A stretch of DNA of 64,000 nucleotides from an uncultured Bacilli bacterium (GCA_947627915.1 CANQXT010000001.1:2231-66230), one strand, 5' to 3'. Counted from the stretch's first letter, positions 1-64,000 are shown. Notes: generated by a model from the sequence alone, not told the origin. A program made the numbers and translations.

Positions 1-339
1 ATAAGCATCTTTACTTTCAATAACTACTTGTTGTAAAGCTTCCTTATTAGCACCTTTTATATCTCTTGCAAACAAAGTACACCATTTTGGATTTTTACTT
101 TCAATAACTATTTGCTCTAATGCTCCAATATTTGCTCCTTTAACACTTAATCCAAATTCATAACATAACTTTGGATTATTTGAATCTAATACTACTTGTT
201 CATAATCAGTAGCATCAATAATTGTTCCATCTCTTTTAGCTTCTTGTACAAACCAAACATATAAAAAAGCATTTTTGGTACTTAGTATTATTTTTCCTAT
301 TTCATTTATTTCTTCATCTGTTAAATCCATAAAATTCAT
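1..339 (-). CDS. Hypothetical repeat-containing protein, N-terminal 113 codons; C-terminus lies beyond the window start
   Basis: Minus-strand frame is open from a Met at 339 to position 1. A GGTGGTGG-like Shine-Dalgarno lies just upstream of the ATG. The translation MNFMDLTDEE...KGANIGALEQIVIESKNPKWC...KGANKEALQQVVIESKDAY shows an internal repeat of about 27 aa. Not in the ORF track because it is truncated. Confidence 0.4.
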   Translation of the reverse strand, partial: MNFMDLTDEEINEIGKIILSTKNAFLYVWFVQEAKRDGTIIDATDYEQVVLDSNNPKLCYEFGLSVKGANIGALEQIVIESKNPKWCTLFARDIKGANKEALQQVVIESKDAY

Positions 340-396
340 AAATCCACCACCTGTAATTTGTATTATAACATTAATAATTCTTAATGTAAATAAAAT

Positions 397-2583
397 TTAG
401 ATATGCAATGGTTCAATATCAATTTCTAAATTAACCTTATTATCATTTATATATATACTATCTAAATATTTTAAAGCAGGTATTAGCTTTTCATCAAAAC
501 GATATTTAACAACAATTTGAAAATGATAATTATTATTAATTCGAAAAATATTTGCTGTAGTTGGACCTAAAACGATTGTTGATTCATCTACTTCTTTTTT
601 TAAATAATTACCTATTTTTGTAGCGTTTTCTAAAGCTAGGTTATAATCACTTGATATTATTTTTAACCCAACTAAATAATAATATGGAGGATATTTAAGC
701 ATTCTTCTTATATCCATTTCATATTTATAAAAATTATTAAAATCATTATCTTTAACAAAATTTAAAACTTGATTATCAGGATTATAAGTTTGAATTAAGA
801 CATTACTTTTAAGTCCACTTCTTCCTGCTCTACCACTAGCTTGATATAAAAGAGCAAAAGCTCTTTCATTACCTCTAAAATCTGGTACATTTAATGATGT
901 ATCAGCATTAATAATACCTACTAAAGTAACATAGGGAAAATCAAGACCTTTACTTATCATTTGAGTACCAAGTAAGATATTGTATTCTTTATTTTTAAAT
1001 TTTTCAATTATTCTTTCATGTGCTCCTTTTTTAGAAGTAGTGTCTTGATCCATTCGTATTATTTTCGCATCCGGTAATATCTTTTGTAGTTCCATTTCTA
1101 CTTTTTCCGTTCCAAGTCCTAAATAAGTTAAAGCTTCTTCATGACAATTAGGACATGTTTTAGGTTTTATAATGGTATAACCACAATAATGACATCTTAA
1201 GTTATTTGTTGATTTATGATATGTAAGAGTTATATCACAATTAGGACATTTATAGGTATAACCACAATAAGAACAATTAACTGTTGTTGAATAACCCCGT
1301 CTATTTAAAAGTAAAATTACTTGTTCATCTTTTTCTATAACTTCTTTCATTTTATTTACTAACTCATCACTAAAAATAAAGTTACCTTTTTTTACTTCTT
1401 CCATCATATCAATAATTTTAACTGTCGGTAAACTAGAAGTACCAACTCTTTTCGTTAAAAATAGATGTTTATATACGCCCTTAATTGCTCTTGCTCTTGT
1501 TTCTAAAGTTGGTGTAGCACTTCCTAAAACTAACGGAATATTATAATATTTACATCTTTCTTTAGCTATATCAATCGCATTATATCTTGGCATATTATCT
1601 TGTTTAAAGGAATCACTATGTTCTTCATCAATAATAACTATTCCTAAATTATTAAAGGGAGCAAAAATAGCACTTCTTGTACCTACTACTACTGATACTT
1701 CACCTCTAATTATTTTTAAATATTCATCATATTTTTCACCATTTGATAAAGCACTATGTAAAATAGCTACTTTACTTCCAAACCAATCATAAAACCTGCT
1801 TACAATTTGGGCAGTTAAAGTAATTTCGGGTACTAACATAATGGCTTCTTTACCATTTTTTATTACTTCATTAATTAAGTTTAAATATACTTCTGTTTTA
1901 CCGGAACCAGTAATTCCTTCAAGTAAATAAACTTCAAATTGATTAGTATTTTTAATAATATTAAAAGCATTGTTTTGTTCTTCATTAAGTTCGTGTTTAA
2001 TTAAATTATTCTTATTTTCTTTATTAATTCTGTACTCTTGTTCTTTAATAACTTTAATTAAATCTTTTTTGACTAACGCATTAATAACGGCATCACTATA
2101 ATCTCTTTTAAGTAATTTATCTTTTTCTAATAAATCTTTTAATAATAATGTTTGTTTATTTTCTTTTTGATAATTCTTTAAATATTTCTTTATTTCTTCT
2201 TTACTTTTATTTAATATAAGATAACTTTTAAAATATTTATAATTAGTATCATTATCTTTTATTTTTAAAGAAGATGGTAACATTGTTTGATATGCTGAAA
2301 TTAAAGGACATAAAGTTTTTTCTTGTAAATACATTCCTAAATTCATTAGTTCTTCATTTAATAATAATTCTTCATCAACAATATCTATTATTTCTTTAAG
2401 TTCATATTCATTATTATAAGAATTTAAGACATTCATAACAAAACCATTAATTATTTTAGTTCCAAATGGTATTTTTACTTTCATTCCTTTTTTTACTTTA
2501 CCTTGTAAATTACGAGGAATTATATAAGTAAAGTATTTATCTATCTTTTTAGTTGGATATTCAATTAAGATTTCAGCGTACAT
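397..2583 (-). CDS. priA: Primosomal protein N' (replication restart helicase PriA)
   Basis: 728 aa. Walker A GITGSGKTEVY, DEEH box, Cys4 zinc-binding insert (CSYCGYTYKCPNCD...CHYCGY) and PriA C-terminal domain. Confidence 0.9.
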   Translation of the reverse strand: MYAEILIEYPTKKIDKYFTYIIPRNLQGKVKKGMKVKIPFGTKIINGFVMNVLNSYNNEYELKEIIDIVDEELLLNEELMNLGMYLQEKTLCPLISAYQTMLPSSLKIKDNDTNYKYFKSYLILNKSKEEIKKYLKNYQKENKQTLLLKDLLEKDKLLKRDYSDAVINALVKKDLIKVIKEQEYRINKENKNNLIKHELNEEQNNAFNIIKNTNQFEVYLLEGITGSGKTEVYLNLINEVIKNGKEAIMLVPEITLTAQIVSRFYDWFGSKVAILHSALSNGEKYDEYLKIIRGEVSVVVGTRSAIFAPFNNLGIVIIDEEHSDSFKQDNMPRYNAIDIAKERCKYYNIPLVLGSATPTLETRARAIKGVYKHLFLTKRVGTSSLPTVKIIDMMEEVKKGNFIFSDELVNKMKEVIEKDEQVILLLNRRGYSTTVNCSYCGYTYKCPNCDITLTYHKSTNNLRCHYCGYTIIKPKTCPNCHEEALTYLGLGTEKVEMELQKILPDAKIIRMDQDTTSKKGAHERIIEKFKNKEYNILLGTQMISKGLDFPYVTLVGIINADTSLNVPDFRGNERAFALLYQASGRAGRSGLKSNVLIQTYNPDNQVLNFVKDNDFNNFYKYEMDIRRMLKYPPYYYLVGLKIISSDYNLALENATKIGNYLKKEVDESTIVLGPTTANIFRINNNYHFQIVVKYRFDEKLIPALKYLDSIYINDNKVNLEIDIEPLHI

Positions 2584-2612
2584 AAATTCTCCTTGTAATA
2601 AAATTATAATTT

Positions 2613-2652
2613 ATTTTAAAATAAAAAGAAAGATTATTTTATTTCTTTCTTC
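2613..2652 (-). terminator. Putative rho-independent terminator for the 2659..3096 gene
   Basis: Stem aagaaag (2626-2632) pairs with ctttctt (2645-2651). An A-run precedes it on the plus strand, which is a U-run after the hairpin on the minus transcript. Confidence 0.4.
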
Positions 2653-2658
2653 CATATT

Positions 2659-3096
2659 TTATTTATTTAATTTTCTTTCATTTTGTAAATTATTATTTTT
2701 CTCTTTTTCCACACTCATTAATTCATTTAATTTATCAATTAATTCTTCAACTGTGATATCTTTATTTGTTTTTAATATTCCTAATGCTATTGTTTGAATT
2801 TGTTCAAATTTCATTTGACATTGTTCTGGGTCAGTAACATCATATTGGGGTAAAAATTCACTAGCATTAATTATATTTTCGGCATAATGAGTTCCACCAC
2901 AAAAAAGGCAACGACTTACACAATCATCTAAAGAATGACCTAAAGAGTGTCCTAAATATACATTAACATGGTTACATGTCTTTTCAATATTATTAATATC
3001 TTTTATTACTTTAAGTAATGTTTGTAATAAACTATGTTTTTTATTTTTTAATTCATTACTTTTGTTAATTATTTCTATATAATCCATTATATACAT
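2659..3096 (-). CDS. Hypothetical Cys-containing protein
   Basis: 145 aa with a CNH...C..RC..CGG cluster suggesting a small zinc-ribbon-like fold. No recognisable catalytic motifs; peptide deformylase motifs are absent. Confidence 0.4.
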   Translation of the reverse strand: MYIMDYIEIINKSNELKNKKHSLLQTLLKVIKDINNIEKTCNHVNVYLGHSLGHSLDDCVSRCLFCGGTHYAENIINASEFLPQYDVTDPEQCQMKFEQIQTIALGILKTNKDITVEELIDKLNELMSVEKEKNNNLQNERKLNK

Positions 3097-3140
3097 CTCC
3101 TTCTTTCATCCAAATATTATAATTTACTTTTTATAAATAA

Positions 3141-3176
3141 GCAAATCAAAATAAAAGGCAAGACTTAACTTACCTT
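3141..3176 (-). terminator. Putative rho-independent terminator for the 3175..4371 gene
   Basis: Imperfect inverted repeat aaggcaag (3155-3162) / cttacctt (3169-3176), with one G-U pair, followed on the minus strand by a U-rich run. Confidence 0.4.
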
Positions 3177-4371
3177 ATGCAGAACAACTTGGATCATCAT
3201 CTACAGGATGGCAACCATAACCAACCATACCTACTTGACCATCTGCAAAACCTTTTTGCCCATCCATTTCTAATATTACCCATTGATGAGTATAACCATT
3301 TTCATTAGTATGAGTCATATTTTTAAATCCCATATATTCAAGTACTAATAAAAGTGCTCTTGTACAGCCAGCACATGATGCTGAATGAGTAACAAAAACG
3401 CCATAAGCCGTACGATAATCAAAGCCACTTTCAACGTGTTTTGATGGATCATAGTTACTAGCAACTGCTTCGGCCGCAGCTTCTACTTTATCAATATCTT
3501 TTGTATAACCTTTAGCTAATATTTCGCTAGCAATTTGTTTAGCTATAGCACTAGCTTCAGCATCTTTTTGACAAGCATCGGGATCTTCTTTTTTATAGCC
3601 ACGTTTCTTTAAGGTATTTGTAAATGTACAACCAGTTTGAGTACTTGTACTTCCTGAATTACTTCCACTACTATTACCTGTACTAGGATTAGTTGTACTT
3701 TTAGCTTTGACGGTAACTTTATAAGTTGCTTCAGTTCTATTACCATTATGATCGGTAGCATAAACTAAAACTGTATAAGTACCAGCTTTACTAGTATTAA
3801 CGGTACTATCTGTTTTAACTTCAATATTACCTTCAAATTCATCAGTAGCACTAATACCACTAAGTAAATCTATTTTATCCCCAACTGTAATTGTTTTATT
3901 TTTAATTCCCGTTATAATAGGTTTAATGGTATCAACAATATTTAATGTAATTTCTTTTTGATCATTAATAGTTTTAATTATAACTTTTAAATTGCCAACT
4001 GTATCAAAAAGATATTCTTGATCACTTAATAATTCCTTATCATTAATTATAATTTTATATTCTAATTCGATATCTAAAGGTGTAATATTTACTAAATTAT
4101 CGATAAAATCTTTATAAGTCCATTTCGATAAATATTCAATATCACTATTAAATAATTTTAAAACAATTTCTTTTTTAGATATTTCTGGATTTTGAACTTC
4201 TACTTCATTATTTGCATCTTTAGTTACTTTATTATCTAAATTTTTATATTTGACAAATTTATAAGTAGTAAAAGAAATACACCCAATTAAAATAATAACA
4301 CTTATAATAACTATACTAAGATATTTTCCTTTTAATATAACATCTTTTTCTTTATTATTTATATTTTTCAA
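3175..4371 (-). CDS. Membrane-anchored surface protein with Ig-like (DUF5011-like) domain, Ser/Gly/Thr-rich linker and Cys-rich C-terminal domain
   Basis: 398 aa with an N-terminal TM anchor, a central beta-rich ATDxxGN...YKVTVKAK segment and a GNSSGSNSGSTST linker. The C-terminal domain has 7 Cys (CAGCTRALL...GCHPVDDDPSCSA). Confidence 0.5.
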   Translation of the reverse strand: MKNINNKEKDVILKGKYLSIVIISVIILIGCISFTTYKFVKYKNLDNKVTKDANNEVEVQNPEISKKEIVLKLFNSDIEYLSKWTYKDFIDNLVNITPLDIELEYKIIINDKELLSDQEYLFDTVGNLKVIIKTINDQKEITLNIVDTIKPIITGIKNKTITVGDKIDLLSGISATDEFEGNIEVKTDSTVNTSKAGTYTVLVYATDHNGNRTEATYKVTVKAKSTTNPSTGNSSGSNSGSTSTQTGCTFTNTLKKRGYKKEDPDACQKDAEASAIAKQIASEILAKGYTKDIDKVEAAAEAVASNYDPSKHVESGFDYRTAYGVFVTHSASCAGCTRALLLVLEYMGFKNMTHTNENGYTHQWVILEMDGQKGFADGQVGMVGYGCHPVDDDPSCSA

Positions 4372-4449
4372 TTTAACTCACCTTATATTTTTATTTTACC
4401 CTTATAAAATAAATAATACAATAAGTTATAATTAAAAAATTGACAATAT

Positions 4450-5115
4450 TTAACTTTCAAATATTTCTTTTAAAAATATTCTTTTTCTTATAATCCCTTT
4501 ATTTAATTCTTCAAGACGCATCTTAGATAATTCTTGTTGCATAAATAAAGGTAATATATTTATAGGTAGATATATATTTTTAAATATATTATCTAAATTA
4601 TCTCTTAATATCTTTACTTCTTTCTTATTCTTTTTATTATAAAAATGATAATTATCATATAAATAATTATATTCTATTTCATAATTCTTTGTTTTTATTT
4701 GCATATTATAGTAATTAATATAAATATTATAATTATTAATTGTTATATTTAATTCATATTTAGCAAAATCATCATATTTACTATATTCATCAATTATATT
4801 TAATAAGTATTCTTTTAAATATGCATAAACAAAACTTAAAAAAGTTCCATTAATACTTGGTTTATTTCGAAGTTCATTATTTTTATCTTTATAAAATAAA
4901 ATATTATCTCCCATAACAGTACCCATTGAATGGGGATCTATAACAGATAATTCTTTTTTATTATGATCAAAATCCATTATAACAATACTATCTTCATTAT
5001 ACATTTTTTCTAACTCATAATTAGCTTTATCACTAATAAGATAATAATTATAATAATATTCTCTAAATAATGTTGCTATATTATATAAAGATATTTCATT
5101 TACATTAGTATTCAT
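4450..5115 (-). CDS. Hypothetical cytoplasmic protein (Tyr/Asn-rich)
   Basis: 221-aa ORF. No TM segment and no recognised motifs. Confidence 0.4.
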   Translation of the reverse strand: MNTNVNEISLYNIATLFREYYYNYYLISDKANYELEKMYNEDSIVIMDFDHNKKELSVIDPHSMGTVMGDNILFYKDKNNELRNKPSINGTFLSFVYAYLKEYLLNIIDEYSKYDDFAKYELNITINNYNIYINYYNMQIKTKNYEIEYNYLYDNYHFYNKKNKKEVKILRDNLDNIFKNIYLPINILPLFMQQELSKMRLEELNKGIIRKRIFLKEIFES

Positions 5116-5178
5116 AATATCATCCCTTTTTTCTTGATATTATATATAAATACTTTTCAAAATGCAATAAAAAAGAAG

Positions 5179-5400
5179 TTAATCTTCTTTAACTTCAAAA
5201 TCTTTAAGTTCCCCATCACTAGATAAAATTTTATTTACTTTTTCAGTAGCGTTGTTTATTTTATCAGTACAATTTTTAGCAATTTCCATTGCTTCCGTAT
5301 ATTTTTTAATCGCGTCTTCTAAAGGAACATTACCACTTTCAAGTTCTTTGACTAATCCTTCTAAATCTTTTAAATTTTCTTCAAATGTTTTTTCTTCCAT
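5179..5400 (-). CDS. xseB: Exodeoxyribonuclease VII small subunit
   Basis: 73 aa: FEENLKDLEGLVKELESGNVPLEDAIKKYTEAMEIAKNC is the typical XseB helical hairpin. Confidence 0.85.
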   Translation of the reverse strand: MEEKTFEENLKDLEGLVKELESGNVPLEDAIKKYTEAMEIAKNCTDKINNATEKVNKILSSDGELKDFEVKED

Positions 5401-6055
5401 AATTTTTATCCTTTCTTCTTTCTAATTTTATACCCTTTGTATTATTTGTTTCATTTAAAATATTATTTATTTTTTCTTCTGCTTGCATTTCTTTAAAAAA
5501 TTTATTATTTGTTTTCAAAAATTCTTCATCGACACTAATTTGATCTTTAAGCATTTCAATTTCATTAGCTAAATCTTCAATTTGGGTAAAAATATCATTC
5601 TTTGTAATTTGTAATTTATGCAATTTAGATTCAGTTATATCTATAAGACTATCGACATCTTCTTCTTTCCAAGTTTTACTTATAGCAATATCTTTATATG
5701 GTAAATCGATTAAAGTTAAACCAAAAAGTAAAACAACATATATTAAGAGTATTAACCAGTCTATCACTACTGCAAAATCAAAGCCAAAAAGACATATATT
5801 TAATATTATTGTAAGTATAATATAAATCCAAGTCATTTTTTTATTAACGCCATCCATCAATGTTGGATAATTTTGTAAACTTTCTTTAATTTCATTTAAT
5901 TCTTGAATCTTATTTTGATAATTCATTTCTTCTTTATTTAAATTACTTTCTTGTTTTTCTAATTTTTCTAACTTTTTATTCATTTCAGTTAAAATTTTAT
6001 TATTCCCTATTAATCTTTCATATATTAATTTTAACTTTTCATAATCAATATTCAT
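5381..6055 (-). CDS. Hypothetical membrane protein with N-terminal coiled-coil, inserted between xseA and xseB
   Basis: 224 aa. Heptad-rich N-terminus, two hydrophobic TM helices (WIYIILTIILNICLFGF... and WLILLIYVVLLFGLTLI) and a coiled-coil C-terminus. Overlaps the xseB start by 20 nt. Confidence 0.5.
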   Translation of the reverse strand: MNIDYEKLKLIYERLIGNNKILTEMNKKLEKLEKQESNLNKEEMNYQNKIQELNEIKESLQNYPTLMDGVNKKMTWIYIILTIILNICLFGFDFAVVIDWLILLIYVVLLFGLTLIDLPYKDIAISKTWKEEDVDSLIDITESKLHKLQITKNDIFTQIEDLANEIEMLKDQISVDEEFLKTNNKFFKEMQAEEKINNILNETNNTKGIKLERRKDKNYGRKNI

Positions 6056-6087
6056 TATAAAACACCCTTTCTTTATAATTTAATATT

Positions 6088-7458
6088 TTAATTCTTTTTA
6101 TCTTTATCCTCATACAACTCTTTAACTTGAGCTTTGATATTTCCTTTCGAAAGTTTAATATCTATTATAGCATTTATTTTAACATCAGCAATACTTTTTA
6201 CTACTTTATCATTAACTCTAACCAAAGAATAACCATTACTTAAAATATTTAAAGGATTAACTAGTTTTAATGTATTAATTAAATAATCTAAATTATTTCT
6301 TTCTTTGTCTAATTTTTTTTCTATAATAACATTTAATTTTGTTTTTAATTCTTTTAAATTATTTAAATTATTTTGAATTAAATTATAAGGACTAACTATT
6401 TTTATTTTATTTAAATATAACTCTAATAAATGTTTTTTATTATCTAAATAAACATTCATATTCTTATTTAAATCATCTGTAAATTTATCTAATTTTTGCA
6501 TTTTTATTTCATATAAACTCATTGGATTTTTTAAAATATAAGCATTTTTCAAATTATATAAAGCAATGAATTTTGTATTAACTAAATTTTTAATACATTT
6601 ATTAAGCCTTATTTTATATTGATTTAACATATTATTAATATCTAAAATAGTTGGCACAGCCATTTCTGCAGCCCCAGTTGGTGTTGGAGCACGTAAATCC
6701 GCTACAAAGTCAGCAATCGTAAAATCAGGTTCATGTCCTACAGCACTTATAATTGGGGTTTTAGCATTATATATAGCTCTAGCAACTATTTCTTCATTAA
6801 AGGCCCATAAATCTTCAATAGATCCTCCACCACGGCCGACAATTAAAGTATCACAACCAAAATTATCAGCGACTTCTATTTGTTTAACAATATTGGGAGC
6901 AGCCTCTCCTCCTTGCACAAGAGTTGGAAATAAAATCGCTTCACATAAAGGATATCTTCTTTTGATAGTACTCATTATATCTCTTACAGCAGCCCCAGTT
7001 GAGGCAGTAATTATACCTATTCTATTAGGAAATTTAGGAATAGGTTTTTTATGTTCTTTATTAAATAAACCTTCTTTAAATAATTTTTCTTTTAATTTTT
7101 CATATTCGATATAGAGATTTCCTAAACCATCTAAGTCCATACTAGTGACATATATTTGATAACTACCACTTGCCGGATAAGCAGAAACTTTACCAGAAAC
7201 TAAAACATTCATCCCATCTTCAGGAATAAATTTAAGAGTACGGGCACTACTTTGAAACATAACAGCATTAAGTCTTGATTCTTCATCTTTTAAAGTAAAA
7301 TATAAATGACCACTGGTATGTTTTTTAAAATTAGATATTTCTCCTTTTATATATACTCTATTTAAAAAACTAGTATTATCTAAGATACTTTTTATATAAT
7401 TATTTAATTCACTTATTTTTAAATATTTCTTTTCATCCATCATAATATCCTCATACAA
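6088..7458 (-). CDS. xseA: Exodeoxyribonuclease VII large subunit
   Basis: 456 aa. N-terminal OB fold (LSELNNYIKSIL...VYIKGEISNFKKHTSGHLYFTLKDE), catalytic core (GRGGGSIEDLWAFNEE) and long coiled-coil C-terminus. Confidence 0.9.
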   Translation of the reverse strand: MYEDIMMDEKKYLKISELNNYIKSILDNTSFLNRVYIKGEISNFKKHTSGHLYFTLKDEESRLNAVMFQSSARTLKFIPEDGMNVLVSGKVSAYPASGSYQIYVTSMDLDGLGNLYIEYEKLKEKLFKEGLFNKEHKKPIPKFPNRIGIITASTGAAVRDIMSTIKRRYPLCEAILFPTLVQGGEAAPNIVKQIEVADNFGCDTLIVGRGGGSIEDLWAFNEEIVARAIYNAKTPIISAVGHEPDFTIADFVADLRAPTPTGAAEMAVPTILDINNMLNQYKIRLNKCIKNLVNTKFIALYNLKNAYILKNPMSLYEIKMQKLDKFTDDLNKNMNVYLDNKKHLLELYLNKIKIVSPYNLIQNNLNNLKELKTKLNVIIEKKLDKERNNLDYLINTLKLVNPLNILSNGYSLVRVNDKVVKSIADVKINAIIDIKLSKGNIKAQVKELYEDKDKKN

Positions 7459-7529
7459 CTATGTATAGTTATTATATCACGGATCATTTGTTTTTTTAAT
7501 CTATAAATTAAAAAAAATAGTATTATCTA

Positions 7530-7925
7530 CTATTCCTTTATAACTTTATCTAAAACAGCATTAATAATTTTTCTGACTTCATCATCACAATACTTTTTAG
7601 CAAGTTCTACTGCTTCATTAATAACGACAATTTCTGGTGTATCAGTATATTTTATTTCATATATTCCCATTCTTAGAAGTGAAGATCCTACTGCTTCTAA
7701 TCTATCAATTGTCCAATTAACCATATATTTATTTGCTATTTTATCTATATCTTCTTGATGAGTAATTACACCATATACAATATCTTTAACAAATTCATTA
7801 TCAATATCAATATTATCTTTAATTAATTCATCTATATTACTATTTTTTAATAAAAAATATTGATATAAAATAGTCATACATTTTTCTCTTAATTCACTTC
7901 TTGTTTTTGTCATCCTTTTCACCAC
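7530..7925 (-). CDS. nusB: Transcription antitermination factor NusB
   Basis: 131 aa: REKCMTILYQ...DRLEAVGSSLLRMGIYE is the NusB signature. Confidence 0.85.
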   Translation of the reverse strand: MVKRMTKTRSELREKCMTILYQYFLLKNSNIDELIKDNIDIDNEFVKDIVYGVITHQEDIDKIANKYMVNWTIDRLEAVGSSLLRMGIYEIKYTDTPEIVVINEAVELAKKYCDDEVRKIINAVLDKVIKE

Positions 7926-7986
7926 TCGTTTAATTATAACACTACTTATTTTAAAATACTAGCAAAAAATTAATTTTTAATATTTA

Positions 7987-10527
7987 TTATTTAGCATTCT
8001 TCTTTAATTCATATAAGAAATTTAAAGCTTCAATTGGAGTCATATTTAATGGATCAATATTTTCTAATTTTTTCTTTAAATCATCACTTTCTTTTTTGGG
8101 TTCAGAAAAATCAAAACTTAATTGAACTTTTTCTTCTTTAAAATTATTCTTTTTACTATTATTTTCATATTGAGCTAGTATTTCATCAGCTCTTTTTAAC
8201 AAATCTTCAGGCATTTGTGCAAGTCTTGCAACGTGAATACCATAACTCTTATCAATTGCGCCATTTTTAACTTTATGTAAAAAAGTAATTTTACCTTCAT
8301 TTTCAATTGCGGAAACATGGACATTTTTTATTGTCTTATATTTCTTATCTAAACTAGTAAGTTCATGATAATGGGTTGAAAATAAAGTTAATGCGTGAAT
8401 ATTATTACTTATATATTCAAGTATTGCTTGAGCTAAACTCATTCCATCATAGGTTGCTGTTCCTCTTCCAAGTTCATCAAAAATAATTAAACTATTTTCC
8501 GTCGCATTTACTAAAGCATTACGTGCTTCTTTCATTTCCACCATAAAAGTTGATTCACCAGAAACTAAATCATCACTAGCACCAATTCTTGTAAATATTT
8601 TATCTATAATTGGTAATTTAGCTTTTTTAGCTGGTACAAAAGAACCCATTTGAGCCATTAATATAATAATTGCTACTTCCCTCATATACGTTGATTTACC
8701 ACTCATGTTTGGTCCTGTTATTAAAAGAGTACTACTATCTTTATTCATTATACAATCATTAGGTACATAACTATCTTTGGATACTATTTCAACTACCGGA
8801 TGTCTTCCATCAATAATTTCTAATTCCTTATTATTATTTAAAATTGGTCTTACTAAATTTAATTCTTCACTACAAATGGAAAGGGATAAAATAGCATCAA
8901 CACTACTAATACTATCTGCTGTTTTCTTTATCTTTAAAACTTCTTTTTTAATGATATTCTTGATTTCAATAAATAAATTATATTCTAAATCAATTATTCT
9001 TTCTTCCGCATTAAGTATTAAATCTTCTTTTTCTTTCAATTCTGGAGAAATAAATCTTTCATAATTAGCTAAAGTTTGTCTTCTTTCCCAACCAAACTTT
9101 TCTGTTACTTCCTTGCTTTGACCTTTAGATACTTCAATATAATAACCAAAAACTTTATTATATCCTACTCTTAAATTTTTAATACCTGTTTCTTCTTTAA
9201 TTTTATTTTCAAAAGATACTAAATAATCTTTACCACCACTTCTAATACTTTTAAGTTCATCTAATTCTTTATTATATCCTTCTTTAATTAAATAACCTTC
9301 TTTAATACTAATTGGAGGATTTTCATATAAAGCACTCTCAAGTAACATATATATTTCTTTGTGTGTATCAATATTATCATCAAAATTTAATGTATTTAAT
9401 ATTTCTTTAATTCTTGGTAATACTTTTAAACTATTTTTAAGTTGTAATAAATCTCGGCCATTAACATTACCACAAGTAACTTTACCACATAATCTTTCTA
9501 AATCATATATTTCATATAATAATTCTTTTAATTCATCTTTTAAGATAAAATTATTATTTAATATTTCAATCTTATCATATCTTTTATTAAGTTCATTTAT
9601 ATCTTTTAATGGATGCATTAAATAACTTTTTAATTTACGACTACCCATCGCAGTTTTACATTTATCTAAAAGCCATATTAAACTATAAGTTCTTTCTTTT
9701 AATCTAATTGTTTCAAATAATTCTAAATTTCTTTCTGTATGAACATCCATCTCTAAATAATCTAATTTTTCAATTACTTTACATTCATTAAAATGACTAA
9801 TATCTTTTAATTCTTTAACTACTAAATAATAAAATAAATGATTTACTCCTGCTTTACTTCGAACATCTTTTAGATTATCTAAGAATTCTATTTCATCTTT
9901 ATAATATTCTTTAGAGAAAACTACATCAATACCATATTTATCTCTTAAAATATTAATTAAATTAAGATCACTATTATCAATTAATACTACTTCTTTAATT
10001 CCTAAACTTAATACTTCATTAATTAATTTATCAATATTTTTAGATATAGTTAAACTATTTAATTCCCCAGTAGAAATATCAGCATATGTAATTATATATA
10101 TATCACTAAAATCTAAGATACTTGCTATATAAGAATTATTTCTTTCATCAAGTAATTCAAAATCAGTAATAGTACCCTTACTAATAACATCAACTACTCC
10201 TCTTTTAACAGTATCTTTAGTAGTTTTAGGATCTTCTAATTGTTCACAAATAGCAACCCGATAACCTTTATTAACTATTTTTTCTAAATAAGTTTTAACA
10301 GCGTGATAAGGTACACCACACATAGGTACTTTTTCTTCTAAACCTGCAGCTTTACCGGTTAAAGTTAATTCAAGTTCTCTAGAAGCAATTAAAGCATCTT
10401 CAAAAAAAAGTTCATAAAAATCCCCTAAGCGAAAAAATAAAAGTTCTTCTTGATAATTATCTTTTATTTCCATATATTGTCGCATCATTGGACTTAATTT
10501 TGTTCTATCTACTTCATTTCTTTTCAT
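7987..10527 (-). CDS. mutS: DNA mismatch repair protein MutS
   Basis: 846 aa. Mismatch-recognition domain I with GDFYELF, ABC ATPase domain GPNMSGKSTYMRQ and DELGRGTATYDG. No mutL adjacent. Confidence 0.9.
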   Translation of the reverse strand: MKRNEVDRTKLSPMMRQYMEIKDNYQEELLFFRLGDFYELFFEDALIASRELELTLTGKAAGLEEKVPMCGVPYHAVKTYLEKIVNKGYRVAICEQLEDPKTTKDTVKRGVVDVISKGTITDFELLDERNNSYIASILDFSDIYIITYADISTGELNSLTISKNIDKLINEVLSLGIKEVVLIDNSDLNLINILRDKYGIDVVFSKEYYKDEIEFLDNLKDVRSKAGVNHLFYYLVVKELKDISHFNECKVIEKLDYLEMDVHTERNLELFETIRLKERTYSLIWLLDKCKTAMGSRKLKSYLMHPLKDINELNKRYDKIEILNNNFILKDELKELLYEIYDLERLCGKVTCGNVNGRDLLQLKNSLKVLPRIKEILNTLNFDDNIDTHKEIYMLLESALYENPPISIKEGYLIKEGYNKELDELKSIRSGGKDYLVSFENKIKEETGIKNLRVGYNKVFGYYIEVSKGQSKEVTEKFGWERRQTLANYERFISPELKEKEDLILNAEERIIDLEYNLFIEIKNIIKKEVLKIKKTADSISSVDAILSLSICSEELNLVRPILNNNKELEIIDGRHPVVEIVSKDSYVPNDCIMNKDSSTLLITGPNMSGKSTYMREVAIIILMAQMGSFVPAKKAKLPIIDKIFTRIGASDDLVSGESTFMVEMKEARNALVNATENSLIIFDELGRGTATYDGMSLAQAILEYISNNIHALTLFSTHYHELTSLDKKYKTIKNVHVSAIENEGKITFLHKVKNGAIDKSYGIHVARLAQMPEDLLKRADEILAQYENNSKKNNFKEEKVQLSFDFSEPKKESDDLKKKLENIDPLNMTPIEALNFLYELKKNAK

Positions 10528-10586
10528 AACTTTTATTATACTCTTATTATTTTTTATTTACAATTAAAAAGTAACAATTTTATTTG

Positions 10587-11762
10587 CTACTTCTTTCTTA
10601 CTAACTTACTTGGATTTATATCATCATTTTCCCATTTGTTACATAAATCCAAATAATTATCAATCACTGCCATTTTTTCTTTTTCAATATTATGTAGTTT
10701 CTTTTTTCTTTTTTCAGCATATTGTTCATAATTAAAATTTAAAACACTATTTAATTTATTTTTTAATTGTTCTATAAAATTATTATCTTCTGGTTTAGCA
10801 TATTTAATAATATTATAGAATTCAAAACAATAATAATTATATAATTTTTTATTATCATAAAGTTTATTTAATATTACATAATCTTTTCTATCATCTGAAA
10901 CATTATAAACAACATTTAAGAAAGAGATAATTTCATTGGAATAATTAAATCTTTTAGTAATATAAGTAATTAAATCAAAATCTTCCCGATTCACTTTTTT
11001 ATTAAGAAGCAATTTAACTAATTCATTTTTATTATGAATAGTTCCTTCATCATCAAATACTAAATTAAAATTATAAATACCATAGATAAAGAATTTAATA
11101 TCATCATCAATATCTTTGTTACTATTAATTAATATATTGAAAAACTGATTTAAATCATCTAAATCTTCTTTCGATTTAACTAGAGATTTTAAAAATTCGC
11201 CAATTAAATCTAAAATATTAGGATTACTTGTTAAATCAAGTTTCTTAACAAAGTTTTTAAAAGTCGCATATTCAATTTTAGAACTTAATTTTTCAAAATA
11301 TATTTGAAAAAATCCACCAATATAATCAGCACAAATATCACTTTTAGCATTATATATTTTCGAAATACATTCTTGGATTAAATCTAAAGATACATCTTTT
11401 TTAAAAGAAGTATTATTAATAAACATATATACATATTTACTAGGTTTATCAATATATTCTTGTGCTAAAATTATATTATAATCATTATTTCTTAATTCTT
11501 TTCTTATAAGTATATCCGCAACATTACTTTTTATTTCTTTATTAGAACACTTTATATATATATCCAAAGCTGTAAAAACATGTTCTTGCACTGGAATAGT
11601 TAAAATAATTCGAATTTTATTATCTAAATCTTCTTTATCTTTTGCTCCATTAATATAATTTAATAATATTTCATCTGATAATAATAGTTCATTAATAATA
11701 GATAAATCAATATTATTATCTTGTAATATTTTAATTGTTTCTTTTAAATATTTACCTAACAT
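10587..11762 (-). CDS. Hypothetical all-helical cytoplasmic protein, paralog A of a tandem pair
   Basis: 391 aa. N-terminus (KILQDNNIDLSIINELLLSDEILLNYINGAKDKEDL) and C-terminal tail (DINPSKLVRKK) match the downstream neighbour. Confidence 0.5.
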   Translation of the reverse strand: MLGKYLKETIKILQDNNIDLSIINELLLSDEILLNYINGAKDKEDLDNKIRIILTIPVQEHVFTALDIYIKCSNKEIKSNVADILIRKELRNNDYNIILAQEYIDKPSKYVYMFINNTSFKKDVSLDLIQECISKIYNAKSDICADYIGGFFQIYFEKLSSKIEYATFKNFVKKLDLTSNPNILDLIGEFLKSLVKSKEDLDDLNQFFNILINSNKDIDDDIKFFIYGIYNFNLVFDDEGTIHNKNELVKLLLNKKVNREDFDLITYITKRFNYSNEIISFLNVVYNVSDDRKDYVILNKLYDNKKLYNYYCFEFYNIIKYAKPEDNNFIEQLKNKLNSVLNFNYEQYAEKRKKKLHNIEKEKMAVIDNYLDLCNKWENDDINPSKLVRKK

Positions 11763-11770
11763 ATATTCTC

Positions 11771-12973
11771 CTACTTCTTTCTTACTAATTTACTTGGATT
11801 TATTTCATTATCAGCTTCTTTATCACATATATTTATATACTCATCTAATGTTTTATTTCTTTTTTTAGTTGCTTTATCTATTTTTTCATTTTTCTTTACT
11901 GACGTTTTATTGTTATATAAAGAACTTTTAAAATGGAAAAAATCATATAATTTAGCTACAATATGTTCGGGAATATTATCATTCGTGTCATTTAAATATT
12001 TACAATAATCATTAAAATAATAATTATATTTTTCATCTTTTAAAACTTTATTTAAGAATTCATAATCTTGTTCTGTACAATTAAAATGATAAAGAAGTTT
12101 TATTATTGATACTATTTCATCAGCAAAATTATAATATCTAGTAGAAGATAAAATTATATGAATATCTTCATCATTAACTTTTTCACTAGTAATTATTTTT
12201 AATATTTCATTTTTATTCTCTACATCAACTAAACTATTATCAAATACTAAATTAAGAACATAAATATTCTTAATCTTTGCCTTTAATTTATCATCTATTA
12301 CTTTTTGACTATTAAGTAATATATTATATATTTGTGATAAATTATCTAATGATTCTAAAGAATTAATTGCTGATTGTAAAAAATCATTTATAAGTTCTAA
12401 AATATTTTCGTTATTAGTTAATTCATAACTATTTATAAATTTTTTAAATACGGAATATTCAATTATATTAGCTAACTTATAAATATAAATAATTAAAGCT
12501 TGTTCTTTAGACTTAGCTAAAACATTATCTTTAGCATAATATATTTCATTAATACAATCCATTAATAAATTATAATCATCATTAAATTGGTTTAAATAAA
12601 TAGACTTATAAAAAGCATAATTTGTAATAAATTTATAAACATATTTAGATGATTTATTGATATATACTTTAGCTAAAGAAATATTATAACCAGCTTGAAT
12701 TAATTCTTTATTAGTTAATATTTCTGTTATATTATCTTTTATTTTTTTATTAGTACAATTTAAATAAACATTAAGAACATCGTTTGTATCATCTACATTT
12801 GGATAATTTGTTAATATAATTTTTATAATATTATTTAAATCTTGTTCATTTTTAGCAAGATTAATTTTATTTAATAATCTTTCATCTAATAATAATAAAT
12901 CATTAATCGTATCTAAATCAATATTATTATCTTGTAATTTTTTGATAATTATTTTTAAGTCACTACCTGTCAT
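11771..12973 (-). CDS. Hypothetical all-helical cytoplasmic protein, paralog B of a tandem pair
   Basis: 400 aa. IIKKLQDNNIDLDTINDLLLLDERLLNKINLAKNEQDL at the N-terminus and EINPSKLVRKK at the C-terminus. Clear paralogy to 10587..11762. Confidence 0.5.
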   Translation of the reverse strand: MTGSDLKIIIKKLQDNNIDLDTINDLLLLDERLLNKINLAKNEQDLNNIIKIILTNYPNVDDTNDVLNVYLNCTNKKIKDNITEILTNKELIQAGYNISLAKVYINKSSKYVYKFITNYAFYKSIYLNQFNDDYNLLMDCINEIYYAKDNVLAKSKEQALIIYIYKLANIIEYSVFKKFINSYELTNNENILELINDFLQSAINSLESLDNLSQIYNILLNSQKVIDDKLKAKIKNIYVLNLVFDNSLVDVENKNEILKIITSEKVNDEDIHIILSSTRYYNFADEIVSIIKLLYHFNCTEQDYEFLNKVLKDEKYNYYFNDYCKYLNDTNDNIPEHIVAKLYDFFHFKSSLYNNKTSVKKNEKIDKATKKRNKTLDEYINICDKEADNEINPSKLVRKK

Positions 12974-13045
12974 TTTACATTCCTTCCACGTTTATTTATT
13001 ATAGTATAAAAAATATATACATTCAACAAAAAATGATATTAATTT

Positions 13046-15469
13046 TTAATCAATATCATTTCTAGCTAAAATGGTTGCAGGAGTAAGTCTTACAATATTA
13101 TATACAGGTAATAAGCCCACTATTACATTAAAGATAAATATTAAAAGAATACTTAAAGAGATTGTCAAAATATTCACAATATAAAGACTGGAAAGTAAAG
13201 TTATTCCTTTTAAACAATATAATATATAACTCATAAATAATACACCAGGAATACTTGCTAAAGAAGTAATAGCAATTATTTCTCCCACAAACATTTTATA
13301 AATATCACTCTTTTTAAGACCAATTGCTCTATAAATACCAACTTCTTTTATTCTACTTAAGAAAGATGCTCTAATAATTAAGATAATTTCAATTAAAGAG
13401 ATAATTAAGATAACGAAAGATAAAGTTAAAGTATTTATTATAGAATCTTTTTTACTATTTAAATATTTTGTTTTATCATAATCGTATGCATCTTTAATAT
13501 TACGATTAATATTTTTAAAATAATTAATTGTTTTATCTTTATTTTGACTAGATATTGTTATTTCTTTACTGTCATTAATTAATTTATATTTAATAGTGTT
13601 ATTATTAACTAAATAATAATTAAAATCTGCTTCATAATAACCTTTTACTACTAAATTATGATTATTAATTTTTAAATCTAATTCTTTATCTAAAGGATAA
13701 ATATCTTTTAGAGATGAATTAATTATTACTTCATAATCATTAGTGGGATAATTTCCTTTAACTAATTTAATATCATCAAATAATTTATAATCTAAAATAC
13801 TTATATTATCATCAACTAATTCCCAATTACTTTTTGGATAACTATTACTAATTATATTTAGGAAATCTTTTTTAGGCATATATATATTTGGTTCATTTAA
13901 ATTAGTTATACCCACTATTAAATAAGAAAGATTATTTTTTAAAAATATTTTTTGATTTAAAAAATCATCTTCATTCATAAAACCAGACATTAATGAATTA
14001 TTATCTTTAATAAAACGATCTATAACTAATTTATCAACTACTACTTCGTTATTATTTATAGGCATTCTTCCTTTAAATAAATCATCTTCCTTTATAGTAG
14101 CAATATCGGATAAAGAAGAAGATAAAAGGCCTTCATAATTAGCTGTTTGTAAATATTTATCGTAGTGTAAAATAAAATTAATAATGGAATCACCTGGTAT
14201 TAAATAATTTATATTATCTAACTTTTCATAATTTAAATAATCATCGATAGTAATATTACTAGTTACATTTAAATAATCTTTATTAACAGTTATATATTCT
14301 TCTTCTTTAATATTAAGAGTAGCAAAAATACTAGAGATAGCATAGAAAATAAACATACCAGAAATAAAGAAACCTCCTAATAATAATTTCTTTAAAAAAG
14401 GATAACTAAATATTTTTTGAAAACCACTAGTAATATAAGAACCTAATTTAAAAATACTACTATATTTTAATTTTGTTTTATTACTAATTTCTTCGATATC
14501 AAAATCAATATCATTATCTATTTCTTCTATTTCTTGATAATGATCATTAATAAGTTCAATACTAGAGTTTTGATCAATAACTTCTATTTTATTTTGATTA
14601 TTATCTTCAATATAGATATTACCATTTTTGAAGACTAAATTAATATTAATATCATCATTATTATCTTTATAAATATTAATATGAAGATGATCTTTTTCGA
14701 TATTTAAAATATTAGGAAAATCTTTTAAATAAAATCTATTTTCTAATTTATAATTTAATTTTTTATTCTCTCTATTAGGATATGTTTTTTCAATTAGACC
14801 ATCTTTTAATTCAATGATATGTGTCGCATAAAATCTAGCTAATTCTTCTTCGTGAGTAACTAGAATAACTAAATAATTATTAGATAATTTTTTAATAATA
14901 TTCATTATTTCTAAACTATTTTTACTATCTAAGTTACCTGTAGGTTCATCAGCTAAAATAATAGATGGATTCTTAACGATTGCTCTGGCTATACCTACTC
15001 TTTGTTTTTCACCTCCAGAAAGCATACTTGCTGGTCTATTTTTATAACGGGCCATATTTACTTTTTCCAAAGTATACATAACTCTTTTTTTTATTTCTTC
15101 TTTATCTTTAATTCCAATTAATTTTAAGGAAATAGCAACATTATCAAAAACAGATAAGTTATCAATTAATTTATAATCTTGAAAAATATAACCAATCTTT
15201 AAATTTCTAATTTTATCTATTTGATTTACATTTCTTTTAGTAATTTTTTCTCCATCAATATAAATATTACCACTGGAAACTTTATCTAAACCACCAATTG
15301 TGTTTAAAAGAGTTGTTTTACCACATCCCGAAGGACCAAGGATAGCTACTAAACCAGTTTTATTAAAATCAATTGAGGTATTATTGATAACGTGAATTTG
15401 ATTCTTTTTATAACGATTAAAATATTTATTAACATTTTCTAACTTTATCATCTTATATCCTCTCTCCAT
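13046..15469 (-). CDS. Fused ABC transporter ATPase + FtsX/MacB-type permease
   Basis: 807 aa. N-terminal NBD (GPSGCGKTTLLN, LSGGEKQRVGIARA, ILADEPTGNLD), one TM helix, a large extracytoplasmic domain and a C-terminal FtsX-like 3-TM bundle. Overlaps the upstream partner by 17 nt. Confidence 0.8.
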   Translation of the reverse strand: MERGYKMIKLENVNKYFNRYKKNQIHVINNTSIDFNKTGLVAILGPSGCGKTTLLNTIGGLDKVSSGNIYIDGEKITKRNVNQIDKIRNLKIGYIFQDYKLIDNLSVFDNVAISLKLIGIKDKEEIKKRVMYTLEKVNMARYKNRPASMLSGGEKQRVGIARAIVKNPSIILADEPTGNLDSKNSLEIMNIIKKLSNNYLVILVTHEEELARFYATHIIELKDGLIEKTYPNRENKKLNYKLENRFYLKDFPNILNIEKDHLHINIYKDNNDDININLVFKNGNIYIEDNNQNKIEVIDQNSSIELINDHYQEIEEIDNDIDFDIEEISNKTKLKYSSIFKLGSYITSGFQKIFSYPFLKKLLLGGFFISGMFIFYAISSIFATLNIKEEEYITVNKDYLNVTSNITIDDYLNYEKLDNINYLIPGDSIINFILHYDKYLQTANYEGLLSSSLSDIATIKEDDLFKGRMPINNNEVVVDKLVIDRFIKDNNSLMSGFMNEDDFLNQKIFLKNNLSYLIVGITNLNEPNIYMPKKDFLNIISNSYPKSNWELVDDNISILDYKLFDDIKLVKGNYPTNDYEVIINSSLKDIYPLDKELDLKINNHNLVVKGYYEADFNYYLVNNNTIKYKLINDSKEITISSQNKDKTINYFKNINRNIKDAYDYDKTKYLNSKKDSIINTLTLSFVILIISLIEIILIIRASFLSRIKEVGIYRAIGLKKSDIYKMFVGEIIAITSLASIPGVLFMSYILYCLKGITLLSSLYIVNILTISLSILLIFIFNVIVGLLPVYNIVRLTPATILARNDID

Positions 15470-17630
15470 AATTTTTCATAATTGAATTTTTAAATACTTT
15501 TTTACCATATCTATTTGCTATTAAGATGGATAAAATAATTAAGATTAGATAAATAAGAAGATATTCTTTATACGTTAAATATTTTATCATCGTTTCTAAA
15601 TAAGTAAATTTAAGAAGATTATTATTAATTAAGATAACTAAAAAGATAAAAACTAAATAAGCAACATTAACAAAAGTTAATAATTCATTTCTTAATATTT
15701 TAATACAATCATTTTTATTACAACCTAAACTTCTTAAAGTTACATAATAATTATTTCTTGATTTATAAATTAATTTAATAACAAAATAACTAATAAAGAA
15801 AACAGTTATAAGTAAGATAATAGTAATAATTAATTTAAAAATTTTTAATATTTGCATTATTTGATTTAGATCATTTATTTTAGTATCTTTTAATTTTAAA
15901 GTATTATAACCCATATTATTTAATGTTTTAGCAACTTCATTAAGATCTTTATATTCTTTTATAAAAACAGATATTTGATAATTATCTTGATTACTATATA
16001 TTTTATTATAATCATTTTCATTTACAATAAAATAACTATTATTATCTTCATAATCACCATTTAGATAATTATTATAATTTTTCTTATTTAAAGTATTAAT
16101 ATTTGTAAAGATAACTTTATTTTGCTTATATATATTATGACTATTAATTTCTATTTCTTTATTATGACAATCATAATTAGAACAATATGCATTATAATTT
16201 TCACTTATATATATTTCACCATCTAATAACTTATTACTTACTAATATATCGGCATAATCAATTGGTTTATTATCAATCTTAATATCTAAATTAGTATATT
16301 CTCTATTAACATAAGGCATTATTTGGTTAATTAAATTATCATTAAAATAAAAGTTAGTTACATAAAAATCTAAATCATCTAAATAAAGAATACCAACAAT
16401 TTTAACATTTAAATCATAACTATCAAGACTAAATTCTTTATTTAATAATTCATCTTTTATATCATTTATATAATAATTATCTTTATTAGAAATTAAAACT
16501 ATCTCATTATTATTTTTAGGTAAATTACCAATATCTACTCGATCTATCTTTTTTAAATATAAAGTACCATCTAAATAAATATTTTTATTATTTAAATAGA
16601 AATATTGATCATTTAAAACATCATTTTGGACTATATAATCTATTAAAGAAATATTTTCTATTTTAGATATGTCTTCTTCATTAAAAGAACTATTATCTTT
16701 TTTCTTTAAAATAATTCTTTTATCAGTAGTATTATAAAAATATTGATTAATTCCATATAAAGATTCAGTATTTTCACTATCTTCTATTCCACCATAATTA
16801 CTAACCAAAGTTAAAATAATAAAACAAAAGATAAAAAACATTAACATAAATTTAACTGGTAAATTAAAAGTATTTCGAATACCTAATTTTAATTTAGCAA
16901 GCATACTAATTTTTTGGGCACTTTTTTCTTGTAATGAAGCATCTAAATTAATTTTTTGGATAACTCTATTTTCAAGTATTTTTCCATCATGCATCCGAAT
17001 TAATCTAGTCGCATATTCCATAATTTCATTTTGATTATGAGTTACCACAATTACTAATTTATCTTTGGAAATATTAGCTAAAAGTTCTAAGATACTTTTA
17101 GATGATTTACTATCTAAAGATCCAGTTGGTTCATCACATACAATAATTGGCGTATCATATGCTAAAGCTCTAGCAATAGCTACTCTTTGTTTTTGACCAC
17201 CTGATAATTTAGAAACTTTAGTCTTTTTATATTTTGTTAAATTGACTTTCTTTATTAAATCATTTACTTTATCTTTAATATCTTTTTTCTTACTACCATT
17301 CATAAGCATTGCAAGTTCAATATTTTGATAAACAGTATAACTATTAACTAAATTAAAATTTTGAAAAATATTACTAACATATTTTTGACGATATTCTAAA
17401 TACTCTTTTTCCGTATAATGGCTTGTTTCTTCTCCATTAATATACATTTCTCCTTCTTCATAAGTATCAAGACCAGATAAAACGTTTAAAAGAGTTGACT
17501 TACCACTTCCCGATTCTCCTGTAATAACCACAAATTCACCTAAAAATAATTCTAAATTAATTTTAGTTATACCGGCAGCAATAACACCATCTTGATAATA
17601 ATATTTAGAAACATTCTTTAATTTTAACAT
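15453..17630 (-). CDS. Fused ABC transporter ATPase + FtsX/MacB-type permease
   Basis: 725 aa. GESGSGKSTLLN, LSGGQKQRVAIARA, IVCDEPTGSLD and C-terminal TM helices. Tandem with 13046..15469. Confidence 0.8.
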   Translation of the reverse strand: MLKLKNVSKYYYQDGVIAAGITKINLELFLGEFVVITGESGSGKSTLLNVLSGLDTYEEGEMYINGEETSHYTEKEYLEYRQKYVSNIFQNFNLVNSYTVYQNIELAMLMNGSKKKDIKDKVNDLIKKVNLTKYKKTKVSKLSGGQKQRVAIARALAYDTPIIVCDEPTGSLDSKSSKSILELLANISKDKLVIVVTHNQNEIMEYATRLIRMHDGKILENRVIQKINLDASLQEKSAQKISMLAKLKLGIRNTFNLPVKFMLMFFIFCFIILTLVSNYGGIEDSENTESLYGINQYFYNTTDKRIILKKKDNSSFNEEDISKIENISLIDYIVQNDVLNDQYFYLNNKNIYLDGTLYLKKIDRVDIGNLPKNNNEIVLISNKDNYYINDIKDELLNKEFSLDSYDLNVKIVGILYLDDLDFYVTNFYFNDNLINQIMPYVNREYTNLDIKIDNKPIDYADILVSNKLLDGEIYISENYNAYCSNYDCHNKEIEINSHNIYKQNKVIFTNINTLNKKNYNNYLNGDYEDNNSYFIVNENDYNKIYSNQDNYQISVFIKEYKDLNEVAKTLNNMGYNTLKLKDTKINDLNQIMQILKIFKLIITIILLITVFFISYFVIKLIYKSRNNYYVTLRSLGCNKNDCIKILRNELLTFVNVAYLVFIFLVILINNNLLKFTYLETMIKYLTYKEYLLIYLILIILSILIANRYGKKVFKNSIMKNYGERI

Positions 17631-17704
17631 ATTTAGACCTCTTTCATTTCTTAAGTTTTTATTTAATAATATTTTTATTTAAATAGCAATAACTTCGACA
17701 AAAC

Positions 17705-17721
17705 TTGTCAACATTTGACAA
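17705..17721. promoter_or_regulatory. Perfect inverted repeat TTGTCAA-cat-TTGACAA flanked by GACAAA direct repeats in the promoter region of the ABC operon
   Basis: Seen directly: ttgtcaa (17705-17711), cat, ttgacaa (17715-17721). gacaaa also occurs at 17696 and 17728. Lies in the 116-bp smc/ABC intergenic region. Confidence 0.3.
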
Positions 17722-17746
17722 AAAAAGACAAAGAAAATTTTTGCCT

Positions 17747-20680
17747 TTATTTAATATTTTCTAACTCAACCCCAACTACTTTACTAATACCAGCATTTTG
17801 CATTGTAATACCATATAATACATCAGCATATTCCATCATTCTTTTCTTATGCGTAATTAAAATATATTGACTATCTAATTTCTTTTTATTTAAGTATTCT
17901 CCAAATAAATCCACATTAGCTTCATCTAAAGCAGCTTCCACTTCATCTAAAACGATAAATGGAACCGTTGAAACATTTAAGATTGCAAATAATAAACAAA
18001 TGGCTGTTAAAGATTTTTCGCCCCCAGATAAACTTTGCGTATTATGAATTTTCTTGCCTGGAGGTATAACAATCATATCAATACCTGTATTTAAATAATC
18101 ATTAGGATCAGTTAAAACTAATTTACCAGTACCACCTTGAAACATTATTTTAAATACTTTACTAAATTCATCACTAACTTTAGTAAAGGTATCTTTAAAT
18201 TTTTCAACCATAATATTATCCATATCATTGATAATATTATGTAAATTTTGCATTGATATTTCTAAATCATTTTTTTGATTAACTAAAAATTCATATCTCG
18301 TATTAATTCTTTCATATTCACTAATACTACCAGTATTAACTTCTCCTAAAGATTTAATATCATTTTTTAATTTATTAACCATTTTTCTAGTTATATCACT
18401 ATCTATATCTAGATCATAATTATCTTTAGCATATTCATAAGTCATACTATATTCTTCATTTAAAGTAAGTAATAAACTATCTAATTTAACATTTAATTTA
18501 CCTACTTCCACACTCGTACTATTTAAAGAATTAGATATAATTTTATATTCACTATTAACTTTACTATTTTCTTTTTCTAAATTATCTAGTTCATTATTAT
18601 AATCATTTTTCTTTTCTTTCAGTGATTCAATATCATCTTCCATTTTTTCTTTTTCAATAGTAAGCTTATTCAATCTTTCCATAATATTATTTAAAGCATC
18701 ATCGATAACATTTTCTTTTAAATTAGATAAACCCATAATATCATTTCTAATAACATTTAATTTATTATCTAAATCATTAACATTATTTAATTTACTTTCT
18801 TTAGCAGTATTTAATTGAACTAATTCTAAATTAATATTATTTAAATTATTATTAATAATATTATAATCATTATCAATATTATTTAATTCTTCTTTAAGAT
18901 TATTGATTCTTTTTCTAACGTTATCTAATTTAGATTGACATTCTTCTAAATCTTTCTTTAAATTTATATTTGTATTTTTCTTATTAACTCCCCCACTTAT
19001 AATACCACCAGAATAAATAATACTACCATCTAAAGATACTACCCGATATTTATAATCAATTATTTTAGCTATATTATTCATATCATCAATATTTCTAACT
19101 ACTATAACATTACCTAATTGATTTTCCATAATATTTTTATAAATAGGATCGTAATTAATTAAATCAGATAAAATACCAACAAAACCACTATTACTTTTAA
19201 TTTTATTAAGAGTAAATTCATCAATATAACGTGACTTAATAATATTAAGAGGTAAAAATGTAGCTCGACCTATGTTTTTATCTCTTAAATAATTAATAGC
19301 TTCTTTAGCACAATTTTCATTATCTACAATAATAAAATTAGCGGATGAACTTAAGATAACATCACTAGCAGTTAAATATTCATTACTAATATTTACTAAA
19401 TTACCTATTGTATTATGAATACCTTTTAAACGATCATTATTTAAAATATTTTTAACACTTAATGGTAATTTTTCATTATTTAAAATATTACTTTCTAATA
19501 TATCTATTTTATTTTCCAAAATTAATTGTTCTTTATTTAAATCTTCTAAATCTTTATTATAAGTATTCTTTTTTAATAAAATATTTTTATATTCATTATT
19601 AATATTTGTACAATTAGTATTTTTTTCTTTAATTGTATTATTTAAAATATCTATTTCATTATTAATTATTTCGATTTCTTTAATTAAATTTAATTCTTCT
19701 TCTTTTAAATTAATTAAATTATTTTTTATTTTATCTTCACTATATTCATATTTTGTTCTTTCAATAGTAATTCTTTTTTCACTATCAAGTTTACTTATTT
19801 CTTCAGTTAAAGTAAGGATTTGTTTATTTTTCATACTTAACTGATCATCTATTTTATATATTTCTAATTTTAATTTTTCAATTGCGTCATTATTAACATT
19901 ATTTTGAATCGTTTCCAATTTATTTTTAAGTTCATCTTCTTTTGCTTTTAAATTATTATACTCGGTATTTAAAACTTGAATATCTTTTGTAATAAGAGCA
20001 ATCTCTTTATTCTTAAGTTCATCTTTAAATTCTAAATATTTCTTAGCAACACTGGCTTGTTCTTTTAAAGGTTTTAAACTTATTTCTAATTCATTTATAA
20101 CTAAATTAACACTATTTAAATTATCTTCCGTTTTTTCTAATTTACGAAGGGATTCTTCTTTTCGCTTTTTATATTTTAAAACTCTAGCGGCACTTTCAAA
20201 AATCCATCTTCTTTCTTGGGGTTTATAATTAACTAAATCGGTAACCGTACCTTGGGAAATAATATTATATGATTCTAAACCACCACTATCAATAAATAAT
20301 TCAGTTATATCTTTAAGTCTAACTTTGGTATTATTTAAATAATATTCATTTTCACCCGTTTTATAGACACATCTTTTTACTTCAATTTCATTAAATTCAC
20401 TATTTAAATATTTATCACTATTATCAAATGTTAAAGTTACGGAAGCTTTATTTAATGCTTCTTTATATTCCGAACCACTAAAGATAACATCACTCATATT
20501 ATCGCCACCACGTAAAGATTTAACTGATTGTTCTCCTAAAACCCAACGAATAGCATCAACAATATTACTTTTACCACTACCATTTGGTCCGACAATGGCT
20601 GTAATTCCTTTATTAAGTTCAAAAATTGTTTTATTGGCAAAAGATTTAAATCCTTCTAATCTAATACTTTTTAAATACAT
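17747..20680 (-). CDS. smc: Chromosome segregation protein SMC
   Basis: 977 aa. N-terminal Walker A (GPNGSGKSNIVDAIRWVLGEQS), long coiled coils, a hinge, a C-terminal signature (LSGGEKSLTAICLLFAIL) and D-loop (FIVLDEVEAALD). Confidence 0.9.
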   Translation of the reverse strand: MYLKSIRLEGFKSFANKTIFELNKGITAIVGPNGSGKSNIVDAIRWVLGEQSVKSLRGGDNMSDVIFSGSEYKEALNKASVTLTFDNSDKYLNSEFNEIEVKRCVYKTGENEYYLNNTKVRLKDITELFIDSGGLESYNIISQGTVTDLVNYKPQERRWIFESAARVLKYKKRKEESLRKLEKTEDNLNSVNLVINELEISLKPLKEQASVAKKYLEFKDELKNKEIALITKDIQVLNTEYNNLKAKEDELKNKLETIQNNVNNDAIEKLKLEIYKIDDQLSMKNKQILTLTEEISKLDSEKRITIERTKYEYSEDKIKNNLINLKEEELNLIKEIEIINNEIDILNNTIKEKNTNCTNINNEYKNILLKKNTYNKDLEDLNKEQLILENKIDILESNILNNEKLPLSVKNILNNDRLKGIHNTIGNLVNISNEYLTASDVILSSSANFIIVDNENCAKEAINYLRDKNIGRATFLPLNIIKSRYIDEFTLNKIKSNSGFVGILSDLINYDPIYKNIMENQLGNVIVVRNIDDMNNIAKIIDYKYRVVSLDGSIIYSGGIISGGVNKKNTNINLKKDLEECQSKLDNVRKRINNLKEELNNIDNDYNIINNNLNNINLELVQLNTAKESKLNNVNDLDNKLNVIRNDIMGLSNLKENVIDDALNNIMERLNKLTIEKEKMEDDIESLKEKKNDYNNELDNLEKENSKVNSEYKIISNSLNSTSVEVGKLNVKLDSLLLTLNEEYSMTYEYAKDNYDLDIDSDITRKMVNKLKNDIKSLGEVNTGSISEYERINTRYEFLVNQKNDLEISMQNLHNIINDMDNIMVEKFKDTFTKVSDEFSKVFKIMFQGGTGKLVLTDPNDYLNTGIDMIVIPPGKKIHNTQSLSGGEKSLTAICLLFAILNVSTVPFIVLDEVEAALDEANVDLFGEYLNKKKLDSQYILITHKKRMMEYADVLYGITMQNAGISKVVGVELENIK

Positions 20681-20689
20681 ACTTCACCT

Positions 20690-21340
20690 TTATTTAACAG
20701 ATTTTTTATATGCATCATAAGCTGCATTTTGTTCTGCTTCTTTCTTACTTTTACCAATACCCCGTCCTAATATAACATCATTTACTTTAACAACCATTTC
20801 AAAAGTTTTTTCGTGGTCTTTTCCATATTCATTAACTAAAACATAATCAAGTGATTTCTTATCTGTTTGCACAAATTCTTGTAACATTGATTTATAATCA
20901 CCAAAAAAGACAAAGTTTTTTTCAATATAAGGAACAATTATTTTGTATATATATTCTCTCGCAAAGTTCATTCCAAATGATAAATATATAGCTCCTAAAA
21001 CACTTTCAAAAGTATCCGCAATGATTGTATCATTTATATTATCTATTTGACCATGTCCTACTTTAATATATTTATCAATACCTATATCTTTAGCATAATG
21101 GGCAAGAGCTTGTTCACAAACAAAACTAGCTCTTTTTTTAGTCATTTCGCCTTCTTTATAATTAGTATTATTATAAAAATATTCACTAATAATAAACTCT
21201 AAGATTGCATCACCTAAATATTCTAATCTTTCATAATTATTAGTATTCTTATGTTCATTAGAATAACTACTATGCGTTAAAGCTTCAGTAAGTAATTTTT
21301 TATCTATTTTTTCTAAATTATATTTTTTTAAAAATTCCAT
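20690..21340 (-). CDS. rnc: Ribonuclease III
   Basis: 216 aa. ERLEYLGDAILEFIISEY catalytic signature and a C-terminal dsRBD (GKSKKEAEQNAAYDAYKK). The rnc-smc order is conserved. Confidence 0.9.
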   Translation of the reverse strand: MEFLKKYNLEKIDKKLLTEALTHSSYSNEHKNTNNYERLEYLGDAILEFIISEYFYNNTNYKEGEMTKKRASFVCEQALAHYAKDIGIDKYIKVGHGQIDNINDTIIADTFESVLGAIYLSFGMNFAREYIYKIIVPYIEKNFVFFGDYKSMLQEFVQTDKKSLDYVLVNEYGKDHEKTFEMVVKVNDVILGRGIGKSKKEAEQNAAYDAYKKSVK

Positions 21341-21371
21341 ATAATCACCATATTAAAATTATAACAAATAT

Positions 21372-21409
21372 TTAAATAAAAAAGAAGTATTATTTATTTT
21401 TAATACTTC
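21372..21409 (-). terminator. Rho-independent terminator downstream of the ylbL-like gene
   Basis: 9-bp stem gaagtatta (21384-21392) / taatacttc (21401-21409). An A-run on the plus strand gives a U-run after the hairpin on the minus transcript. Confidence 0.5.
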
Positions 21410-21417
21410 CTCTACTA

Positions 21418-22428
21418 TTACAAATTATTTAAATATTTAATGGCATCTTCTAAAGTTTTAACTTTAACTATTTCAATATCTAAATCCCTTTTCTTTTTAA
21501 TATCCATGGCTTCTTTATAATTTTCTTTAGGACAAAAGAAGATATCAACCCCATTTTTACTAGCACCCAAAACTTTATATTTAACGCCTCCAATTTCTCC
21601 TACTATACCATCATTCGAAATTGTTCCTGTTCCTGCTATATTATAACCCTTTGTAATATCATTTTCTGTTAAAGCATTATATATGGCTAAACTCATCATT
21701 AAACCACCACTACTACCTGATTCACTATCTTTCATTTTTACTTTTACAGGTATCTCAGTTTTATATTCATAATCAGTTTTAAATGATATACCTATTTTTA
21801 AAGAATCATCCTCTTCTTCATAATAAAGATAAGCATATTTATCATAATATTCATTATCTTTCATAACTTTTATATTTACTTTATCATTAACTTTTAAAGT
21901 TTTTAAATATTCTTTTAAATCATCTAAAGAAGTTATTTGATAATCATTAACACTTATTATTTCATCACCAACTTCAATAGAAGTATTGGCTTTATCGCTA
22001 ATATATAATACTGTATTAGTAGTTTTCGTAATATCTATTTTAGCACCAGCTTCTTTATAGGCGGCCATAATGGCATTATCAATGCCTTCATTTAAATATA
22101 CTTTACCCTCTTCAATAACTTCATCATAACTTTTTTCATTGGTTATTTCTTTTAAAGGAACTAAATCCCAATCTGGTATAATATAAGATAATAAGATAAA
22201 AGGAACAATACCTTTCATCGCTGTAACATAACTCATTTGTAATTTTCCTTTTTCTTTATATTCCGTTTCTATTTCAAGACGATCCTTTAAATCAATTGTA
22301 CCCCCACTCCGATAAATAACAAAGGGTAATTCAATATTAAATAATAATAAAATAACTATTATACCTATTAAAAAAAGATAATTTTCTTTTATATACTTTT
22401 TTATTTTTTCATATAATTTAGTAAACAT
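21418..22428 (-). CDS. YlbL-like membrane-anchored PDZ + Lon-protease-domain protein
   Basis: 336 aa. N-terminal TM, a PDZ domain (VGDEIISVNDYQITSLDDLKEYL) and a Lon C-terminal proteolytic-domain-like region (SGSSGGLMMSLAIYNAL...GTGTISNDGIVGEIGGVKYKVLGA). Confidence 0.7.
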   Translation of the reverse strand: MFTKLYEKIKKYIKENYLFLIGIIVILLLFNIELPFVIYRSGGTIDLKDRLEIETEYKEKGKLQMSYVTAMKGIVPFILLSYIIPDWDLVPLKEITNEKSYDEVIEEGKVYLNEGIDNAIMAAYKEAGAKIDITKTTNTVLYISDKANTSIEVGDEIISVNDYQITSLDDLKEYLKTLKVNDKVNIKVMKDNEYYDKYAYLYYEEEDDSLKIGISFKTDYEYKTEIPVKVKMKDSESGSSGGLMMSLAIYNALTENDITKGYNIAGTGTISNDGIVGEIGGVKYKVLGASKNGVDIFFCPKENYKEAMDIKKKRDLDIEIVKVKTLEDAIKYLNNL

Positions 22429-22469
22429 GTTTAATCACCTAATACATTATAACACTTTGAGGGATACTT

Positions 22470-23393
22470 ATGAATAAAATTAGAAACATTTTCACAATTA
22501 TTTTATTTTTTAGTATGATTTTAATATTATTTAAAAGTAATTATATTTTAGAAGTAAGTGTTATTCAAGCTTTTAATATATGGTTACATAGAGTATTTCC
22601 TAGTCTATTTATCATGTTTATTTTAAGTGATATTATCATTAATTTAAATTTATTAGATAATATATGTCTGTTTTTTAATAAAATATTTAATAAATTATTT
22701 CATACCACAAATAAATCTGGAGAAGTATTTTTATTATCTTTAATAAGTGGAACTCCAACTAGTACTTATATTATTCTTAAAATGTATGAAAAAAATAATA
22801 TTACTTTAGAAGATGCTAATAAATTAATTAGTTATACTTATTTTTCTAATCCTTTATTCTTATATAATATATTATCTTTAACTTTTAATAAATATATTGT
22901 AATAAAAATTATTTTCTTTCATTATATTAGTAATCTTTTAGTTGCTTTTTTTAAAAGACAAAAGAAAACTATATCTAATAATATAACTACTAATAATAGT
23001 ACTAATAATAATTTACTTATTCTTTTACCTAAAAGTATTCAAAATAGTTTTAATACTTTACTACTTATTTTAGGAACAATAACTTTTTATATGATAATTA
23101 CGAATTTAATTACTTATTATATTCCTTTAAATAACTTATTTAATATCTTAATAAAAGGCTTCTTAGAAATAACCCAAAGTTTAAATGTTTTAAATAGTTT
23201 AAATTATACAAGTATTATAAAAGAGATAATAGCTCTTTCTATTATCTCTTTTGGAGGACTTTCAATTCATACCCAAGTATTAGCTATATTAAATGATAGT
23301 AAAATTAAATATAAATACTTTTTAAAGGGAAGAATTTGGCAAGTCTTATTAAGCACAATTACCTATTTGATATACACCATTCTCATAATTTAA
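22470..23393 (+). CDS. Polytopic membrane protein, possibly YlbJ-like (nucleoside-recognition/gate-domain family)
   Basis: 307 aa, multi-TM. Divergent from the ylbL-like gene, as ylbJ/ylbL are neighbours in Bacillus. Weak inference from topology and synteny only. Confidence 0.35.
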   Translation: MNKIRNIFTIILFFSMILILFKSNYILEVSVIQAFNIWLHRVFPSLFIMFILSDIIINLNLLDNICLFFNKIFNKLFHTTNKSGEVFLLSLISGTPTSTYIILKMYEKNNITLEDANKLISYTYFSNPLFLYNILSLTFNKYIVIKIIFFHYISNLLVAFFKRQKKTISNNITTNNSTNNNLLILLPKSIQNSFNTLLLILGTITFYMIITNLITYYIPLNNLFNILIKGFLEITQSLNVLNSLNYTSIIKEIIALSIISFGGLSIHTQVLAILNDSKIKYKYFLKGRIWQVLLSTITYLIYTILII

Positions 23394-23942
23394 CATATTA
23401 CCACTTATAGAACCATCTATATCAGGTAACTTACCTACTTTAGTTAATTCAATATCATCAATAACATTATTAAATTCTTTACTATTTCGTTTATGTTCTG
23501 GATTATTATAAACGTAAAACTTAATAATAAAATAATATTTATCAGCATTTTTCTTAACTGTAAAACTACCACAACCATCGATATTAGCATTTTTCATTTC
23601 CCATTTATTATCATTACCTTCAACATCTAAGTAATTTAAATAATATTTACCATCTTGTTTATCAATAGTCATTTTAGCTACACGATTAGGATAAATAAAA
23701 TCAATGTCAACTTTACTAGTAGAATTAGATCTTATGCCAACTAAATCAAACTTATTTATATCACTAGCAATCTTATATAAACCTTGCGTTCTATTTATTT
23801 GATTATTATAAACAAAATTATTACTTTCTGTTTCACCTTTTAAGTCAGTTAATAATTGGAATAAAAATAATAAAACTATACCAATTAAAACAATACTTAA
23901 TAATAATTCCATTAAACTTAATCCTTTGTTATTTAGTTTCAT
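23349..23942 (-). CDS. Prepilin-type N-terminal cleavage/methylation domain protein (competence pseudopilin-like)
   Basis: 197 aa. N-terminus KGLSLMELLLSIVLIGIVLL fits the type IV pilin class III leader (G|xxxxE, Glu at +5) followed by a hydrophobic helix. Confidence 0.6.
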   Translation of the reverse strand: MKLNNKGLSLMELLLSIVLIGIVLLFLFQLLTDLKGETESNNFVYNNQINRTQGLYKIASDINKFDLVGIRSNSTSKVDIDFIYPNRVAKMTIDKQDGKYYLNYLDVEGNDNKWEMKNANIDGCGSFTVKKNADKYYFIIKFYVYNNPEHKRNSKEFNNVIDDIELTKVGKLPDIDGSISGNMLNYENGVYQIGNCA

Positions 23943-24039
23943 AACTTCACCTCTATTATCAAAACTAATTGTCTATACTATTTAATTATATCTTAAAATT
24001 TGCTTATATTCAACTTAATCTTGAAAATTTTCAAATAAA

Positions 24040-24060
24040 AAGAAAGAATAATTCTTTCTT
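24040..24060 (-). terminator. Putative hairpin terminator overlapping the stop of the 24059..24991 gene
   Basis: aagaaagaa (24040-24048) / ttctttctt (24052-24060), preceded on the plus strand by an A-run. Confidence 0.35.
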
Positions 24061-24991
24061 AACTAACATTTAAACTATCTAATAAAAGATTACCAATACT
24101 AATATTTAATTTATTATCACTATAAGTAAAACTAATATCATTATTATCACCACTTAATTCATAAGTTTTTAATAATTCAATATTATTATAAACATATAAT
24201 GTTTGATCTTGGATTAAACCAATATATTTATCAGCATAGGTATAAGAATCAATATGATATTGTTCATATAATCTCTCACCATTATAATTAAAAATCATAT
24301 ATTCATCTCGATAACCAATTATATAATTTGGGGAATAATCTACTAAAGGCATATCAATTGCTTGACACATTGTTGTATTAGTTTGATTTATTAGATACCA
24401 CATACTATTCTTACTAACAATAAATGTTTCTGTATCAAGTTTACCATCTTCCGTTAATTTATTTTTTAAACCAATAAATTCATAATCTAGGGGAATAATA
24501 TTTTTAAAATCATTAGTTCCTGTATTATCTATTTTTATAACACCCCATAAATTATTAATCCCATTTTGAACAATATATAAATTATTATCTAGAGTAGTAT
24601 TATATGTTTTAATACTTTTTAAATTAATAAAACTTTTACCATTTCTAATATCATATAAACTTATTACATTATTATCATTTATAAAAGTATGTGATGAACC
24701 ATTATATTTAATAACATCATCTACGCCATCTTTATAATAGTTAATATGATAAGTATCATCATCAATAATTGGTTTAGCAAGTTCACAAATAGAAGATTTA
24801 CATTTATAAGTATTAATTAAATTATCTTTTGCATCATAGAACCATAAACTATTATCATAGAAGAAATCATGATTAGGATTTTCAATTACGGCACTATCTT
24901 GAATATGTTTAACTAAACCAATTATAGTAATGGGTAAAAAGATAACTAATAAAATAACAATATTTATAAGAGCAATCTTTTTATTCTTCAT
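24059..24991 (-). CDS. Hypothetical membrane-anchored extracellular protein
   Basis: 310 aa. N-terminal TM anchor (IALINIVILLVIFLPITIIGL), Asn/Tyr-rich extracellular region and a Y-x-C-x(5-6)-C motif shared with the downstream 693-aa protein. Confidence 0.45.
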   Translation of the reverse strand: MKNKKIALINIVILLVIFLPITIIGLVKHIQDSAVIENPNHDFFYDNSLWFYDAKDNLINTYKCKSSICELAKPIIDDDTYHINYYKDGVDDVIKYNGSSHTFINDNNVISLYDIRNGKSFINLKSIKTYNTTLDNNLYIVQNGINNLWGVIKIDNTGTNDFKNIIPLDYEFIGLKNKLTEDGKLDTETFIVSKNSMWYLINQTNTTMCQAIDMPLVDYSPNYIIGYRDEYMIFNYNGERLYEQYHIDSYTYADKYIGLIQDQTLYVYNNIELLKTYELSGDNNDISFTYSDNKLNISIGNLLLDSLNVS

Positions 24992-27062
24992 TATTATCAG
25001 TTCCTTCGTTATTATCTACATTATTATCTTGATTATTTTCTGTACTTGGAGTATTCTCTTCCTTATCTTGATCTTCTTTTTCTTCTTCTATACTAGTTGT
25101 TGGTATTACTTTACCATCTTTAGTATACTTATATTCTTTTCCACTTGCTTTAATAACAAAACCACTATCAGATGATTCAACTGTATAATCATCCCCAGTA
25201 ACTATAACAGGTTCTTCTAAAATACCTATTATATTATTATAACGATATATATTTAATTTACCTGCTTGAATACCAACATAATAATTATCATACATAGTTA
25301 ACATATCAAATGTAGTACTTAGTTTTTCAAAATTACTTGTATAAATAGTATAAGTATTATCTATACCTGTTAAAAGATAATAATCATTTTCTTTTCTAAT
25401 TTCTTTATATTTATAATCTATTTTACCTTTTACTGTACTACCATTTATTTCTAAAACACCATAATTACCAGCATTATTACCAGTGGCTGATTTACTTATA
25501 ATATAAGATGTTGAAGTATAGATTGGTTTTATTTCTTCATTTAATTCATTACCATTTATAATTATTTCACTATAAGTACTACGAACACGATTTGTTTTTA
25601 AATCATATAAATAGATATTTGTTAAATCACTAGCTATATTATCATAAATAAAGACATATTCATTATTATAAATACCACTATAAAGGTCATTTACTTTATA
25701 AACAGTACATTTACTTAAAGTATCACTTGTACTATTTAAAGTATTTTTATTCTCACAAGTATATGTACCAATAACATCATCTTTATCTTTATCACTATAG
25801 AAATATAATTTACCATCAAAATAACTAATTAAATCATAATTACTACTAATAATACCATCTAACATATTAATTTCTTTAGTATTATTATTTACTGTAACAT
25901 AGGCAATATTTCCTTTAACTTCAATAGAGTAAGCACTTTTAACTTCTTTTAAACGATTATTTTCATAAACGTTAACAGTAGTTAAATTATCTAATGATTC
26001 TAAACGTACACCATCTTCATTTAATTTATTTAGATGATTATCTAATAAATATAAACGATTACTTTTTACTAAACTAATAATATCATCATTTAAACTAATA
26101 TAATCATAATCACTAACTAATTCATTATAATCATAATCATATAAACTATATGTTCTATTAGTTTTAGCAACTATAAAATCACTATTTAAACTTGTTATAG
26201 AAGCTTTAAAATTACTACTTAATTTTTTACCTTCACTATCAATAACATAATAATTATCACCATCTTTAGCTAAGATATATTTTAAGGTAGGATTGATAAT
26301 TCCTAGGTAATCATAAGATGGTCTAATTAAATAATTATATTCATCTTGATTAAATTCTATTAAACCAAATTTATTAGCAGTATCTTCAATAACAACAATA
26401 TTATCTAATGCAGAATCAGCTTTTAAACTACTAATTGGTAATTTTTCACTATTACTTATATTATATAAGAATTTATCTTCACCATCTTGAACAAATACAA
26501 ATTTCTTAAAATATATTTTTGAATTAGATATTATTTCTTCTCCAGTAACATTAACATTTTTAACTCGATCAAAAATATCATTTTTATTATCTAATTTAGC
26601 TATCATACAATCAGTATCACTTTTATTAGTACATTCATATTTGCCAATTTCATTATCATTATCATCTAAGAAAATTAAATTACCATCACTATATTTATAG
26701 TTATCTTTTTCGACTATTACTGGGGTATCATCATTTGGCGTTGTTGGTTCTTTTTTATTAAATATCATAAATAAGACAATAGCAATAATAATACATAATA
26801 TTATTCCTAAGACAACAAAGAAAATTATTTTTTGCTTTTTACTTAAATCTTCCCATTTTTCTTTTAAGGTTTTTTTATGGTACTTATCTTCTCTTTTAAC
26901 TAATACTTCATTTTCTTCTTTTACTACTTCTTCTTCCTTAGTATTTTCTTTTTCTAAACTTTCTTTAGATTCACTATTATCTTGTTCTTCAGACCCTCCA
27001 AAAAAATCTTGTTCTTCATCGCTGCTATCTAATTCAATTATTTCATCGTCAAACTCTTTCAT
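24981..27062 (-). CDS. Hypothetical membrane-anchored protein with acidic cytoplasmic N-terminus and large repeat-rich extracellular domain
   Basis: 693 aa. Acidic N-terminus (EEQDFFGGSEEQDNSESKE), a TM helix (IIFFVVLGIILCIIIAIVLFMIF), repeated segments (GKYECTNKSDTDC and GTYTCENKNTLNSTSDTLSKC) and an acidic low-complexity C-terminus. Confidence 0.5.
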   Translation of the reverse strand: MKEFDDEIIELDSSDEEQDFFGGSEEQDNSESKESLEKENTKEEEVVKEENEVLVKREDKYHKKTLKEKWEDLSKKQKIIFFVVLGIILCIIIAIVLFMIFNKKEPTTPNDDTPVIVEKDNYKYSDGNLIFLDDNDNEIGKYECTNKSDTDCMIAKLDNKNDIFDRVKNVNVTGEEIISNSKIYFKKFVFVQDGEDKFLYNISNSEKLPISSLKADSALDNIVVIEDTANKFGLIEFNQDEYNYLIRPSYDYLGIINPTLKYILAKDGDNYYVIDSEGKKLSSNFKASITSLNSDFIVAKTNRTYSLYDYDYNELVSDYDYISLNDDIISLVKSNRLYLLDNHLNKLNEDGVRLESLDNLTTVNVYENNRLKEVKSAYSIEVKGNIAYVTVNNNTKEINMLDGIISSNYDLISYFDGKLYFYSDKDKDDVIGTYTCENKNTLNSTSDTLSKCTVYKVNDLYSGIYNNEYVFIYDNIASDLTNIYLYDLKTNRVRSTYSEIIINGNELNEEIKPIYTSTSYIISKSATGNNAGNYGVLEINGSTVKGKIDYKYKEIRKENDYYLLTGIDNTYTIYTSNFEKLSTTFDMLTMYDNYYVGIQAGKLNIYRYNNIIGILEEPVIVTGDDYTVESSDSGFVIKASGKEYKYTKDGKVIPTTSIEEEKEDQDKEENTPSTENNQDNNVDNNEGTDNNEE

Positions 27063-27139
27063 CTTATCACCCTATACTATATTTAAAATTATAACATACT
27101 TTTTTCTATAATAAAAGATATTAATTTCTATTTAAAATA

Positions 27140-27166
27140 TGCAGAAAAAAAGAACCCAGGTTCTTT
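27140..27166 (-). terminator. Rho-independent terminator downstream of comEC
   Basis: aaagaac (27149-27155) / gttcttt (27160-27166) hairpin, preceded on the plus strand by gcagaaaaaaa (a U-run on the minus transcript). Confidence 0.5.
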
Positions 27167-27241
27167 AATCTATAATAAACATTATATAATGTATTTTATT
27201 TTATGATATTCTTTTTATTTTGTGTAGTTTGCTTGTTTAAA

Positions 27242-29302
27242 CTATGGTTCAAATGTTTTAACACTAAGTTTTTTATTCGTTATTTTAAAAGCAATACTGC
27301 CATCTATATCAGTACGATATATTTTAGAATCTTTAATATTTTCTAATGTCTCTTTATTGGGATGACCATAACGATTATTTTTACCGACAGAAATTATCGT
27401 ATAAAGTGGTTTTATAGTATCTATAAATTCTTTACTACTACTTGTTTTACTACCGTGATGTCCTACTTTTAAAACATCTATGTTAAAAATATTATATTTG
27501 TTTAAAATTTCCTTCTCCACTTTAACGGATGCATCTCCCATAAAAAGAAATTGATAATTTTTAATTTTCATATATAAAATATTCGAATTATCATTTTCAT
27601 TATCATATTTTTGTGTATTTAAAAAATATAATTTATTATTTTTAATATCTAATTCTTTTACACAACTATTATAAGTTATATGTTTTTCTTTTAATTCTTC
27701 TTGTAAATTTTTTTCTAAACTATTAAATTCGCCACAATTAAAAATTACTTTTTGAACTGAAAAATTATTAACTATAAAAGTACTCTCTCCCATATGATCA
27801 TAATCACCATGCGTAGTTATTAATAAATCAATTTTTTTTATGCCTAAACTTTTTAAAAATAAAATAATATTTTTATAAAATTTAGTATCACTATTAATTA
27901 AACCTCCTGTATCCATCATTATTACACTTTTCTTATTTTCACTTATAATAATCTCACTATCACCCTGTGAAACATCTAAATAATAGATATAAGCATTTTT
28001 ATCTAATTTAGGAATTAATATATGGATATAAATTAATATAATAGTTAAAAGAAATATTCTTTTCTTTTTTATTTTTAAATATATAAGTAATATTACATAA
28101 TAAATAATAATGACTATAAAGGACATCTTAGGAATAATAAGCGAAAAAGAAAAAGAATGAAAAAATTTATTTGTAACTTCTAAAATAGTTATAGTTATTT
28201 TAAAAATAATAGCTAATGGTTTAATAAAAAAAGTAAGTAACGCTAAAGGAAAAACAATTAAAGATACAAAAGGAACATAAATAAGATTTAAAAGAAGACT
28301 TAAGAAATTAATTTCATAATTAATATTAACTGTAATAGGTAAACTCACAATAAAAGATAGTAAACTAATTTTTAATATTTTTTGGAAATAATGGCCATTA
28401 ATATTTTTACTACATAAAAGAATAGCTAAAGTAATAAGAAATGAATAAAGAAATCCTGTATCATAAATGCTAAAGGGATTAACCAAAAGAATAAGAAAAG
28501 CAGTTAAAAAAAGAATCTTTAAATTAGTTAAATTAAAATTTTTATAATTATTTAAACATTTCAAGATATAAAAGATAACTGCTCTTAATACTGATGAAGT
28601 ATAATTAGTTAAAAAAATAAAATATAATAAAATTAAACTTATAATTAAATTTTTAAATTTAAACTTTTTTAATAATTTATTTAAAACTAATACAATAAAA
28701 CCAATATGCATTCCCGAAATAGCAAATAAATGCCATATACCATTACTACGATAAATATCTATTACATCTTCATCTATATTATTTTTATCACCTAAAATAA
28801 ATAAACTTAAATAAGAACTTGTTAAAGAATCATATTTTCTAATTCTCTTATATATTTTATTTTTGATAGTATAAAAAATATTTTCATCATCAATTATTTC
28901 TAAATCTTTTACTATATAATTAACATAGATATGATTATGATATAAATAATTTTTATAATTAAAAGTATTAGGAATAGTATTATTATATAAATTACCTATA
29001 TTTCCTTTAAGATGTACCTTTTTACCTAATAAATCTTCTATATTATATTTTTGTTTCGGAGAATAATACAAACAATTTACATTTTCTTTCGTTTTAAGTA
29101 CAAAAGAAATTTTATCTTCTGTAACATTTCCTTTAATTATAATACCTTCTAATTCATTAAAATTAGTAATACTTGTTTTATATTTAATCACTACTGTCAA
29201 TGTTAAAACATAAATTAAGCAAAGAATAATTAGAATACAATAAGTTAAATTAGATTGTAATATCGTCTTTAATTTTAGCATATATACTATCTCCGATACC
29301 AC
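27242..29302 (-). CDS. comEC: DNA internalization competence protein ComEC/Rec2 (competence domain + metallo-beta-lactamase domain)
   Basis: 686 aa. Competence TM domain (IWHLFAISGMHIGFIV) and a C-terminal MBL fold (LLITTHGDYDHMGE, VGHHGSKTSSS, NRYGHP). The annotated start overlaps comEA by 53 nt; the real start is probably Met8 (about 29281). Confidence 0.85.
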   Translation of the reverse strand: MVSEIVYMLKLKTILQSNLTYCILIILCLIYVLTLTVVIKYKTSITNFNELEGIIIKGNVTEDKISFVLKTKENVNCLYYSPKQKYNIEDLLGKKVHLKGNIGNLYNNTIPNTFNYKNYLYHNHIYVNYIVKDLEIIDDENIFYTIKNKIYKRIRKYDSLTSSYLSLFILGDKNNIDEDVIDIYRSNGIWHLFAISGMHIGFIVLVLNKLLKKFKFKNLIISLILLYFIFLTNYTSSVLRAVIFYILKCLNNYKNFNLTNLKILFLTAFLILLVNPFSIYDTGFLYSFLITLAILLCSKNINGHYFQKILKISLLSFIVSLPITVNINYEINFLSLLLNLIYVPFVSLIVFPLALLTFFIKPLAIIFKITITILEVTNKFFHSFSFSLIIPKMSFIVIIIYYVILLIYLKIKKKRIFLLTIILIYIHILIPKLDKNAYIYYLDVSQGDSEIIISENKKSVIMMDTGGLINSDTKFYKNIILFLKSLGIKKIDLLITTHGDYDHMGESTFIVNNFSVQKVIFNCGEFNSLEKNLQEELKEKHITYNSCVKELDIKNNKLYFLNTQKYDNENDNSNILYMKIKNYQFLFMGDASVKVEKEILNKYNIFNIDVLKVGHHGSKTSSSKEFIDTIKPLYTIISVGKNNRYGHPNKETLENIKDSKIYRTDIDGSIAFKITNKKLSVKTFEP

Positions 29303-30020
29303 TTACATTTTTAATTTCTTCAATACTTTTAAAACCATTATTAAGTTGACGATATTCTATAATCTTTTGTGCTTTAGCATCCCCAATACCGGTTAAAGTT
29401 TTTAAATCATCAATTGTTGCTAAATTAATATTAATCTTTTTCTTTAATGAATTATCAACATAGGTATTTGTATCATTACTACTTATATTATCTTGAATAT
29501 TATTTTTTTCTTCTGTATCACTTGGGATAATTTCACTTTGATTATCTTTAGTACATATAGTTATATCATAATCAGGACATACACATACATTATCTACTTT
29601 TTCTTTAGAAGATTCTTTATTAAAATCTTTCTTTTGATAAATATAAATAACCATTTCATCAACTAATTTTTTACTTAAATTAATATTATCTGTATAAGCA
29701 TCTTTAGTAAGTCCCCCGGCCATTGTAATAACATCATTAATTATATTATTATTAGTCACTTCATAAACATTAGGATTTTGCACTGCACCCTTTATTTCTA
29801 CAAAAAAACTTTTTTCTGGTATCTCTTCTTGAACATTTTCTACTTCTAAATTTTCTTTTTCTAATTCTAAATCACTACAAGTACAATTACAATCATAATT
29901 AAAATATAAGTATATAAAAACAATTAATCCTCCAAGTAAAACAACATTACCAATAAGACTTAGTAATAACATCCATCTTTCTTTGATAAAAGTTAAAAAA
30001 TCCATAAAACCTCCTTTCAA
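29250..30020 (-). CDS. comEA: Competence protein ComEA (DNA receptor; SLBB + tandem helix-hairpin-helix)
   Basis: 256 aa. N-terminal TM, SLBB domain (VEIKGAVQNPNVYEV...MAGGLTKDA) and a C-terminal HhH pair (ININLATIDDLKTLTGIGDAKAQKIIEYRQ...SGIGDSIYAKIKD). Confidence 0.85.
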   Translation of the reverse strand: MKGGFMDFLTFIKERWMLLLSLIGNVVLLGGLIVFIYLYFNYDCNCTCSDLELEKENLEVENVQEEIPEKSFFVEIKGAVQNPNVYEVTNNNIINDVITMAGGLTKDAYTDNINLSKKLVDEMVIYIYQKKDFNKESSKEKVDNVCVCPDYDITICTKDNQSEIIPSDTEEKNNIQDNISSNDTNTYVDNSLKKKININLATIDDLKTLTGIGDAKAQKIIEYRQLNNGFKSIEEIKNVSGIGDSIYAKIKDDITI

Positions 30021-30053
30021 TTTATATATACGGGATTTTTTATGGATTTCCTT

Positions 30054-31199
30054 TTAATTTTTTTCTTGTGCTAAATTATTTTCAATAGCAACTCTTTCAG
30101 TTATAAAAATCATAATTACAAAGTTTAAAGTTGATGATCCGCCATAACTCATTAACGGAAGAGGAACACCAGTTAAAGGTAATAATGCTAAAACACCAGA
30201 TAAATTAATAATTATATGGAACGCAATTAACCAAAATGTGCCATAAGCTAAAATAGAATTTCGTAAATTAGTTGCTGACTTAGCTATTTTTAAAATTCGA
30301 TAAAGCATAATAAAGTATAAAACAATAACTAACACACCAGTTAAAAGTCCTAATTCTTCAATAAGAATTGGAAAAATAAAATCGGTATGACTCTCAGGTA
30401 AATACAAGAATTTTTGCGTACTATTACCAATACCCACTCCAAATAAACGACCATTATTAATAGCAATAAAACCATTACAAACTTGATATCCGGTTTCTTC
30501 GGTATATCTTTGGCAAGGATTAGTAAACTTAAAACGACTCATTTGATCACTATTTAAAATACTAGCCCCACTTGAAAGTAAAGTTATTGCCACCGCTATT
30601 AAACCACAACCTAAAATTAGCATTATTTTGGGTAAATTACTTTTAATCATTGGCACTGAAATAAAAATACAAAAAGCGATAGCTACTAAAATTGCTGCAC
30701 TTCCAAAATCTGGTTGTAATAAAACTAAAACTCCAATAACAGCGCATATAATAAGTGGTAATAAATAAAGATAAATATTCTTTTTATTTTTCCTAACTAA
30801 AGAATTGTAAAAGACGGCCATAAAAATAATAATTGCTGACTTGGCAAATTCACTAGGTTGAAGTCCTAAACCAATGCCCGGAATATAAAACCAACTTTTA
30901 GTATGATTAGTAATACTACCATAAATAAATAATAATATTAAAGAAGTAATAATGCCAATAATATAAATCCAAGAGAAACTTTTATACCACTTAGTAGGAA
31001 TTCGCAAAATAATAAAACCAATCGTAAATGCCACAATATAAAAAATTAATTGGCGAACAAAAAAATATGTAGTACTTTTATTATAACGAAGTATGGCCGC
31101 AACTGATGATGAAGAAAAAACCATTAAAAGACCAATACAACTTAAGAGTATTACAATAAAAAATAAAGGTTTATCAATTTTGGCAAATATTTTTTTCAT
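30054..31199 (-). CDS. SEDS-family peptidoglycan glycosyltransferase (RodA/FtsW/SpoVE family)
   Basis: 381 aa with about 10 TM segments. Conserved LYLPESHTDFIF and PLPLMSYGGSS motifs. This is a second SEDS gene outside the dcw cluster and is likely rodA-like. Confidence 0.85.
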   Translation of the reverse strand: MKKIFAKIDKPLFFIVILLSCIGLLMVFSSSSVAAILRYNKSTTYFFVRQLIFYIVAFTIGFIILRIPTKWYKSFSWIYIIGIITSLILLFIYGSITNHTKSWFYIPGIGLGLQPSEFAKSAIIIFMAVFYNSLVRKNKKNIYLYLLPLIICAVIGVLVLLQPDFGSAAILVAIAFCIFISVPMIKSNLPKIMLILGCGLIAVAITLLSSGASILNSDQMSRFKFTNPCQRYTEETGYQVCNGFIAINNGRLFGVGIGNSTQKFLYLPESHTDFIFPILIEELGLLTGVLVIVLYFIMLYRILKIAKSATNLRNSILAYGTFWLIAFHIIINLSGVLALLPLTGVPLPLMSYGGSSTLNFVIMIFITERVAIENNLAQEKN

Positions 31200-31321
31200 A
31201 CACTCATTCCTATAATTAGGATATCATAAAAAAGCAAAGATAAAAATAAATTCTGCAGTTTTTAATGTCAAAATGTGACTAATATTAATAAAATATAATA
31301 GATACATAAAGGAGGTATAAT

Positions 31322-31516
31322 ATGTATTATTATGGAAATAATGGTTACTATGGTGGTAACTATGCTAGTACTCCTTGTGGTGGTAGTGGCTATGCTGGAT
31401 ACACAAGTGGTTATGGTATAGGAGCAGCAATATGGATTGTTTTATTTATCCTATTAGTCATAATAATCGGTGCTGGTTGGTTTAACGGTAATAATAACAA
31501 CAATTTTAATAATTAA
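31322..31516 (+). CDS. YjcZ-like Gly/Tyr-rich small membrane protein
   Basis: 64 aa: GY-rich N-terminus (MYYYGNNGYYGGNYASTPCGGSGYAGYTSGYG) then a hydrophobic helix (AAIWIVLFILLVIIIGAGWF), as in the sporulation protein YjcZ family. Strong SD AAGGAGGT 7 nt before the ATG and a terminator immediately after. Confidence 0.6.
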   Translation: MYYYGNNGYYGGNYASTPCGGSGYAGYTSGYGIGAAIWIVLFILLVIIIGAGWFNGNNNNNFNN

Positions 31517-31539
31517 GGAGTTTTTTACTCCTTTTTTTG
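31515..31539 (+). terminator. Rho-independent terminator of the small GY-rich gene
   Basis: aaggagt (31515-31521), loop ttttt, actcctt (31527-31533), then T7. Confidence 0.6.
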
Positions 31540-31549
31540 TGCTATAAAT

Positions 31550-31578
31550 TAAAAAAAGTAAAGATTTTCCTCTTTACT
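31550..31578 (-). terminator. Putative terminator for the NlpC/P60 hydrolase gene (bidirectional arrangement with the previous one)
   Basis: agtaaaga (31557-31564) / tctttact (31571-31578), preceded on the plus strand by A7. Confidence 0.45.
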
Positions 31579-31579
31579 T

Positions 31580-32386
31580 TTAACTTACTAATTTTTTATG
31601 GGTATCTTTACCAACATATCCGTCAACTTTTAAATTATTATCTTTTTGATATTTTTTGACTGCCTTTAAAGTATCTGGTCCAAAATTACCATCTACCCCA
31701 TTTTTACCACAACTATAACCTAATGCAATTAACCTTTCTTGTAACCACTTTATGTGGATGCTTGCTTTCTTACCTTTATATAATTGATTTTTAGAACAAG
31801 CTTCACTAGTTTTAGGTCCAAATTTACCATCTACTTCTAATTGTAAATTATATTCTTTGTTTAATACTTCTTGTAATTTTTGACAAGCATTATTAATTAT
31901 TTGCTCATTTACTGAATTATTTTTATTTTCATAATTAACATAAGGAAGATAACCATGTTTTAACCATTTATATACTTTTTTACCATTCTTACTTCTTGTT
32001 CCATCTTGAGCTATTTGGGATTTCAAAACATTATCGGTCCACGCTTTAGTTGCTTCAATAACTTCCCCATTACCTACATATATACCTACGTGTCCTTTTA
32101 ACCAAACTAATTCTCCGACATCTATTTTAGTAAAGTCACTAGAAATATTTGTACATTTATTAATTATAGTATCTGCTCCAATATCGGGAACATTATTGGA
32201 TTTATATACAGCTCCCCCTCTTTTTTTAGAAAAATCACCATTCCATCCCCAAAGGATTCCTTTTATTAAACAAACACAATCAAAATACCAAGTATCTTCA
32301 TTATGATTGCCCCAACCACTTTTTTTATATTTTGTTTTACTATTTAAAGCTAAATTTAATTTAGTAATAAATTCGTTTAAATCCAT
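31580..32386 (-). CDS. Cell-wall hydrolase: NlpC/P60-like cysteine peptidase domain + two PG_binding_1 repeats
   Basis: 268 aa. Cys/His catalytic context (DCVCLIKG...GHVGIYVGNGEVIEA) and C-terminal repeats (DGKFGPKTSEACSKNQ and DGNFGPDTLKAVKKYQKDNNLKVDGYVG). Confidence 0.7.
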   Translation of the reverse strand: MDLNEFITKLNLALNSKTKYKKSGWGNHNEDTWYFDCVCLIKGILWGWNGDFSKKRGGAVYKSNNVPDIGADTIINKCTNISSDFTKIDVGELVWLKGHVGIYVGNGEVIEATKAWTDNVLKSQIAQDGTRSKNGKKVYKWLKHGYLPYVNYENKNNSVNEQIINNACQKLQEVLNKEYNLQLEVDGKFGPKTSEACSKNQLYKGKKASIHIKWLQERLIALGYSCGKNGVDGNFGPDTLKAVKKYQKDNNLKVDGYVGKDTHKKLVS

Positions 32387-32447
32387 AAAATCTCCTTCTA
32401 TTTATTATATGAAAAAAAGTAATTTAAATATTTACATATAACTATTG

Positions 32448-32477
32448 GAGAATTAAAAAAAGCTCATATTTGAGCTT
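32448..32477 (-). terminator. Terminator hairpin just downstream of tRNA-Ser
   Basis: aagctca (32460-32466) / tgagctt (32471-32477), flanked by A-runs on the plus strand (a U-run after the hairpin on the minus transcript). Confidence 0.45.
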
Positions 32478-32488
32478 AAAAATCTAAG

Positions 32489-32579
32489 TGGCGGAGCAGG
32501 AGAGATTTGAACTCTCGCGCCAGTTACCCGACCTACACCCTTAGCAGGGGCGCCTCTTCAGCCTCTTGAGTACTACTCC
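32489..32579 (-). tRNA. tRNA-Ser (anticodon GCU)
   Basis: The reverse complement folds as a class II tRNA. Acceptor stem GGAGTAG/CTGCTCC with one G-U pair and 3' GCCA, T-arm GAGAGTTCAAATCTCTC, anticodon stem CGCCC/GGGTG with loop CTGCTAA (anticodon GCT), and a long variable arm. 91 nt. Confidence 0.85.
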
Positions 32580-32598
32580 ATACCAAGAATACTTTTAT

Positions 32599-32627
32599 AG
32601 TTTAACACAAGTATTCCTGTAAGTCAA
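32599..32627 (-). promoter_or_regulatory. Candidate sigma-A-type promoter for tRNA-Ser
   Basis: On the minus strand: TTGACT (rc of 32622-32627), 17-nt spacer, TAAACT (rc of 32599-32604), about 19 nt upstream of the tRNA 5' end. Confidence 0.3.
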
Positions 32628-32668
32628 TTAACTTCTTTTTTATTTTATACTTTTTTCTTATTTTTATG

Positions 32669-33529
32669 CTAATCTAATAAGATATTTCGAATAGCGGTAA
32701 CATTTTCATATTGAATAGTTACATAATCACGTGATAAATCATTATTAGTAACTATATCATCTATTTCTACTATTTTTGCTTTATAATTATTTACTAATTC
32801 ATCAATTAATTCTGAGTTCTCTTCACTTTTTAATTTTATAATAGTTGTATATTTGGAACTTTTAAATTTATTTTTTAAATCTGCTAAAGCACTTTCACTA
32901 CCACTTGATACAATATCTTCTAATGATAAAACATTAAAACCATAATTTTCTAAATATTTAAAAATATTATTCGAAACAACTAATATAGTATCTTCACTAT
33001 CTTTAGCTATATTCCGTAATTCAGCATCAATCCAAGATACTTCTTCATATAATTTTTCATATTTTTCTGTTATAATATCTTCTTTAATTTTATTATCAAT
33101 ATAATCAATTAAAGTTTCTTTTATATTCTTAACAAGCATTAAAAAGTTATTTGGAGCAAGCCATAATTCTCGAATATCTTCTTTATAACTTAATCCATAT
33201 GTAGCATCAATAATTTGTAATTTATTATTTTTATTAATTAATGATTTGGCTATTTCTTTTTCGTGACCTATTCCCATATAAACAAATAAGTCTCCTTTAG
33301 CATAATCATTTACTTGCTTAGTTGTTAAATTATAATTATTAATATCTGCTCCATTTGGATAGATACTAGTAACTACACTATTATCATCATATAAATATTC
33401 CATTATATAACTAACTGGATAAACAGTTGTATAAACAACGGCATTATCTAAATTACTTTGTTTTAAATCGCATCCCGTTAAAATTAATGGTATACACATT
33501 AAAATTATTAAAATAATTGTTTTTTTCAT
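32669..33529 (-). CDS. Lipoprotein, ZnuA/TroA-like (cluster-9) solute-binding fold with degenerate metal ligands
   Basis: 286 aa. Lipobox LILTGC. The region TSIYPNGADINNYNLTTKQVNDYAKGDLFVYMGIGHEKE resembles the LxPxGxDPHxY...ADLxVxNGxxLE core of metal-binding SBPs but with His replaced. Confidence 0.5.
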   Translation of the reverse strand: MKKTIILIILMCIPLILTGCDLKQSNLDNAVVYTTVYPVSYIMEYLYDDNSVVTSIYPNGADINNYNLTTKQVNDYAKGDLFVYMGIGHEKEIAKSLINKNNKLQIIDATYGLSYKEDIRELWLAPNNFLMLVKNIKETLIDYIDNKIKEDIITEKYEKLYEEVSWIDAELRNIAKDSEDTILVVSNNIFKYLENYGFNVLSLEDIVSSGSESALADLKNKFKSSKYTTIIKLKSEENSELIDELVNNYKAKIVEIDDIVTNNDLSRDYVTIQYENVTAIRNILLD

Positions 33530-33564
33530 TATATCACCTATTATCTAATTTTACTATAAACTAT

Positions 33565-33614
33565 CATTTTTCGCAACACATTCAACTAACATTTTTCGCA
33601 ACACATTCAACTAA
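33565..33614. repeat. Perfect 25-bp tandem direct duplication (catttttcgcaacacattcaactaa x2) spanning the stop codon of the PAP2 gene
   Basis: Seen directly: 33565-33589 equals 33590-33614. The duplication shifts the frame so the PAP2 C-terminus ends ...VECVAKNVS* rather than ...VECVAKNDSL*. Confidence 0.8.
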
Positions 33615-34211
33615 TATTAAAATAATTATCCCAGATAAAATAATACCTCCTAAGATATCACTAGCAAAGTGAACTCCTAAATAAATACGACTAATACCAA
33701 CTAAGATTGGTAATATTATTAAAAAAATTCCTAACATTATTTTATATTGCTTTTTTAAATTACTTTGCAAAGTAAAATATAATAAAATACCACATAAAGT
33801 AAATGCTGCCATAGTATGACCACTTGGATAACTAAAAGATTTTTCTGTAACTAATGCTAATACATTAGGTCTTTCTCTTCGAATAATTAATTTAACTATA
33901 TTATTTATAAGTGCTTCTATAATAATAGCTATACTTAAGATAGTAGATTCTTTTTTCTTTTTATGATATAGAAAATACATAACTAATAAAATAGTTCCTA
34001 TTATTATAAAGATTGTACTTCCTAAAAAAGTTATTATATAAAATATTCTATCCCAACTTTTATTACTAAATATAGTAACTAAATTATATATATAATTATC
34101 TATCTTAACCAACATATTTAATTTAACTAAAATAGTTAATATTATAAATAATATACTAAACGTAATAATTTCTATTCTTCTTTTATTCATCTTTTTTTCC
34201 TTTAAAAACAA
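33582..34211 (-). CDS. PAP2-family membrane phosphatase (undecaprenyl-diphosphatase / phosphatidylglycerophosphatase B-like)
   Basis: 209 aa, 5-6 TM. Acid phosphatase motifs KxxxxxxRP (KLIIRRERP), PSGH (SYPSGHTMAAF) and SRxxxxxHxxxD (SRIYLGVHFASD). Confidence 0.75.
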   Translation of the reverse strand: MFLKEKKMNKRRIEIITFSILFIILTILVKLNMLVKIDNYIYNLVTIFSNKSWDRIFYIITFLGSTIFIIIGTILLVMYFLYHKKKKESTILSIAIIIEALINNIVKLIIRRERPNVLALVTEKSFSYPSGHTMAAFTLCGILLYFTLQSNLKKQYKIMLGIFLIILPILVGISRIYLGVHFASDILGGIILSGIIILILVECVAKNVS

Positions 34212-35223
34212 ACTCTCTTAATACCATTATATTTATAATCCATAAGAAAGAATCAACAATTATTTTAATTACTATAATTGGTAATTTTATTAAACTACTT
34301 AAATAAGTTACAAAACAACCAGATGTAAGCATTATAATTATAACAAATACATAATATCTAGTCCAAGCATTTAAACTTTGATTTTTAAATACTAACCGAG
34401 AATTTATAATATAGTTATAAATTGATGATAATATTCTTGCTAAAATAGTCGCAGCTAAAATCTTCGAATTTATATCTAGTAAATTTAAAAAGAAAGAGAA
34501 AAAGATAATATCTAAAAGAAAAGAACTAAAAGAACATAAGAAATATTTTATAAAAGAACGATATATTAATAAACTATCTTTTAAAGAACGGAAATGATAA
34601 CCCGAATGATTATTTATATATACAGTTGAAACAGGTACTTCTTCTATATCTATATCACTTTGTTTACATAAAATAAGCATATTAGTTTCATAATCAAATC
34701 TCTCTCCTACTGTATCCATAAATTGATACATTATATACTTACTAAAACCTCTTAATCCTGTTTGAGTATCACTAATGTCTAAACCTATAAAGATCTTTAA
34801 TATTTGTTTCATAATGATATTACTATAACGTCTTTTTATAGGTATTTTTTCATCTTCAAAATCTCTGACTCCTAAAATTAATTTATCTTTATTTTCTAAA
34901 ATTTCGTGTGCTACTTTTATGATATCATTAACTAAATATTGTCCGTCACAATCACAAACAACCGCCCCTAAAACATTAGGATAATTATTTAAAATATAAT
35001 TAAAAGCATTTTTTATTGCTCGACCTTTACCTAAATTTTTATAATGCTTTAATACTATAATCTTTTTTTTAGTTAATTTACTAAAAAAAGCATTAAATTC
35101 TATATTACTACCATCATCAATTACTATTATGTTAGAAAATTCTTTATGTAACTCTTTAAGAAATTTTAACATTAATTGTTCATCCGGATTTAATGTTGGT
35201 ATAATTACAAATATATCTTTCAT
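34183..35223 (-). CDS. Family 2 glycosyltransferase (polyprenyl-phosphate sugar transferase-like) fused to a C-terminal GtrA-like 4-TM domain
   Basis: 346 aa. N-terminal GT-A fold (IVIIPTLNPDE...VIDDGS...DCDGQY) and a C-terminal hydrophobic GtrA-like bundle. Confidence 0.7.
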   Translation of the reverse strand: MKDIFVIIPTLNPDEQLMLKFLKELHKEFSNIIVIDDGSNIEFNAFFSKLTKKKIIVLKHYKNLGKGRAIKNAFNYILNNYPNVLGAVVCDCDGQYLVNDIIKVAHEILENKDKLILGVRDFEDEKIPIKRRYSNIIMKQILKIFIGLDISDTQTGLRGFSKYIMYQFMDTVGERFDYETNMLILCKQSDIDIEEVPVSTVYINNHSGYHFRSLKDSLLIYRSFIKYFLCSFSSFLLDIIFFSFFLNLLDINSKILAATILARILSSIYNYIINSRLVFKNQSLNAWTRYYVFVIIIMLTSGCFVTYLSSLIKLPIIVIKIIVDSFLWIINIMVLREFVFKGKKDE

Positions 35224-35278
35224 AACATTGTCCTTCTTAATTATTTAGAATATTTAAAATAAAGAAGATAACTCTTCT

Positions 35279-35656
35279 TTAATTTTTACTCATATATACT
35301 GTACAGGTTGTTCTTCCCCCACTATTAATTACAAGTTGTCCATTTTCATAAGATACATATGCTTTATCATAATCACAACTTTGACTATCTAAATTATAAT
35401 TACCACCTGGCAATACATCAACTGGTTCATAATTTGATGAACCACTATTTTTTATATAAATGTATAAATTAACATCACGTAAATCATCTTCAACAAAGTC
35501 TTCTTTAATATCATTTTTTACTTCATCTAACAAGAAATGAACTCTCGAATAATTATTTAATAAGAAGATCATTAATAGTAAAAATGTTGTAAAAAAAGTA
35601 TAAATTATTGCTGTTGAAATAAAACCATTCTTTTTCATATATTCACACTTACCCAA
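35279..35656 (-). CDS. Small pilin-like/pseudopilin-like membrane protein
   Basis: 125 aa. N-terminus KKNGFISTAIIYTFFTTFLLLMIFLL resembles a degenerate prepilin leader plus hydrophobic helix (no Glu at +5), then a small beta-rich domain. Overlaps the next gene by 22 nt. Confidence 0.4.
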   Translation of the reverse strand: MGKCEYMKKNGFISTAIIYTFFTTFLLLMIFLLNNYSRVHFLLDEVKNDIKEDFVEDDLRDVNLYIYIKNSGSSNYEPVDVLPGGNYNLDSQSCDYDKAYVSYENGQLVINSGGRTTCTVYMSKN

Positions 35657-36246
35657 CTATAAAAACTACGACAATTGTTATTACTATCACAAGATTCATA
35701 TTCAGCTACTAAGATATAATCTGTAACAACATAAACAAATAAATCTTTCAAGTATCTAACTGTATCATTATTAAAATTTAAATATAATTTATTACAATTA
35801 TTGTGATCTGTGGTTCTTGTACTACTACTATACATACCACAACTATTATTATAAGCACAAGCTTCGGTACATTTCTTTAACGTACTAAGTTTATTAGCTT
35901 TAACAATAAATAATTGTTTAATTTCATAATCATCTAATAAAGATTGAAAAAATGCTTTATCACTATCGTTAGGAAATAAACCTGGTGTATCAATACCAAT
36001 TACTTCTAAATAATTTGCATTATCATTAACAAAACTTGCTAATGCTGAATTAAGTGTATCTAAATCGTATAATTCTTTTTTTATATAATTAGTTCTATAT
36101 ATATAATTTATATCATCAAAATATATTCTTGTTTTTTGGGTTTGTAATATATTATGAAAAGATGAATATAAAAGTAAAAGTGAACTAGTAAGAATTATTA
36201 TTGCTATAATTGTTTCAACAAAAACAAAGCCATTTTTCTTCATCAT
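35635..36246 (-). CDS. Prepilin-type N-terminal domain protein (minor pseudopilin-like)
   Basis: 203 aa. N-terminus KKNGFVFVETIIAIIILTSSLLLLY matches the G|FxxxE class III signal-peptide motif plus hydrophobic helix. Cys-rich C-terminal region. Confidence 0.55.
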   Translation of the reverse strand: MMKKNGFVFVETIIAIIILTSSLLLLYSSFHNILQTQKTRIYFDDINYIYRTNYIKKELYDLDTLNSALASFVNDNANYLEVIGIDTPGLFPNDSDKAFFQSLLDDYEIKQLFIVKANKLSTLKKCTEACAYNNSCGMYSSSTRTTDHNNCNKLYLNFNNDTVRYLKDLFVYVVTDYILVAEYESCDSNNNCRSFYSWVSVNI

Positions 36247-36322
36247 TTTTCACTTCCATATCTTAAATTAATTATAACTTAAATTTTTTATATTTTCAAT
36301 AAATTTTAGTATAATTTACTTA

Positions 36323-36754
36323 TTATCTACTTTTAGTATGTTCAATATTAATTTGGGACTCTAACATTAAGAGCATATTTATATATTGATTTAACTTATG
36401 TCCCCCTAAAATATAATAATATTTATTAATTAAATATTTACGAAAATTATCTATTTCTAAAACAATTGCTTCGGCATCATCACTTGAATTATTTTCTTGT
36501 TCATTAAAAAGCATTATCTTATATAATATTTTTTTATACTTTTTTTCAAAATTTTTATCAATTATTTCTTGTATTAATATAGGATCATATATTTCTACTT
36601 TTTCATTTTGATCTTTCTTTGTAATTGTTAATCCTTCTTTAGTATCTAATTCTAATATTTCAAAATCACTTTTTACTTTTGTTATCTTATTCATTTTTTC
36701 CCCCAAAAAGATCTGGTCTTCTTTCTTCCGTTCTTTTAATTTGTTCTTTTTCAC
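36323..36754 (-). CDS. Hypothetical protein
   Basis: 143-aa ORF. The annotated start overlaps the trmD 3' end by 68 nt; the real start is probably an internal Met (MNKITKV...). Confidence 0.35.
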   Translation of the reverse strand: MKKNKLKERKKEDQIFLGEKMNKITKVKSDFEILELDTKEGLTITKKDQNEKVEIYDPILIQEIIDKNFEKKYKKILYKIMLFNEQENNSSDDAEAIVLEIDNFRKYLINKYYYILGGHKLNQYINMLLMLESQINIEHTKSR

Positions 36755-37361
36755 GGTATTCTTTAATTAATTGATGATTACCATTAAGGAGTACATCTGG
36801 CACTTTATAACCGCGAAAATCAGTTGGTTTAGTATAAGTTGGATAATCTAATAAATGATTATTAAAAGATTCTTGTTCACTAGATTCGTGATTGATTACG
36901 CCTTCAAGTAAACGGACAACAGAATCAGTAATAACCATTGCTGGTAATTCTCCCCCAGTTAAAACATAATCCCCAATACTTATTTCTAAGTCTACAAAGT
37001 TACGAATTCGCTCATCATATCCTTCATAATGGCCACAAACAATAATTAAATGCTTATACTCTTTTAATTTTTGACAATCACTTTGTTTATAGTTATGTCC
37101 TTGAGGTGTTGTTAAAATTACTATGGCATCATCATCTTTAACACTTTCAATTGCTTTGACAATTGGTTCACACATAAGAACCATTCCAGCTCCTCCACCA
37201 TAAGGAGTATCATCAACTTGTTTATGTTTTAAAGTTGAAAAATCACGAAAATTAATAATATTAATTTGGACTTTTTTATTATCAATTGCTCTTTTAATAA
37301 TTGATTCATTTAAAAAACCATCAAACATATTTGGAAAAAGAGTTAAAATATCTATTCTCAT
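36687..37361 (-). CDS. trmD: tRNA (guanine37-N1)-methyltransferase
   Basis: 224 aa. MRIDILTLFPNMFDGFLNESIIKRA, DDTPYGGGAGMVL and SPOUT knot motifs. No rplS downstream. Confidence 0.9.
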   Translation of the reverse strand: MRIDILTLFPNMFDGFLNESIIKRAIDNKKVQINIINFRDFSTLKHKQVDDTPYGGGAGMVLMCEPIVKAIESVKDDDAIVILTTPQGHNYKQSDCQKLKEYKHLIIVCGHYEGYDERIRNFVDLEISIGDYVLTGGELPAMVITDSVVRLLEGVINHESSEQESFNNHLLDYPTYTKPTDFRGYKVPDVLLNGNHQLIKEYREKEQIKRTEERRPDLFGGKNE

Positions 37362-37864
37362 ACTATTAAATCCTTTCCATTATTGGTATCTATTTTCTTA
37401 TTTTTAAGATCTACCTTTATAATATAATTATCTATTAAAGGTATATAAAAAGTTTTATCTCCTTTAATTTTTAATAAAACATTATTAATTGTTTTTTCAT
37501 AGTCAAGTACAGTTCCTAATAATAATTCTTTATCATAAACATTTAAACCAATTAAATCATTTAAAAGATACTCGCCATCTTCTAAAGATAAATCACTTCT
37601 TAAAATATATATATTACTACCTTTATATTTTAAAACTTCATTTATATTTGTATATCCTTTAAATAATATTAAATCATTATTTTTATGAACTCTTCTACTT
37701 TGAATTATTTCTTTATCTTTATTTATACCAATATATATAGGAGTTCCTTCTTTAAAAATTCTCTCTTTATATTCAAAATCACTAATAACTTTTAATTCTC
37801 CTTTAATACCAAAAGTATTAATTATTTTACCAACAATAATATAATTATTCATTATATACCTCAT
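37358..37864 (-). CDS. rimM: 16S rRNA processing protein RimM
   Basis: 168 aa. IIVGKIINTFGIKGELKV N-terminal beta-barrel signature plus PRC barrel. rimM-trmD order is conserved. Confidence 0.85.
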   Translation of the reverse strand: MRYIMNNYIIVGKIINTFGIKGELKVISDFEYKERIFKEGTPIYIGINKDKEIIQSRRVHKNNDLILFKGYTNINEVLKYKGSNIYILRSDLSLEDGEYLLNDLIGLNVYDKELLLGTVLDYEKTINNVLLKIKGDKTFYIPLIDNYIIKVDLKNKKIDTNNGKDLIV

Positions 37865-38561
37865 ACATTAAAATACTTCCTGCAACTCCAACATTTAAAC
37901 TTTCACAATTATTTTGCATATTTATATATACTTTTTTAGGACATAAAGCACTTATTTCATCTTTTACTCCTGCCCCTTCATTTCCTAAAACAATGGCATA
38001 TTTTTTAGCTTTTATATCTTTAATATTTGTACCATTCTTTACTGATGTTGTTACTTTAACATAATCCTCATTAAGATTATTTAAGAATTCTTTAATATCA
38101 CATCTTAAAATATTTAAATGAAAAATCATTCCTTCACTAGCTCTTATTACTTTAGGATTATATATATCTACACTATTATTACTTAAAATAATATTAGGAA
38201 AATTAAAGGCCACAGCGCTTCTTAAGATAGTTCCTAAATTACCTGGATCTTGAATGTCATCTAAAATAATTATATTACCCTCAAGATTATGAAATTCTTT
38301 TTTATAACAAATAGCTATTATATTAGGTATTGTTACTTGACTTGATATTTTACGCATTATTTCTTTTGTAACTATATAAGTTGGAACATCATATTCTTGA
38401 TCAATAATTGTAATTATTTCTTTAACACAATTGGTTTTTAAAGCTTCATTTACTAAATGATCATCTTCGACAATAAATAAATTTTCTTTATCCCGATATT
38501 TCTTTTGTAATAATTTTTCCCAAGCTTTAACTTTTTCATTATTTAAACTAGAAAGGTACAT
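37845..38561 (-). CDS. TrmH/SpoU-family RNA 2'-O-methyltransferase
   Basis: 238 aa SPOUT fold: NIIILDDIQDPGNLGTILRSAVAFNF, AIVLGNEGAGV, LNVGVAGSILMYE. Confidence 0.8.
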   Translation of the reverse strand: MYLSSLNNEKVKAWEKLLQKKYRDKENLFIVEDDHLVNEALKTNCVKEIITIIDQEYDVPTYIVTKEIMRKISSQVTIPNIIAICYKKEFHNLEGNIIILDDIQDPGNLGTILRSAVAFNFPNIILSNNSVDIYNPKVIRASEGMIFHLNILRCDIKEFLNNLNEDYVKVTTSVKNGTNIKDIKAKKYAIVLGNEGAGVKDEISALCPKKVYINMQNNCESLNVGVAGSILMYEVYNE

Positions 38562-38612
38562 AAAACCACCAACATTAGTATACTAAATAACTTCTTTTTT
38601 GACAATAAAACT

Positions 38613-39254
38613 TCAATATTTTAATTTTTTTCTTTTTTCTTTATAATCAGGTATAACCATTTCTACTATTGCCCAAAACTTTTTACTGTGATTACCTTCA
38701 TAAAAATGAGCCATTTCATGCACAATAACATAATCAATTAAAGGAATATCTTTCTTTAATAATTCACTATTTAAAGTTATAATTTTATCTTTGGTATTAC
38801 ATACTCCCCATCTAGTACGCATTTTTCTTATTCTAAGTCTAAATTCTGGTAAATTATTGAAACATTTCTTACATACTTCTATTTCTTCATTAAAGACTCT
38901 TACACATTCTTTTTGATAAAATTTTTCTAACTCTTCTTCATCATGACAAATTATATTATTATCTTCAAATTTAAGTTCAGTAACCCGATTATCGAAAGTA
39001 ACTTCATAACTTTTACCTAAATACCAAAATAATTTATCTCGAATACTCTTTTCTAAAGAATCTTCATACATTTTTAATATAGCACTTGAATTTTTAGTAA
39101 TTAAATTTTTTACTTCTTGATCACTTATAAAACGAGGGGCCGTAACAACTAATTTACAATTTTCATCAAAACGAAAATAAAGATTTTTATTATCTTTTCG
39201 AATTATTTCATATTCTATAATATAATCATTTAATTTAAATTTCATACTAATCAC
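38613..39254 (-). CDS. YgjP/DUF45-family predicted zinc metallo-hydrolase (HExxH)
   Basis: 213 aa. WGVCNTKDKIITLNSELLK...IDYVIVHEMAHFYEGNHSKKFW is typical of the DUF45/M48-like family. Confidence 0.7.
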   Translation of the reverse strand: MISMKFKLNDYIIEYEIIRKDNKNLYFRFDENCKLVVTAPRFISDQEVKNLITKNSSAILKMYEDSLEKSIRDKLFWYLGKSYEVTFDNRVTELKFEDNNIICHDEEELEKFYQKECVRVFNEEIEVCKKCFNNLPEFRLRIRKMRTRWGVCNTKDKIITLNSELLKKDIPLIDYVIVHEMAHFYEGNHSKKFWAIVEMVIPDYKEKRKKLKY

Positions 39255-39278
39255 TATTTAATTTTACCACAAAACTTA

Positions 39279-39704
39279 TTATCTAACAAACTCATTTAAC
39301 CAAAAATAATCTTTATTTTGAAAATCACAAACAAATAAATTATCGGTCATTAAATAATTTTTTAAAAACAAAGAATTGACAACATCCGTTTTTAATAAGA
39401 TATGACTTTTATATACTTTTAATTTACTATGTTCTGGACGATATTTATTATCTATTTTATGTATATCTTCATTCCAAGTATAATAACGATTATTTTTAAA
39501 TAAATTATTAATTCTTTTATCAATATATTCTTTATCAAAACTATTAAATATATCATTATATATTTTAAAAGATATTGTAGAATTTAAATTATCAAAATAA
39601 TAAAAGCTTTCAATCGTTCGATAAAGATTATAAGGATTATCTTTTGTTAATATACTAATCTCTCTTTTTATGTTAAAAATATAAAAAGTACGCATAAATA
39701 TCAC
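39279..39704 (-). CDS. Hypothetical protein
   Basis: 141-aa ORF. No recognisable motifs. Confidence 0.35.
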   Translation of the reverse strand: MIFMRTFYIFNIKREISILTKDNPYNLYRTIESFYYFDNLNSTISFKIYNDIFNSFDKEYIDKRINNLFKNNRYYTWNEDIHKIDNKYRPEHSKLKVYKSHILLKTDVVNSLFLKNYLMTDNLFVCDFQNKDYFWLNEFVR

Positions 39705-39761
39705 CTAATGATAATTATACATACTTTAAATTAATTATTTTGTCGAATTGTGTCTTATATA

Positions 39762-41420
39762 CTATTTTTTCATTAATTCAATTATTTTTGCTTTATCTAT
39801 TTCAATATTACCACTATTTAAAATAAATTCATTATTTTTAACAAATCTTTTATAATTATTTTGATTATGAGCATCTAAAATAAAAGTTTTAATACTAGGA
39901 ATTAATAATTTTTCTTGATAAGTTTTATTTTGCATATCAAATACTTTTAAAGATGGCATTGATACTACCCTTAAAACAATTCCTAAAGAAATTAAACTTT
40001 TAGCAATTGTTATTGCATCATTAACATTATAACCAGAAGCAATTAGAATACCATTAACCGTATCACTTTCCTTTTTTACTGGATAACTTCCAGCTTGAAC
40101 ATATTTATAATTTGTCTCTTTAAGAGCTTTTACTTTCTTATTGGAAATAATATTAACGGTTGTTTTAGAATAACTATTCAATATTTCATATACCCCAATT
40201 ACTTCATTAATATCTCCTGGACGAAAACAAATTAAATTATCTAAACAATTTAAAAGATCGATATAATTAATTACATTGTCATCTTCTAAGAAAGTATAAT
40301 GAATATCTAAATTATTATTAGCACTTTCAATAATACTATCTAATATATGAGGCATATTATTTAATTTAGAACTTATAAATACTTTAAAATTAAGAATAGC
40401 TAAACCAATTGCAATATCATTTAACAAGTTAATTTGATTAGGTAAAATAATATTACGATGCGTTACATTAGTATTATCCATAATTAAAGATTTAGACAAA
40501 GTTTGAATATCTTCTCTATCAGATAAATTTAGAATAAAAGCATTTTTATTACTAAATATATTAAATATCTTTTGATTACTTTGAATTATTTTTTCTTCAT
40601 AATCATCATTTAATTTAATATTAGAAGCTTTAAAATTATTAATAACTTTTTTATTTTCTAAGAAATTAATAATTTCTTGTAATTTTAAATCTTTCATTGC
40701 TTTTTGTTTAACAAGATTACTCTTTTCTAAATCTTTATTTAATCTTTTTAAAAGACTATCAAACATATCATTAACATTAACATTCTCTTTAATTTTAGGA
40801 ACATTTTTAGTTCTAATATTTACAAAGATAATTGTTGGTATCTTACTAGTTTTGGTATCATCTAAAATATTTTCTAATTTAGATAAGCCATTAACTTCTT
40901 CAATATGAAATTTAAGATATGCCAAACGATCTGTTAAATTTTCTACACATTTATCATAGTTATCTTTAACAACTATATATACCATTTTATTTAATTTAAA
41001 ATTATTACAACAAAAAATATTATTAAAGACATTATTATTTAATAATTCATCATATTTACAAATACAAAAAGTTCTACTCGTAATTAAATTAGTTTTATTA
41101 TCTTCAATTTTAGCTAAACCATTTAAATATCTATTTCCAAGAGCTACTCCTAAAGAAATACCAAAAGCATTATCTATTTTATAATTAGTAATATTTTCAG
41201 TATCTTTATAAAATAACTTTAAGATACTTTGATGTATATTAGCTAATTTAGGACTAACAAATACTCTATCTTTATTGAAATAATTATAATTATTAGGATC
41301 AAATATTAAATTATTTCTATATAAGCGATATAATAAATCAATTATATCTAAATTAATATCTTTTTCGTCAATATATTCTAATTTTAAATTATTTACTATA
41401 CTTAAATCTATTTTGTTCAT
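39762..41420 (-). CDS. Degenerate transketolase-like protein (probable pseudo-enzyme)
   Basis: 552 aa. FNKDRVFVSPKLANIHQSILKLFYKD aligns to the transketolase [26 protein letters not shown] region but with the GHGS His motif replaced. GISLGVALGNRYLNG aligns to GQGIAMAVGMAIAER. The C-terminus resembles the TK C-terminal domain. Shorter than a real Tkt (about 660 aa), and TPP-binding and catalytic residues are not recognisable. Confidence 0.45.
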   Translation of the reverse strand: MNKIDLSIVNNLKLEYIDEKDINLDIIDLLYRLYRNNLIFDPNNYNYFNKDRVFVSPKLANIHQSILKLFYKDTENITNYKIDNAFGISLGVALGNRYLNGLAKIEDNKTNLITSRTFCICKYDELLNNNVFNNIFCCNNFKLNKMVYIVVKDNYDKCVENLTDRLAYLKFHIEEVNGLSKLENILDDTKTSKIPTIIFVNIRTKNVPKIKENVNVNDMFDSLLKRLNKDLEKSNLVKQKAMKDLKLQEIINFLENKKVINNFKASNIKLNDDYEEKIIQSNQKIFNIFSNKNAFILNLSDREDIQTLSKSLIMDNTNVTHRNIILPNQINLLNDIAIGLAILNFKVFISSKLNNMPHILDSIIESANNNLDIHYTFLEDDNVINYIDLLNCLDNLICFRPGDINEVIGVYEILNSYSKTTVNIISNKKVKALKETNYKYVQAGSYPVKKESDTVNGILIASGYNVNDAITIAKSLISLGIVLRVVSMPSLKVFDMQNKTYQEKLLIPSIKTFILDAHNQNNYKRFVKNNEFILNSGNIEIDKAKIIELMKK

Positions 41421-41477
41421 AAATTTGCCTACCTTATTTTAACATTATACCTTACTTTAAAATATTTTAATAGTCTT

Positions 41478-42608
41478 TTAAACTAATTTATTAATTAAAT
41501 TATTAATTTTAACTATTGCATCATTATTATCTAATTTTTCTAAATTTTTATTCATTTTTAATAAAATACTTGGATTATTTAATATTTTAGTAACCATTCT
41601 TTTAAATCTTCTAACACCTCGTAGAGAAACACCATATTTTTTGCGACTCATAAACTTAGCATTGTAACGTTCTTGACCACCTAAACCTGGTAATAAAATC
41701 ATTGGTACTTTCATTTCTAAACATTCTGTTACGGTTGCTCCCCCTGGTTTACTAATAACGACATCACTAATTTTCATAATATTTAAAACATCATTTGAAT
41801 AACCTAAAACACGAATATTTTTAGCATTATATTTTTTTACTAATCTATCACATTTATCTTTTAGTTTGGTATTCTTTCCACAAATGAAGATAACATCAAC
41901 ATCTAAATCCATTTTAACTAATGCTTTAAAATAATCATAATAATATAAACTACCTACAGAAGATCCCCCAAAGAATAAGAATACTTTTCTATTTCCTTTA
42001 ATATTATATCTTTTATAGATATCTTTTTTACTATCTAAATTATTAATAACTTTTATATTAAGAGGCAAACCATAAGCATAAATTTTTTTAGCATCAACAC
42101 CTCTTTCAATTAGTTCTTTTTTAACTAAATCATTACCAACAATATAACCATCTTCTAAAGATCTATTCTTCGTCCAACATTCGTGGGTACGATAATCCGT
42201 AATAATCGTTAATAATTTACTATTTATAAGTCCTAATTTATTATATAAAGTAATTATATTACTAGCATAAAAATGACTAGATATAACTATTTGAGGGTTA
42301 TAATCAATAATTACTTCCCTTAATCTTTTATTATCATAACTTTTTTTAGCAAAGTAATTATGACCTAATGTAGATATTTTATGATCCATTAATTCATAAC
42401 CGATATTAAATAAGAATTCTGAACGATGTTTACCAACAAAATCAAATACTTTGATGCCACATCTTCCTAAAAAATTACCATAATCAGTTATATCTAGTAA
42501 TTTAACTTCAAATTTATCATTATTTTCCTTTATATAATTAGCTACATACTCCGCGATTGACTTATGACCTGAGCCATATCTTGCATACAATACTAATAAT
42601 CTTTTCAT
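41478..42608 (-). CDS. GT28-family diacylglycerol glycosyltransferase (UgtP/MGDG synthase-like)
   Basis: 376 aa. N-terminus LVLYARYGSGHKSIAEYVANYI matches the UgtP/MGDG-synthase N-terminal motif, with a C-terminal GT-B domain. Confidence 0.7.
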   Translation of the reverse strand: MKRLLVLYARYGSGHKSIAEYVANYIKENNDKFEVKLLDITDYGNFLGRCGIKVFDFVGKHRSEFLFNIGYELMDHKISTLGHNYFAKKSYDNKRLREVIIDYNPQIVISSHFYASNIITLYNKLGLINSKLLTIITDYRTHECWTKNRSLEDGYIVGNDLVKKELIERGVDAKKIYAYGLPLNIKVINNLDSKKDIYKRYNIKGNRKVFLFFGGSSVGSLYYYDYFKALVKMDLDVDVIFICGKNTKLKDKCDRLVKKYNAKNIRVLGYSNDVLNIMKISDVVISKPGGATVTECLEMKVPMILLPGLGGQERYNAKFMSRKKYGVSLRGVRRFKRMVTKILNNPSILLKMNKNLEKLDNNDAIVKINNLINKLV

Positions 42609-42665
42609 AACTACTCTCCATATTTATTATACCCTTTTTTATTAAATATGACAATTACCCAAAAA

Positions 42666-42830
42666 TTATTTATTAACAACATAATTATCGACAGTATTTT
42701 TATTTAAATTAGCAAACCGCATATTAAGGAGCAATACTCCTCCAACTAAAACTGCATAAAATAAAACTAAAATTCCTAAATTAAAAATTTTCTTTTTCAT
42801 TATATATCACTCCTTCTTTCACATCTATCA
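42666..42830 (-). CDS. Candidate small single-TM protein divergent from lexA (possible SOS-induced division inhibitor); frame disrupted relative to a strong upstream SD-ATG
   Basis: Minus-strand frame open from ATG 42830 to TAA 42666, 54 aa: MIDVKEGVIYNEKENFYLGILVLFYAVLVGGVLLLNMRFANLNKNTVDNYVVNK. A perfect SD (GAAGGAGTG) and an ATG at 42799 sit in a different frame that stops after 7 codons. A +1 change in the T5 tract (plus-strand A5, 42782-42786) would give MKKKIFYLGILVLF... (44 aa). Not in the ORF track. Confidence 0.35.
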
Positions 42831-42835
42831 TAGCA

Positions 42836-42847
42836 TAAACGTTTGTT
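42836..42847. promoter_or_regulatory. Putative LexA box 1 (AAACGTTTGTTT; AAAC-N4-GTTT, a variant of the Gram-positive Cheo box)
   Basis: Dyad AAAC-N4-GTTT seen directly, 6 bp from the 42830 ATG of the divergent small ORF. Confidence 0.4.
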
Positions 42848-42871
42848 TGCATCAACAGAAAAAATATATTG

Positions 42872-42883
42872 TAAACATTTGTT
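42872..42883. promoter_or_regulatory. Putative LexA box 2 (AAACATTTGTTT) overlapping the lexA -35
   Basis: Second AAAC-N4-GTTT dyad, 36 bp from box 1, overlapping TTGACA (42882-42887). Confidence 0.45.
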
Positions 42884-42910
42884 TGACATTTTTTAGATGA
42901 TGATGTATTA
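42882..42910 (+). promoter_or_regulatory. lexA sigma-A promoter
   Basis: TTGACA (42882-42887), 17-nt spacer, TATTAT (42905-42910). RBS AGGAGG 7 nt before the lexA ATG at 42929. Confidence 0.45.
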
Positions 42911-42928
42911 TTGTTATAGGAGGTCTTT

Positions 42929-43552
42929 ATGAAAAAAAGTGAATTAACTAAACGTCAAAGTGAAATTTTAGATTTTATTAAAAAGTTTATTGCGGAACAT
43001 GGTTTTCCCCCATCAGTAAGAGAAATATGTGCTGGAGTTGGATTAAATAGTCCCGCTACTGTATTTGTCCATTTAAAAAATATTGAGAATTTAGGATATA
43101 TCAAAACAACTAGCAATAAATTTAGAACTATTGAAATTTTATGTGAAAATGAATATTTACCTACTAATGAGAATGTTGTCAAAGTTCCTCTATTAGGAAA
43201 AATTACGGCAGGTAATCCTATTACAGCAATTGAACAACCAAATGAATTTTTTGATATTCCAGCATCTCTAATTCCTGCTAAAGAAGAAGTATTTACTCTT
43301 CACGTCTCTGGTGAAAGTATGATTAATGCGGGAATTTATGATGGTGATTATGTTATTGTTAAAAAACAAAGTAATGCTAAAAATGGTGACATTGTTGTAG
43401 CAATGACTATGGAAAATGAAGCCACTATTAAAACATTTTATAAAGAACATGGACACATTCGTTTACAACCGGAAAATGATACAATGGATCCAATTATTTT
43501 AGATAATTGTGTTATTCTCGGTATAGCAATTGGCCTTTATCGAAAGTTATAA
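42929..43552 (+). CDS. lexA: LexA repressor (SOS regulator, S24 peptidase)
   Basis: 207 aa. N-terminal winged HTH (LTKRQSEILDFIKKFIAEHGFPPSVREICAGVGLNSPATVFVHLKNIENLGYI), a cleavage-site region and an S24 domain with Ser (VSGESMINAGI) and Lys (IVVAMTMENEATIK). Confidence 0.9.
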   Translation: MKKSELTKRQSEILDFIKKFIAEHGFPPSVREICAGVGLNSPATVFVHLKNIENLGYIKTTSNKFRTIEILCENEYLPTNENVVKVPLLGKITAGNPITAIEQPNEFFDIPASLIPAKEEVFTLHVSGESMINAGIYDGDYVIVKKQSNAKNGDIVVAMTMENEATIKTFYKEHGHIRLQPENDTMDPIILDNCVILGIAIGLYRKL

Positions 43553-43587
43553 AAAAGAACCCACATATTTGTGAGTTCTTTTATTTT
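43553..43587. terminator. Bidirectional rho-independent terminator between lexA and the DUF2207 gene
   Basis: aagaacccac (43555-43564) / gtgagttctt (43571-43580) with T-runs on both sides. Confidence 0.55.
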
Positions 43588-45277
43588 AACGAAAACCGCC
43601 TCCGCCGCCTCCGCCACCGAAGGAGCCACCGCCTCCACCACTAGATGAGAATCCCCCACCACCTGATGAATAACTTTCAGCTCTACTTCTGGCCGCAGAT
43701 GCAGCATTAACACCATTATAAGAAATTGTATGTAAGAATATAATATCACTATAATATTCATCACTTATAATATCAGGATACATTTCTTTAAACTCTTTAG
43801 CAACTTTTTTCGCTATACCAAATATTTGTGCATATATTAAATAATATTCCCATAGTTTAACTTCAATTGCTTCTCTATCTTTAATATTAGAAAAATCTTT
43901 TAAGAATTTTTTTAATCCTGCCATTTCATAAGCATATTCTTGAATTTTATCTTTAACAAAATATTCTTTTTTTACTTTATCAATTAATCCTTCTTCAACA
44001 AATTTATTTGTTTCATCATCAACAACTCTATCAAACCATCTAAGTATCTTTCCATAATGATCACCACACCATTTTTCAAATTCGTGTTTTTCTAAGATAC
44101 CATCTTTACTTGCTTCATACATCATTTGATAAATTTCTTGTTCCATAGGATTTAATTTAGTTGCACTTTTCAATTTCAAAGCTTTTTCTTCTTTATTTTT
44201 CTTTGTTACCATTGTATTTTCGATAACATCTTCTTTTAACCATTTAAGAAGAAGAGCTCCTAAAAAGTCATTTTTATTTTTAATTAATTCATATTGACCT
44301 GCAACCCAATAAGCTTTAAAGACATCTTTTTCACAAGGAATATCTCTAAAATATGGAACATCTTTTAATTTTTTACCATTTTTAGGAAATTTAATTCTTT
44401 TTGTACCAAATGTAATTATCATCTTTGATATACCAAAAATACTTGCTCCTATAACACTAAAAGTAAAAATAATATTACCAATAATTAATGCTATAGTATT
44501 AAATGAAGGTTCATATTCATCATAGTCGTAATATGAATCATAGTTATTTTCTATAGATCCTTCATTAGCCATATCTAAATAATAAGAAAAATCCTCATTA
44601 ATAAAAGTACTGGTTTTAAATGTTTCTTTAGGAAACTTAGCTAAAAGAACCATATATTCATTACTATTTAACGCTCCATCTTTACTCATTTCAATATAGC
44701 CATCATAAACATAAGCATAACCATTTTGATTACCACCATAACCATATCCCCATACATCATAGTCATCTTCGTATGCAAAATCACTATAAACTTTTATATA
44801 GACATTTTCTGGTTTATCAGATAAATCATAAGGAATTAGTTGCCAATATATCATTTGGGCATCATTTAATTCTACCACAAAATTAGTGATATCATATTCC
44901 ATTATATAAGTATTTTTTCCATAATTACTTATTCCGAAACATAACTCTACTTTATCACTGCCATAGTTTAAACCAGCTTTATAACTTTTATTAGCAAATG
45001 ATGCATCTATATCCCAATTACTTAAAGTAGTGAATTCTTTACCATTCATTGAAACTTTATAATTTTCTATTCTACTGCTTCCTAAATTATAATATGGTTT
45101 ATATCCTTCTGTTCCTTTATCTAGTTTTGCTACCCACTCTTCTTTTATATGTGCAGTACCCATATTATCTACATAAATATCCATTCTTATACTTTTAATA
45201 TCATTATAAGCAAACACTATTTTATTAAAAGATAAAAATAATATTATTACAAATAATAATTTATATATTCTTTTCAT
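43586..45277 (-). CDS. DUF2207-family membrane protein (extracellular N-domain, TM, cytoplasmic domain, Gly-rich C-terminal tail)
   Basis: 563 aa. Signal peptide MKRIYKLLFVIILFLSFNKIVFA, TM helix IALIIGNIIFTFSVIGASIFGI and a terminal SSGGGGFSSSGGGGGSFGGGGGGGGFR tail. Sits directly downstream of lemA, as is usual. Confidence 0.75.
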   Translation of the reverse strand: MKRIYKLLFVIILFLSFNKIVFAYNDIKSIRMDIYVDNMGTAHIKEEWVAKLDKGTEGYKPYYNLGSSRIENYKVSMNGKEFTTLSNWDIDASFANKSYKAGLNYGSDKVELCFGISNYGKNTYIMEYDITNFVVELNDAQMIYWQLIPYDLSDKPENVYIKVYSDFAYEDDYDVWGYGYGGNQNGYAYVYDGYIEMSKDGALNSNEYMVLLAKFPKETFKTSTFINEDFSYYLDMANEGSIENNYDSYYDYDEYEPSFNTIALIIGNIIFTFSVIGASIFGISKMIITFGTKRIKFPKNGKKLKDVPYFRDIPCEKDVFKAYWVAGQYELIKNKNDFLGALLLKWLKEDVIENTMVTKKNKEEKALKLKSATKLNPMEQEIYQMMYEASKDGILEKHEFEKWCGDHYGKILRWFDRVVDDETNKFVEEGLIDKVKKEYFVKDKIQEYAYEMAGLKKFLKDFSNIKDREAIEVKLWEYYLIYAQIFGIAKKVAKEFKEMYPDIISDEYYSDIIFLHTISYNGVNAASAARSRAESYSSGGGGFSSSGGGGGSFGGGGGGGGFR

Positions 45278-45311
45278 AATTAACCTCTTAAAAAAGGCAT
45301 TTTATAATGCC

Positions 45312-45860
45312 TTAAAATTTAACTTTAACATTTTGTCTTTCTTCATTACTTGCCTCAAAGAAAGTTTCTTTTTTAAATCCGAATATTCCTGCTACAATAT
45401 TTGATGGGAACATTTCTATCTTATTATTAAGTTTTAATACGGAATCGTTATAAAAACTTCTTGCATAACTAATTTGTTCTTCTGTTTCTCTTAATTCACC
45501 TTGAAGTTGTAAAAAATTTTCGTTAGCTTTTAAATCTGGATAACTTTCAGATAAAGCAAATAATCTACTCATTGCTTTACTTAATTCTCCATCAGCTTCA
45601 AGTTGTCCTTCTAAGTTATTAGCATTTACATAATTATTACGAGCTTTAATTACATTTTCTAAAGTTTCACTTTCATGTTTCATATAACCTTTAACTGTTT
45701 CAATTAAATTAGGTATTAAATCAAATCTTCTTTTTAATTGAACATCAATTTGACTATATTGATCTCTAACCTTATTTCTTAATGAAACTAAACTATTATA
45801 AACTGAACCAATAAAGATTCCTAAAACTAATAAAACCACTATTAAAATAATCCACGGCAT
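45312..45860 (-). CDS. lemA: LemA-family protein
   Basis: 182 aa. N-terminal TM, then VSLRNKVRDQYSQIDVQLKRRFDLIPNLIETVKGY, typical of LemA. Confidence 0.85.
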   Translation of the reverse strand: MPWIILIVVLLVLGIFIGSVYNSLVSLRNKVRDQYSQIDVQLKRRFDLIPNLIETVKGYMKHESETLENVIKARNNYVNANNLEGQLEADGELSKAMSRLFALSESYPDLKANENFLQLQGELRETEEQISYARSFYNDSVLKLNNKIEMFPSNIVAGIFGFKKETFFEASNEERQNVKVKF

Positions 45861-45976
45861 ACTTCATTCCTCCTATAAATTAATCTTAACATAAATAAAT
45901 GTTATTAGCAATTAATAATATGCTTAATTACTATTTTGTTGACAGATTTAATATTTAAATGTTTTTATAAATAAAA

Positions 45977-45994
45977 CTAGAGTGTGCTCTCTAG
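45977..45994. terminator. Palindromic hairpin CTAGAG-tgtgct-CTCTAG followed by a T-run (bidirectional terminator-like)
   Basis: Seen directly: 6-bp arms (45977-45982 and 45989-45994), A-rich before and tttctttttttaa after. Confidence 0.4.
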
Positions 45995-46002
45995 TTTCTT
46001 TT

Positions 46003-46110
46003 TTTAAGTTCCTCTTATGGTGGGAATCACCGCTTTTTTAAGTTCCTCTTATTGGTTGGAATCACCACTTTTTTAAGTTCCTCTCAACAGTGGGAATCAC
46101 TAGCTTTTTT
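46003..46110. repeat. Three tandem direct repeats of 34-35 bp (TTTTTTAAGTTCCTCT-N9-10-GGAATCAC-N3-4)
   Basis: AAGTTCCTCT at 46006, 46040 and 46075. GGGAATCAC/TGGAATCAC at 46022, 46057 and 46092. Units are separated by T6. Units 1 and 3 contain a short GGTG...CACC/CACT dyad; the centres vary. Confidence 0.7.
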
Positions 46111-46114
46111 ATAT

Positions 46115-46175
46115 GCTATTAAATTTAATAGCAATATTATTATATGCAAATTTGCATAGCTTAATTAACTTAAGC
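46115..46175. promoter_or_regulatory. Cluster of three distinct palindromes in the region upstream of lemA
   Basis: Seen directly: GCTATTAAATTTAATAGC (46115-46132, perfect 18 bp), TATGCAAATTTGCATA (46143-46158, perfect 16 bp) and GCTTAA-ttaac-TTAAGC (46159-46175). Confidence 0.4.
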
Positions 46176-46227
46176 CACTTTAAATATATATTTTTTCTTA
46201 TACCATTGTCAAGACCTATTATTTATA

Positions 46228-46577
46228 TTATTCTATTTCATATTCATAGATATTTGCATTTTGAGGATTAAATGTTAGAAAATTTGTATTCTCATCATAC
46301 CCTATTAAATTAAAATGTAAAGCTTTCATAAAACTCCCGTGAAAAATTATTAAAATATTTTTATTAGGATATTCTCTTTTTATGTTATCTAAAATGTTTT
46401 TGCTCTTTTTAAAGGAGAACAAATACATATATCTATTTTACTTAAATCTATCTTTTTTCTCAATTCTTTAGTTTGTTTTATTCCTTCTTCATTTAAAGCA
46501 ATATCAGTCAATCCCTGTAATAATCTTTGGTCATTCCAATCAGTTTTTCCGTGTCTAACAATATATAGTTTATGCAT
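46228..46577 (-). pseudogene. Histidine phosphatase (phosphoglycerate-mutase family) pseudogene, frameshifted and internally truncated
   Basis: ORF 46389..46577 encodes the N-terminus with the RHG catalytic motif (YIVRHGKTDWNDQRLLQG...CSPLKRAKTF). ORF 46228..46428 in another frame encodes a C-terminal piece (IIFHGSFMKALHF). The combined span of about 116 codons is roughly half a normal ~200-aa enzyme. Confidence 0.55.
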
Positions 46578-46600
46578 TTTTACCTCCTAGTTTTTATAAA

Positions 46601-48844
46601 TTAAGTACGCTTTTTAAATAATCCTTTAATCATTAACATTTGATAAATAATTGCCAATAATATAATTACACTAATTAATAAGAATGGATATAAATAAATG
46701 CTATAATTAAATCGAATAATATTTATTGTATAACCTAAGTTATAAGATATTATTAAATTACCTAATATAATAGATATAGTAATTAAAAGATAAGTCATTA
46801 AAAGAGCGATTAATCCTAACATTAAAGATTTAAAAATAAATATTTTTTTTATAATTAAATCTTTTATACCTAAAGAATACAATGTCAATATTTTATCTTT
46901 ATTACTCTTAAATACAAAATGGATATAAACAATAATTATTAATATGTTTACCAAAGCGAATATACAACCTAAAAAAGTAAAAATTGTTTTCACTTGACTA
47001 ACTAGTAGATTAATATTAGCCATATCATCACTATATAATGTTTTAAATTCAATATGTTCTTTATCAATGGAAAATAAATTTTTTAATTGTATTTTACTAG
47101 CATTATTAACATATATCTCTTTAACTAGTTGATGATTTAAATAAACATTATTTAATAAATTTTTATTAATAATTGTTAAATTGCCAATATCAATTACCTC
47201 TAATTCATAACTTAAATCATTCATATTATATAAATCATATAAATCCCATAGTTGCAGTTTTATTTTATCACTTTTTATAATAGATTGTTCTTTTGCTAAA
47301 TCTTTACCAATAATTATTTGCTTTAAATTTATATTTTCATCACTAATATAATTAATAGTCATATTATCGTTGTACTTTAACCCTAAAGTCATATTGGTAT
47401 AACTATTGGAATTAAAATTAGATATTTCAAAAAAATTTGAATTAATATAATATCTATATAAATATTGCATTATAATATTTTCATCATCATTATTAAGCGT
47501 ATCTTTATTTTTTATATCTTCATCTACTAAATAAATACCTACTATCTTTAATCTTACATCATTAACTAAAATTTCTTGGTTTAATAAATCAGTATAATTA
47601 TTTATTTCTATAATTTGATTATCTACATTACTTACGCCTAGACGAATAATATAATCGGCAAGAAAGTTAGAAATCATTAACTCATTTGCCCCTTTGGGAA
47701 GATTACCTATATAATTAAATTTATTTTCTTTAAGATCAACAAATATATTGTTATCTTCCGAACTATTATTATAAAATTTATAGTATTCCGTTATATTATC
47801 CGTATTCTTAAAAGTAAAAGTAAATACTTCGTTATTAACTATTAAATTACTACCATAAGAATAATTATAATTTTGTAAAAAAGATTCTAAATAATTTCTT
47901 TCAGAAACATTAAAACCCATTGTATAACTGTTTCTATCATCATTTTTTACAATTGTAATATTATTTTGATGATTATTAACAAGTGCTTCAGCATATGATT
48001 CATTTAGATCAAATTGAGTAAACATTATAGAAAAACCAAAGAAAAACATAGCCATAGTCATTGTTATAACAGCTAGTAAATATAAATTATTTTTCGTTTT
48101 AAATACTTTTTTAGATAAAAATTTTATTAGATTATTACTATATTCATAATCCTTTAAATAATAGTTAGATTGTTCATTTACATTAGAATGATTAACTTCA
48201 ATTAAACCATCAACTATATTCAAAATAGAATCTGCATAAATAGTAGCTCTATTTTTATCGTGACTCGCAACAAGAACTAGCCTTTTTTTACTTATCTCTT
48301 TTAATAATTTCCAAACTTCGTCAGAATTCTTTTGATCTAAATTACCTGTTGGTTCATCTGCAAGTATTATTTGGGGATTTTTAACAATAGCTCTAGCAAT
48401 TGCCACTCTTGCTTTTTGGCCACCTGATAATTCAACTACTTGACGATTTTTTAAATTTTCAATATCTAAATCTTTTAAAACAACATCTATTTTTTCTTCA
48501 TCATCTTGATTTTGTAAATCTAATGCTATTTTAATATTTTCATAAACAGTTAAATTATCTAATAAGTTAAATTCTTGAAAAACAAAGCCTATAACTTCGT
48601 TACGATAATTTGCTATTTCTTCCCTATTTAAGTCATTCAAACAAATATTATTAAAGAAAATATCACCTGAATTAGGGTAGTCTAGACCTCCAACAAGATT
48701 TAGTAATGTTGATTTACCACTTCCACTTTTACCAATTAAACAGAATAAACCATTATCTGGTAATGTAACATTAACATTATCTAAAGCTTTAACTGATTCA
48801 TATCTAGTTTTATATATTTTACTAATATTCTTTAATTTTATCAT
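46601..48844 (-). CDS. Fused ABC transporter ATPase + FtsX/MacB-type permease
   Basis: 747 aa. GKSGSGKSTLLN, LSGGQKARVAIARA, ILADEPTGNLD, a large extracytoplasmic domain and a C-terminal TM bundle. Close paralog of its neighbour. Confidence 0.8.
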   Translation of the reverse strand: MIKLKNISKIYKTRYESVKALDNVNVTLPDNGLFCLIGKSGSGKSTLLNLVGGLDYPNSGDIFFNNICLNDLNREEIANYRNEVIGFVFQEFNLLDNLTVYENIKIALDLQNQDDEEKIDVVLKDLDIENLKNRQVVELSGGQKARVAIARAIVKNPQIILADEPTGNLDQKNSDEVWKLLKEISKKRLVLVASHDKNRATIYADSILNIVDGLIEVNHSNVNEQSNYYLKDYEYSNNLIKFLSKKVFKTKNNLYLLAVITMTMAMFFFGFSIMFTQFDLNESYAEALVNNHQNNITIVKNDDRNSYTMGFNVSERNYLESFLQNYNYSYGSNLIVNNEVFTFTFKNTDNITEYYKFYNNSSEDNNIFVDLKENKFNYIGNLPKGANELMISNFLADYIIRLGVSNVDNQIIEINNYTDLLNQEILVNDVRLKIVGIYLVDEDIKNKDTLNNDDENIIMQYLYRYYINSNFFEISNFNSNSYTNMTLGLKYNDNMTINYISDENINLKQIIIGKDLAKEQSIIKSDKIKLQLWDLYDLYNMNDLSYELEVIDIGNLTIINKNLLNNVYLNHQLVKEIYVNNASKIQLKNLFSIDKEHIEFKTLYSDDMANINLLVSQVKTIFTFLGCIFALVNILIIIVYIHFVFKSNKDKILTLYSLGIKDLIIKKIFIFKSLMLGLIALLMTYLLITISIILGNLIISYNLGYTINIIRFNYSIYLYPFLLISVIILLAIIYQMLMIKGLFKKRT

Positions 48845-48845
48845 T

Positions 48846-51359
48846 TTAATCTTTTTCCTTTTTTATTATTTCTATTGGATTTAATTTTAATAGTTTTTTT
48901 ATTGTTGCTGTTATAGAAATATACAGAATTATAACATAAGATAATATTGTAAGAGGATAAAGATACCAATTTTGATAAATCAAATTAATTTTAAAACCTA
49001 CTTTGTTAGATATATAGTGATTAATTAAATTAGAACTTGGCATTAAACAAATTATAACTATTAAGAAAGGAATTATTGTTAACATGCATATTAATAAACT
49101 ATATATTTTTATAATATCTTTATCTTTAAATCCTAAAGATTTCATAATTCCAAAATCTTTTTTATTAGCAAATAATATAAGTAAATTAATTAATACCATT
49201 AAAACTATTAAGAATCCAAATAAAATTATCGAACTATATTTAGCAAATATTGAAGTTTTATTAATCATATTAATCATTGAACTTATTTTATTAGATAATG
49301 CTGTAGATATAATATATTTATCATTATCTATATGATTATTTAATAGGTCAATTAATTTATCTTCATTTTTTTCAGTTATGGTAATCGTATTAACATTATT
49401 TATACCAATAAAGTAATTTTCTAAAACATTATCCGATACTAAAAAAGGATTAGAATGAAATTGGCCATTATCTATTGAAGAAACATAATTAACTACTTTT
49501 AAACTATATTTTTCCATTTCTTTAGCTTTTGAATAATCATAAGGATCAGCAATAAATAAATCAATATTATTACCTAAAATATTATTTTGTTCCATATACA
49601 ATAAAGCAAAATCCCTTTCTGATAATTCTTTTTGACTTTCTAACTTATTTTCAAAATCGTTATTAGATAATAGATTTAATAAATACTTATTAAGAACAAT
49701 TTCATTATCATTTAAAAGATATGAATTATTTAAATAATAAGGTACTGTCCAAGCACTACTATTATAATCAATAAACTTATATTCATTATCTATAAAAAGG
49801 TAACTTTTAAATAATTCCGTATTTAATGAATTGTTTTGTAGGATATCTAAAGTAGTAAAGAAATTTTCATTACAATAAATAACAAAAGTTTTATTATAAA
49901 AATATCTTAATTCTTCATCAAATACAACTGCATTATTACCAAATTCATCAAGTTCATAACTAATAGTTTTGTTTTTAAAAGCATCAATGTCATAATCTAA
50001 ATCATATATACCAGTTATTTTAAAAGCTGTATTAATTGATGGATCAAATTGAAGAAAAACATCATCATTAATAATCTCATCATAACTCTTAGGATAATAT
50101 TCATTTCCTTCTTTATCTATTAAACCATAATTTATTATAAATCTAGCAAATAAATTAGAGATTAATATTTCATTATTATTTTTAGGAAAACTACCTATGT
50201 ATTTTTTAGAAAAATTCTCTTCTTTAACTTCTATAAATGATTTAATAGGAGTCATTAATTTATTGCATATTATGTTATAGCTTTCTGATGGTTCTTTTAT
50301 AATTTTATTAGCAAATTGAATTACCATATTTTGATAATTGCCAGCAATAGTATTTTCAATTTCATACTTTATATCTTTTGTATCTAAATAATTCGTTATA
50401 TCATCTATTTCAGTTTGTTTAAATTGCCAACTATGATAATCACCTACTGAATTTCTAACTAAACTAATATCATAATCATTTTTAAAATTAAGTTTTAATG
50501 CTTCAATATGTGAATTATTAATATCAAACCTAGTTAAATTAATCACAAAAGCATATAAAAAGAAGAAGATTAAAAAAATTAGACTAATTAATGAATTACG
50601 AATAATATTAGATTTAAAAATATATTTACTTACTTTAAATAAATTATTAAATTTTATTTTGGTTTGTTTTACCGGGTATTTCACTATTTCTTTAGTATCT
50701 ATTATATCTTTACTAATTTGACCATTCTCAATAAAAATAATATCATCGGCATATTTTTTAGCATTATCTTCATCGTGGGTAACAACTATTATTAAATAAT
50801 CTTTACTTAATGTTTTAAAAATATTCCAAATTATTTCCGAATTAGTACTATCAAGATTACCTGTTGGTTCATCTGCTAAAATTATTCGAGGATTTTTGAC
50901 AATAGCTCTGGCAATTGCTACTCTTGCTTTTTGGCCACCAGATAATTCTTTAATTTTTCTAAATTTTAGTGTATCTATATCTAATTGTTTCATTAAAATA
51001 TCAATTTTAGTTGTATCTTTTTTATTTTGTAATTCTAATGCTAATTTTATATTATCATAAACAGTTAATTTTTCTAACAAATAATATTCTTGAAATATAA
51101 ATCCTACTACATTGTTACGATAATCAGCTAGTTCATTGGAACTCATTATGCTTAAATCTTTATTATTAAAAATTATTTTCCCTTTAGTAGGATAGTCTAA
51201 TCCTCCAATAAGATTAAGTAGTGTTGATTTACCACTTCCACTTTTACCTAATAAAACATATAGACCAGTCTTGGGAAATGACAAATTTATATTATCAGCT
51301 GCAGTAATATTTTCTGATTTATTAGTATATATTTTACTTACATTTTTTAGTCTAATCAT
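48846..51359 (-). CDS. Fused ABC transporter ATPase + FtsX/MacB-type permease
   Basis: 837 aa. The NBD is highly similar to 46601..48844, a tandem duplicate. C-terminal FtsX-like helices (GIMKSLGFKDKDIIKIY). Confidence 0.8.
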   Translation of the reverse strand: MIRLKNVSKIYTNKSENITAADNINLSFPKTGLYVLLGKSGSGKSTLLNLIGGLDYPTKGKIIFNNKDLSIMSSNELADYRNNVVGFIFQEYYLLEKLTVYDNIKLALELQNKKDTTKIDILMKQLDIDTLKFRKIKELSGGQKARVAIARAIVKNPRIILADEPTGNLDSTNSEIIWNIFKTLSKDYLIIVVTHDEDNAKKYADDIIFIENGQISKDIIDTKEIVKYPVKQTKIKFNNLFKVSKYIFKSNIIRNSLISLIFLIFFFLYAFVINLTRFDINNSHIEALKLNFKNDYDISLVRNSVGDYHSWQFKQTEIDDITNYLDTKDIKYEIENTIAGNYQNMVIQFANKIIKEPSESYNIICNKLMTPIKSFIEVKEENFSKKYIGSFPKNNNEILISNLFARFIINYGLIDKEGNEYYPKSYDEIINDDVFLQFDPSINTAFKITGIYDLDYDIDAFKNKTISYELDEFGNNAVVFDEELRYFYNKTFVIYCNENFFTTLDILQNNSLNTELFKSYLFIDNEYKFIDYNSSAWTVPYYLNNSYLLNDNEIVLNKYLLNLLSNNDFENKLESQKELSERDFALLYMEQNNILGNNIDLFIADPYDYSKAKEMEKYSLKVVNYVSSIDNGQFHSNPFLVSDNVLENYFIGINNVNTITITEKNEDKLIDLLNNHIDNDKYIISTALSNKISSMINMINKTSIFAKYSSIILFGFLIVLMVLINLLILFANKKDFGIMKSLGFKDKDIIKIYSLLICMLTIIPFLIVIICLMPSSNLINHYISNKVGFKINLIYQNWYLYPLTILSYVIILYISITATIKKLLKLNPIEIIKKEKD

Positions 51360-51424
51360 TTACGGCGCCTCCAATACTTTAACTCTTATTGTTAATATTA
51401 TACCATATGTTCATTTCTTATTGA

Positions 51425-51631
51425 TTATTTTTTTATAGAGATAATCATCGCTACACCTTGTTCTGTAAACACACGAGGATTTTTATATTTACCTCCACGA
51501 GTTTCAATATATTTTTTGTCCGTTAATTTAAAACTAAATCTTTCTGGAAATTTTTGAGGATTATTTCTAACCGCTTCATTTACTCTCTTAATATATACTC
51601 CATAATGTTTTGCTAAACCAAAGTTTAACAT
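51425..51631 (-). pseudogene. Truncated ORF6N/KilA-N-like domain gene remnant (N-terminal 68 codons only)
   Basis: MLNFGLAKHYGVYIKRVNEAVRNNPQKFPERFSFKLTDKK...NPRVFTEQGVAMI matches the ORF6N-domain consensus ([32 protein letters not shown]...FTEQGVAML) but stops right after it. Confidence 0.45.
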
Positions 51632-51664
51632 AACTTACTTTTCTCTTGCCATACTTTTATCAAA

Positions 51665-52870
51665 TTATTTTTCTAATAACCAATCTATAATATTTTTATG
51701 AATTATACCATTTTGAGAATAGTCTAATTTATCTGTTGATATAACATATTTAGGATAGTTATCTTGAATATTATCATAAGCACCAAATTCTCTTTCTTCT
51801 GTTTCTTTATTAGAAAGTTCAAATGTAACTTGATAATACTCTTTTTGATTATGCTTTGTAGCAATAAAGTCTATTTCTTTGCCATTATTATTTCCAACAC
51901 TTACACTATAACCTCTAAAAATAAGTTCATTAAAGACAATATTTTCTAAATAGGCACCATATTGAGTTTTTTTATTTATATTTAGAATTTGTCCTAATCC
52001 TAAATCAGTTAGATAATATTTATCTTTTCTTGACAATATCCTTTTGCCTCTTATATCATAAGTAGAAATTTTAGACATTAATAGAGCTTCTTCAGCATAG
52101 TCCAAATACTCATAGATTGTTTTCGAAGAAACAGGAATCTTTTCTGTTTCAAAAACACTCATCATATTAGTTGGTGAAAATGTTTGACTTGGGTTTGTTA
52201 CTAAATACTCCATAACTCTTTCAAATATTGCTACGTTTTTTATAGAGTTTCTTTTTACGATGTCTTTTAATACTATTGAATCAAAGAGATCTTTTAAATA
52301 TGTTTGTATACCTTCTATAGATGTAAAGGAAAACCTTTGAGGCATGCCTCCCCATAACAAATAATCATTAAATGCTTCTTCTATATCACTTTTTTCTTTT
52401 ATATTTTTATACTCTACAACTTCTTTAAAATTAAATGGTGCAATTTTAAAAGTCACATATCTTCCTGATAAAAGTGTAGCTAACTCAGAAGATAAGAGTT
52501 TTGAATTAGAACCAGTTACAAATATTGAAACATTTAAAGTTGATTTAAAAGAATTAATTGCTTTTTCCCATTCATCAACCATTTGAACTTCATCAAATAG
52601 TAGAAAATATTTTTCTTTATCTTTAATTTTTTCTTTAATGTACTTATTTAAATCTAAATAATTTTTTATAAAAGAAAATTCTACATTTTCAAAATTAATA
52701 TAAATAATATGATCTCTATCATTATTATTTTCTTTTAATTCTTCAATTATTTGCAACAACAATATAGATTTACCACATCTTCTAATTCCCGTGATAACTT
52801 TTATTATGTCCATATCATAAAATTCGCGTATTTTAGATAAATATGCTTCTCTTTTTATCATTTTTATCAC
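51665..52870 (-). CDS. AAA+ ATPase of the COG1373/DUF4143 family
   Basis: 401 aa. Walker A GIRRCGKS, Walker B LLFDEVQ and the C-terminal DUF4143-like region typical of this widespread uncharacterised ATPase family. Confidence 0.75.
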   Translation of the reverse strand: MIKMIKREAYLSKIREFYDMDIIKVITGIRRCGKSILLLQIIEELKENNNDRDHIIYINFENVEFSFIKNYLDLNKYIKEKIKDKEKYFLLFDEVQMVDEWEKAINSFKSTLNVSIFVTGSNSKLLSSELATLLSGRYVTFKIAPFNFKEVVEYKNIKEKSDIEEAFNDYLLWGGMPQRFSFTSIEGIQTYLKDLFDSIVLKDIVKRNSIKNVAIFERVMEYLVTNPSQTFSPTNMMSVFETEKIPVSSKTIYEYLDYAEEALLMSKISTYDIRGKRILSRKDKYYLTDLGLGQILNINKKTQYGAYLENIVFNELIFRGYSVSVGNNNGKEIDFIATKHNQKEYYQVTFELSNKETEEREFGAYDNIQDNYPKYVISTDKLDYSQNGIIHKNIIDWLLEK

Positions 52871-52980
52871 CTAAATTAATTATACAGTTAAAGTCCAAAA
52901 AAGTCAATATATTTTCTTATAGGAAAATATAATTAAAAATATTGCTTTATGTTTTCCTATTACTTATTATTTGCCATTCC

Positions 52981-53067
52981 TAGAAATATTCAAAATAATA
53001 CCGATACTAAGCATACTCACAAGTAACGAAAAGCTACTATAACTAAGAAAAGATAAAATAACTTTCT
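52981..53067. repeat. Degenerate duplicate of the ftsW 3' end (direct repeat with 54094..54180); att-like scar
   Basis: An 87-bp direct-repeat pair with about 85% identity by eye: tagaaatattcaaaataatacc... occurs at both 52981 and 54094. Copy B encodes the true FtsW C-terminus (...LSYGGSSLLVSMLSIGIILNISKNN*). Copy A would encode ...LSYSSFSLLVSMLSIGIILNISRNGK*. Confidence 0.6.
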
Positions 53068-53124
53068 AAACATTACCAATATAGTTGATTTTTAATATGT
53101 TGCACTTTCACAATAACTAAATAA

Positions 53125-53943
53125 TTATTTTATAATTGTAAGTACATATTTTATTAAACTGCCTTTTACGATTTTATCTTCTAGTTTATTAATAGAAAAA
53201 GTTTTATTACCTGCATAATTTAGAGATGCTCCACAATGATAAATTTCTTTTTGGTCTAATATAATGTATCTATCATGAAAATCATTACTATAAAATACCT
53301 TTAAATTATTATATTGTTTTTGATATTTATTTATATCTATTTCTTTTAATAAACTATTAGTTTTACATATTATAATTACATCAATTTTTATATTTCTTAT
53401 CATATCTAAAACAGTTTTATCTGCATAATTATCAATAATAATTATATTGTTATGTGCATCATTTAAAATATCAACTATTTTAGAATAAGCATCATATATT
53501 TGTCCATTAAAATAAATTTCATTTTCTTTTTTCTTTTCTTCAAATCTATTAAAAGAATCTTGCAACAATTTTATATCTTCATCATGCTTTATTACTAAAT
53601 TATTAATATATTTTTGCTCAATCAATTCATTAGAAATATACTTGCGCATTATTACAAAAGCACGCATAATGCTAACACTTACTTTTGTGGCAATCGGAGT
53701 TCTTAAAACACTTGCAAGCATCGCAACTCCTTGCTCGGTAAAAACATATGGATTTTTTCGAACTCCACCATATCCATTCAAACTTGAAGTCCCAATTTGA
53801 AACTTCAAGTTTGAAAATTCTTCGTTGGTTAATTGAAAATAAAAATCTTCAGGAAATCTATCAATATTTCTTTTTACTGACTGATTAATTCTCTTAGTGC
53901 CATTTACTCATCCATAAAGTTTTGCTAAATCAGAGTCTAGCAT
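53125..53943 (-). pseudogene. ORF6N-domain protein gene disrupted by an in-frame TGA near the N-terminus
   Basis: From ATG 53943 the frame reads [53 protein letters not shown]...NPYVFTEQGVAMLASVLRTPIATKVSVSIMRAF, a full ORF6N domain with a TGA stop (53908-53910) after 11 codons. The ORF track starts it at a TTG at 53808, inside the domain. Confidence 0.5.
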
Positions 53944-54082
53944 AACTTGCTTTCCTCTTATTTCATAAATCATATTCTTAATTTTTTCTTCTTTAATTAA
54001 TGTAATTGTGTCCATATAAATTCCCCCTTACTGTGACCATAAGCAAACTATAGCAAATATATGTTTGTATGTCAATATTATT

Positions 54083-55168
54083 TTAATTATTTTTAGAAAT
54101 ATTCAAAATAATACCAATGCTAAGCATACTTACAAGTAAAGAAGAGCCGCCATAACTAAGGAAAGGTAAAGTAACTCCAGTCACAGGCACGAGACCAACA
54201 ACCACCGCTAGATTTAAAACCGCTTGAATAATTATTCCAAAAATTAATCCAAAACATAAATATTTTCCAAATAAATCATTTGTTTTTAAGGTAATTCTAA
54301 TACCTCTATAAAATAAGAAAAAGAAAGCACTTGTTACAATTAAAACTCCTAAAAAGCCTAATTCTTCACTAATAATTGAAAAGATAAAATCAGTTTGGGG
54401 TTCTGGTAAATAAAAATATTTTTGTCTGGATTTAAAAAAACCTTGACCAAGTATTCCGCCCGGTCCAATTGCATACAAGCTTTGAAGAATTTGGTAACCA
54501 CTTCCAAGGGGATCGCTCCAAGGATTTAAAAAACTAATTATACGCATCATTCGATAAGGTGCTGCAATAACAATCCCAATAATACCTACTAGACCAAGAA
54601 GACCTATTTTAACAAAGAAAGATACTTTTACTCCACTTATAAAAATCATTGCAATAAGAGTACAAACGATAACCATAGAGGTACCAAAATCAGGTTCTAA
54701 CATAATGATAAAAAAGAAAAAACCGATAACAAGTAAAATAGGTAAAACACCTTTAACAATACTTTTCATCTTTTTCTTATTATTTGTTAAATATTTAGCT
54801 ACAAAGATAATTAAACCAATTTTAGCAAGTTCACTAGGTTGAATTCCTAAAGAACCTATTCCAAACCAACTACGACTACCATTTCTAACACTACCTATAC
54901 CAGGTATTAAAACTAATACTAATAATATTGCACATATAAATAAAATAATATTAGCATATTTATAATATAAATGATAATCTATTTTTGAGGTAAAATAAAT
55001 GACGAATAATCCCATAAGAAAAAATATACTTTGCATTTTAACAAAATGAAAAGCATCATTAAATTTATATACTGCCCAAACATAACTAGCTGAGTATATC
55101 ATTATCAAACCAAAAACAATTAGAATGATAGTCATTATTAAAAAAGATCCATCAATTCTTTTTTTCAT
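54083..55168 (-). CDS. ftsW: SEDS-family cell-division protein FtsW/SpoVE (dcw cluster)
   Basis: 361 aa, 10 TM. FYLPEPQTDFIF and PFLSYGGSSLL motifs. Immediately downstream of mraY. Confidence 0.85.
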   Translation of the reverse strand: MKKRIDGSFLIMTIILIVFGLIMIYSASYVWAVYKFNDAFHFVKMQSIFFLMGLFVIYFTSKIDYHLYYKYANIILFICAILLVLVLIPGIGSVRNGSRSWFGIGSLGIQPSELAKIGLIIFVAKYLTNNKKKMKSIVKGVLPILLVIGFFFFIIMLEPDFGTSMVIVCTLIAMIFISGVKVSFFVKIGLLGLVGIIGIVIAAPYRMMRIISFLNPWSDPLGSGYQILQSLYAIGPGGILGQGFFKSRQKYFYLPEPQTDFIFSIISEELGFLGVLIVTSAFFFLFYRGIRITLKTNDLFGKYLCFGLIFGIIIQAVLNLAVVVGLVPVTGVTLPFLSYGGSSLLVSMLSIGIILNISKNN

Positions 55169-55195
55169 AAAACCCCCTATTTATTATTTAATTAA

Positions 55196-56188
55196 TTAAA
55201 TCCAAACACCATATGTTATAGCAACCATTGCTAAAAGTAATCCAACTACATAAAACAATTTAACAATATCACTTTCACACCAATGCAACTCTTCAAAATG
55301 ATGATGAAGAGGAGCTTTTAAAAATAATCTTTTATTAAAATTACGAATTAAAAACATTTGAATTAAACTACTTAATGTTTCAATTACAAAGACACCGCCA
55401 ATAATTGCTAAAGATAATTCGTGTCTTGTTAATATAGCAATAGTTGCTAAAGCACCTCCTAATGCTAAAGAACCAAAATCACCCATAAATACTTTAGCAG
55501 GATGACTATTATAAACTAAGAAACCAAGTAATGATCCAACTATTAAGAAACAAAAAATAGCAATTTCTTGATAACCTTCTAACCAACCACAATTCCACGA
55601 AATAATACCATAAGCTACAAAAGCAATCGCTGAAAGACCAGCACATAAACCATCTAACCCATCAGTTATATTAACTGCATTCGAAGTACCTACTAATAAA
55701 AATAAGATAAAGATACCAAATGTCCATCCTAAAGGTATTATAATATTTAATGCTGTAAATTCAAGAGTTGATTTACCTCCACTCTTCATAAAGAAATAAA
55801 AGAATACTAAAGCAATAATCATTTGAATTAAGAATTTAGTAACAATACTTAAACCTTTATTATTATTTAATTTAACCTTTAATAAATCATCTATTCCTCC
55901 TAAAAGAGCATATGCTAAAAAGACAAATATCAGAATAAATAAATTATAACTAAAATTAATACTTTTATTAATATATAACAAAATTAAAGAAAAAATGGTT
56001 GGAAAAATAAATATTATCCCTCCCATTGTTGGAGTTCCTTCTTTTTCTAAATGACGTTCATTAATTGTTCTACTAACTTTTTGACCTATATTAAACTTTT
56101 TTAATAATGGTATAAAAATAAGACCACTGGCAATTGCCAAAACAAAGCCTAACATCATAGCCATAGCAGCTTTTGCTAAAATTAACAT
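55196..56188 (-). CDS. mraY: Phospho-N-acetylmuramoyl-pentapeptide transferase
   Basis: 330 aa, 10 TM. NAVNITDGLDGLCAGLS motif and DxxD. Confidence 0.85.
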   Translation of the reverse strand: MLILAKAAMAMMLGFVLAIASGLIFIPLLKKFNIGQKVSRTINERHLEKEGTPTMGGIIFIFPTIFSLILLYINKSINFSYNLFILIFVFLAYALLGGIDDLLKVKLNNNKGLSIVTKFLIQMIIALVFFYFFMKSGGKSTLEFTALNIIIPLGWTFGIFILFLLVGTSNAVNITDGLDGLCAGLSAIAFVAYGIISWNCGWLEGYQEIAIFCFLIVGSLLGFLVYNSHPAKVFMGDFGSLALGGALATIAILTRHELSLAIIGGVFVIETLSSLIQMFLIRNFNKRLFLKAPLHHHFEELHWCESDIVKLFYVVGLLLAMVAITYGVWI

Positions 56189-56268
56189 ACTATCACCCTC
56201 TTATTTAATTATACAATACTAAATATATATTCTTGAGTTTCATTTTATTAAATTGACAAAAATTGACA

Positions 56269-58188
56269 TTAGTTTAACAACAAAGTAATCGTTGTATCAG
56301 CACTTTGAAAAGTATTAGGACTAGGAGACATATAAATAACTTTATCTCCACTACCGGTATATTTAATTTTAAATTCTTTTAATTTTTTAGTAGCTTCTTC
56401 TTTAGTCATTCCCACAACATCTGGTAAAACATAATAATGAACATCTAAATATTGATATTCTTTTAACATACCACCACTTTGTTCTTTTATTTTTAACGTT
56501 TCAATAGTAGATAACATAATATTTCTTGCAATAGGAGCAGATACTGTTCCTCCATATTGGGTTACCCCTTTAGGATTATCCACAGCCACATAGATAACTG
56601 CTTCAGGATCATTAGCAGGTAAAAAGCCAATAAATGAAAGAATATAATTACCAACCATATATTTACCATTACTTACTTTTTGAGCCGTTCCGGTTTTTCC
56701 ACCAACGCGATAATTCTCAATATAAGCATTTCTACCCGTCCCATTAGCCACGACACTCTCTAAAGCAAAACGAACCATTTGGGAAGTTTCTTTACTTATT
56801 ACTTCTCTTTTTACACGAGGTTTATTTTCATAAATAATTGCGGAACTACTTTCATCTATAATTGCATCAACTACATAAGGAGTATTTAAAAGTCCACCAT
56901 TAATCGCGGCAGAGACTGCTGTTACTTGTTGAATAGGAGTAACACTTATACCTTGACCAAAGGCAGTTGTTGCTAACTCTACAGGTCCCATTTTATCTAA
57001 CGAAAACAATATTCCATTACCTTCACCATTTAAATCAATACCTGTTTTAGAACCAAAGCCAAATTTTTTTATGTAATTCATTAATGTTTCTTTACCTAAC
57101 TTTTCGCCTAAAGTAACAAAACCGGGGTTACAAGAATTTTCTACTACTTCTAAATATGTTTGAGCTCCGTGACCACCATGTTTCCAACAATGAAGAGTTG
57201 AACCTTCTACTGTTATTGCTCCAGAATCATAATATGTATCCTTAAATAAATCAACTACCCCTTCTTCCAAACTACTTGCTAATGTAATTATTTTGAAAGT
57301 TGAACCTGGTTCATAAGTTTTCCATATTGGTAAATTACGATTTATAACTTCTTCACTATAACTTTGATAATCATTTGGATCAAATGATGGTAAACTACCC
57401 ATTGCAAGTACTTTCCCTGTTTTAGGATCCATAACAATACTTAAAGCATTATCTGCGTTATATTTATCCATTGCATTATTAAGTTCATTATAGATTGCTT
57501 CCATTAATTCTAAATCTAATGTTAGTTTCAAAGTCATTCCTTTAGATGGGGCAATATAACTATCAGGTACCTCTAATTTATTACCTTTACCATCACTATA
57601 ATATTTTAAAGAACCATTAACACCCGTCAAATATTTATCATAAGTAAGTTCTAACCCCGAAAGACCTTGATTATCACTACCAACAAAGCCAATAATATGA
57701 GCAAGCATTTCCCCATATGGGTAATATCTTTTGGAATCAACAATTAAATAAACACCATCATAACCTAATTTTTCAATTTTTTCAGCTGTTTTGCTATCTA
57801 AGTCCATTCCTTTTCGAATTATTTCCATACTACTATTTTTTGCCACATATTTATAAACATCATCAAAATCACAATTTAATATTTCTGCTATATCTTTCGA
57901 TACCTTTTCCTTGTTTTCAGCTTTTATCTGTCCAGGTACCACATATATTGTAGTTGTAACAATACTAGTAGCTAATACTTTACCATTTCGATCAACTATA
58001 TCTCCTCTTGGAGCATTAATAGTCATTCTTCTACTCCATAAATCTTCAGTTATTTTAGATAATTTATTATAAGAAAATACTTGAATATAAAACACTTTTC
58101 CTATTATTAATAAAAGTATAATTATAATAATTAATAATATAAATCTAATTCTTGTATGTATATCATTAAAAAACATATTATCCCTCAT
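56269..58188 (-). CDS. Class B penicillin-binding protein (SpoVD/PBP2x-like transpeptidase with C-terminal PASTA)
   Basis: 639 aa. N-terminal TM, dimerisation domain and transpeptidase motifs STFK (EPGSTFKI), SCN (ENSCNPGF) and KTGT (GGKTGTAQ). PASTA domain at the C-terminus. Confidence 0.85.
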   Translation of the reverse strand: MRDNMFFNDIHTRIRFILLIIIIILLLIIGKVFYIQVFSYNKLSKITEDLWSRRMTINAPRGDIVDRNGKVLATSIVTTTIYVVPGQIKAENKEKVSKDIAEILNCDFDDVYKYVAKNSSMEIIRKGMDLDSKTAEKIEKLGYDGVYLIVDSKRYYPYGEMLAHIIGFVGSDNQGLSGLELTYDKYLTGVNGSLKYYSDGKGNKLEVPDSYIAPSKGMTLKLTLDLELMEAIYNELNNAMDKYNADNALSIVMDPKTGKVLAMGSLPSFDPNDYQSYSEEVINRNLPIWKTYEPGSTFKIITLASSLEEGVVDLFKDTYYDSGAITVEGSTLHCWKHGGHGAQTYLEVVENSCNPGFVTLGEKLGKETLMNYIKKFGFGSKTGIDLNGEGNGILFSLDKMGPVELATTAFGQGISVTPIQQVTAVSAAINGGLLNTPYVVDAIIDESSSAIIYENKPRVKREVISKETSQMVRFALESVVANGTGRNAYIENYRVGGKTGTAQKVSNGKYMVGNYILSFIGFLPANDPEAVIYVAVDNPKGVTQYGGTVSAPIARNIMLSTIETLKIKEQSGGMLKEYQYLDVHYYVLPDVVGMTKEEATKKLKEFKIKYTGSGDKVIYMSPSPNTFQSADTTITLLLN

Positions 58189-58212
58189 AAAATAATATGT
58201 TTTATTTAGTTA

Positions 58213-58848
58213 TTATTGAATTAATTTTTTTAAATTAATTATTTTAAAATTAACTATTACTAATAATAAATTTAAAATAATATTTAAAATTAAGTTTAAT
58301 TTTAATAATGCTATAACTATCAAACTAGATACAATTAATAATAATATTATAATAATCTTTTTAGTAAATAAATTAGTAAAAGTAACTAACATTATATATA
58401 TAGTTATAAAATATAAAATACTTATAATTATATCTCTAATATTTATCCTTATAAAATAGCTTAAAAATTTTGCTATTATTAAACTAGTACATAATTTAAA
58501 TATAATCAAAAAAAGAATAAAAACAATTAATTTACTAGAAAGCCATTTATATTTATTTATTCTTATAGCTATATTATTAAAACCATTCTCTAAATCATAA
58601 AAATAAAATTTATAACCTAAATATAAAAAGAATAAATAATTATAAATATAATATAAATTATAAGTACCATTTAATAATTTAAAATTTGGATAATTAATTA
58701 ATCCCAAAAAATTATCATAAGTTATTGGTATATAATCTAATTTTAAAAAAAGAATAATAAGATAAATAATAAGTATTAAAAAATAAAAAAGTATCCAATA
58801 TTTATTTTTTTTAATGACTTCATTAAGTATTAATAAATTTAATTTCAT
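58213..58848 (-). CDS. Polytopic membrane protein (likely permease partner of the adjacent ABC ATPase)
   Basis: 211 aa, about 6 hydrophobic helices. Adjacent to the ATPase gene and embedded in the dcw cluster. Confidence 0.4.
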   Translation of the reverse strand: MKLNLLILNEVIKKNKYWILFYFLILIIYLIILFLKLDYIPITYDNFLGLINYPNFKLLNGTYNLYYIYNYLFFLYLGYKFYFYDLENGFNNIAIRINKYKWLSSKLIVFILFLIIFKLCTSLIIAKFLSYFIRINIRDIIISILYFITIYIMLVTFTNLFTKKIIIILLLIVSSLIVIALLKLNLILNIILNLLLVIVNFKIINLKKLIQ

Positions 58849-58866
58849 ATCTTTACTCCATTTATG

Positions 58867-59499
58867 TTATTCAGAAATAATTTGGCCATTATCAAAGTAA
58901 AATATTTGATCACAAAGTTTATTTAAATCTTCTTTAATATGACTACTAATAATAATTATTTTATCTTTATTTTTTTCTTTTAATAAATAATTAATTATCT
59001 TATTTACTGATTCATTATCAATACCATTAAATATTTCATCTAATAAAATAATATTTTGATCTTCCATTATAGCTTGAGCAAGTCCTAATTTTTGCTTCAT
59101 TCCTAAAGAATACTTACTATATTTTTTATCTTTAAATTCTATTAAATTAACTAAATCTAAAGTTTCTAATATTTCTTTATCTCCAATCTTATTATTAATT
59201 TTAGCAAGTAATTTTAAATTTTCATAACCAGTTAAATCAGGAAAAAATGATGGTTTTTCAATCATAACTCCTAAAGATTTTGGGAATTCTTTTAAATTAT
59301 TAAAATTAACTCCATCATATAATACTTCACCTTTAGTAGGATTATATAACCCACTTAAAATTTTTAAAAAGACTGATTTACCAGAACCATTTCGGCCATA
59401 TAAACCATATATATTACCACTTTTAAAATGTAAATTAATATTATTAAGAACTGGAATACCATTAAATTCTTTGCTTAAATTATTTACTACTATTTCCAT
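58867..59499 (-). CDS. ABC transporter ATP-binding protein (short, ABC-2 type)
   Basis: 210 aa. Walker A GRNGSGKSVFLKILSGL, signature-like YSLGMKQKLGLAQA and Walker B IILLDEIFNGID. Confidence 0.8.
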   Translation of the reverse strand: MEIVVNNLSKEFNGIPVLNNINLHFKSGNIYGLYGRNGSGKSVFLKILSGLYNPTKGEVLYDGVNFNNLKEFPKSLGVMIEKPSFFPDLTGYENLKLLAKINNKIGDKEILETLDLVNLIEFKDKKYSKYSLGMKQKLGLAQAIMEDQNIILLDEIFNGIDNESVNKIINYLLKEKNKDKIIIISSHIKEDLNKLCDQIFYFDNGQIISE

Positions 59500-60405
59500 T
59501 TATTCATTCTCCTCTATATCCATAATTAGTTTTTCTTTATCTTTATAAGCTAAATAAACCATCATAAACGTTATAATCATTATTGTAAATGGAACTATCA
59601 TCATTGATAAAATACCATAACTATCATTGCAGAACAAAAATTCATTAATAATATTAAATAATATACTAATATCAGTTTTTAATAAGTAAGTACAAATAAT
59701 TCCTCCAAAAAATACTTCTAATACTATCTCAAGACCAATAATACTTAAAAATGATAAAATTATTGTAATAAAAAGATTATGATGATATCTACATACTAAA
59801 AGTGTAATATTAATATAGATTAAAGAACAAAAGAAGATATTTAAAACATATAAAATTAAAAATAAATAAGGATTTTTTAATGTTTCAAAAGACCAAACAC
59901 TAGCATTAGAAGTAATTAAATTAACTGAACTTAAATTTTTAGTATAAATTAAAGGTATAATAATTAAACTTAAAGCAATAAATAATAATATTAAAGACGA
60001 TATATAAGAATTAAGAAACATTTTCTTTTTTATCTTTTTAAAATTACTTCGAGGTAATTCAGTTATTAGTATTCTATTTTTTAAATAACTACAATTAAAA
60101 ACAGATGCTGTAATAATTGTCAAAATTATAAAGATAAACATATATTTTGTATTACTAATATTTATAATATTTTCCTGAAATAATTCAAAAAATTCTATTT
60201 TATTATCTTTATTTAAGATTGATATACAAAACTCTTCTTTTTCTGTACCTATATAATTTGTACTTAAACATTCATTTTGAAGATTAGTTATAGCCTCATT
60301 ATTATTCTTTTTTATTTGAATTTCTTTTACACTTATAAATATTACTAAAAGTAAAGATATAATAAGACTAATTATTAAAAATATTTTTGTTTTTTTATTA
60401 ATCAT
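59500..60405 (-). CDS. Polytopic membrane protein (ABC-2-type permease-like)
   Basis: 301 aa, 6 TM. Directly abuts the ATPase gene. Confidence 0.45.
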   Translation of the reverse strand: MINKKTKIFLIISLIISLLLVIFISVKEIQIKKNNNEAITNLQNECLSTNYIGTEKEEFCISILNKDNKIEFFELFQENIINISNTKYMFIFIILTIITASVFNCSYLKNRILITELPRSNFKKIKKKMFLNSYISSLILLFIALSLIIIPLIYTKNLSSVNLITSNASVWSFETLKNPYLFLILYVLNIFFCSLIYINITLLVCRYHHNLFITIILSFLSIIGLEIVLEVFFGGIICTYLLKTDISILFNIINEFLFCNDSYGILSMMIVPFTIMIITFMMVYLAYKDKEKLIMDIEENE

Positions 60406-60407
60406 AT

Positions 60408-62513
60408 TTATTTTCCCTTATCTAAAGTAACCGTTATATCCATATCACTATTAATACTAGTTCCTGGAGGTATACTTTGTTCTTTAACATAACCATAACC
60501 ATTTATATTAAAGTTTATACCTAATAAACTAGCATAAGTTTTCACTTCGTTTAAACTCCATCCAGTCATATCTTCTAAAATATAATCTTTATTATTACTA
60601 ACTAAGAAAACTTTATTATTTTCAAATACTTCCGTATTCTTTAGAGGATATTGATTAATTACATACTTACCTTGACCTAAAGTAATTACATTTAATTTTT
60701 GATTAGTAAGTAAATCTTTAGTAGTTTGAACTTCGCTACTAATATAATTATCTAAAGTAACTATTTTCTTTTCTAAATTATCTAAAGTATTTTCTATTCC
60801 TAAATAAGATACAATATCATCAACTGCTTTTGTAAGTTCTTTAGCAATAGGAGTTGCTGATGTGGCACTTAAACTTTTTGTAGCAACATATACAATATAT
60901 TTAGGATCCTCTTCAGGAAAGATACCAGCAAAACTACGAATATAATCGTAATCACCATATAAGTATCCTCCTCCATTAGGATTAGCAATTTGTGCAGTTC
61001 CTGTTTTACCTATCATATTGGTTTTTGTAGGTTGCCAATAAGTAGATAAACCTTCATAGACAACATTATGCATTAAATGACGCATATAATCCATTGTTTC
61101 TTTAGAATATACTTTTTCTACTTCTGTTCTTTTGCCTTCATAAATAACTTCATCTTGCGAATTAACTATTTTAGAAACGATATATGGTTTAATTGTCGTA
61201 CCATCATTAGTAAGAGTTGATAGAGCTTGTAACATTTGAATAGGGGTAACAGTTATACCTTGGCCAAAGGAAGCATTAGCTATTTCCGTTAAATATTGTA
61301 TCTTTACTTTACCAGAAACTTCATTAGCAAGTTCAATACCAGTCTTTTTACTAAAACCTAATTTTTTATAATAATCGGTTAATTTTTCTGCTTTTAACTC
61401 TAAACCTAGAATTGTGGCAGCGACATTGGAAGAATAAGCAAAACCAGTATCAAAAGTTATTTCTCCCCAACCTTTTCGATTAAAATCTCTAATAGTAGCA
61501 TTAGCTACTGGAATACTACCAGATAAATAAGTTTTATTACCATCATATAAACCTTCTTCAATACTTGACGCAAATGAGAATGTTTTCATAACACTTCCTG
61601 GTTCATATTCATAACTAACTAAAGGATTCATATAATTTTTTAACGAACTTAAATTATTAGGATCAAAATTAGGATATGTCGATGATGCTACTATAGCCCC
61701 TGTTTTTGCATCCATTACAGTAAATATCATCCAATCCATATTATAATTTTTAGATAAATTATGAGTTAAGGTTTCTGCAAATAATTGAATATTACTATCG
61801 ATTGTTAAATAAATATTATTACCATCAGTCGAAGATTCTTCAATTATTTCTGCTCCCGGTAAAGTATAACCATAAGCATCCGTTTGATATGTTATTTTAC
61901 CATCAATACCAGATAATTCATCATCATAATATGATTCTAATCCTAATTCACCTACTATATCACCATCTTCATTTTTTCTAGCATAACCTACTATATATGA
62001 AGCAAAGGAACCCATATTATATGTTCTTTTTTGACTTTTAATAAAATCTATACCTGGCATTTCTAAAGCCTCAATTTTATTTTTAAGAGATTCTGAAATA
62101 TCTTTACCTCCAACAAATTCAACTTGATAAACATTTTTTTTACTTAATTGTTCAATAGCATGATCATAATCAATACCAATCATTTCATTTAACATTTTAG
62201 CAGTTTTATTAATATCAACAACATGTTCTGGATGTCTTGGATCTGTTGTTCTTCTTGAATCTAGATACGCTATAATTGTATAGGAATTAACTGTAGTAGC
62301 TAAAGTATTACCATCTTTATCGTAAATATTACCTCTTTTAGCATAAATAATATCTTCTTTAGTATTACGATTTTCAGCAAATTCATGTAAATCTATATCA
62401 TCTACTTTTCTACTCAATGATACATAACTTAATTTAATAATTATGGCAACAAAAAAGAAGCAGACAATAAAAATTAAAATTGGTGGTATTTTTACAGTAA
62501 CTCCCTTTTTCAT
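60408..62513 (-). CDS. Class B penicillin-binding protein PBP2B/FtsI (two C-terminal PASTA domains)
   Basis: 701 aa. SxxK (EPGSVMKT), SSN (AYSSNVAA), KTGT (GKTGTAQI), then two PASTA repeats. Follows ftsL. Confidence 0.85.
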   Translation of the reverse strand: MKKGVTVKIPPILIFIVCFFFVAIIIKLSYVSLSRKVDDIDLHEFAENRNTKEDIIYAKRGNIYDKDGNTLATTVNSYTIIAYLDSRRTTDPRHPEHVVDINKTAKMLNEMIGIDYDHAIEQLSKKNVYQVEFVGGKDISESLKNKIEALEMPGIDFIKSQKRTYNMGSFASYIVGYARKNEDGDIVGELGLESYYDDELSGIDGKITYQTDAYGYTLPGAEIIEESSTDGNNIYLTIDSNIQLFAETLTHNLSKNYNMDWMIFTVMDAKTGAIVASSTYPNFDPNNLSSLKNYMNPLVSYEYEPGSVMKTFSFASSIEEGLYDGNKTYLSGSIPVANATIRDFNRKGWGEITFDTGFAYSSNVAATILGLELKAEKLTDYYKKLGFSKKTGIELANEVSGKVKIQYLTEIANASFGQGITVTPIQMLQALSTLTNDGTTIKPYIVSKIVNSQDEVIYEGKRTEVEKVYSKETMDYMRHLMHNVVYEGLSTYWQPTKTNMIGKTGTAQIANPNGGGYLYGDYDYIRSFAGIFPEEDPKYIVYVATKSLSATSATPIAKELTKAVDDIVSYLGIENTLDNLEKKIVTLDNYISSEVQTTKDLLTNQKLNVITLGQGKYVINQYPLKNTEVFENNKVFLVSNNKDYILEDMTGWSLNEVKTYASLLGINFNINGYGYVKEQSIPPGTSINSDMDITVTLDKGK

Positions 62514-62524
62514 ATGTACTCCTT

Positions 62525-62818
62525 CTATTTTGTTACATTAACTATATTGTCACTATTATATGAAAGACCATAACGCTCAGCTATTTTTTGAATATTTTCC
62601 ATACTTACAAGTTCATCAATTTGCATTTCTAAACTAGCATTATTATCTTCTTTCTTTTCTATTTTACTTTTTAATTTTTCATTTTTAATATTAGTTTCAC
62701 TTAATAAAGATTTAGAAAAAATATTAATAGTTGGAATAGCTAGTAATAATAATAACAACACAACATACATCATTTTTTCTCCTTTTAGAAATCTTACTTT
62801 ATATTTTTTCATAATCAT
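62525..62818 (-). CDS. ftsL: Cell-division protein FtsL-like (single TM + coiled coil)
   Basis: 97 aa. TM helix VVLLLLLAIPTINIF followed by a coiled coil. Lies between rsmH and the PBP. Confidence 0.55.
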   Translation of the reverse strand: MIMKKYKVRFLKGEKMMYVVLLLLLLAIPTINIFSKSLLSETNIKNEKLKSKIEKKEDNNASLEMQIDELVSMENIQKIAERYGLSYNSDNIVNVTK

Positions 62819-63768
62819 TATATCCTTTCCACTACTCTTAATTTAGCACTATGACTACGAGTATTTTCTTCTAATTCTTTATTACTAGGTGTAAGAGGTT
62901 TTTTATTTATTATTTTTATTATTGGTTCATATTCTTTAGGAATATTTGGTAAACCTTTAACTAATTCATTAACCTCTGATTTTTCTTTAAATATCTTTTT
63001 AACAATTTTATCTTCTAAAGAATGAAAAGTAATAACTGCTATTCTTCCTTTACTATTTAATAATTCAATCGCATCAGGTAAAACTTTTTCTAATACTTCT
63101 AATTCTTTATTTACTTCTATTCTTAAAGCTTGGAATATTTTTCTTTCAGGATGATTTTTATAAAAGTAATTAGCTCCAACAGATGTTTTAATTACTTCAA
63201 CTAATTCCATTGTAGTATTAATTTCTTTTTGTAATCTTTTCTTCCCAATTTCTTTACTAATATTCTTGGATAATTTCTCTTCCCCATATCTAAAGAATAT
63301 ATCTGTTAATTTTTCTTCACTATACTTATTAATAATTTCTTTAGCAGTTAATTTATTATCTAAATTCATTCGCATATCTAATGGAGCATCTTTCATAAAA
63401 GAAAAACCTCTTTTTTCATCATCTATTTGTGGTGAAGAAAAACCTAAATCAAAAATTATTCCATCAACTTTAAATATATTTAAATCATTTAATATTTTGT
63501 TTAGATTAACAAAATTATCTTGGATTATAGTGAAATTATTGCTTATTTTTTCTAATTCTTTTTGAGAATATTCAATTGCTTCTTTATCTTGATCGATAGC
63601 TATGAGTTGACCTCTTTTTAATCTTTTTAAAATTTCTCTACTCATTCCCCCATAACCTAAAGTTGCATCAACATAAATACCATCTTCTTTTATGTTAAGG
63701 GAAGCAATTATTTCATTAAGCATAACACTATAATGTTTCATAATTACCCTCAAATAAATTTTCAGCAA
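62818..63768 (-). CDS. rsmH: 16S rRNA (cytosine1402-N4)-methyltransferase RsmH (MraW)
   Basis: 316 aa. GIYVDATLGYGGMS SAM-binding motif and DLGFSSPQID. Conserved position after mraZ. Confidence 0.9.
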   Translation of the reverse strand: MLKIYLRVIMKHYSVMLNEIIASLNIKEDGIYVDATLGYGGMSREILKRLKRGQLIAIDQDKEAIEYSQKELEKISNNFTIIQDNFVNLNKILNDLNIFKVDGIIFDLGFSSPQIDDEKRGFSFMKDAPLDMRMNLDNKLTAKEIINKYSEEKLTDIFFRYGEEKLSKNISKEIGKKRLQKEINTTMELVEVIKTSVGANYFYKNHPERKIFQALRIEVNKELEVLEKVLPDAIELLNSKGRIAVITFHSLEDKIVKKIFKEKSEVNELVKGLPNIPKEYEPIIKIINKKPLTPSNKELEENTRSHSAKLRVVERI

Positions 63769-64000
63769 TGCTTTCTAATTTATCACTATTTTCAGTCATA
63801 AAGTTTTCATAAGCATCTTTATCCCATATTTCAATACGGTCATTTACGCCGATTATAACGCATTCCTTTGTTAAACCGGCGTAGCTAACCAATGGGGAGG
63901 TAATATTGATTCGACCCATTTTGTCGAATTCACATACAGAGGCACCAGCAAAAAATGATCTTATAAATGTTCGGGCATCTTTTTTAGTAAAAGGAAGAGT
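63728..64000 (-). CDS. mraZ: Transcriptional regulator MraZ (C-terminal part; N-terminus beyond the window end)
   Basis: The frame stays open upstream of the annotated Met to position 64000 (...TLPFTKKDARTFIRSFFAGASVCEFDKMGRINI...). The second DxxGR motif is present. Confidence 0.8.
   Translation of the reverse strand, partial: TLPFTKKDARTFIRSFFAGASVCEFDKMGRINITSPLVSYAGLTKECVIIGVNDRIEIWDKDAYENFMTENSDKLESIAENLFEGNYETL

Follow-up and report, generated by a model that had tools for sequence, protein, structure and literature searches.

The region between ftsW and lemA (positions 45861-54082) of the analyzed window, a 64,000-nucleotide stretch of DNA from an uncultured Bacilli bacterium, is probably an integration hotspot (probability of about 0.7), in which the attB site of a large serine recombinase (LSR) forms the left edge and stacked recombinase-less remnants make up the content. 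The ftsW-lemA stretch is a recognizable kind of genomic scar, and no report of this target site was found; likewise, no published description of ftsW as an integration site was found in the literature searched, which is an absence of evidence only. All features described below lie on the minus strand, and loci of relatives are designated by L and a number. The SEDS glycosyltransferase gene ftsW (54083..55168) is intact and encodes 361 aa (Pfam FTSW_RODA_SPOVE, 3.1e-114, profile positions 5-353/356), with an identical product on five metagenome contigs. Its native downstream neighbor lemA (45312..45860; Pfam LemA, cluster c1), which bounds the variable region on the right, lies 8.2 kb off in the window and directly follows ftsW in the empty sites of L007, L009, L010, L021 and L024. 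The first-pass annotation had proposed a decayed insertion at the ftsW 3' end and a check on relatives, and both the empty sites, where ftsW is followed by its normal neighbor lemA, and the LSR-core junction described below bear this out. The extent it had given (51425-54180) was too small, since the variable region also includes two fused ABC-ATPase/FtsX-permease genes (46601..51359; 837 and 747 aa; Pfam and NCBIfam), found at this position in this species only and lacking from the ftsW-lemA interval of every other locus, and pseudogene fragments of the His_Phos_1 (phosphoglycerate-mutase) family (46228..46577), which in L081 were called as genes of 62 and 33 aa, the 62-aa one with a His_Phos_1 match. 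Nor does the island interrupt the dcw cluster, as had been supposed: in the nearest species with an empty site, lemA-DUF2207 comes after ftsW, and murG follows ftsW only in the distant relatives L014, L047 and L048. Different cargo was found at the same spot in other species, namely, ToxN/AbiQ, a HipA-like kinase, RelB and a GT8 glycosyltransferase.

The repeat search revealed a direct repeat of the ftsW end (52976-53063 and 54089-54176; 88 nt, 85% identity, spacing 1113), which was the largest repeat family within 50.5-56.5 kb (blastn E = 7e-25). The best ungapped alignment of the two copies had 75 identical positions out of 88, a value never approached in 100 shuffles of 10 kb (maximum 47, mean 42.9). 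The repeat annotated earlier as 87 bp of roughly 85% identity (52981-53067 and 54094-54180) was recovered with slightly different limits. Copy A (54086..54176; repeat search and translation) comprises the last 30 codons of the functional gene (VTLPFLSYGGSS...NISKNN). Copy B (52967..53063; ...SYSSFS...NISRNGK*; 85% identity to copy A) reads VILSFLSYSSFSLLVSMLSIGIILNISRNGK* in frame, and consequently the conserved PFLSYGGSS motif is broken in it. Copy B and the DNA downstream of it are orthologous to the functional ftsW tail and ATPase cassette of L015; judged from these sequences, copy B is the original ftsW tail, displaced and decaying. Its identity to the L001 orthologue was only 65-75%, a divergence that appears consistent with neutral decay. 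Extra ftsW tails were found behind cassettes in L001, L004 (two), L017, L035 and L085, with an identical start point in all of them; the second duplicate of L004 runs on into the sequence upstream of lemA in exactly the way seen for the functional tail of L010, and no old ftsW tail was detectable behind the ATPase in L015.

The start point of these tails is the crossover core of an ftsW-specific LSR family. The core, GGAGT (54174..54178), is located about 95 nt before the ftsW stop codon, between the Gly and Val codons (PVTG|VTLPF), and the attB recognition arms presumably extend over roughly 54150-54200. All LSR-element junctions were at this core, with attR junctions in L085, L099, L101, L104-L109, L110, L111 and L113 and attL junctions in L101, L111, L113, L020 and L064; both junctions were visible in L101-103, L111-112 and L113-115. 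Overall, LSRs of this family were joined to, or split, ftsW-type genes at the core in at least 12 distinct loci. The 5' edge of copy B (53063/53064) aligned in register with the attR junctions of L085, L099 and L101 and thus coincides with the core, so the proposal that the tail copy marks an integration junction holds. By contrast, the idea that the element supplied a replacement 3' end does not, since all elements with a readable left junction (L101, L111, L113 and L020/L064) truncate ftsW at the core and bring no tail. The intact 3.3-kb element of L113 has the layout ftsW 5' part, ATPase, 49-aa ORF, LSR and tail. An identical foreign left end was present at the core in L020 and L064, L020 belonging to the same clade (ftsW 87% identical). 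In L085, an ICE (TraG, LSR) abuts a tail-ORF6N-tail arrangement; in L099/L100, an ICE is followed by the ftsW tail; and a scan with the element arm revealed six more loci, each combining an LSR and the arm with a different ftsW tail. A conserved attB that a widespread LSR family of uncultured gut Bacilli uses is thereby defined inside an essential-type cell-wall gene, and such a short, well-conserved attB with compact recombinases may interest those mining LSRs for integration tools. How a cell tolerates or repairs the splitting of ftsW 28 codons before its end is a question raised by these elements.

Homologues of LSR and tyrosine integrase were not detected in the window by tblastn with one query of each, and every ORF of the ftsW-lemA region was accounted for as neither an integration nor a transfer gene, in agreement with the earlier statement that no integrase is left. 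The right junction lies at the core with its element-side arm decayed, and on the left there is an intact ftsW tail instead of a B-core-P' attL; no element left arm (P') was recognizable in the window. The structure is called a remnant, not an element, because there is no LSR homologue and no P' arm and the P-arm similarity after ORF6N is only weak. In L035, the DNA behind the ATPase is collinear with the right end of an LSR element minus the LSR gene (16-nt exact match, E 3e-6), after which come the core and an old ftsW tail.

The gene nearest to copy B on its downstream side encodes an AAA_14 + DUF4143 ATPase (51665..52861; Pfam AAA_14 6.5e-35, DUF4143 1.6e-17), the AAA+ ATPase reported earlier beside the ORF6N copies. 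Its maximal ORF is 51665..52870, and translation probably begins at the ATG at 52861, giving the 398-aa product annotated in public assemblies. The gene belongs to the PADLOC candidate PDC-S01, having an intact ORF of 398-401 aa and a full-length HMM match (3.3e-149, residues 3-400 against 9-408/412). Its control region (52871..52958) contains a 12-bp inverted repeat (52921-52932/52947-52958) and a TTGACT-17-TATAAT promoter (52879-52907; 11/12 in the scan) and is conserved in L001, L002, L015 and L035, while in L010 it persists as a gene-less scar. The intact element of L113 likewise retains the promoter and the repeat arm proximal to it, and its ATPase module was 78.7% identical to positions 52941..51670 of the window over 1273 nt, from the promoter through the stop codon. 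Thus, an intact LSR element carries cargo homologous to the ATPase module, and PDC-S01, a very common defense candidate, moves with a 3.3-kb LSR element as its only cargo.

Between the two ftsW tails lies the ORF6N-PLD gene (53125..54015; Pfam ORF6N 2.7e-33), a pseudogene of the PADLOC candidate PDC-S05, preceded directly after the ftsW stop codon by a promoter (54047..54075; TTGACA-17-TATAGT with an extended TG, 11/12 consensus match) conserved in L001, L004 and L017. Against the Pfam ORF6N (PF10543) cut-off of 27.8 bits, this full copy scored 114.6 and the truncated copy 62.6. The in-frame TGA at 53908-53910 was correctly placed by the first-pass annotation, but it follows not codon 11: translation actually starts at the ATG at 54015, with a GGGGG ribosome-binding site ahead of it, so the TGA is codon 36, and it stands for Cys36, since homologues read LYGCKNGTK or LYKCVNGTK. 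The same arrangement including the TGA was present in separate ENA metagenome assemblies (five contigs read; four shown, from four samples) and is therefore not a one-off sequencing error. Recoding was considered and rejected: as selenocysteine, since no SECIS hairpin followed the UGA (fold z-score +0.6), and under genetic code 4, since TGA terminates 5 of 51 ORFs and Trp is encoded by TGG 86 times; the long ORFs of the window are unbroken under table 11. The PDC-S05 HMM matched the homologue P0001 (88% identical) over its full length (2.1e-93, residues 5-290 against 10-299/306), whereas the window copy is interrupted at codon 36 in all assemblies and so is not an intact ORF. The protein has a PLD fold domain related to Nuc, NucT, Zucchini, SauUSI and BfiI; the Pfam PLDc models gave no match to it, and its top structural matches were non-catalytic PLD folds (FAM83, TrmB). 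In 35 homologues, H247-D-R249, D254, G262, S264 and N266 were invariant, so that the catalytic HxK(x)4D(x)6GSxN motif is altered by replacement of Lys with Arg. The N-terminal ORF6N domains are mosaic, and elsewhere single-gene inserts of homologues, solitary or in tandem, stand beside conserved genes (nusG-rplK in L090 and AP endonuclease-PBP in L095-98). The 3' flank of the cassette (53064..53124; ...ATCAGTTATATT...) is conserved between species, abuts copy B at the core and has a weak, collinear likeness to the LSR-element right arm (9-nt exact match to the L110 arm, E 0.025); the ORF6N cassette itself was not found inside an intact LSR element. The second ORF6N gene, also annotated earlier, is a remnant with a different N-domain type (51425..51660; Pfam ORF6N 4.3e-17, profile positions 12-86/86) and would represent the oldest layer. 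It carries an in-frame TAA and an internal deletion, has no C-terminal domain and remains open over 51425..51631 (68 codons); its homology extends upstream across the TAA to about 51660, and it has the 49-nt repeat D2 in common with the full copy.

The pairing of ATPase and ORF6N suggested earlier was not upheld, as they are separate cassettes with their own promoters and different histories, the ATPase occurring alone in L015 and ORF6N alone in L004 and L017. At third codon positions, identity to L001 was 0.65 for mraY and 0.67 for ftsW, compared with 0.86 for the ORF6N C-terminal half and 0.875 for the ATPase; the values for core genes and the ATPase were 0.58 and 0.81 in L015 and 0.32-0.37 and 0.63 in L035. 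By this measure, the divergence of the flanking core genes predates the movement of both cassettes between species. A phage-derived or defense module had been mentioned in the first annotation, and the cargo is indeed defense-like: PDC-S05 and PDC-S01 are phage-defense candidates identified by guilt-by-embedding (bioRxiv 10.1101/2024.01.29.577857). One tested PDC-S05, reported with a RhuM domain, not ORF6N, gave an EOP drop of about 1000-fold, and PDC-S01 gave no protection in the same assay (bioRxiv 10.1101/2024.09.26.614923). The window resembles the PADLOC candidates in its full-length HMM matches and single-gene units with their own promoters; it differs in that the genes are in an integration hotspot, not embedded in an RM or BREX system, and in that the PDC-S05 copy is a pseudogene.

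For annotation, the apparent ftsW-tail pseudogene and the two orphan genes are explained as layers of one hotspot, where the newest remnant would be nearest to ftsW. The first layer may have been the old ORF6N gene that is now a 68-codon stump. The second would be the DUF4143 ATPase cassette, descended from a minimal LSR element (ATPase, small ORF and LSR). Minimal elements of this composition are still intact in other gut Bacilli. The ORF6N-PLD cassette would have arrived third and would later have been hit by the Cys-to-TGA nonsense mutation. Copy B may have served as the functional tail while the ATPase cassette was proximal and then been pushed downstream by the arrival of the ORF6N cassette, decaying neutrally thereafter. 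Each cassette appears to be a self-contained single gene with its own promoter, belonging to a candidate anti-phage family. Since the intact elements split ftsW, simple integration and decay cannot alone yield an intact ftsW plus a second tail, and we infer an extra step by which an intact tail came to stand to the left of each cassette. Either of two routes is favored: a selected repair that duplicated the displaced tail by template switching at the short core repeat, or RecA-mediated Campbell insertion of a circle carrying cassette and tail into the ftsW tail. More speculatively, and with a good deal less confidence than in the hotspot itself, the units of ftsW tail, promoter and one defense gene could form a working cassette system, an integron-like, newest-first array spreading between species of uncultured gut Bacilli as hosts. 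Parent LSR elements would then split ftsW, and tail-carrying derivatives would enter by homologous recombination without gene damage or, alternatively, would be left behind after element excision with ftsW undamaged.

The layered hotspot has to be weighed against purely local events, in which resident ORF6N and ATPase genes, tails produced by tandem duplication, unequal crossing-over and gene conversion, and empty sites that are losses would require no mobile element. Every tail copy resembles the functional tail of its own genome, which fits local duplication or gene conversion; the tail-spacer-ORF6N unit is tandemly repeated in L004 and L087, the first duplicate of L004 is joined at a GGxGTxxCT microhomology inside ORF6N, and the functional tail of L004 compares with that of the empty-site L010 at 0.90, much as the gene body does (0.91). 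However, the duplication edge lies within about 2 nt of the LSR core in every locus with a readable ftsW junction, the ATPase module is found inside an intact LSR element, LSR-arm debris stands behind the ATPase in L035, and synonymous sites show far less divergence in the cassettes than in the flanking genes; LSR integration at the core and conflict between cassette phylogeny and the species tree are both largely indicated. Local events are an unlikely account. A decayed paralogous SEDS gene as the source of copy B, with a 31-codon open frame resembling a SEDS C-terminus in its favor, has a practically negligible probability: an ORF6N gene and nothing SEDS-like lies upstream, the similarity starts abruptly at the recombinase core, and the hypothesis is refuted by the core-edge alignment and by the fact that copy B, with the DNA following it, is orthologous to the L015 functional tail with the same ATPase cassette behind it.

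It is very improbable that ORF6N-PLD acts as a homing-type site-specific nuclease cutting cassette-free ftsW alleles and being copied in by repair together with a resistant tail. A DNA-binding ORF6N domain joined to a PLD-fold domain with nuclease-family relatives (Nuc, NucT, Zucchini, SauUSI, BfiI), the inserts beside conserved genes in L090 and L095-98 and the mosaic N-termini would suit such a role, but no duplicated gene ends surround ORF6N-PLD at the non-ftsW loci, the ATPase cassette of L035 has the same tail architecture without ORF6N, the catalytic Lys of the HKD motif is an invariant Arg, the best structural matches (FAM83, TrmB) are non-catalytic, and the family is a defense candidate with a reported anti-phage phenotype for one member. 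Tyrosine-integrase islands typically duplicate tens of bases of a gene 3' end, and the repeats might accordingly be the attL/attR identity block of such an island whose integrase has since been lost, an explanation marginally less probable still. In L085 a tyrosine integrase does occur about 500 nt past the second tail; however, it belongs to an element located beside a tRNA-like 3' fragment and not at the tail, and in the loci read no tyrosine integrase adjoins any ftsW tail, whereas in about a dozen distinct loci a serine recombinase adjoins a tail, each time at the same nucleotide.

The layered hotspot at ftsW has counterparts among known systems. In the SCC and pseudo-SCC arrays of staphylococci, elements are inserted at the 3' end of rlmH (orfX) by the large serine recombinases CcrAB/CcrC, with repeats of about 15-30 bp and restoration of rlmH by the element. 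Common features are a serine-recombinase attB within the last codons of a conserved housekeeping gene, stacking of insertions with the newest beside the gene, and the persistence of recombinase-less remnants bounded by direct repeats of the gene end, with adaptive cargo. At ftsW, however, the repeat measures about 90 nt and the gene is truncated by intact elements, the target, host clade and recombinase family are not the same, and the cargo consists of defense candidates in place of resistance genes. LSR-bearing intervening elements of the skin/SPbeta type split sporulation genes such as sigK and spsM; similarly, the LSR elements of L101, L111, L113 and L020 split a coding gene, namely, the SEDS gene at the spoVE position of the dcw cluster, but neither developmentally timed excision nor sporulation is evidenced in this lineage, and the window contains remnants only, with ftsW intact. 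CIMEs (cis-mobilizable elements) and ICE-CIME accretion are exemplified by ICESt1/ICESt3 at the fda 3' end of Streptococcus thermophilus (PMC5704250). Like a CIME, the ftsW-lemA region is devoid of genes for integration and transfer. There, a new element integrating beside a remnant gives a tandem, and the ICE-tail-ORF6N-tail order of L085/L086 is accretion-like; a CIME, however, retains attL and attR, whereas only the right junction is recognizable in the window and the left is a clean functional gene tail, and systems of the ICESt1/ICESt3 type use tyrosine integrases. A second LSR element was found to split the neighboring spoVD-like PBP gene in several relatives.

On the minus strand, the intact spoVD-like PBP gene (56269..58188) was followed by mraY (55196..56188) and ftsW (54083..55168), 3′ of which were found a full copy of an ORF6N gene (53125..54015), a second copy of the ftsW tail, an AAA_14/DUF4143 ATPase gene (51665..52861/52870), and a 68-codon ORF6N stump (51425..51631). 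After the stump, also on the minus strand, two fused ABC-ATPase/FtsX genes, a His_Phos pseudogene, lemA, and a DUF2207 gene were located. The source lineage is an uncultured gut Bacillus represented by rabbit-gut MAGs, with a genomic G+C content of 23%. The direct repeat of the ftsW 3′ end reported in the first-pass annotation is real: the second copy (52976–53063, copy B) matched the functional 3′ end (54089–54176, copy A) over 88 nt with 85% identity at a spacing of 1113 nt (blastn E = 7e-25; 75/88 matches, whereas 100 shuffles gave 47 at most). The frame of copy B was still open, and its conserved motif PFLSYGGSS had become SFLSYSSFS.

A search for ftsW recovered 495 loci, and comparison with related genomes showed that this site is a hotspot. 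In the most closely related empty-site species (L007, L009, L010, L021, and L024), lemA and the DUF2207 gene were found 12–160 nt after ftsW, as had been anticipated for genomes lacking the insertion, and the variable region of the window is therefore 45861–54082. Meanwhile, the absence of murG, previously ascribed to interruption of the dcw cluster by the island, is a lineage trait; only distant relatives (L014, L047, and L048) had murG after ftsW. Of the species examined, 13 had an ORF6N gene 3′ of ftsW, and cargo at the same site in other species included ToxN/AbiQ, a HipA-like kinase, RelB, a GT8 glycosyltransferase, peptidases, and a radical-SAM/UvrD block; in L010, the ATPase promoter alone persists as a scar. 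Extra ftsW tails behind cassettes (one gene with its own promoter) were found in L001, L004 (two), L017, L035, and L085, each beginning about 95 nt before the stop codon. Further decayed ORF6N fragments and short GACCTCAAGTTTA repeats lay 3′ of the old tail in L017 (5560–5900), which indicates still more rounds of insertion and decay there. In another species (L092–L094), ftsW–ORF6N preceded an mraY gene of opposite orientation, after which came the PBP gene, a local dcw rearrangement with its breakpoint at the ORF6N gene; a second ftsW tail was absent from this locus.

Copy B and the DNA following it could be aligned both to L015, where they matched the functional tail plus the ATPase cassette, and to the orthologous L001 copy, and the distal tail copy of L004 led into the lemA upstream region exactly like the functional tail of the empty-site species L010. 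The old tail is consequently the distal copy, upstream of which every new cassette was inserted. The ORF6N 3′ flank together with copy B was 65–75% identical between the window and L001, the lowest value of the whole region, as expected for neutral decay. The possibility that copy B is a paralogous SEDS gene end was rejected, given its alignment with the L015 tail and cassette and the position of its edge at the core, i.e., the crossover point of a large serine recombinase (LSR).

The nearest homologue of the ORF6N protein (P0001, 88% identity) was encoded in L085, where the end of a conjugative element encoding TraG and an LSR of 537 aa directly adjoins an ftsW tail. Beyond that tail came ORF6N and then another tail (tails 92% identical over 130 nt). 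Homologues of this LSR were found in L099/L100, in an ICE followed by an ftsW tail, and six more metagenome loci recovered with the element-arm pattern each contained the LSR together with its arm (the element end beside the core) and a different ftsW tail. In L101–103 and L111–112, 4-kb elements lay within the SEDS gene, leaving truncated products of 333 or 337 aa and a tail fragment, while in both L020 and L064 …CCAGTTACAGG| gave way to the same foreign left end, the L020 ftsW being 87% identical to that of the window. When anchored on FLSY, the LSR junctions and cassette-tail edges all lined up at GG|(A/G)GT, which codes for Gly-Val in PVTG|VTLPF and corresponds to 54178–54174 in ftsW and 53063/53064 for copy B. 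With loci read to 10 kb on each side, the left junctions obtained were those of small elements and of contig ends (L020, L064), not those of the large ICEs (L085, L099); the truncated ftsW ended in …GVTL* in L101, in …PVTGV plus 27 junk codons in L113, and in …PVTG plus 7 junk codons in L020. Every element with a readable left junction truncated ftsW, and for this reason the earlier idea that the element supplies a replacement 3′ end does not describe how intact relatives work. The SEDS gene was cut 28 codons before its end by LSR elements in L101–L103, L111–L112, L113–L115, L020, and L064; these truncated-SEDS populations were assembled and apparently stable, and Spo0A was encoded nearby in L111. 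In IMG/VR viral contigs, nothing close was found for the ftsW-tail peptide, the ORF6N protein, or a degenerate pattern of tail DNA, and relatives of the LSR were at ≤36% identity.

The minimal element of L113–115 (ftsW 5′ part, ATPase, 49 aa, LSR, and ftsW tail) carried an ATPase module 78.7% identical over 1273 nt to window positions 52941..51670, over a stretch that starts some 45 nt before the −35 box and ends with the stop codon. Judged by this similarity, the ATPase cassette has a living relative in an intact minimal LSR element. The L035 ATPase was followed by DNA that lacked a recombinase gene and aligned collinearly with an LSR-element right end of the L110 type (exact match of 16 nt, E 3e-6), and then by the core and the old tail. 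The ORF6N cassette is tied to LSR elements less strongly than the ATPase, through an edge that coincides with the LSR junctions, the gene order seen in L085, and a 3′ flank that faintly and collinearly resembles the L110-type arm (E 0.025); no intact LSR element with ORF6N was found. It should also be mentioned that the ATPase cassette contained a 12-bp inverted repeat, AGGAAAAYATAA / TTATATTTTCCT, at 52921–52932 and 52947–52958 with a variable 14-nt spacer, and a further half-site overlapped the −35 box of the ATPase promoter. Conserved in L001, L002, L015, and L035 and in the gene-less scar of L010, this repeat is likely an operator or structured site of the cassette.

The full ORF6N copy starts with ATG at 54015 behind a strong promoter (54075–54047, 11/12 match). 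The in-frame TGA described in the first-pass annotation is indeed present at 53908–53910 and was confirmed in separate metagenome assemblies (five contigs read; four shown, from four samples), but, with this start, it is codon 36 and does not follow codon 11. Homologues read LYGCKNGTK or LYKCVNGTK at this position, so the change was from TGT (Cys) to TGA. Selenocysteine was rejected, as no SECIS-like fold was found (z = +0.6), and so was genetic code 4, since 5/51 ORFs end in TGA and Trp is always TGG, i.e., the code is standard. The full copy is a fixed pseudogene. The 68-codon copy had a different N-domain type, and its homology reached about 51660, upstream across an in-frame TAA, abutting the ATPase stop codon; it is an older remnant. 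Between the window and L001, the ORF6N N-terminal domain was swapped (57–73% nucleotide identity, versus 89–97% in the C-terminal half). At least three N-domain sequence types were observed on a near-constant C-terminal PLD half (53703–54015 versus 51425–51660; L001, L037, L040), suggesting diversifying exchange of the DNA-binding module; two tandem N-domains occurred in L040 and in database members of about 410 aa. ORF6N as a self-inserting homing gene was rejected, the nusG–rplK and AP-endonuclease loci being without flanking duplications.

Movement of the cassettes from species to species is implied by the identity at third codon positions. For the window compared with L001, it was 0.65 for mraY and 0.67 for ftsW versus 0.86 for the ORF6N C-terminal half and 0.875 for the ATPase, while the core genes and ATPase gave 0.58 and 0.81 with L015 and 0.32–0.37 and 0.63 with L035, respectively. 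Because intact elements truncate ftsW, an extra step must have placed a complete tail on the left side of every cassette. The displaced tail may have been duplicated by template switching at the short core repeat, with selection for the restored FtsW, a route that fits the resemblance of tail copies to their own genome's tail. Alternatively, a circle carrying cassette and tail may have been inserted into the ftsW tail in a RecA-dependent manner, which fits the horizontal movement of cassettes and the excess of tail over gene-body identity. As to whether the functional tail is foreign to the gene body, tail identity in the three closest species was 0.94–0.97 versus 0.84–0.86 for the body, weak evidence from a tail of 34 codons, and L004 versus L010 showed no such excess. 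A model in which imprecise excision captures the tail and ORF6N was dropped, since arm-like sequence lay on the right side of the cargo rather than left of the tail.

Three systems come closest in architecture. Two are the SCC and pseudo-SCC arrays at rlmH, which are products of serine recombinases, and CIME–ICE accretion (PMC5704250); the third, for the intact relatives, is that of skin/SPbeta-like intervening elements. Since no attL is recognisable in the window locus, it appears to fall outside the strict definition of a CIME, and with the recombinase and arms gone it is no longer an LSR element; it is therefore classed as a stack of decayed LSR-element cassettes at the ftsW target site. 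No report of ftsW as such a target site was found in the literature search. The finding involves no new mechanism; it exposes an active ftsW-specific recombinase family and a minimal element with PDC-S01 as its only cargo, and raises the question of how split ftsW is tolerated or repaired.

PADLOC assigned the ORF6N protein to PDC-S05 (2e-93) and the ATPase to PDC-S01 (3e-149), both phage-defence candidates from guilt-by-embedding (bioRxiv 10.1101/2024.01.29.577857). PDC-S01 is described as the fourth commonest defence-type gene among prokaryotes. One PDC-S05 protein was reported to lower T7 and T5 plating about 1000-fold, whereas PDC-S01 gave no protection in the same test (bioRxiv 10.1101/2024.09.26.614923).

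Within the variable region, the ABC-ATPase/FtsX fusions (46601–51359) were two adjacent paralogues of 837 and 747 aa (35% mutual identity) with best NCBIfam matches to bacteriocin-export, LolD, and MacB-type ATPases, found at this position in this species only. The His_Phos (phosphoglycerate-mutase family) gene (46228–46577) was in two fragments through a stop codon and an internal deletion. Just upstream of lemA (45960–46212), a strong minus-strand promoter (46212–46183) was followed by about 200 nt with three tandem units of about 35 nt (AAAAAAG-NGGTGATTCCCACC-…AGAGGAACTT), each made up of a small hairpin and a purine-rich stretch, and then by a terminator-like hairpin (45974–45997). This element, with a homologue after the second ftsW tail of L085 (7080–7300), looks like a small RNA gene and had no match in Rfam. 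A whole-window Rfam scan at gathering thresholds gave zero matches, the tRNA family included, despite the tRNA-Ser(GCT) called by ARAGORN at 32489–32579. Upstream of mraY, the spoVD-like PBP gene, intact in the window, was interrupted close to residue 352 by some 3–6 kb of inserted DNA in many relatives (L001, L020, L024, L026, L037, L041, L042, L044, and L046). Where checked, these inserts carried a different LSR, about 25% identical to the ftsW-targeting one, and represent a second gene-splitting element within the same dcw cluster.

Follow-up and report, generated by a model that had tools for sequence, protein, structure and literature searches.

The dcw cluster of Bacillus subtilis has the order mraZ-mraW-ftsL-pbpB-spoVD-murE-mraY-murD-spoVE, and an ABC transporter does not belong to the canonical cluster. 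Among the described ABC systems to which the transporter reported below can be compared, LanFEG (NisFEG, EpiFEG/GdmFEG with the accessory GdmH) combines a short, NBD-only ATPase with two or three small 6-TM proteins of ~210-250 residues, encoded in the order F-E-G. The lactococcin 972 operon places a Sec-dependent lipid II-binding bacteriocin beside an ABC immunity transporter, the permease of which is one large protein. BceAB is likewise a Firmicute ABC system tied to cell-wall-active peptides; its permease BceB (~650 residues) has an FtsX domain and a large extracellular domain, and the system has the BceRS two-component system as a partner. Lastly, PmtABCD, the phenol-soluble-modulin exporter of S. 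aureus (PDB 6xjh, 9q1y), has two ATPase and two permease genes and represents a type-V exporter of amphipathic peptides that also protects its producer.

The 64-kb stretch of DNA analysed here (the window) carries on its minus strand the order mraZ (partial)-rsmH-ftsL-pbpB-like PBP-[301-residue membrane protein, 210-residue ABC ATPase, 211-residue membrane protein]-spoVD-mraY-spoVE/ftsW, the ORFs and domains bearing out the gene order and coordinates given in an earlier note. The 3' part of mraZ (63728-64000) continues past the window end; the complete gene, present on the identical contig L001, encodes 145 residues and matches PF02381 MraZ. It is followed by rsmH (62818-63768), the 16S rRNA m4C1402 methyltransferase gene (TIGR00006, 371.9 bits against a cutoff of 154.3), and by an ftsL/divIC-like ORF (62525-62818; PF04977 DivIC, E=2.5e-6, 27.7 bits, slightly under the gathering score of 28.9), whose location between rsmH and the PBP gene is compatible with an ftsL identity. 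The ensuing PBP2B/PBP2X-like class-B PBP (60408-62513, 701 residues) comprises PBP_dimer, Transpeptidase and two PASTA domains and retains the motifs SVMK307, SSN361 and KTG503; its top NCBIfam match is PBP2X, under the cutoff of that model. Downstream of the ABC genes, spoVD (56269-58188) is uninterrupted and encodes the sporulation class-B PBP with one PASTA domain (TIGR02214, 710 bits against a cutoff of 688), in which the motifs STFK296, SCN352 and KTG498 are all found. Its true start is probably at 58176, 3' of a GAGGG RBS, and the L001 gene call begins at the second ATG. The last two genes are mraY (55196-56188; TIGR00445, 296.5 bits against 192) and that of the SEDS protein SpoVE/FtsW (54083-55168; TIGR02615, 450.1 bits against 448.8; TIGR02614, 405.7 bits against 337.5). 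For the genes that are present, the order is that of B. subtilis, a two-PASTA division PBP followed by the one-PASTA SpoVD, whereas murE, murD, murG, murB, divIB, ftsA and ftsZ are missing from the cluster. The locus was previously described as rearranged; it is instead collinear with the B. subtilis order, with mur genes missing. The reported absence of mur genes, murG and ftsZ from the window holds at the level of motifs, no Mur-ligase, FtsZ or MurG signature being detected when all frames of the 64 kb were scanned. The mraZ-pbpB and spoVD-mraY-spoVE blocks are separable units in this lineage.

The three-gene ABC cassette lies between these two blocks and consists of M301 (59500-60405), the ATPase (58867-59499) and M211 (58213-58848), all on the minus strand. 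The successive intergenic gaps from the PBP gene to spoVD are operon-like (2 nt, 0 nt, 18 nt and 24-36 nt), and no terminator-like site occurs within or adjoining the cassette, which is thus positioned for co-transcription with the PBP genes. Co-transcription with the divisome PBPs, as earlier proposed, is therefore allowed by position, but the downstream PBP is the sporulation protein SpoVD and does not belong to the divisome. A dip in GC content across the cassette is chiefly an effect of amino-acid composition and not a foreign-DNA signal.

Comparison with relatives indicates that the cassette is not a conserved part of the cluster. In the closest genomes (L012, L014, L068 and L069; SpoVD of L012 and L068 being 91% and 92% identical to the window copy), only 28-155 bp separate the pbpB stop from the spoVD start and the junction has no cassette, and in other relatives this junction contains unrelated genes. 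The window still has the conserved spoVD leader, which follows the cassette. The metagenome contig L092 carries precisely the same three ORFs between unrelated flanks, with 84.7% nucleotide identity by blastn over 58201-60411 (minus strand), and these limits define the shared unit. By these alignments, the segment 58201-60411 is an insertion and not a conserved dcw component. The dcw synteny of relatives thus agrees with the earlier note, which had placed the ABC block outside the conserved cluster, since the insertion is not uniform among them. The cassette has gone to fixation in the species: contigs from six samples encode identical proteins in this setting. No integration scar or repeat accounting for its arrival was found.

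The ATPase is a canonical NBD (PF00005, E=2.9e-31, 109.3 bits against a gathering cutoff of 25) with a complete set of motifs: Walker A GRNGSGKS, signature YSLGMKQ, Walker B IILLDE and H187. Its top curated families are lantibiotic protection, DrrA, GldA and PmtC, all with scores under the curated cutoffs; the best NCBIfam match is the lantibiotic-protection model TIGR03740 (159.3 bits, cutoff 309.75), PmtC scores 105 bits and the lactococcin 972-type model TIGR03608 scores 97.6 bits (cutoff 254.85). The window ATPase shares 89% identity with that of L092, 69% with L007 and 57% with L068. With dN/dS values against L092 of 0.13 for the ATPase, 0.21 for M301 and 0.30 for M211, all three genes are intact and under purifying selection.

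In contrast to the ATPase, the membrane proteins match no described family at the sequence level. M301 is predicted to have 6 TM segments and an extracellular helical insert bearing Cys46 and Cys60, and returns no match in Pfam, NCBIfam or PADLOC. It belongs to a family, hereafter M300, of 536 representative clusters, without any Pfam or PDB match. In the family alignments, for both of which the window M301 served as query, C46, C60, R119, N199, Y287 and E291 are conserved at 90% or more across 133 members. By these sequence criteria M300 constitutes a new membrane-protein family of ~300 residues with 6 predicted TM segments, paired cysteines in the TM1-TM2 insert, R119, N199 and a C-terminal Y-K-x-K-E-K-L-I tail. 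The AF2 model of M301 (pLDDT 95.5, pTM 0.91) returns PmtD, NosY, ABCG2, ABCG5/8 and ABCA1 as best Foldseek matches in the PDB; the 14 top-ranked hits are type-V TMDs without exception (PmtD, NosY, ABCG-family), at weak scores (E 0.12-1.2, TM-scores 0.3-0.45). The model thus weakly suggests that M301 is a putative type-V ABC transmembrane subunit of the ABC-2/type-V fold class, the type-V fold being characterised by 6 TM segments, a long extracellular insert from TM1 to TM2 and a re-entrant segment that separates TM5 from TM6. The earlier label of ABC-2-type transporter is unsupported at the sequence level because neither membrane protein matches Pfam or NCBIfam (E<=0.01 for the latter), the Pfam ABC2_membrane families included, and its sole support is this weak but consistent fold match; within M300, one of the 133 members has a marginal ABC2_membrane_2 match (E=0.0074). 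M211, a small polytopic protein with at least five hydrophobic segments, aligns with the last module gene of L007, L009, L011, L068, L077, L095 and L096, with invariant R96 and K101, which identifies it as the component termed M210 below; a word-indexed search retrieves a single homologue. Among the homologous modules, a further family, M250, is a remote paralogue of M300 (hhalign probability 87%, E=3.7e-6). Homology of M211 to M300 or M250 is not significant by hhalign, and an R-x4-K motif after TM2 is common to all three membrane families.

Elsewhere, homologues of the cassette genes form part of a fuller module, [Sec-signal ~110-residue protein]-[M300]-[ATPase]-[M250]-[M210], of which the window retains M300, ATPase and M210. 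Modules follow nusG (L093) and spoVA (L096), precede eno (L098) and rpsL (L101-L105), lie between gap and pgk (L095) and adjoin MazEF (L009); others are inside serine-recombinase elements that split spoVD (L068, L069 and L077). All homologues sampled without reference to spoVD lie outside the dcw cluster. Four module copies are at or in spoVD and could hint at a real sporulation link, but three of them were found only via loci fetched around that gene. Modules comprise three, four or five genes, and not all include the secreted partner. The reduced modules of the window, L092, L068 and L011 keep M300 and M210 and drop M250, the single lineage L101-L105 being the exception: M250 is kept (M249) and M210 is apparently absent, no matching ORF following M249. 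The upstream ~110-residue protein has a Sec-type signal peptide, and therefore the ABC pump is not needed for its export; most copies contain a CxxC motif. These proteins match no bacteriocin family and, beyond noise, no Pfam family at E<=1. Presence of their gene differs among close relatives at the same locus (present in L102 and L105, lacking in L101 and L103), it is lacking from the window cassette, and modules without it are still under purifying selection.

Compared with the described systems, the ATPase-M250-M210 order of the full modules mirrors the LanFEG F-E-G order, the short NBD-only ATPase and small membrane proteins are shared, and the presumed role, expulsion of a membrane-active peptide, is alike. 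However, the ATPase falls well short of the LanFEG cutoff, the permeases miss the MutE and MutG models as well as Pfam ABC-2, and the module has the extra M300 subunit with its Cys-containing extracellular insert. Furthermore, the module-linked product is a Sec-signal protein and not a leader-peptide lantibiotic, and no lantibiotic biosynthesis gene lies by the cassette, whose neighbours are PBP genes, mraY and spoVE. The PmtABCD system provides the best structural match to M301, yet at a Foldseek E of ~0.1 and a TM-score of 0.3, with no sequence-level relationship and a different gene content. The lactococcin 972 operon follows the same logic of a Sec-secreted toxin beside ABC immunity, but its ATPase model is matched below cutoff, the secreted proteins of relatives miss the Lactococcin_972 Pfam model and the window lacks such a protein. 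Unlike BceB, the permeases here have 301 and 211 residues.

We consider it probable that the cassette is an accessory three-gene ABC exporter of an undescribed family, inserted at the pbpB|spoVD junction and with a role in orphan immunity or peptide efflux. Among the three functions that the earlier note put forward, a peptide immunity transporter fits best, given the sub-cutoff TIGR03740 match as top ATPase family and the Sec-signal protein upstream in the fuller modules; the family search returned no characterised non-envelope family for the ATPase or the permeases. The cassette would have entered the ~30-bp pbpB-spoVD spacer within the lineage of this species, as a cut-down orphan immunity form of a five-gene module that moves within the genomes of these uncultured gut Bacilli and is in some cases the entire cargo of serine-recombinase elements. 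Two copies of the ATPase would power a membrane unit made of M301 and M211, in an ABC-2/type-V architecture, and the pump would clear the membrane or cell surface of an amphipathic peptide or small protein; this pairing, the direction of export, the substrate and the immunity role are all predictions. Its position next to cell-wall genes looks incidental in this uncultured rabbit-gut Bacillus-class bacterium, and any co-transcription with the PBP genes would result from the landing site and not from functional coupling to peptidoglycan synthesis.

A LanFEG/BcrAB/PmtABCD-type pump for general resistance to antimicrobial peptides or drugs, directed against exogenous lantibiotics, bacitracin-like compounds or host peptides and not against the secreted protein of the module, is unlikely. 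The nearest curated families of the ATPase (lantibiotic protection, DrrA, PmtC), the agreement of the M301 fold class with PmtD and the lack of a secreted-protein gene in the window would suit such a pump, but every curated cutoff is missed, as are the permease models, and other copies are almost always linked to a secreted protein, which indicates a dedicated partner. It is very improbable that the cassette is integrated with the divisome or cell-wall machinery and co-regulated by design, as a lipid II/precursor exporter or a BceAB-like sensor. The closest genomes lack the cassette at this junction, other relatives have unrelated genes there and no independently sampled homologue is in a dcw context, all of which weighs against it, despite the tight terminator-free packing between two PBP genes and the related modules inside spoVD elements; the earlier suggestion of a lipid II-related exporter is not supported, given these same observations, nor is that of a BceAB-like sensing transporter, given the lack of an FtsX domain, of a large permease and, among the cassette neighbours, of any histidine kinase or response regulator.

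Equally improbable is a housekeeping exporter (e.g. of an ion, a lipid or a surface polymer) with an unstable position in small AT-rich genomes. The size of the family, the location of modules among core genes and purifying selection speak for it, and the family could be near-universal but positionally variable, the absence in the closest relatives concerning this junction. Against this stand the variable composition with its on/off secreted partner, the presence of modules on mobile elements and a very fast divergence, as illustrated by the single M211 homologue. The least probable account is that of a decayed spoVD-targeting intervening element that has lost its recombinase: although the L068, L069 and L077 elements carry the same module family, with the same three-gene layout in L068, the window cassette lies upstream of an intact spoVD, outside its coding sequence and at none of the three intragenic sites, shows no recombinase or RDF remnant and no att-like ends, has no terminal inverted repeat CAAGAGATAC within 15 kb, and encodes an ATPase nearer to those of the chromosomal modules L092 and L007 than to that of L068.

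The elements of relatives (L068, L069, L077 and others) are small, comprise a large serine recombinase, a small RDF-like ORF and terminal inverted repeats, and occupy three intragenic sites in spoVD, some carrying the ABC module as cargo. Gene-intervening elements are known in sporulation genes: skin in sigK, SPbeta in spsM and gin in gerE (PMC5595907, PMC4191935, PMC5025042). The elements of relatives likewise use a large serine recombinase to split a mother-cell sporulation gene, in contrast to the window cassette. Our literature search found no paper naming spoVD as a target of intervening elements. A broader reading, which we hold only tentatively, is that the module (Sec-secreted ~110-residue CxxC protein, M300, ATPase, M250 and M210) represents an undescribed protein-toxin/ABC-immunity system of uncultured gut Bacilli, spread by miniature serine-recombinase elements that have no other cargo and target spoVD active-site codons, the window copy being a domesticated orphan-immunity derivative on the pbpB-spoVD transcript. 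If so, this copy is possibly expressed in the mother cell during sporulation. Outside the window, spoVD of relatives is repeatedly split at codons of active-site motifs, and this interruption is a more striking result than the window cassette itself.

All genes from 54 kb to the window end lie on the (-) strand, their identities being assigned by domain scans and curated-family scans. The mraZ gene (63728-64000) is cut by the window end; its complete 145-aa version in the identical contig L001 matches PF02381. It is followed by rsmH (62818-63768; TIGR00006, 372 bits), an ftsL-like gene (62525-62818; DivIC), and pbpB (60408-62513), which encodes a 701-aa PBP2X/PBP2B-like class-B PBP with two PASTA domains, scoring under all curated cutoffs. 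The three cassette genes come next. They encode the 301-residue membrane protein M301 (59500-60405), an ABC ATPase of 210 residues (58867-59499; PF00005), and the 211-residue membrane protein M211 (58213-58848), neither membrane protein returning any family match. The cluster continues with spoVD (56269-58188; one PASTA domain; TIGR02214, 710 bits for a cutoff of 688), mraY (55196-56188; TIGR00445), and spoVE/ftsW (54083-55168; TIGR02615, 450 bits for a cutoff of 448.8). These ORFs and scans bear out the gene order proposed in the earlier note, as well as the presence of a non-canonical insertion. The cluster is not rearranged, however, as had been claimed, since the genes present are collinear with the B. 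subtilis dcw order, and the second transpeptidase, counted there among the divisome PBPs, is the sporulation PBP SpoVD. A truncated layout without mur genes is indeed seen, and a motif search in all frames of the 64-kb window reports no signature of a Mur-ligase P-loop, of FtsZ, or of MurG, but this layout is the norm of the lineage and not a peculiarity of the window. Spacings around the cassette genes amount to 2, 0, 18, and 24-36 nt, and a terminator scan finds no terminator-like site at the cassette, which makes co-transcription with the PBP genes plausible; a promoter scan was uninformative (80 sites found, 80 expected). Of note, spoVD as listed starts at 58188, and a GAGGG ribosome-binding site falls between two in-frame ATGs, so that its real start is probably 58176 (635 aa), matching the gene call in contig L001.

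We read the cassette as an accessory, mobile ABC insertion and not as a new cell-division or cell-wall component. In the closest genomes (L012, L068, L069, and L014), 28-155 bp separate the pbpB stop from the spoVD start, the SpoVD proteins of L012 and L068 being 91% and 92% identical to that of the window. The window keeps the conserved spoVD leader AAAACATATTATTT-ATGAGGGATAATATG immediately downstream of the M211 gene, and its final pbpB codons are altered (...TLDKGK* vs ...TLSK*). The metagenome contig L092, which carries the nearest cassette copy, is 84.7% identical in nucleotides across exactly window positions 60411-58201, with unrelated flanks; the inserted unit therefore consists of the three ORFs and their ribosome-binding site. 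Compared with L092, the window genes exhibit dN/dS ratios of 0.13, 0.21, and 0.30, indicating purifying selection, the values for mraY and spoVD being 0.06-0.09. In L092 itself, the M301 homologue (223-1117) is broken into ORFs of 61 and 250 residues and, as the contig coverage is ~2x, the split may reflect either a sequencing error or pseudogenization. Neither terminal direct or inverted repeats nor target-site duplications were found around the cassette, where such searches return AT-rich chance matches only. The GC content dips to 12-22% in the cassette, mainly at codon positions 1 and 2 (the proteins are rich in Ile, Leu, Asn, Lys, Phe, and Tyr), and GC3 is slightly lower (0.07-0.10 vs 0.11-0.16); this dip was dropped as a signal of foreign DNA because it is mainly an effect of amino-acid composition.

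More broadly, the boundary between pbpB and spoVD is a hot spot of gene-content change in this lineage. The exact M301 protein occurs on contigs of six rabbit-gut-type samples, with the same gene order and 100% identical neighbours. Among species-representative genomes, "uncultured Bacilli" MAGs labelled Lapin-xxx come closest, and remoter relatives carry the labels Acholeplasma sp. CAG:878, Clostridium sp. CAG:628, Erysipelotrichaceae, and Tenericutes. The relatives encode Spo0A, SpoVA, and YutH, and the lineage is therefore spore-forming. Remoter relatives harbour unrelated genes between pbpB and spoVD, including ones for surface-repeat proteins, a lipase-like protein, and a CobW-like GTPase, and the junction differs in gene content in L025 (5967-10001), L026, L037, L038, L052, and L075. 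In the congeners L013, L015, L016, and L024, spoVD-mraY-spoVE is detached from mraZ-rsmH-ftsL-pbpB and has wholly different neighbours upstream of 10001, while the mraZ-pbpB block is downstream or inverted in L039, L033, and L077. L015 also has an IS200-like transposase ORF in the vicinity.

The cassette ATPase possesses all catalytic motifs and is a bona fide ABC nucleotide-binding domain. Among curated families, it matches lantibiotic protection (TIGR03740, 159 bits), DrrA, GldA, CcmA, and PmtC best, each time under the cutoff. The ABC-2 label given earlier to the whole transporter finds no support at the sequence level. A first AlphaFold model of M301, from a shallow 7-sequence alignment, reached a pLDDT of 59.8 without any meaningful Foldseek match, and is superseded by a model from a 133-sequence alignment (pLDDT 95.5, pTM 0.91). 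The latter is predicted to comprise six transmembrane helices, a helical extracellular insert between TM1 and TM2 bearing a conserved Cys46/Cys60 pair, a non-helical TM5-TM6 segment, and a conserved amphipathic C-terminal tail. Foldseek analysis of this model against the PDB reports weak matches only (E>=0.12, TM 0.3-0.45), ranks 1 to 14 among these being without exception subunits of type-V (ABC-2 fold) exporters (PmtD, NosY, ABCG2, ABCG5/8, and other ABCG proteins), with ABCA1 and ABCA4 further down. The predicted fold thus assigns the cassette weakly to the type-V exporters, by structure and not by sequence. As the curated tests also place the cassette outside LanFEG, the lactococcin 972 group, and BceAB, we liken it to the immunity exporters of the LanFEG/Pmt type, as a system working alike, and do not file it among them.

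A word-indexed search returned sparse results (seven relatives for M301, one for M211, and two for the secreted protein described below), and the true size of the M301 family becomes visible only by exhaustive profile search. The M300 family, to which M301 belongs, then comprises 536 representative clusters (50% identity) at E<=1e-3 and 162 at E<=1e-30, and nearly all hits are full-length proteins of ~300 residues. The members checked are "hypothetical" or nameless proteins from Bacilli MAGs. No Pfam model exists for the family, a profile search against PDB sequences identifies no relative, PADLOC matches none of the window membrane proteins, and tblastn of M301 against plasmids and phages returns nothing. 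With its confident model, M300 lends itself well to being defined as a new family. A locus search with a narrower alignment yielded 8 metagenome loci, and the neighbourhoods of diverse M300 members reveal a recurrent five-gene module: a secreted protein of 120-158 residues, M300, an ATPase of ~211 residues, and membrane proteins of ~250 and ~210 residues (M250 and M210). The secreted protein bears a Sec-type signal peptide and, in most copies, a CxxC motif. M250 is remotely paralogous to M300 (hhalign probability 87%, E=3.7e-6), hhalign reports no significant link between M210 and either M300 or M250, and an R-x4-K motif after the second transmembrane segment is common to all three. What emerges is a modular ABC system in which a secreted partner accompanies up to three putatively paralogous membrane subunits.

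The module resides in many contexts: beside MazEF in L009, 3' of nusG in L093, between gap and pgk in L095, 3' of the spoVA operon in L096, 5' of eno in L098, and between a tlyA-like gene and rpsL in L101-L105. No independently sampled copy lies in a dcw cluster. Reduced versions comprise the secreted protein, M293, M219, and the ATPase in L011; M286, the ATPase, and M171 in L068; M300, the ATPase, and M210 in the window and L092; and M314, the ATPase, and M249 in L101/L103. We infer that M300 and M210 form the core membrane unit, since both are retained in the reduced modules of the window, L092, L068, and L011. L101-L105 is an exception, in which M249 is kept and no M210-matching ORF was found behind it. 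Among these close relatives, at one and the same locus, the secreted-protein gene (134 aa, upstream of the ABC module) is present in L102 and L105 and absent from L101 and L103, the polymorphic stretch covering ~6400-7000 in L105. Presence/absence polymorphism of this sort is typical of toxin/immunity loci.

The most interesting result of the analysis lies outside the window, in relatives whose spoVD gene is split. Of 80 genome loci retrieved around spoVD, 18 have the gene interrupted by one or two elements: L068 (9998-15962), L069 (773-11681), L077 (5456-13087), L070-L072, L074-L076, L078-L080, L083, and L087-L091, with two elements each in L069, L089, and L090. Every element encodes a large serine recombinase (Resolvase, Recombinase, and Zn_ribbon_recom domains) directly adjoining one spoVD junction, and a RDF-like ORF of ~60 residues accompanies the recombinase gene in L068, L069, and L077, as well as in L076 and L083 by tblastn. 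Numbered on the intact, uninterrupted spoVD of the window (56269-58188), the breaks fall at residues ~296-302, at the catalytic S296-T-F-K; ~345-364, just after S352-C-N (SXN motif); and ~417-422, after AFGQG (AFGQG...SVTP region). As these are conserved transpeptidase-motif codons, the recombinases seem to aim at those parts of spoVD whose DNA is most conserved. In L068, L069, and L077, the site-2 elements span only about 4-5.7 kb and terminate in the inverted repeat CAAGAGATAC/GTATCTCTTG, which flanks an AAC(C) core duplicated at both junctions. These ends (11050-11075 and 15078-15105 in L068; 6500-6530 and 12195-12235 in L077; 6135-6160 in L069) are candidate attL/attR half-sites. Essentially, the cargo of these very small recombinase elements is the ABC module, joined by the secreted protein in L069 and L077. 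The elements follow the same logic as the intervening elements skin, SPbeta, and gin, used here for comparison (PMC5595907, PMC4191935, PMC5025042), and none of the papers returned by full-text literature searches describes spoVD as the target of such an element. The value of the window feature is to expose an undescribed family of exporter/secreted-protein modules and to provide a lead to spoVD-targeting mini-elements.

Regarding function, both the class of fold and the families closest to the ATPase suggest a peptide or drug exporter, and we regard an accessory peptide- or toxin-efflux module, linked incidentally to the PBP genes, as the probable nature of the cassette. The simplest account, which we hold tentatively and at slightly less than even chances, is that the secreted protein would be a toxin and the ABC module its dedicated immunity pump, which would make the window copy an orphan immunity cassette. 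The secreted partner needs no pump for its export, since it has its own Sec signal; its gene is gained or lost between close relatives, partner-less modules are kept under selection, and small mobile elements carry the module as their sole cargo. Should the toxin/immunity account be correct, these modules would open a new way into studying how uncultured gut Bacilli with reduced genomes compete by interference. The main rival is a general pump for resistance to antimicrobial peptides, which the same exporter affinities would suit; we consider it unlikely.

The other readings fare worse. A divisome- or lipid II-coupled role takes its appeal from the position of the genes, but two PBP genes flanking an ABC pump do not amount to evidence for such a transporter, and with the module's other copies lying beside unrelated genes this role is very improbable. 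A BceAB-like sensor, envisaged for an ABC system in this setting, is set against the failed curated test for that family and is equally hard to credit. Purifying selection would suit a housekeeping exporter; the module varies in composition and is carried on mobile elements, and the odds of this reading are slim. That the cassette could be a decayed intervening element is suggested by the module cargo of the spoVD elements; it was rejected because a motif search of the window found no trace of the element-end inverted repeat near the cassette, leaving it a slim chance.

Several other features of the window are worth recording. Two large neighbouring ORFs of 747 and 837 residues follow the dcw genes at a distance of a few kb (46601-51359, (-) strand), and the precomputed annotation of the identical contig reports fused ABC_tran and FtsX domains in the 837-aa product, as in ABC systems of the MacB/BceAB style. 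The window has a GC content of 23% and a single tRNA gene, tRNA-Ser(GCT) (32489-32579), and no Rfam family reaches its gathering score across positions 1-64000. After spoVE (51665-53808, (-) strand) come two genes of accessory appearance, one for an AAA_14/DUF4143 ATPase of 401 residues and one an ORF of 227 residues that bears an ORF6N fragment. In L069, the first spoVD element carries an ORF of 430 residues that may encode an ATPase similar to this AAA_14/DUF4143 protein.
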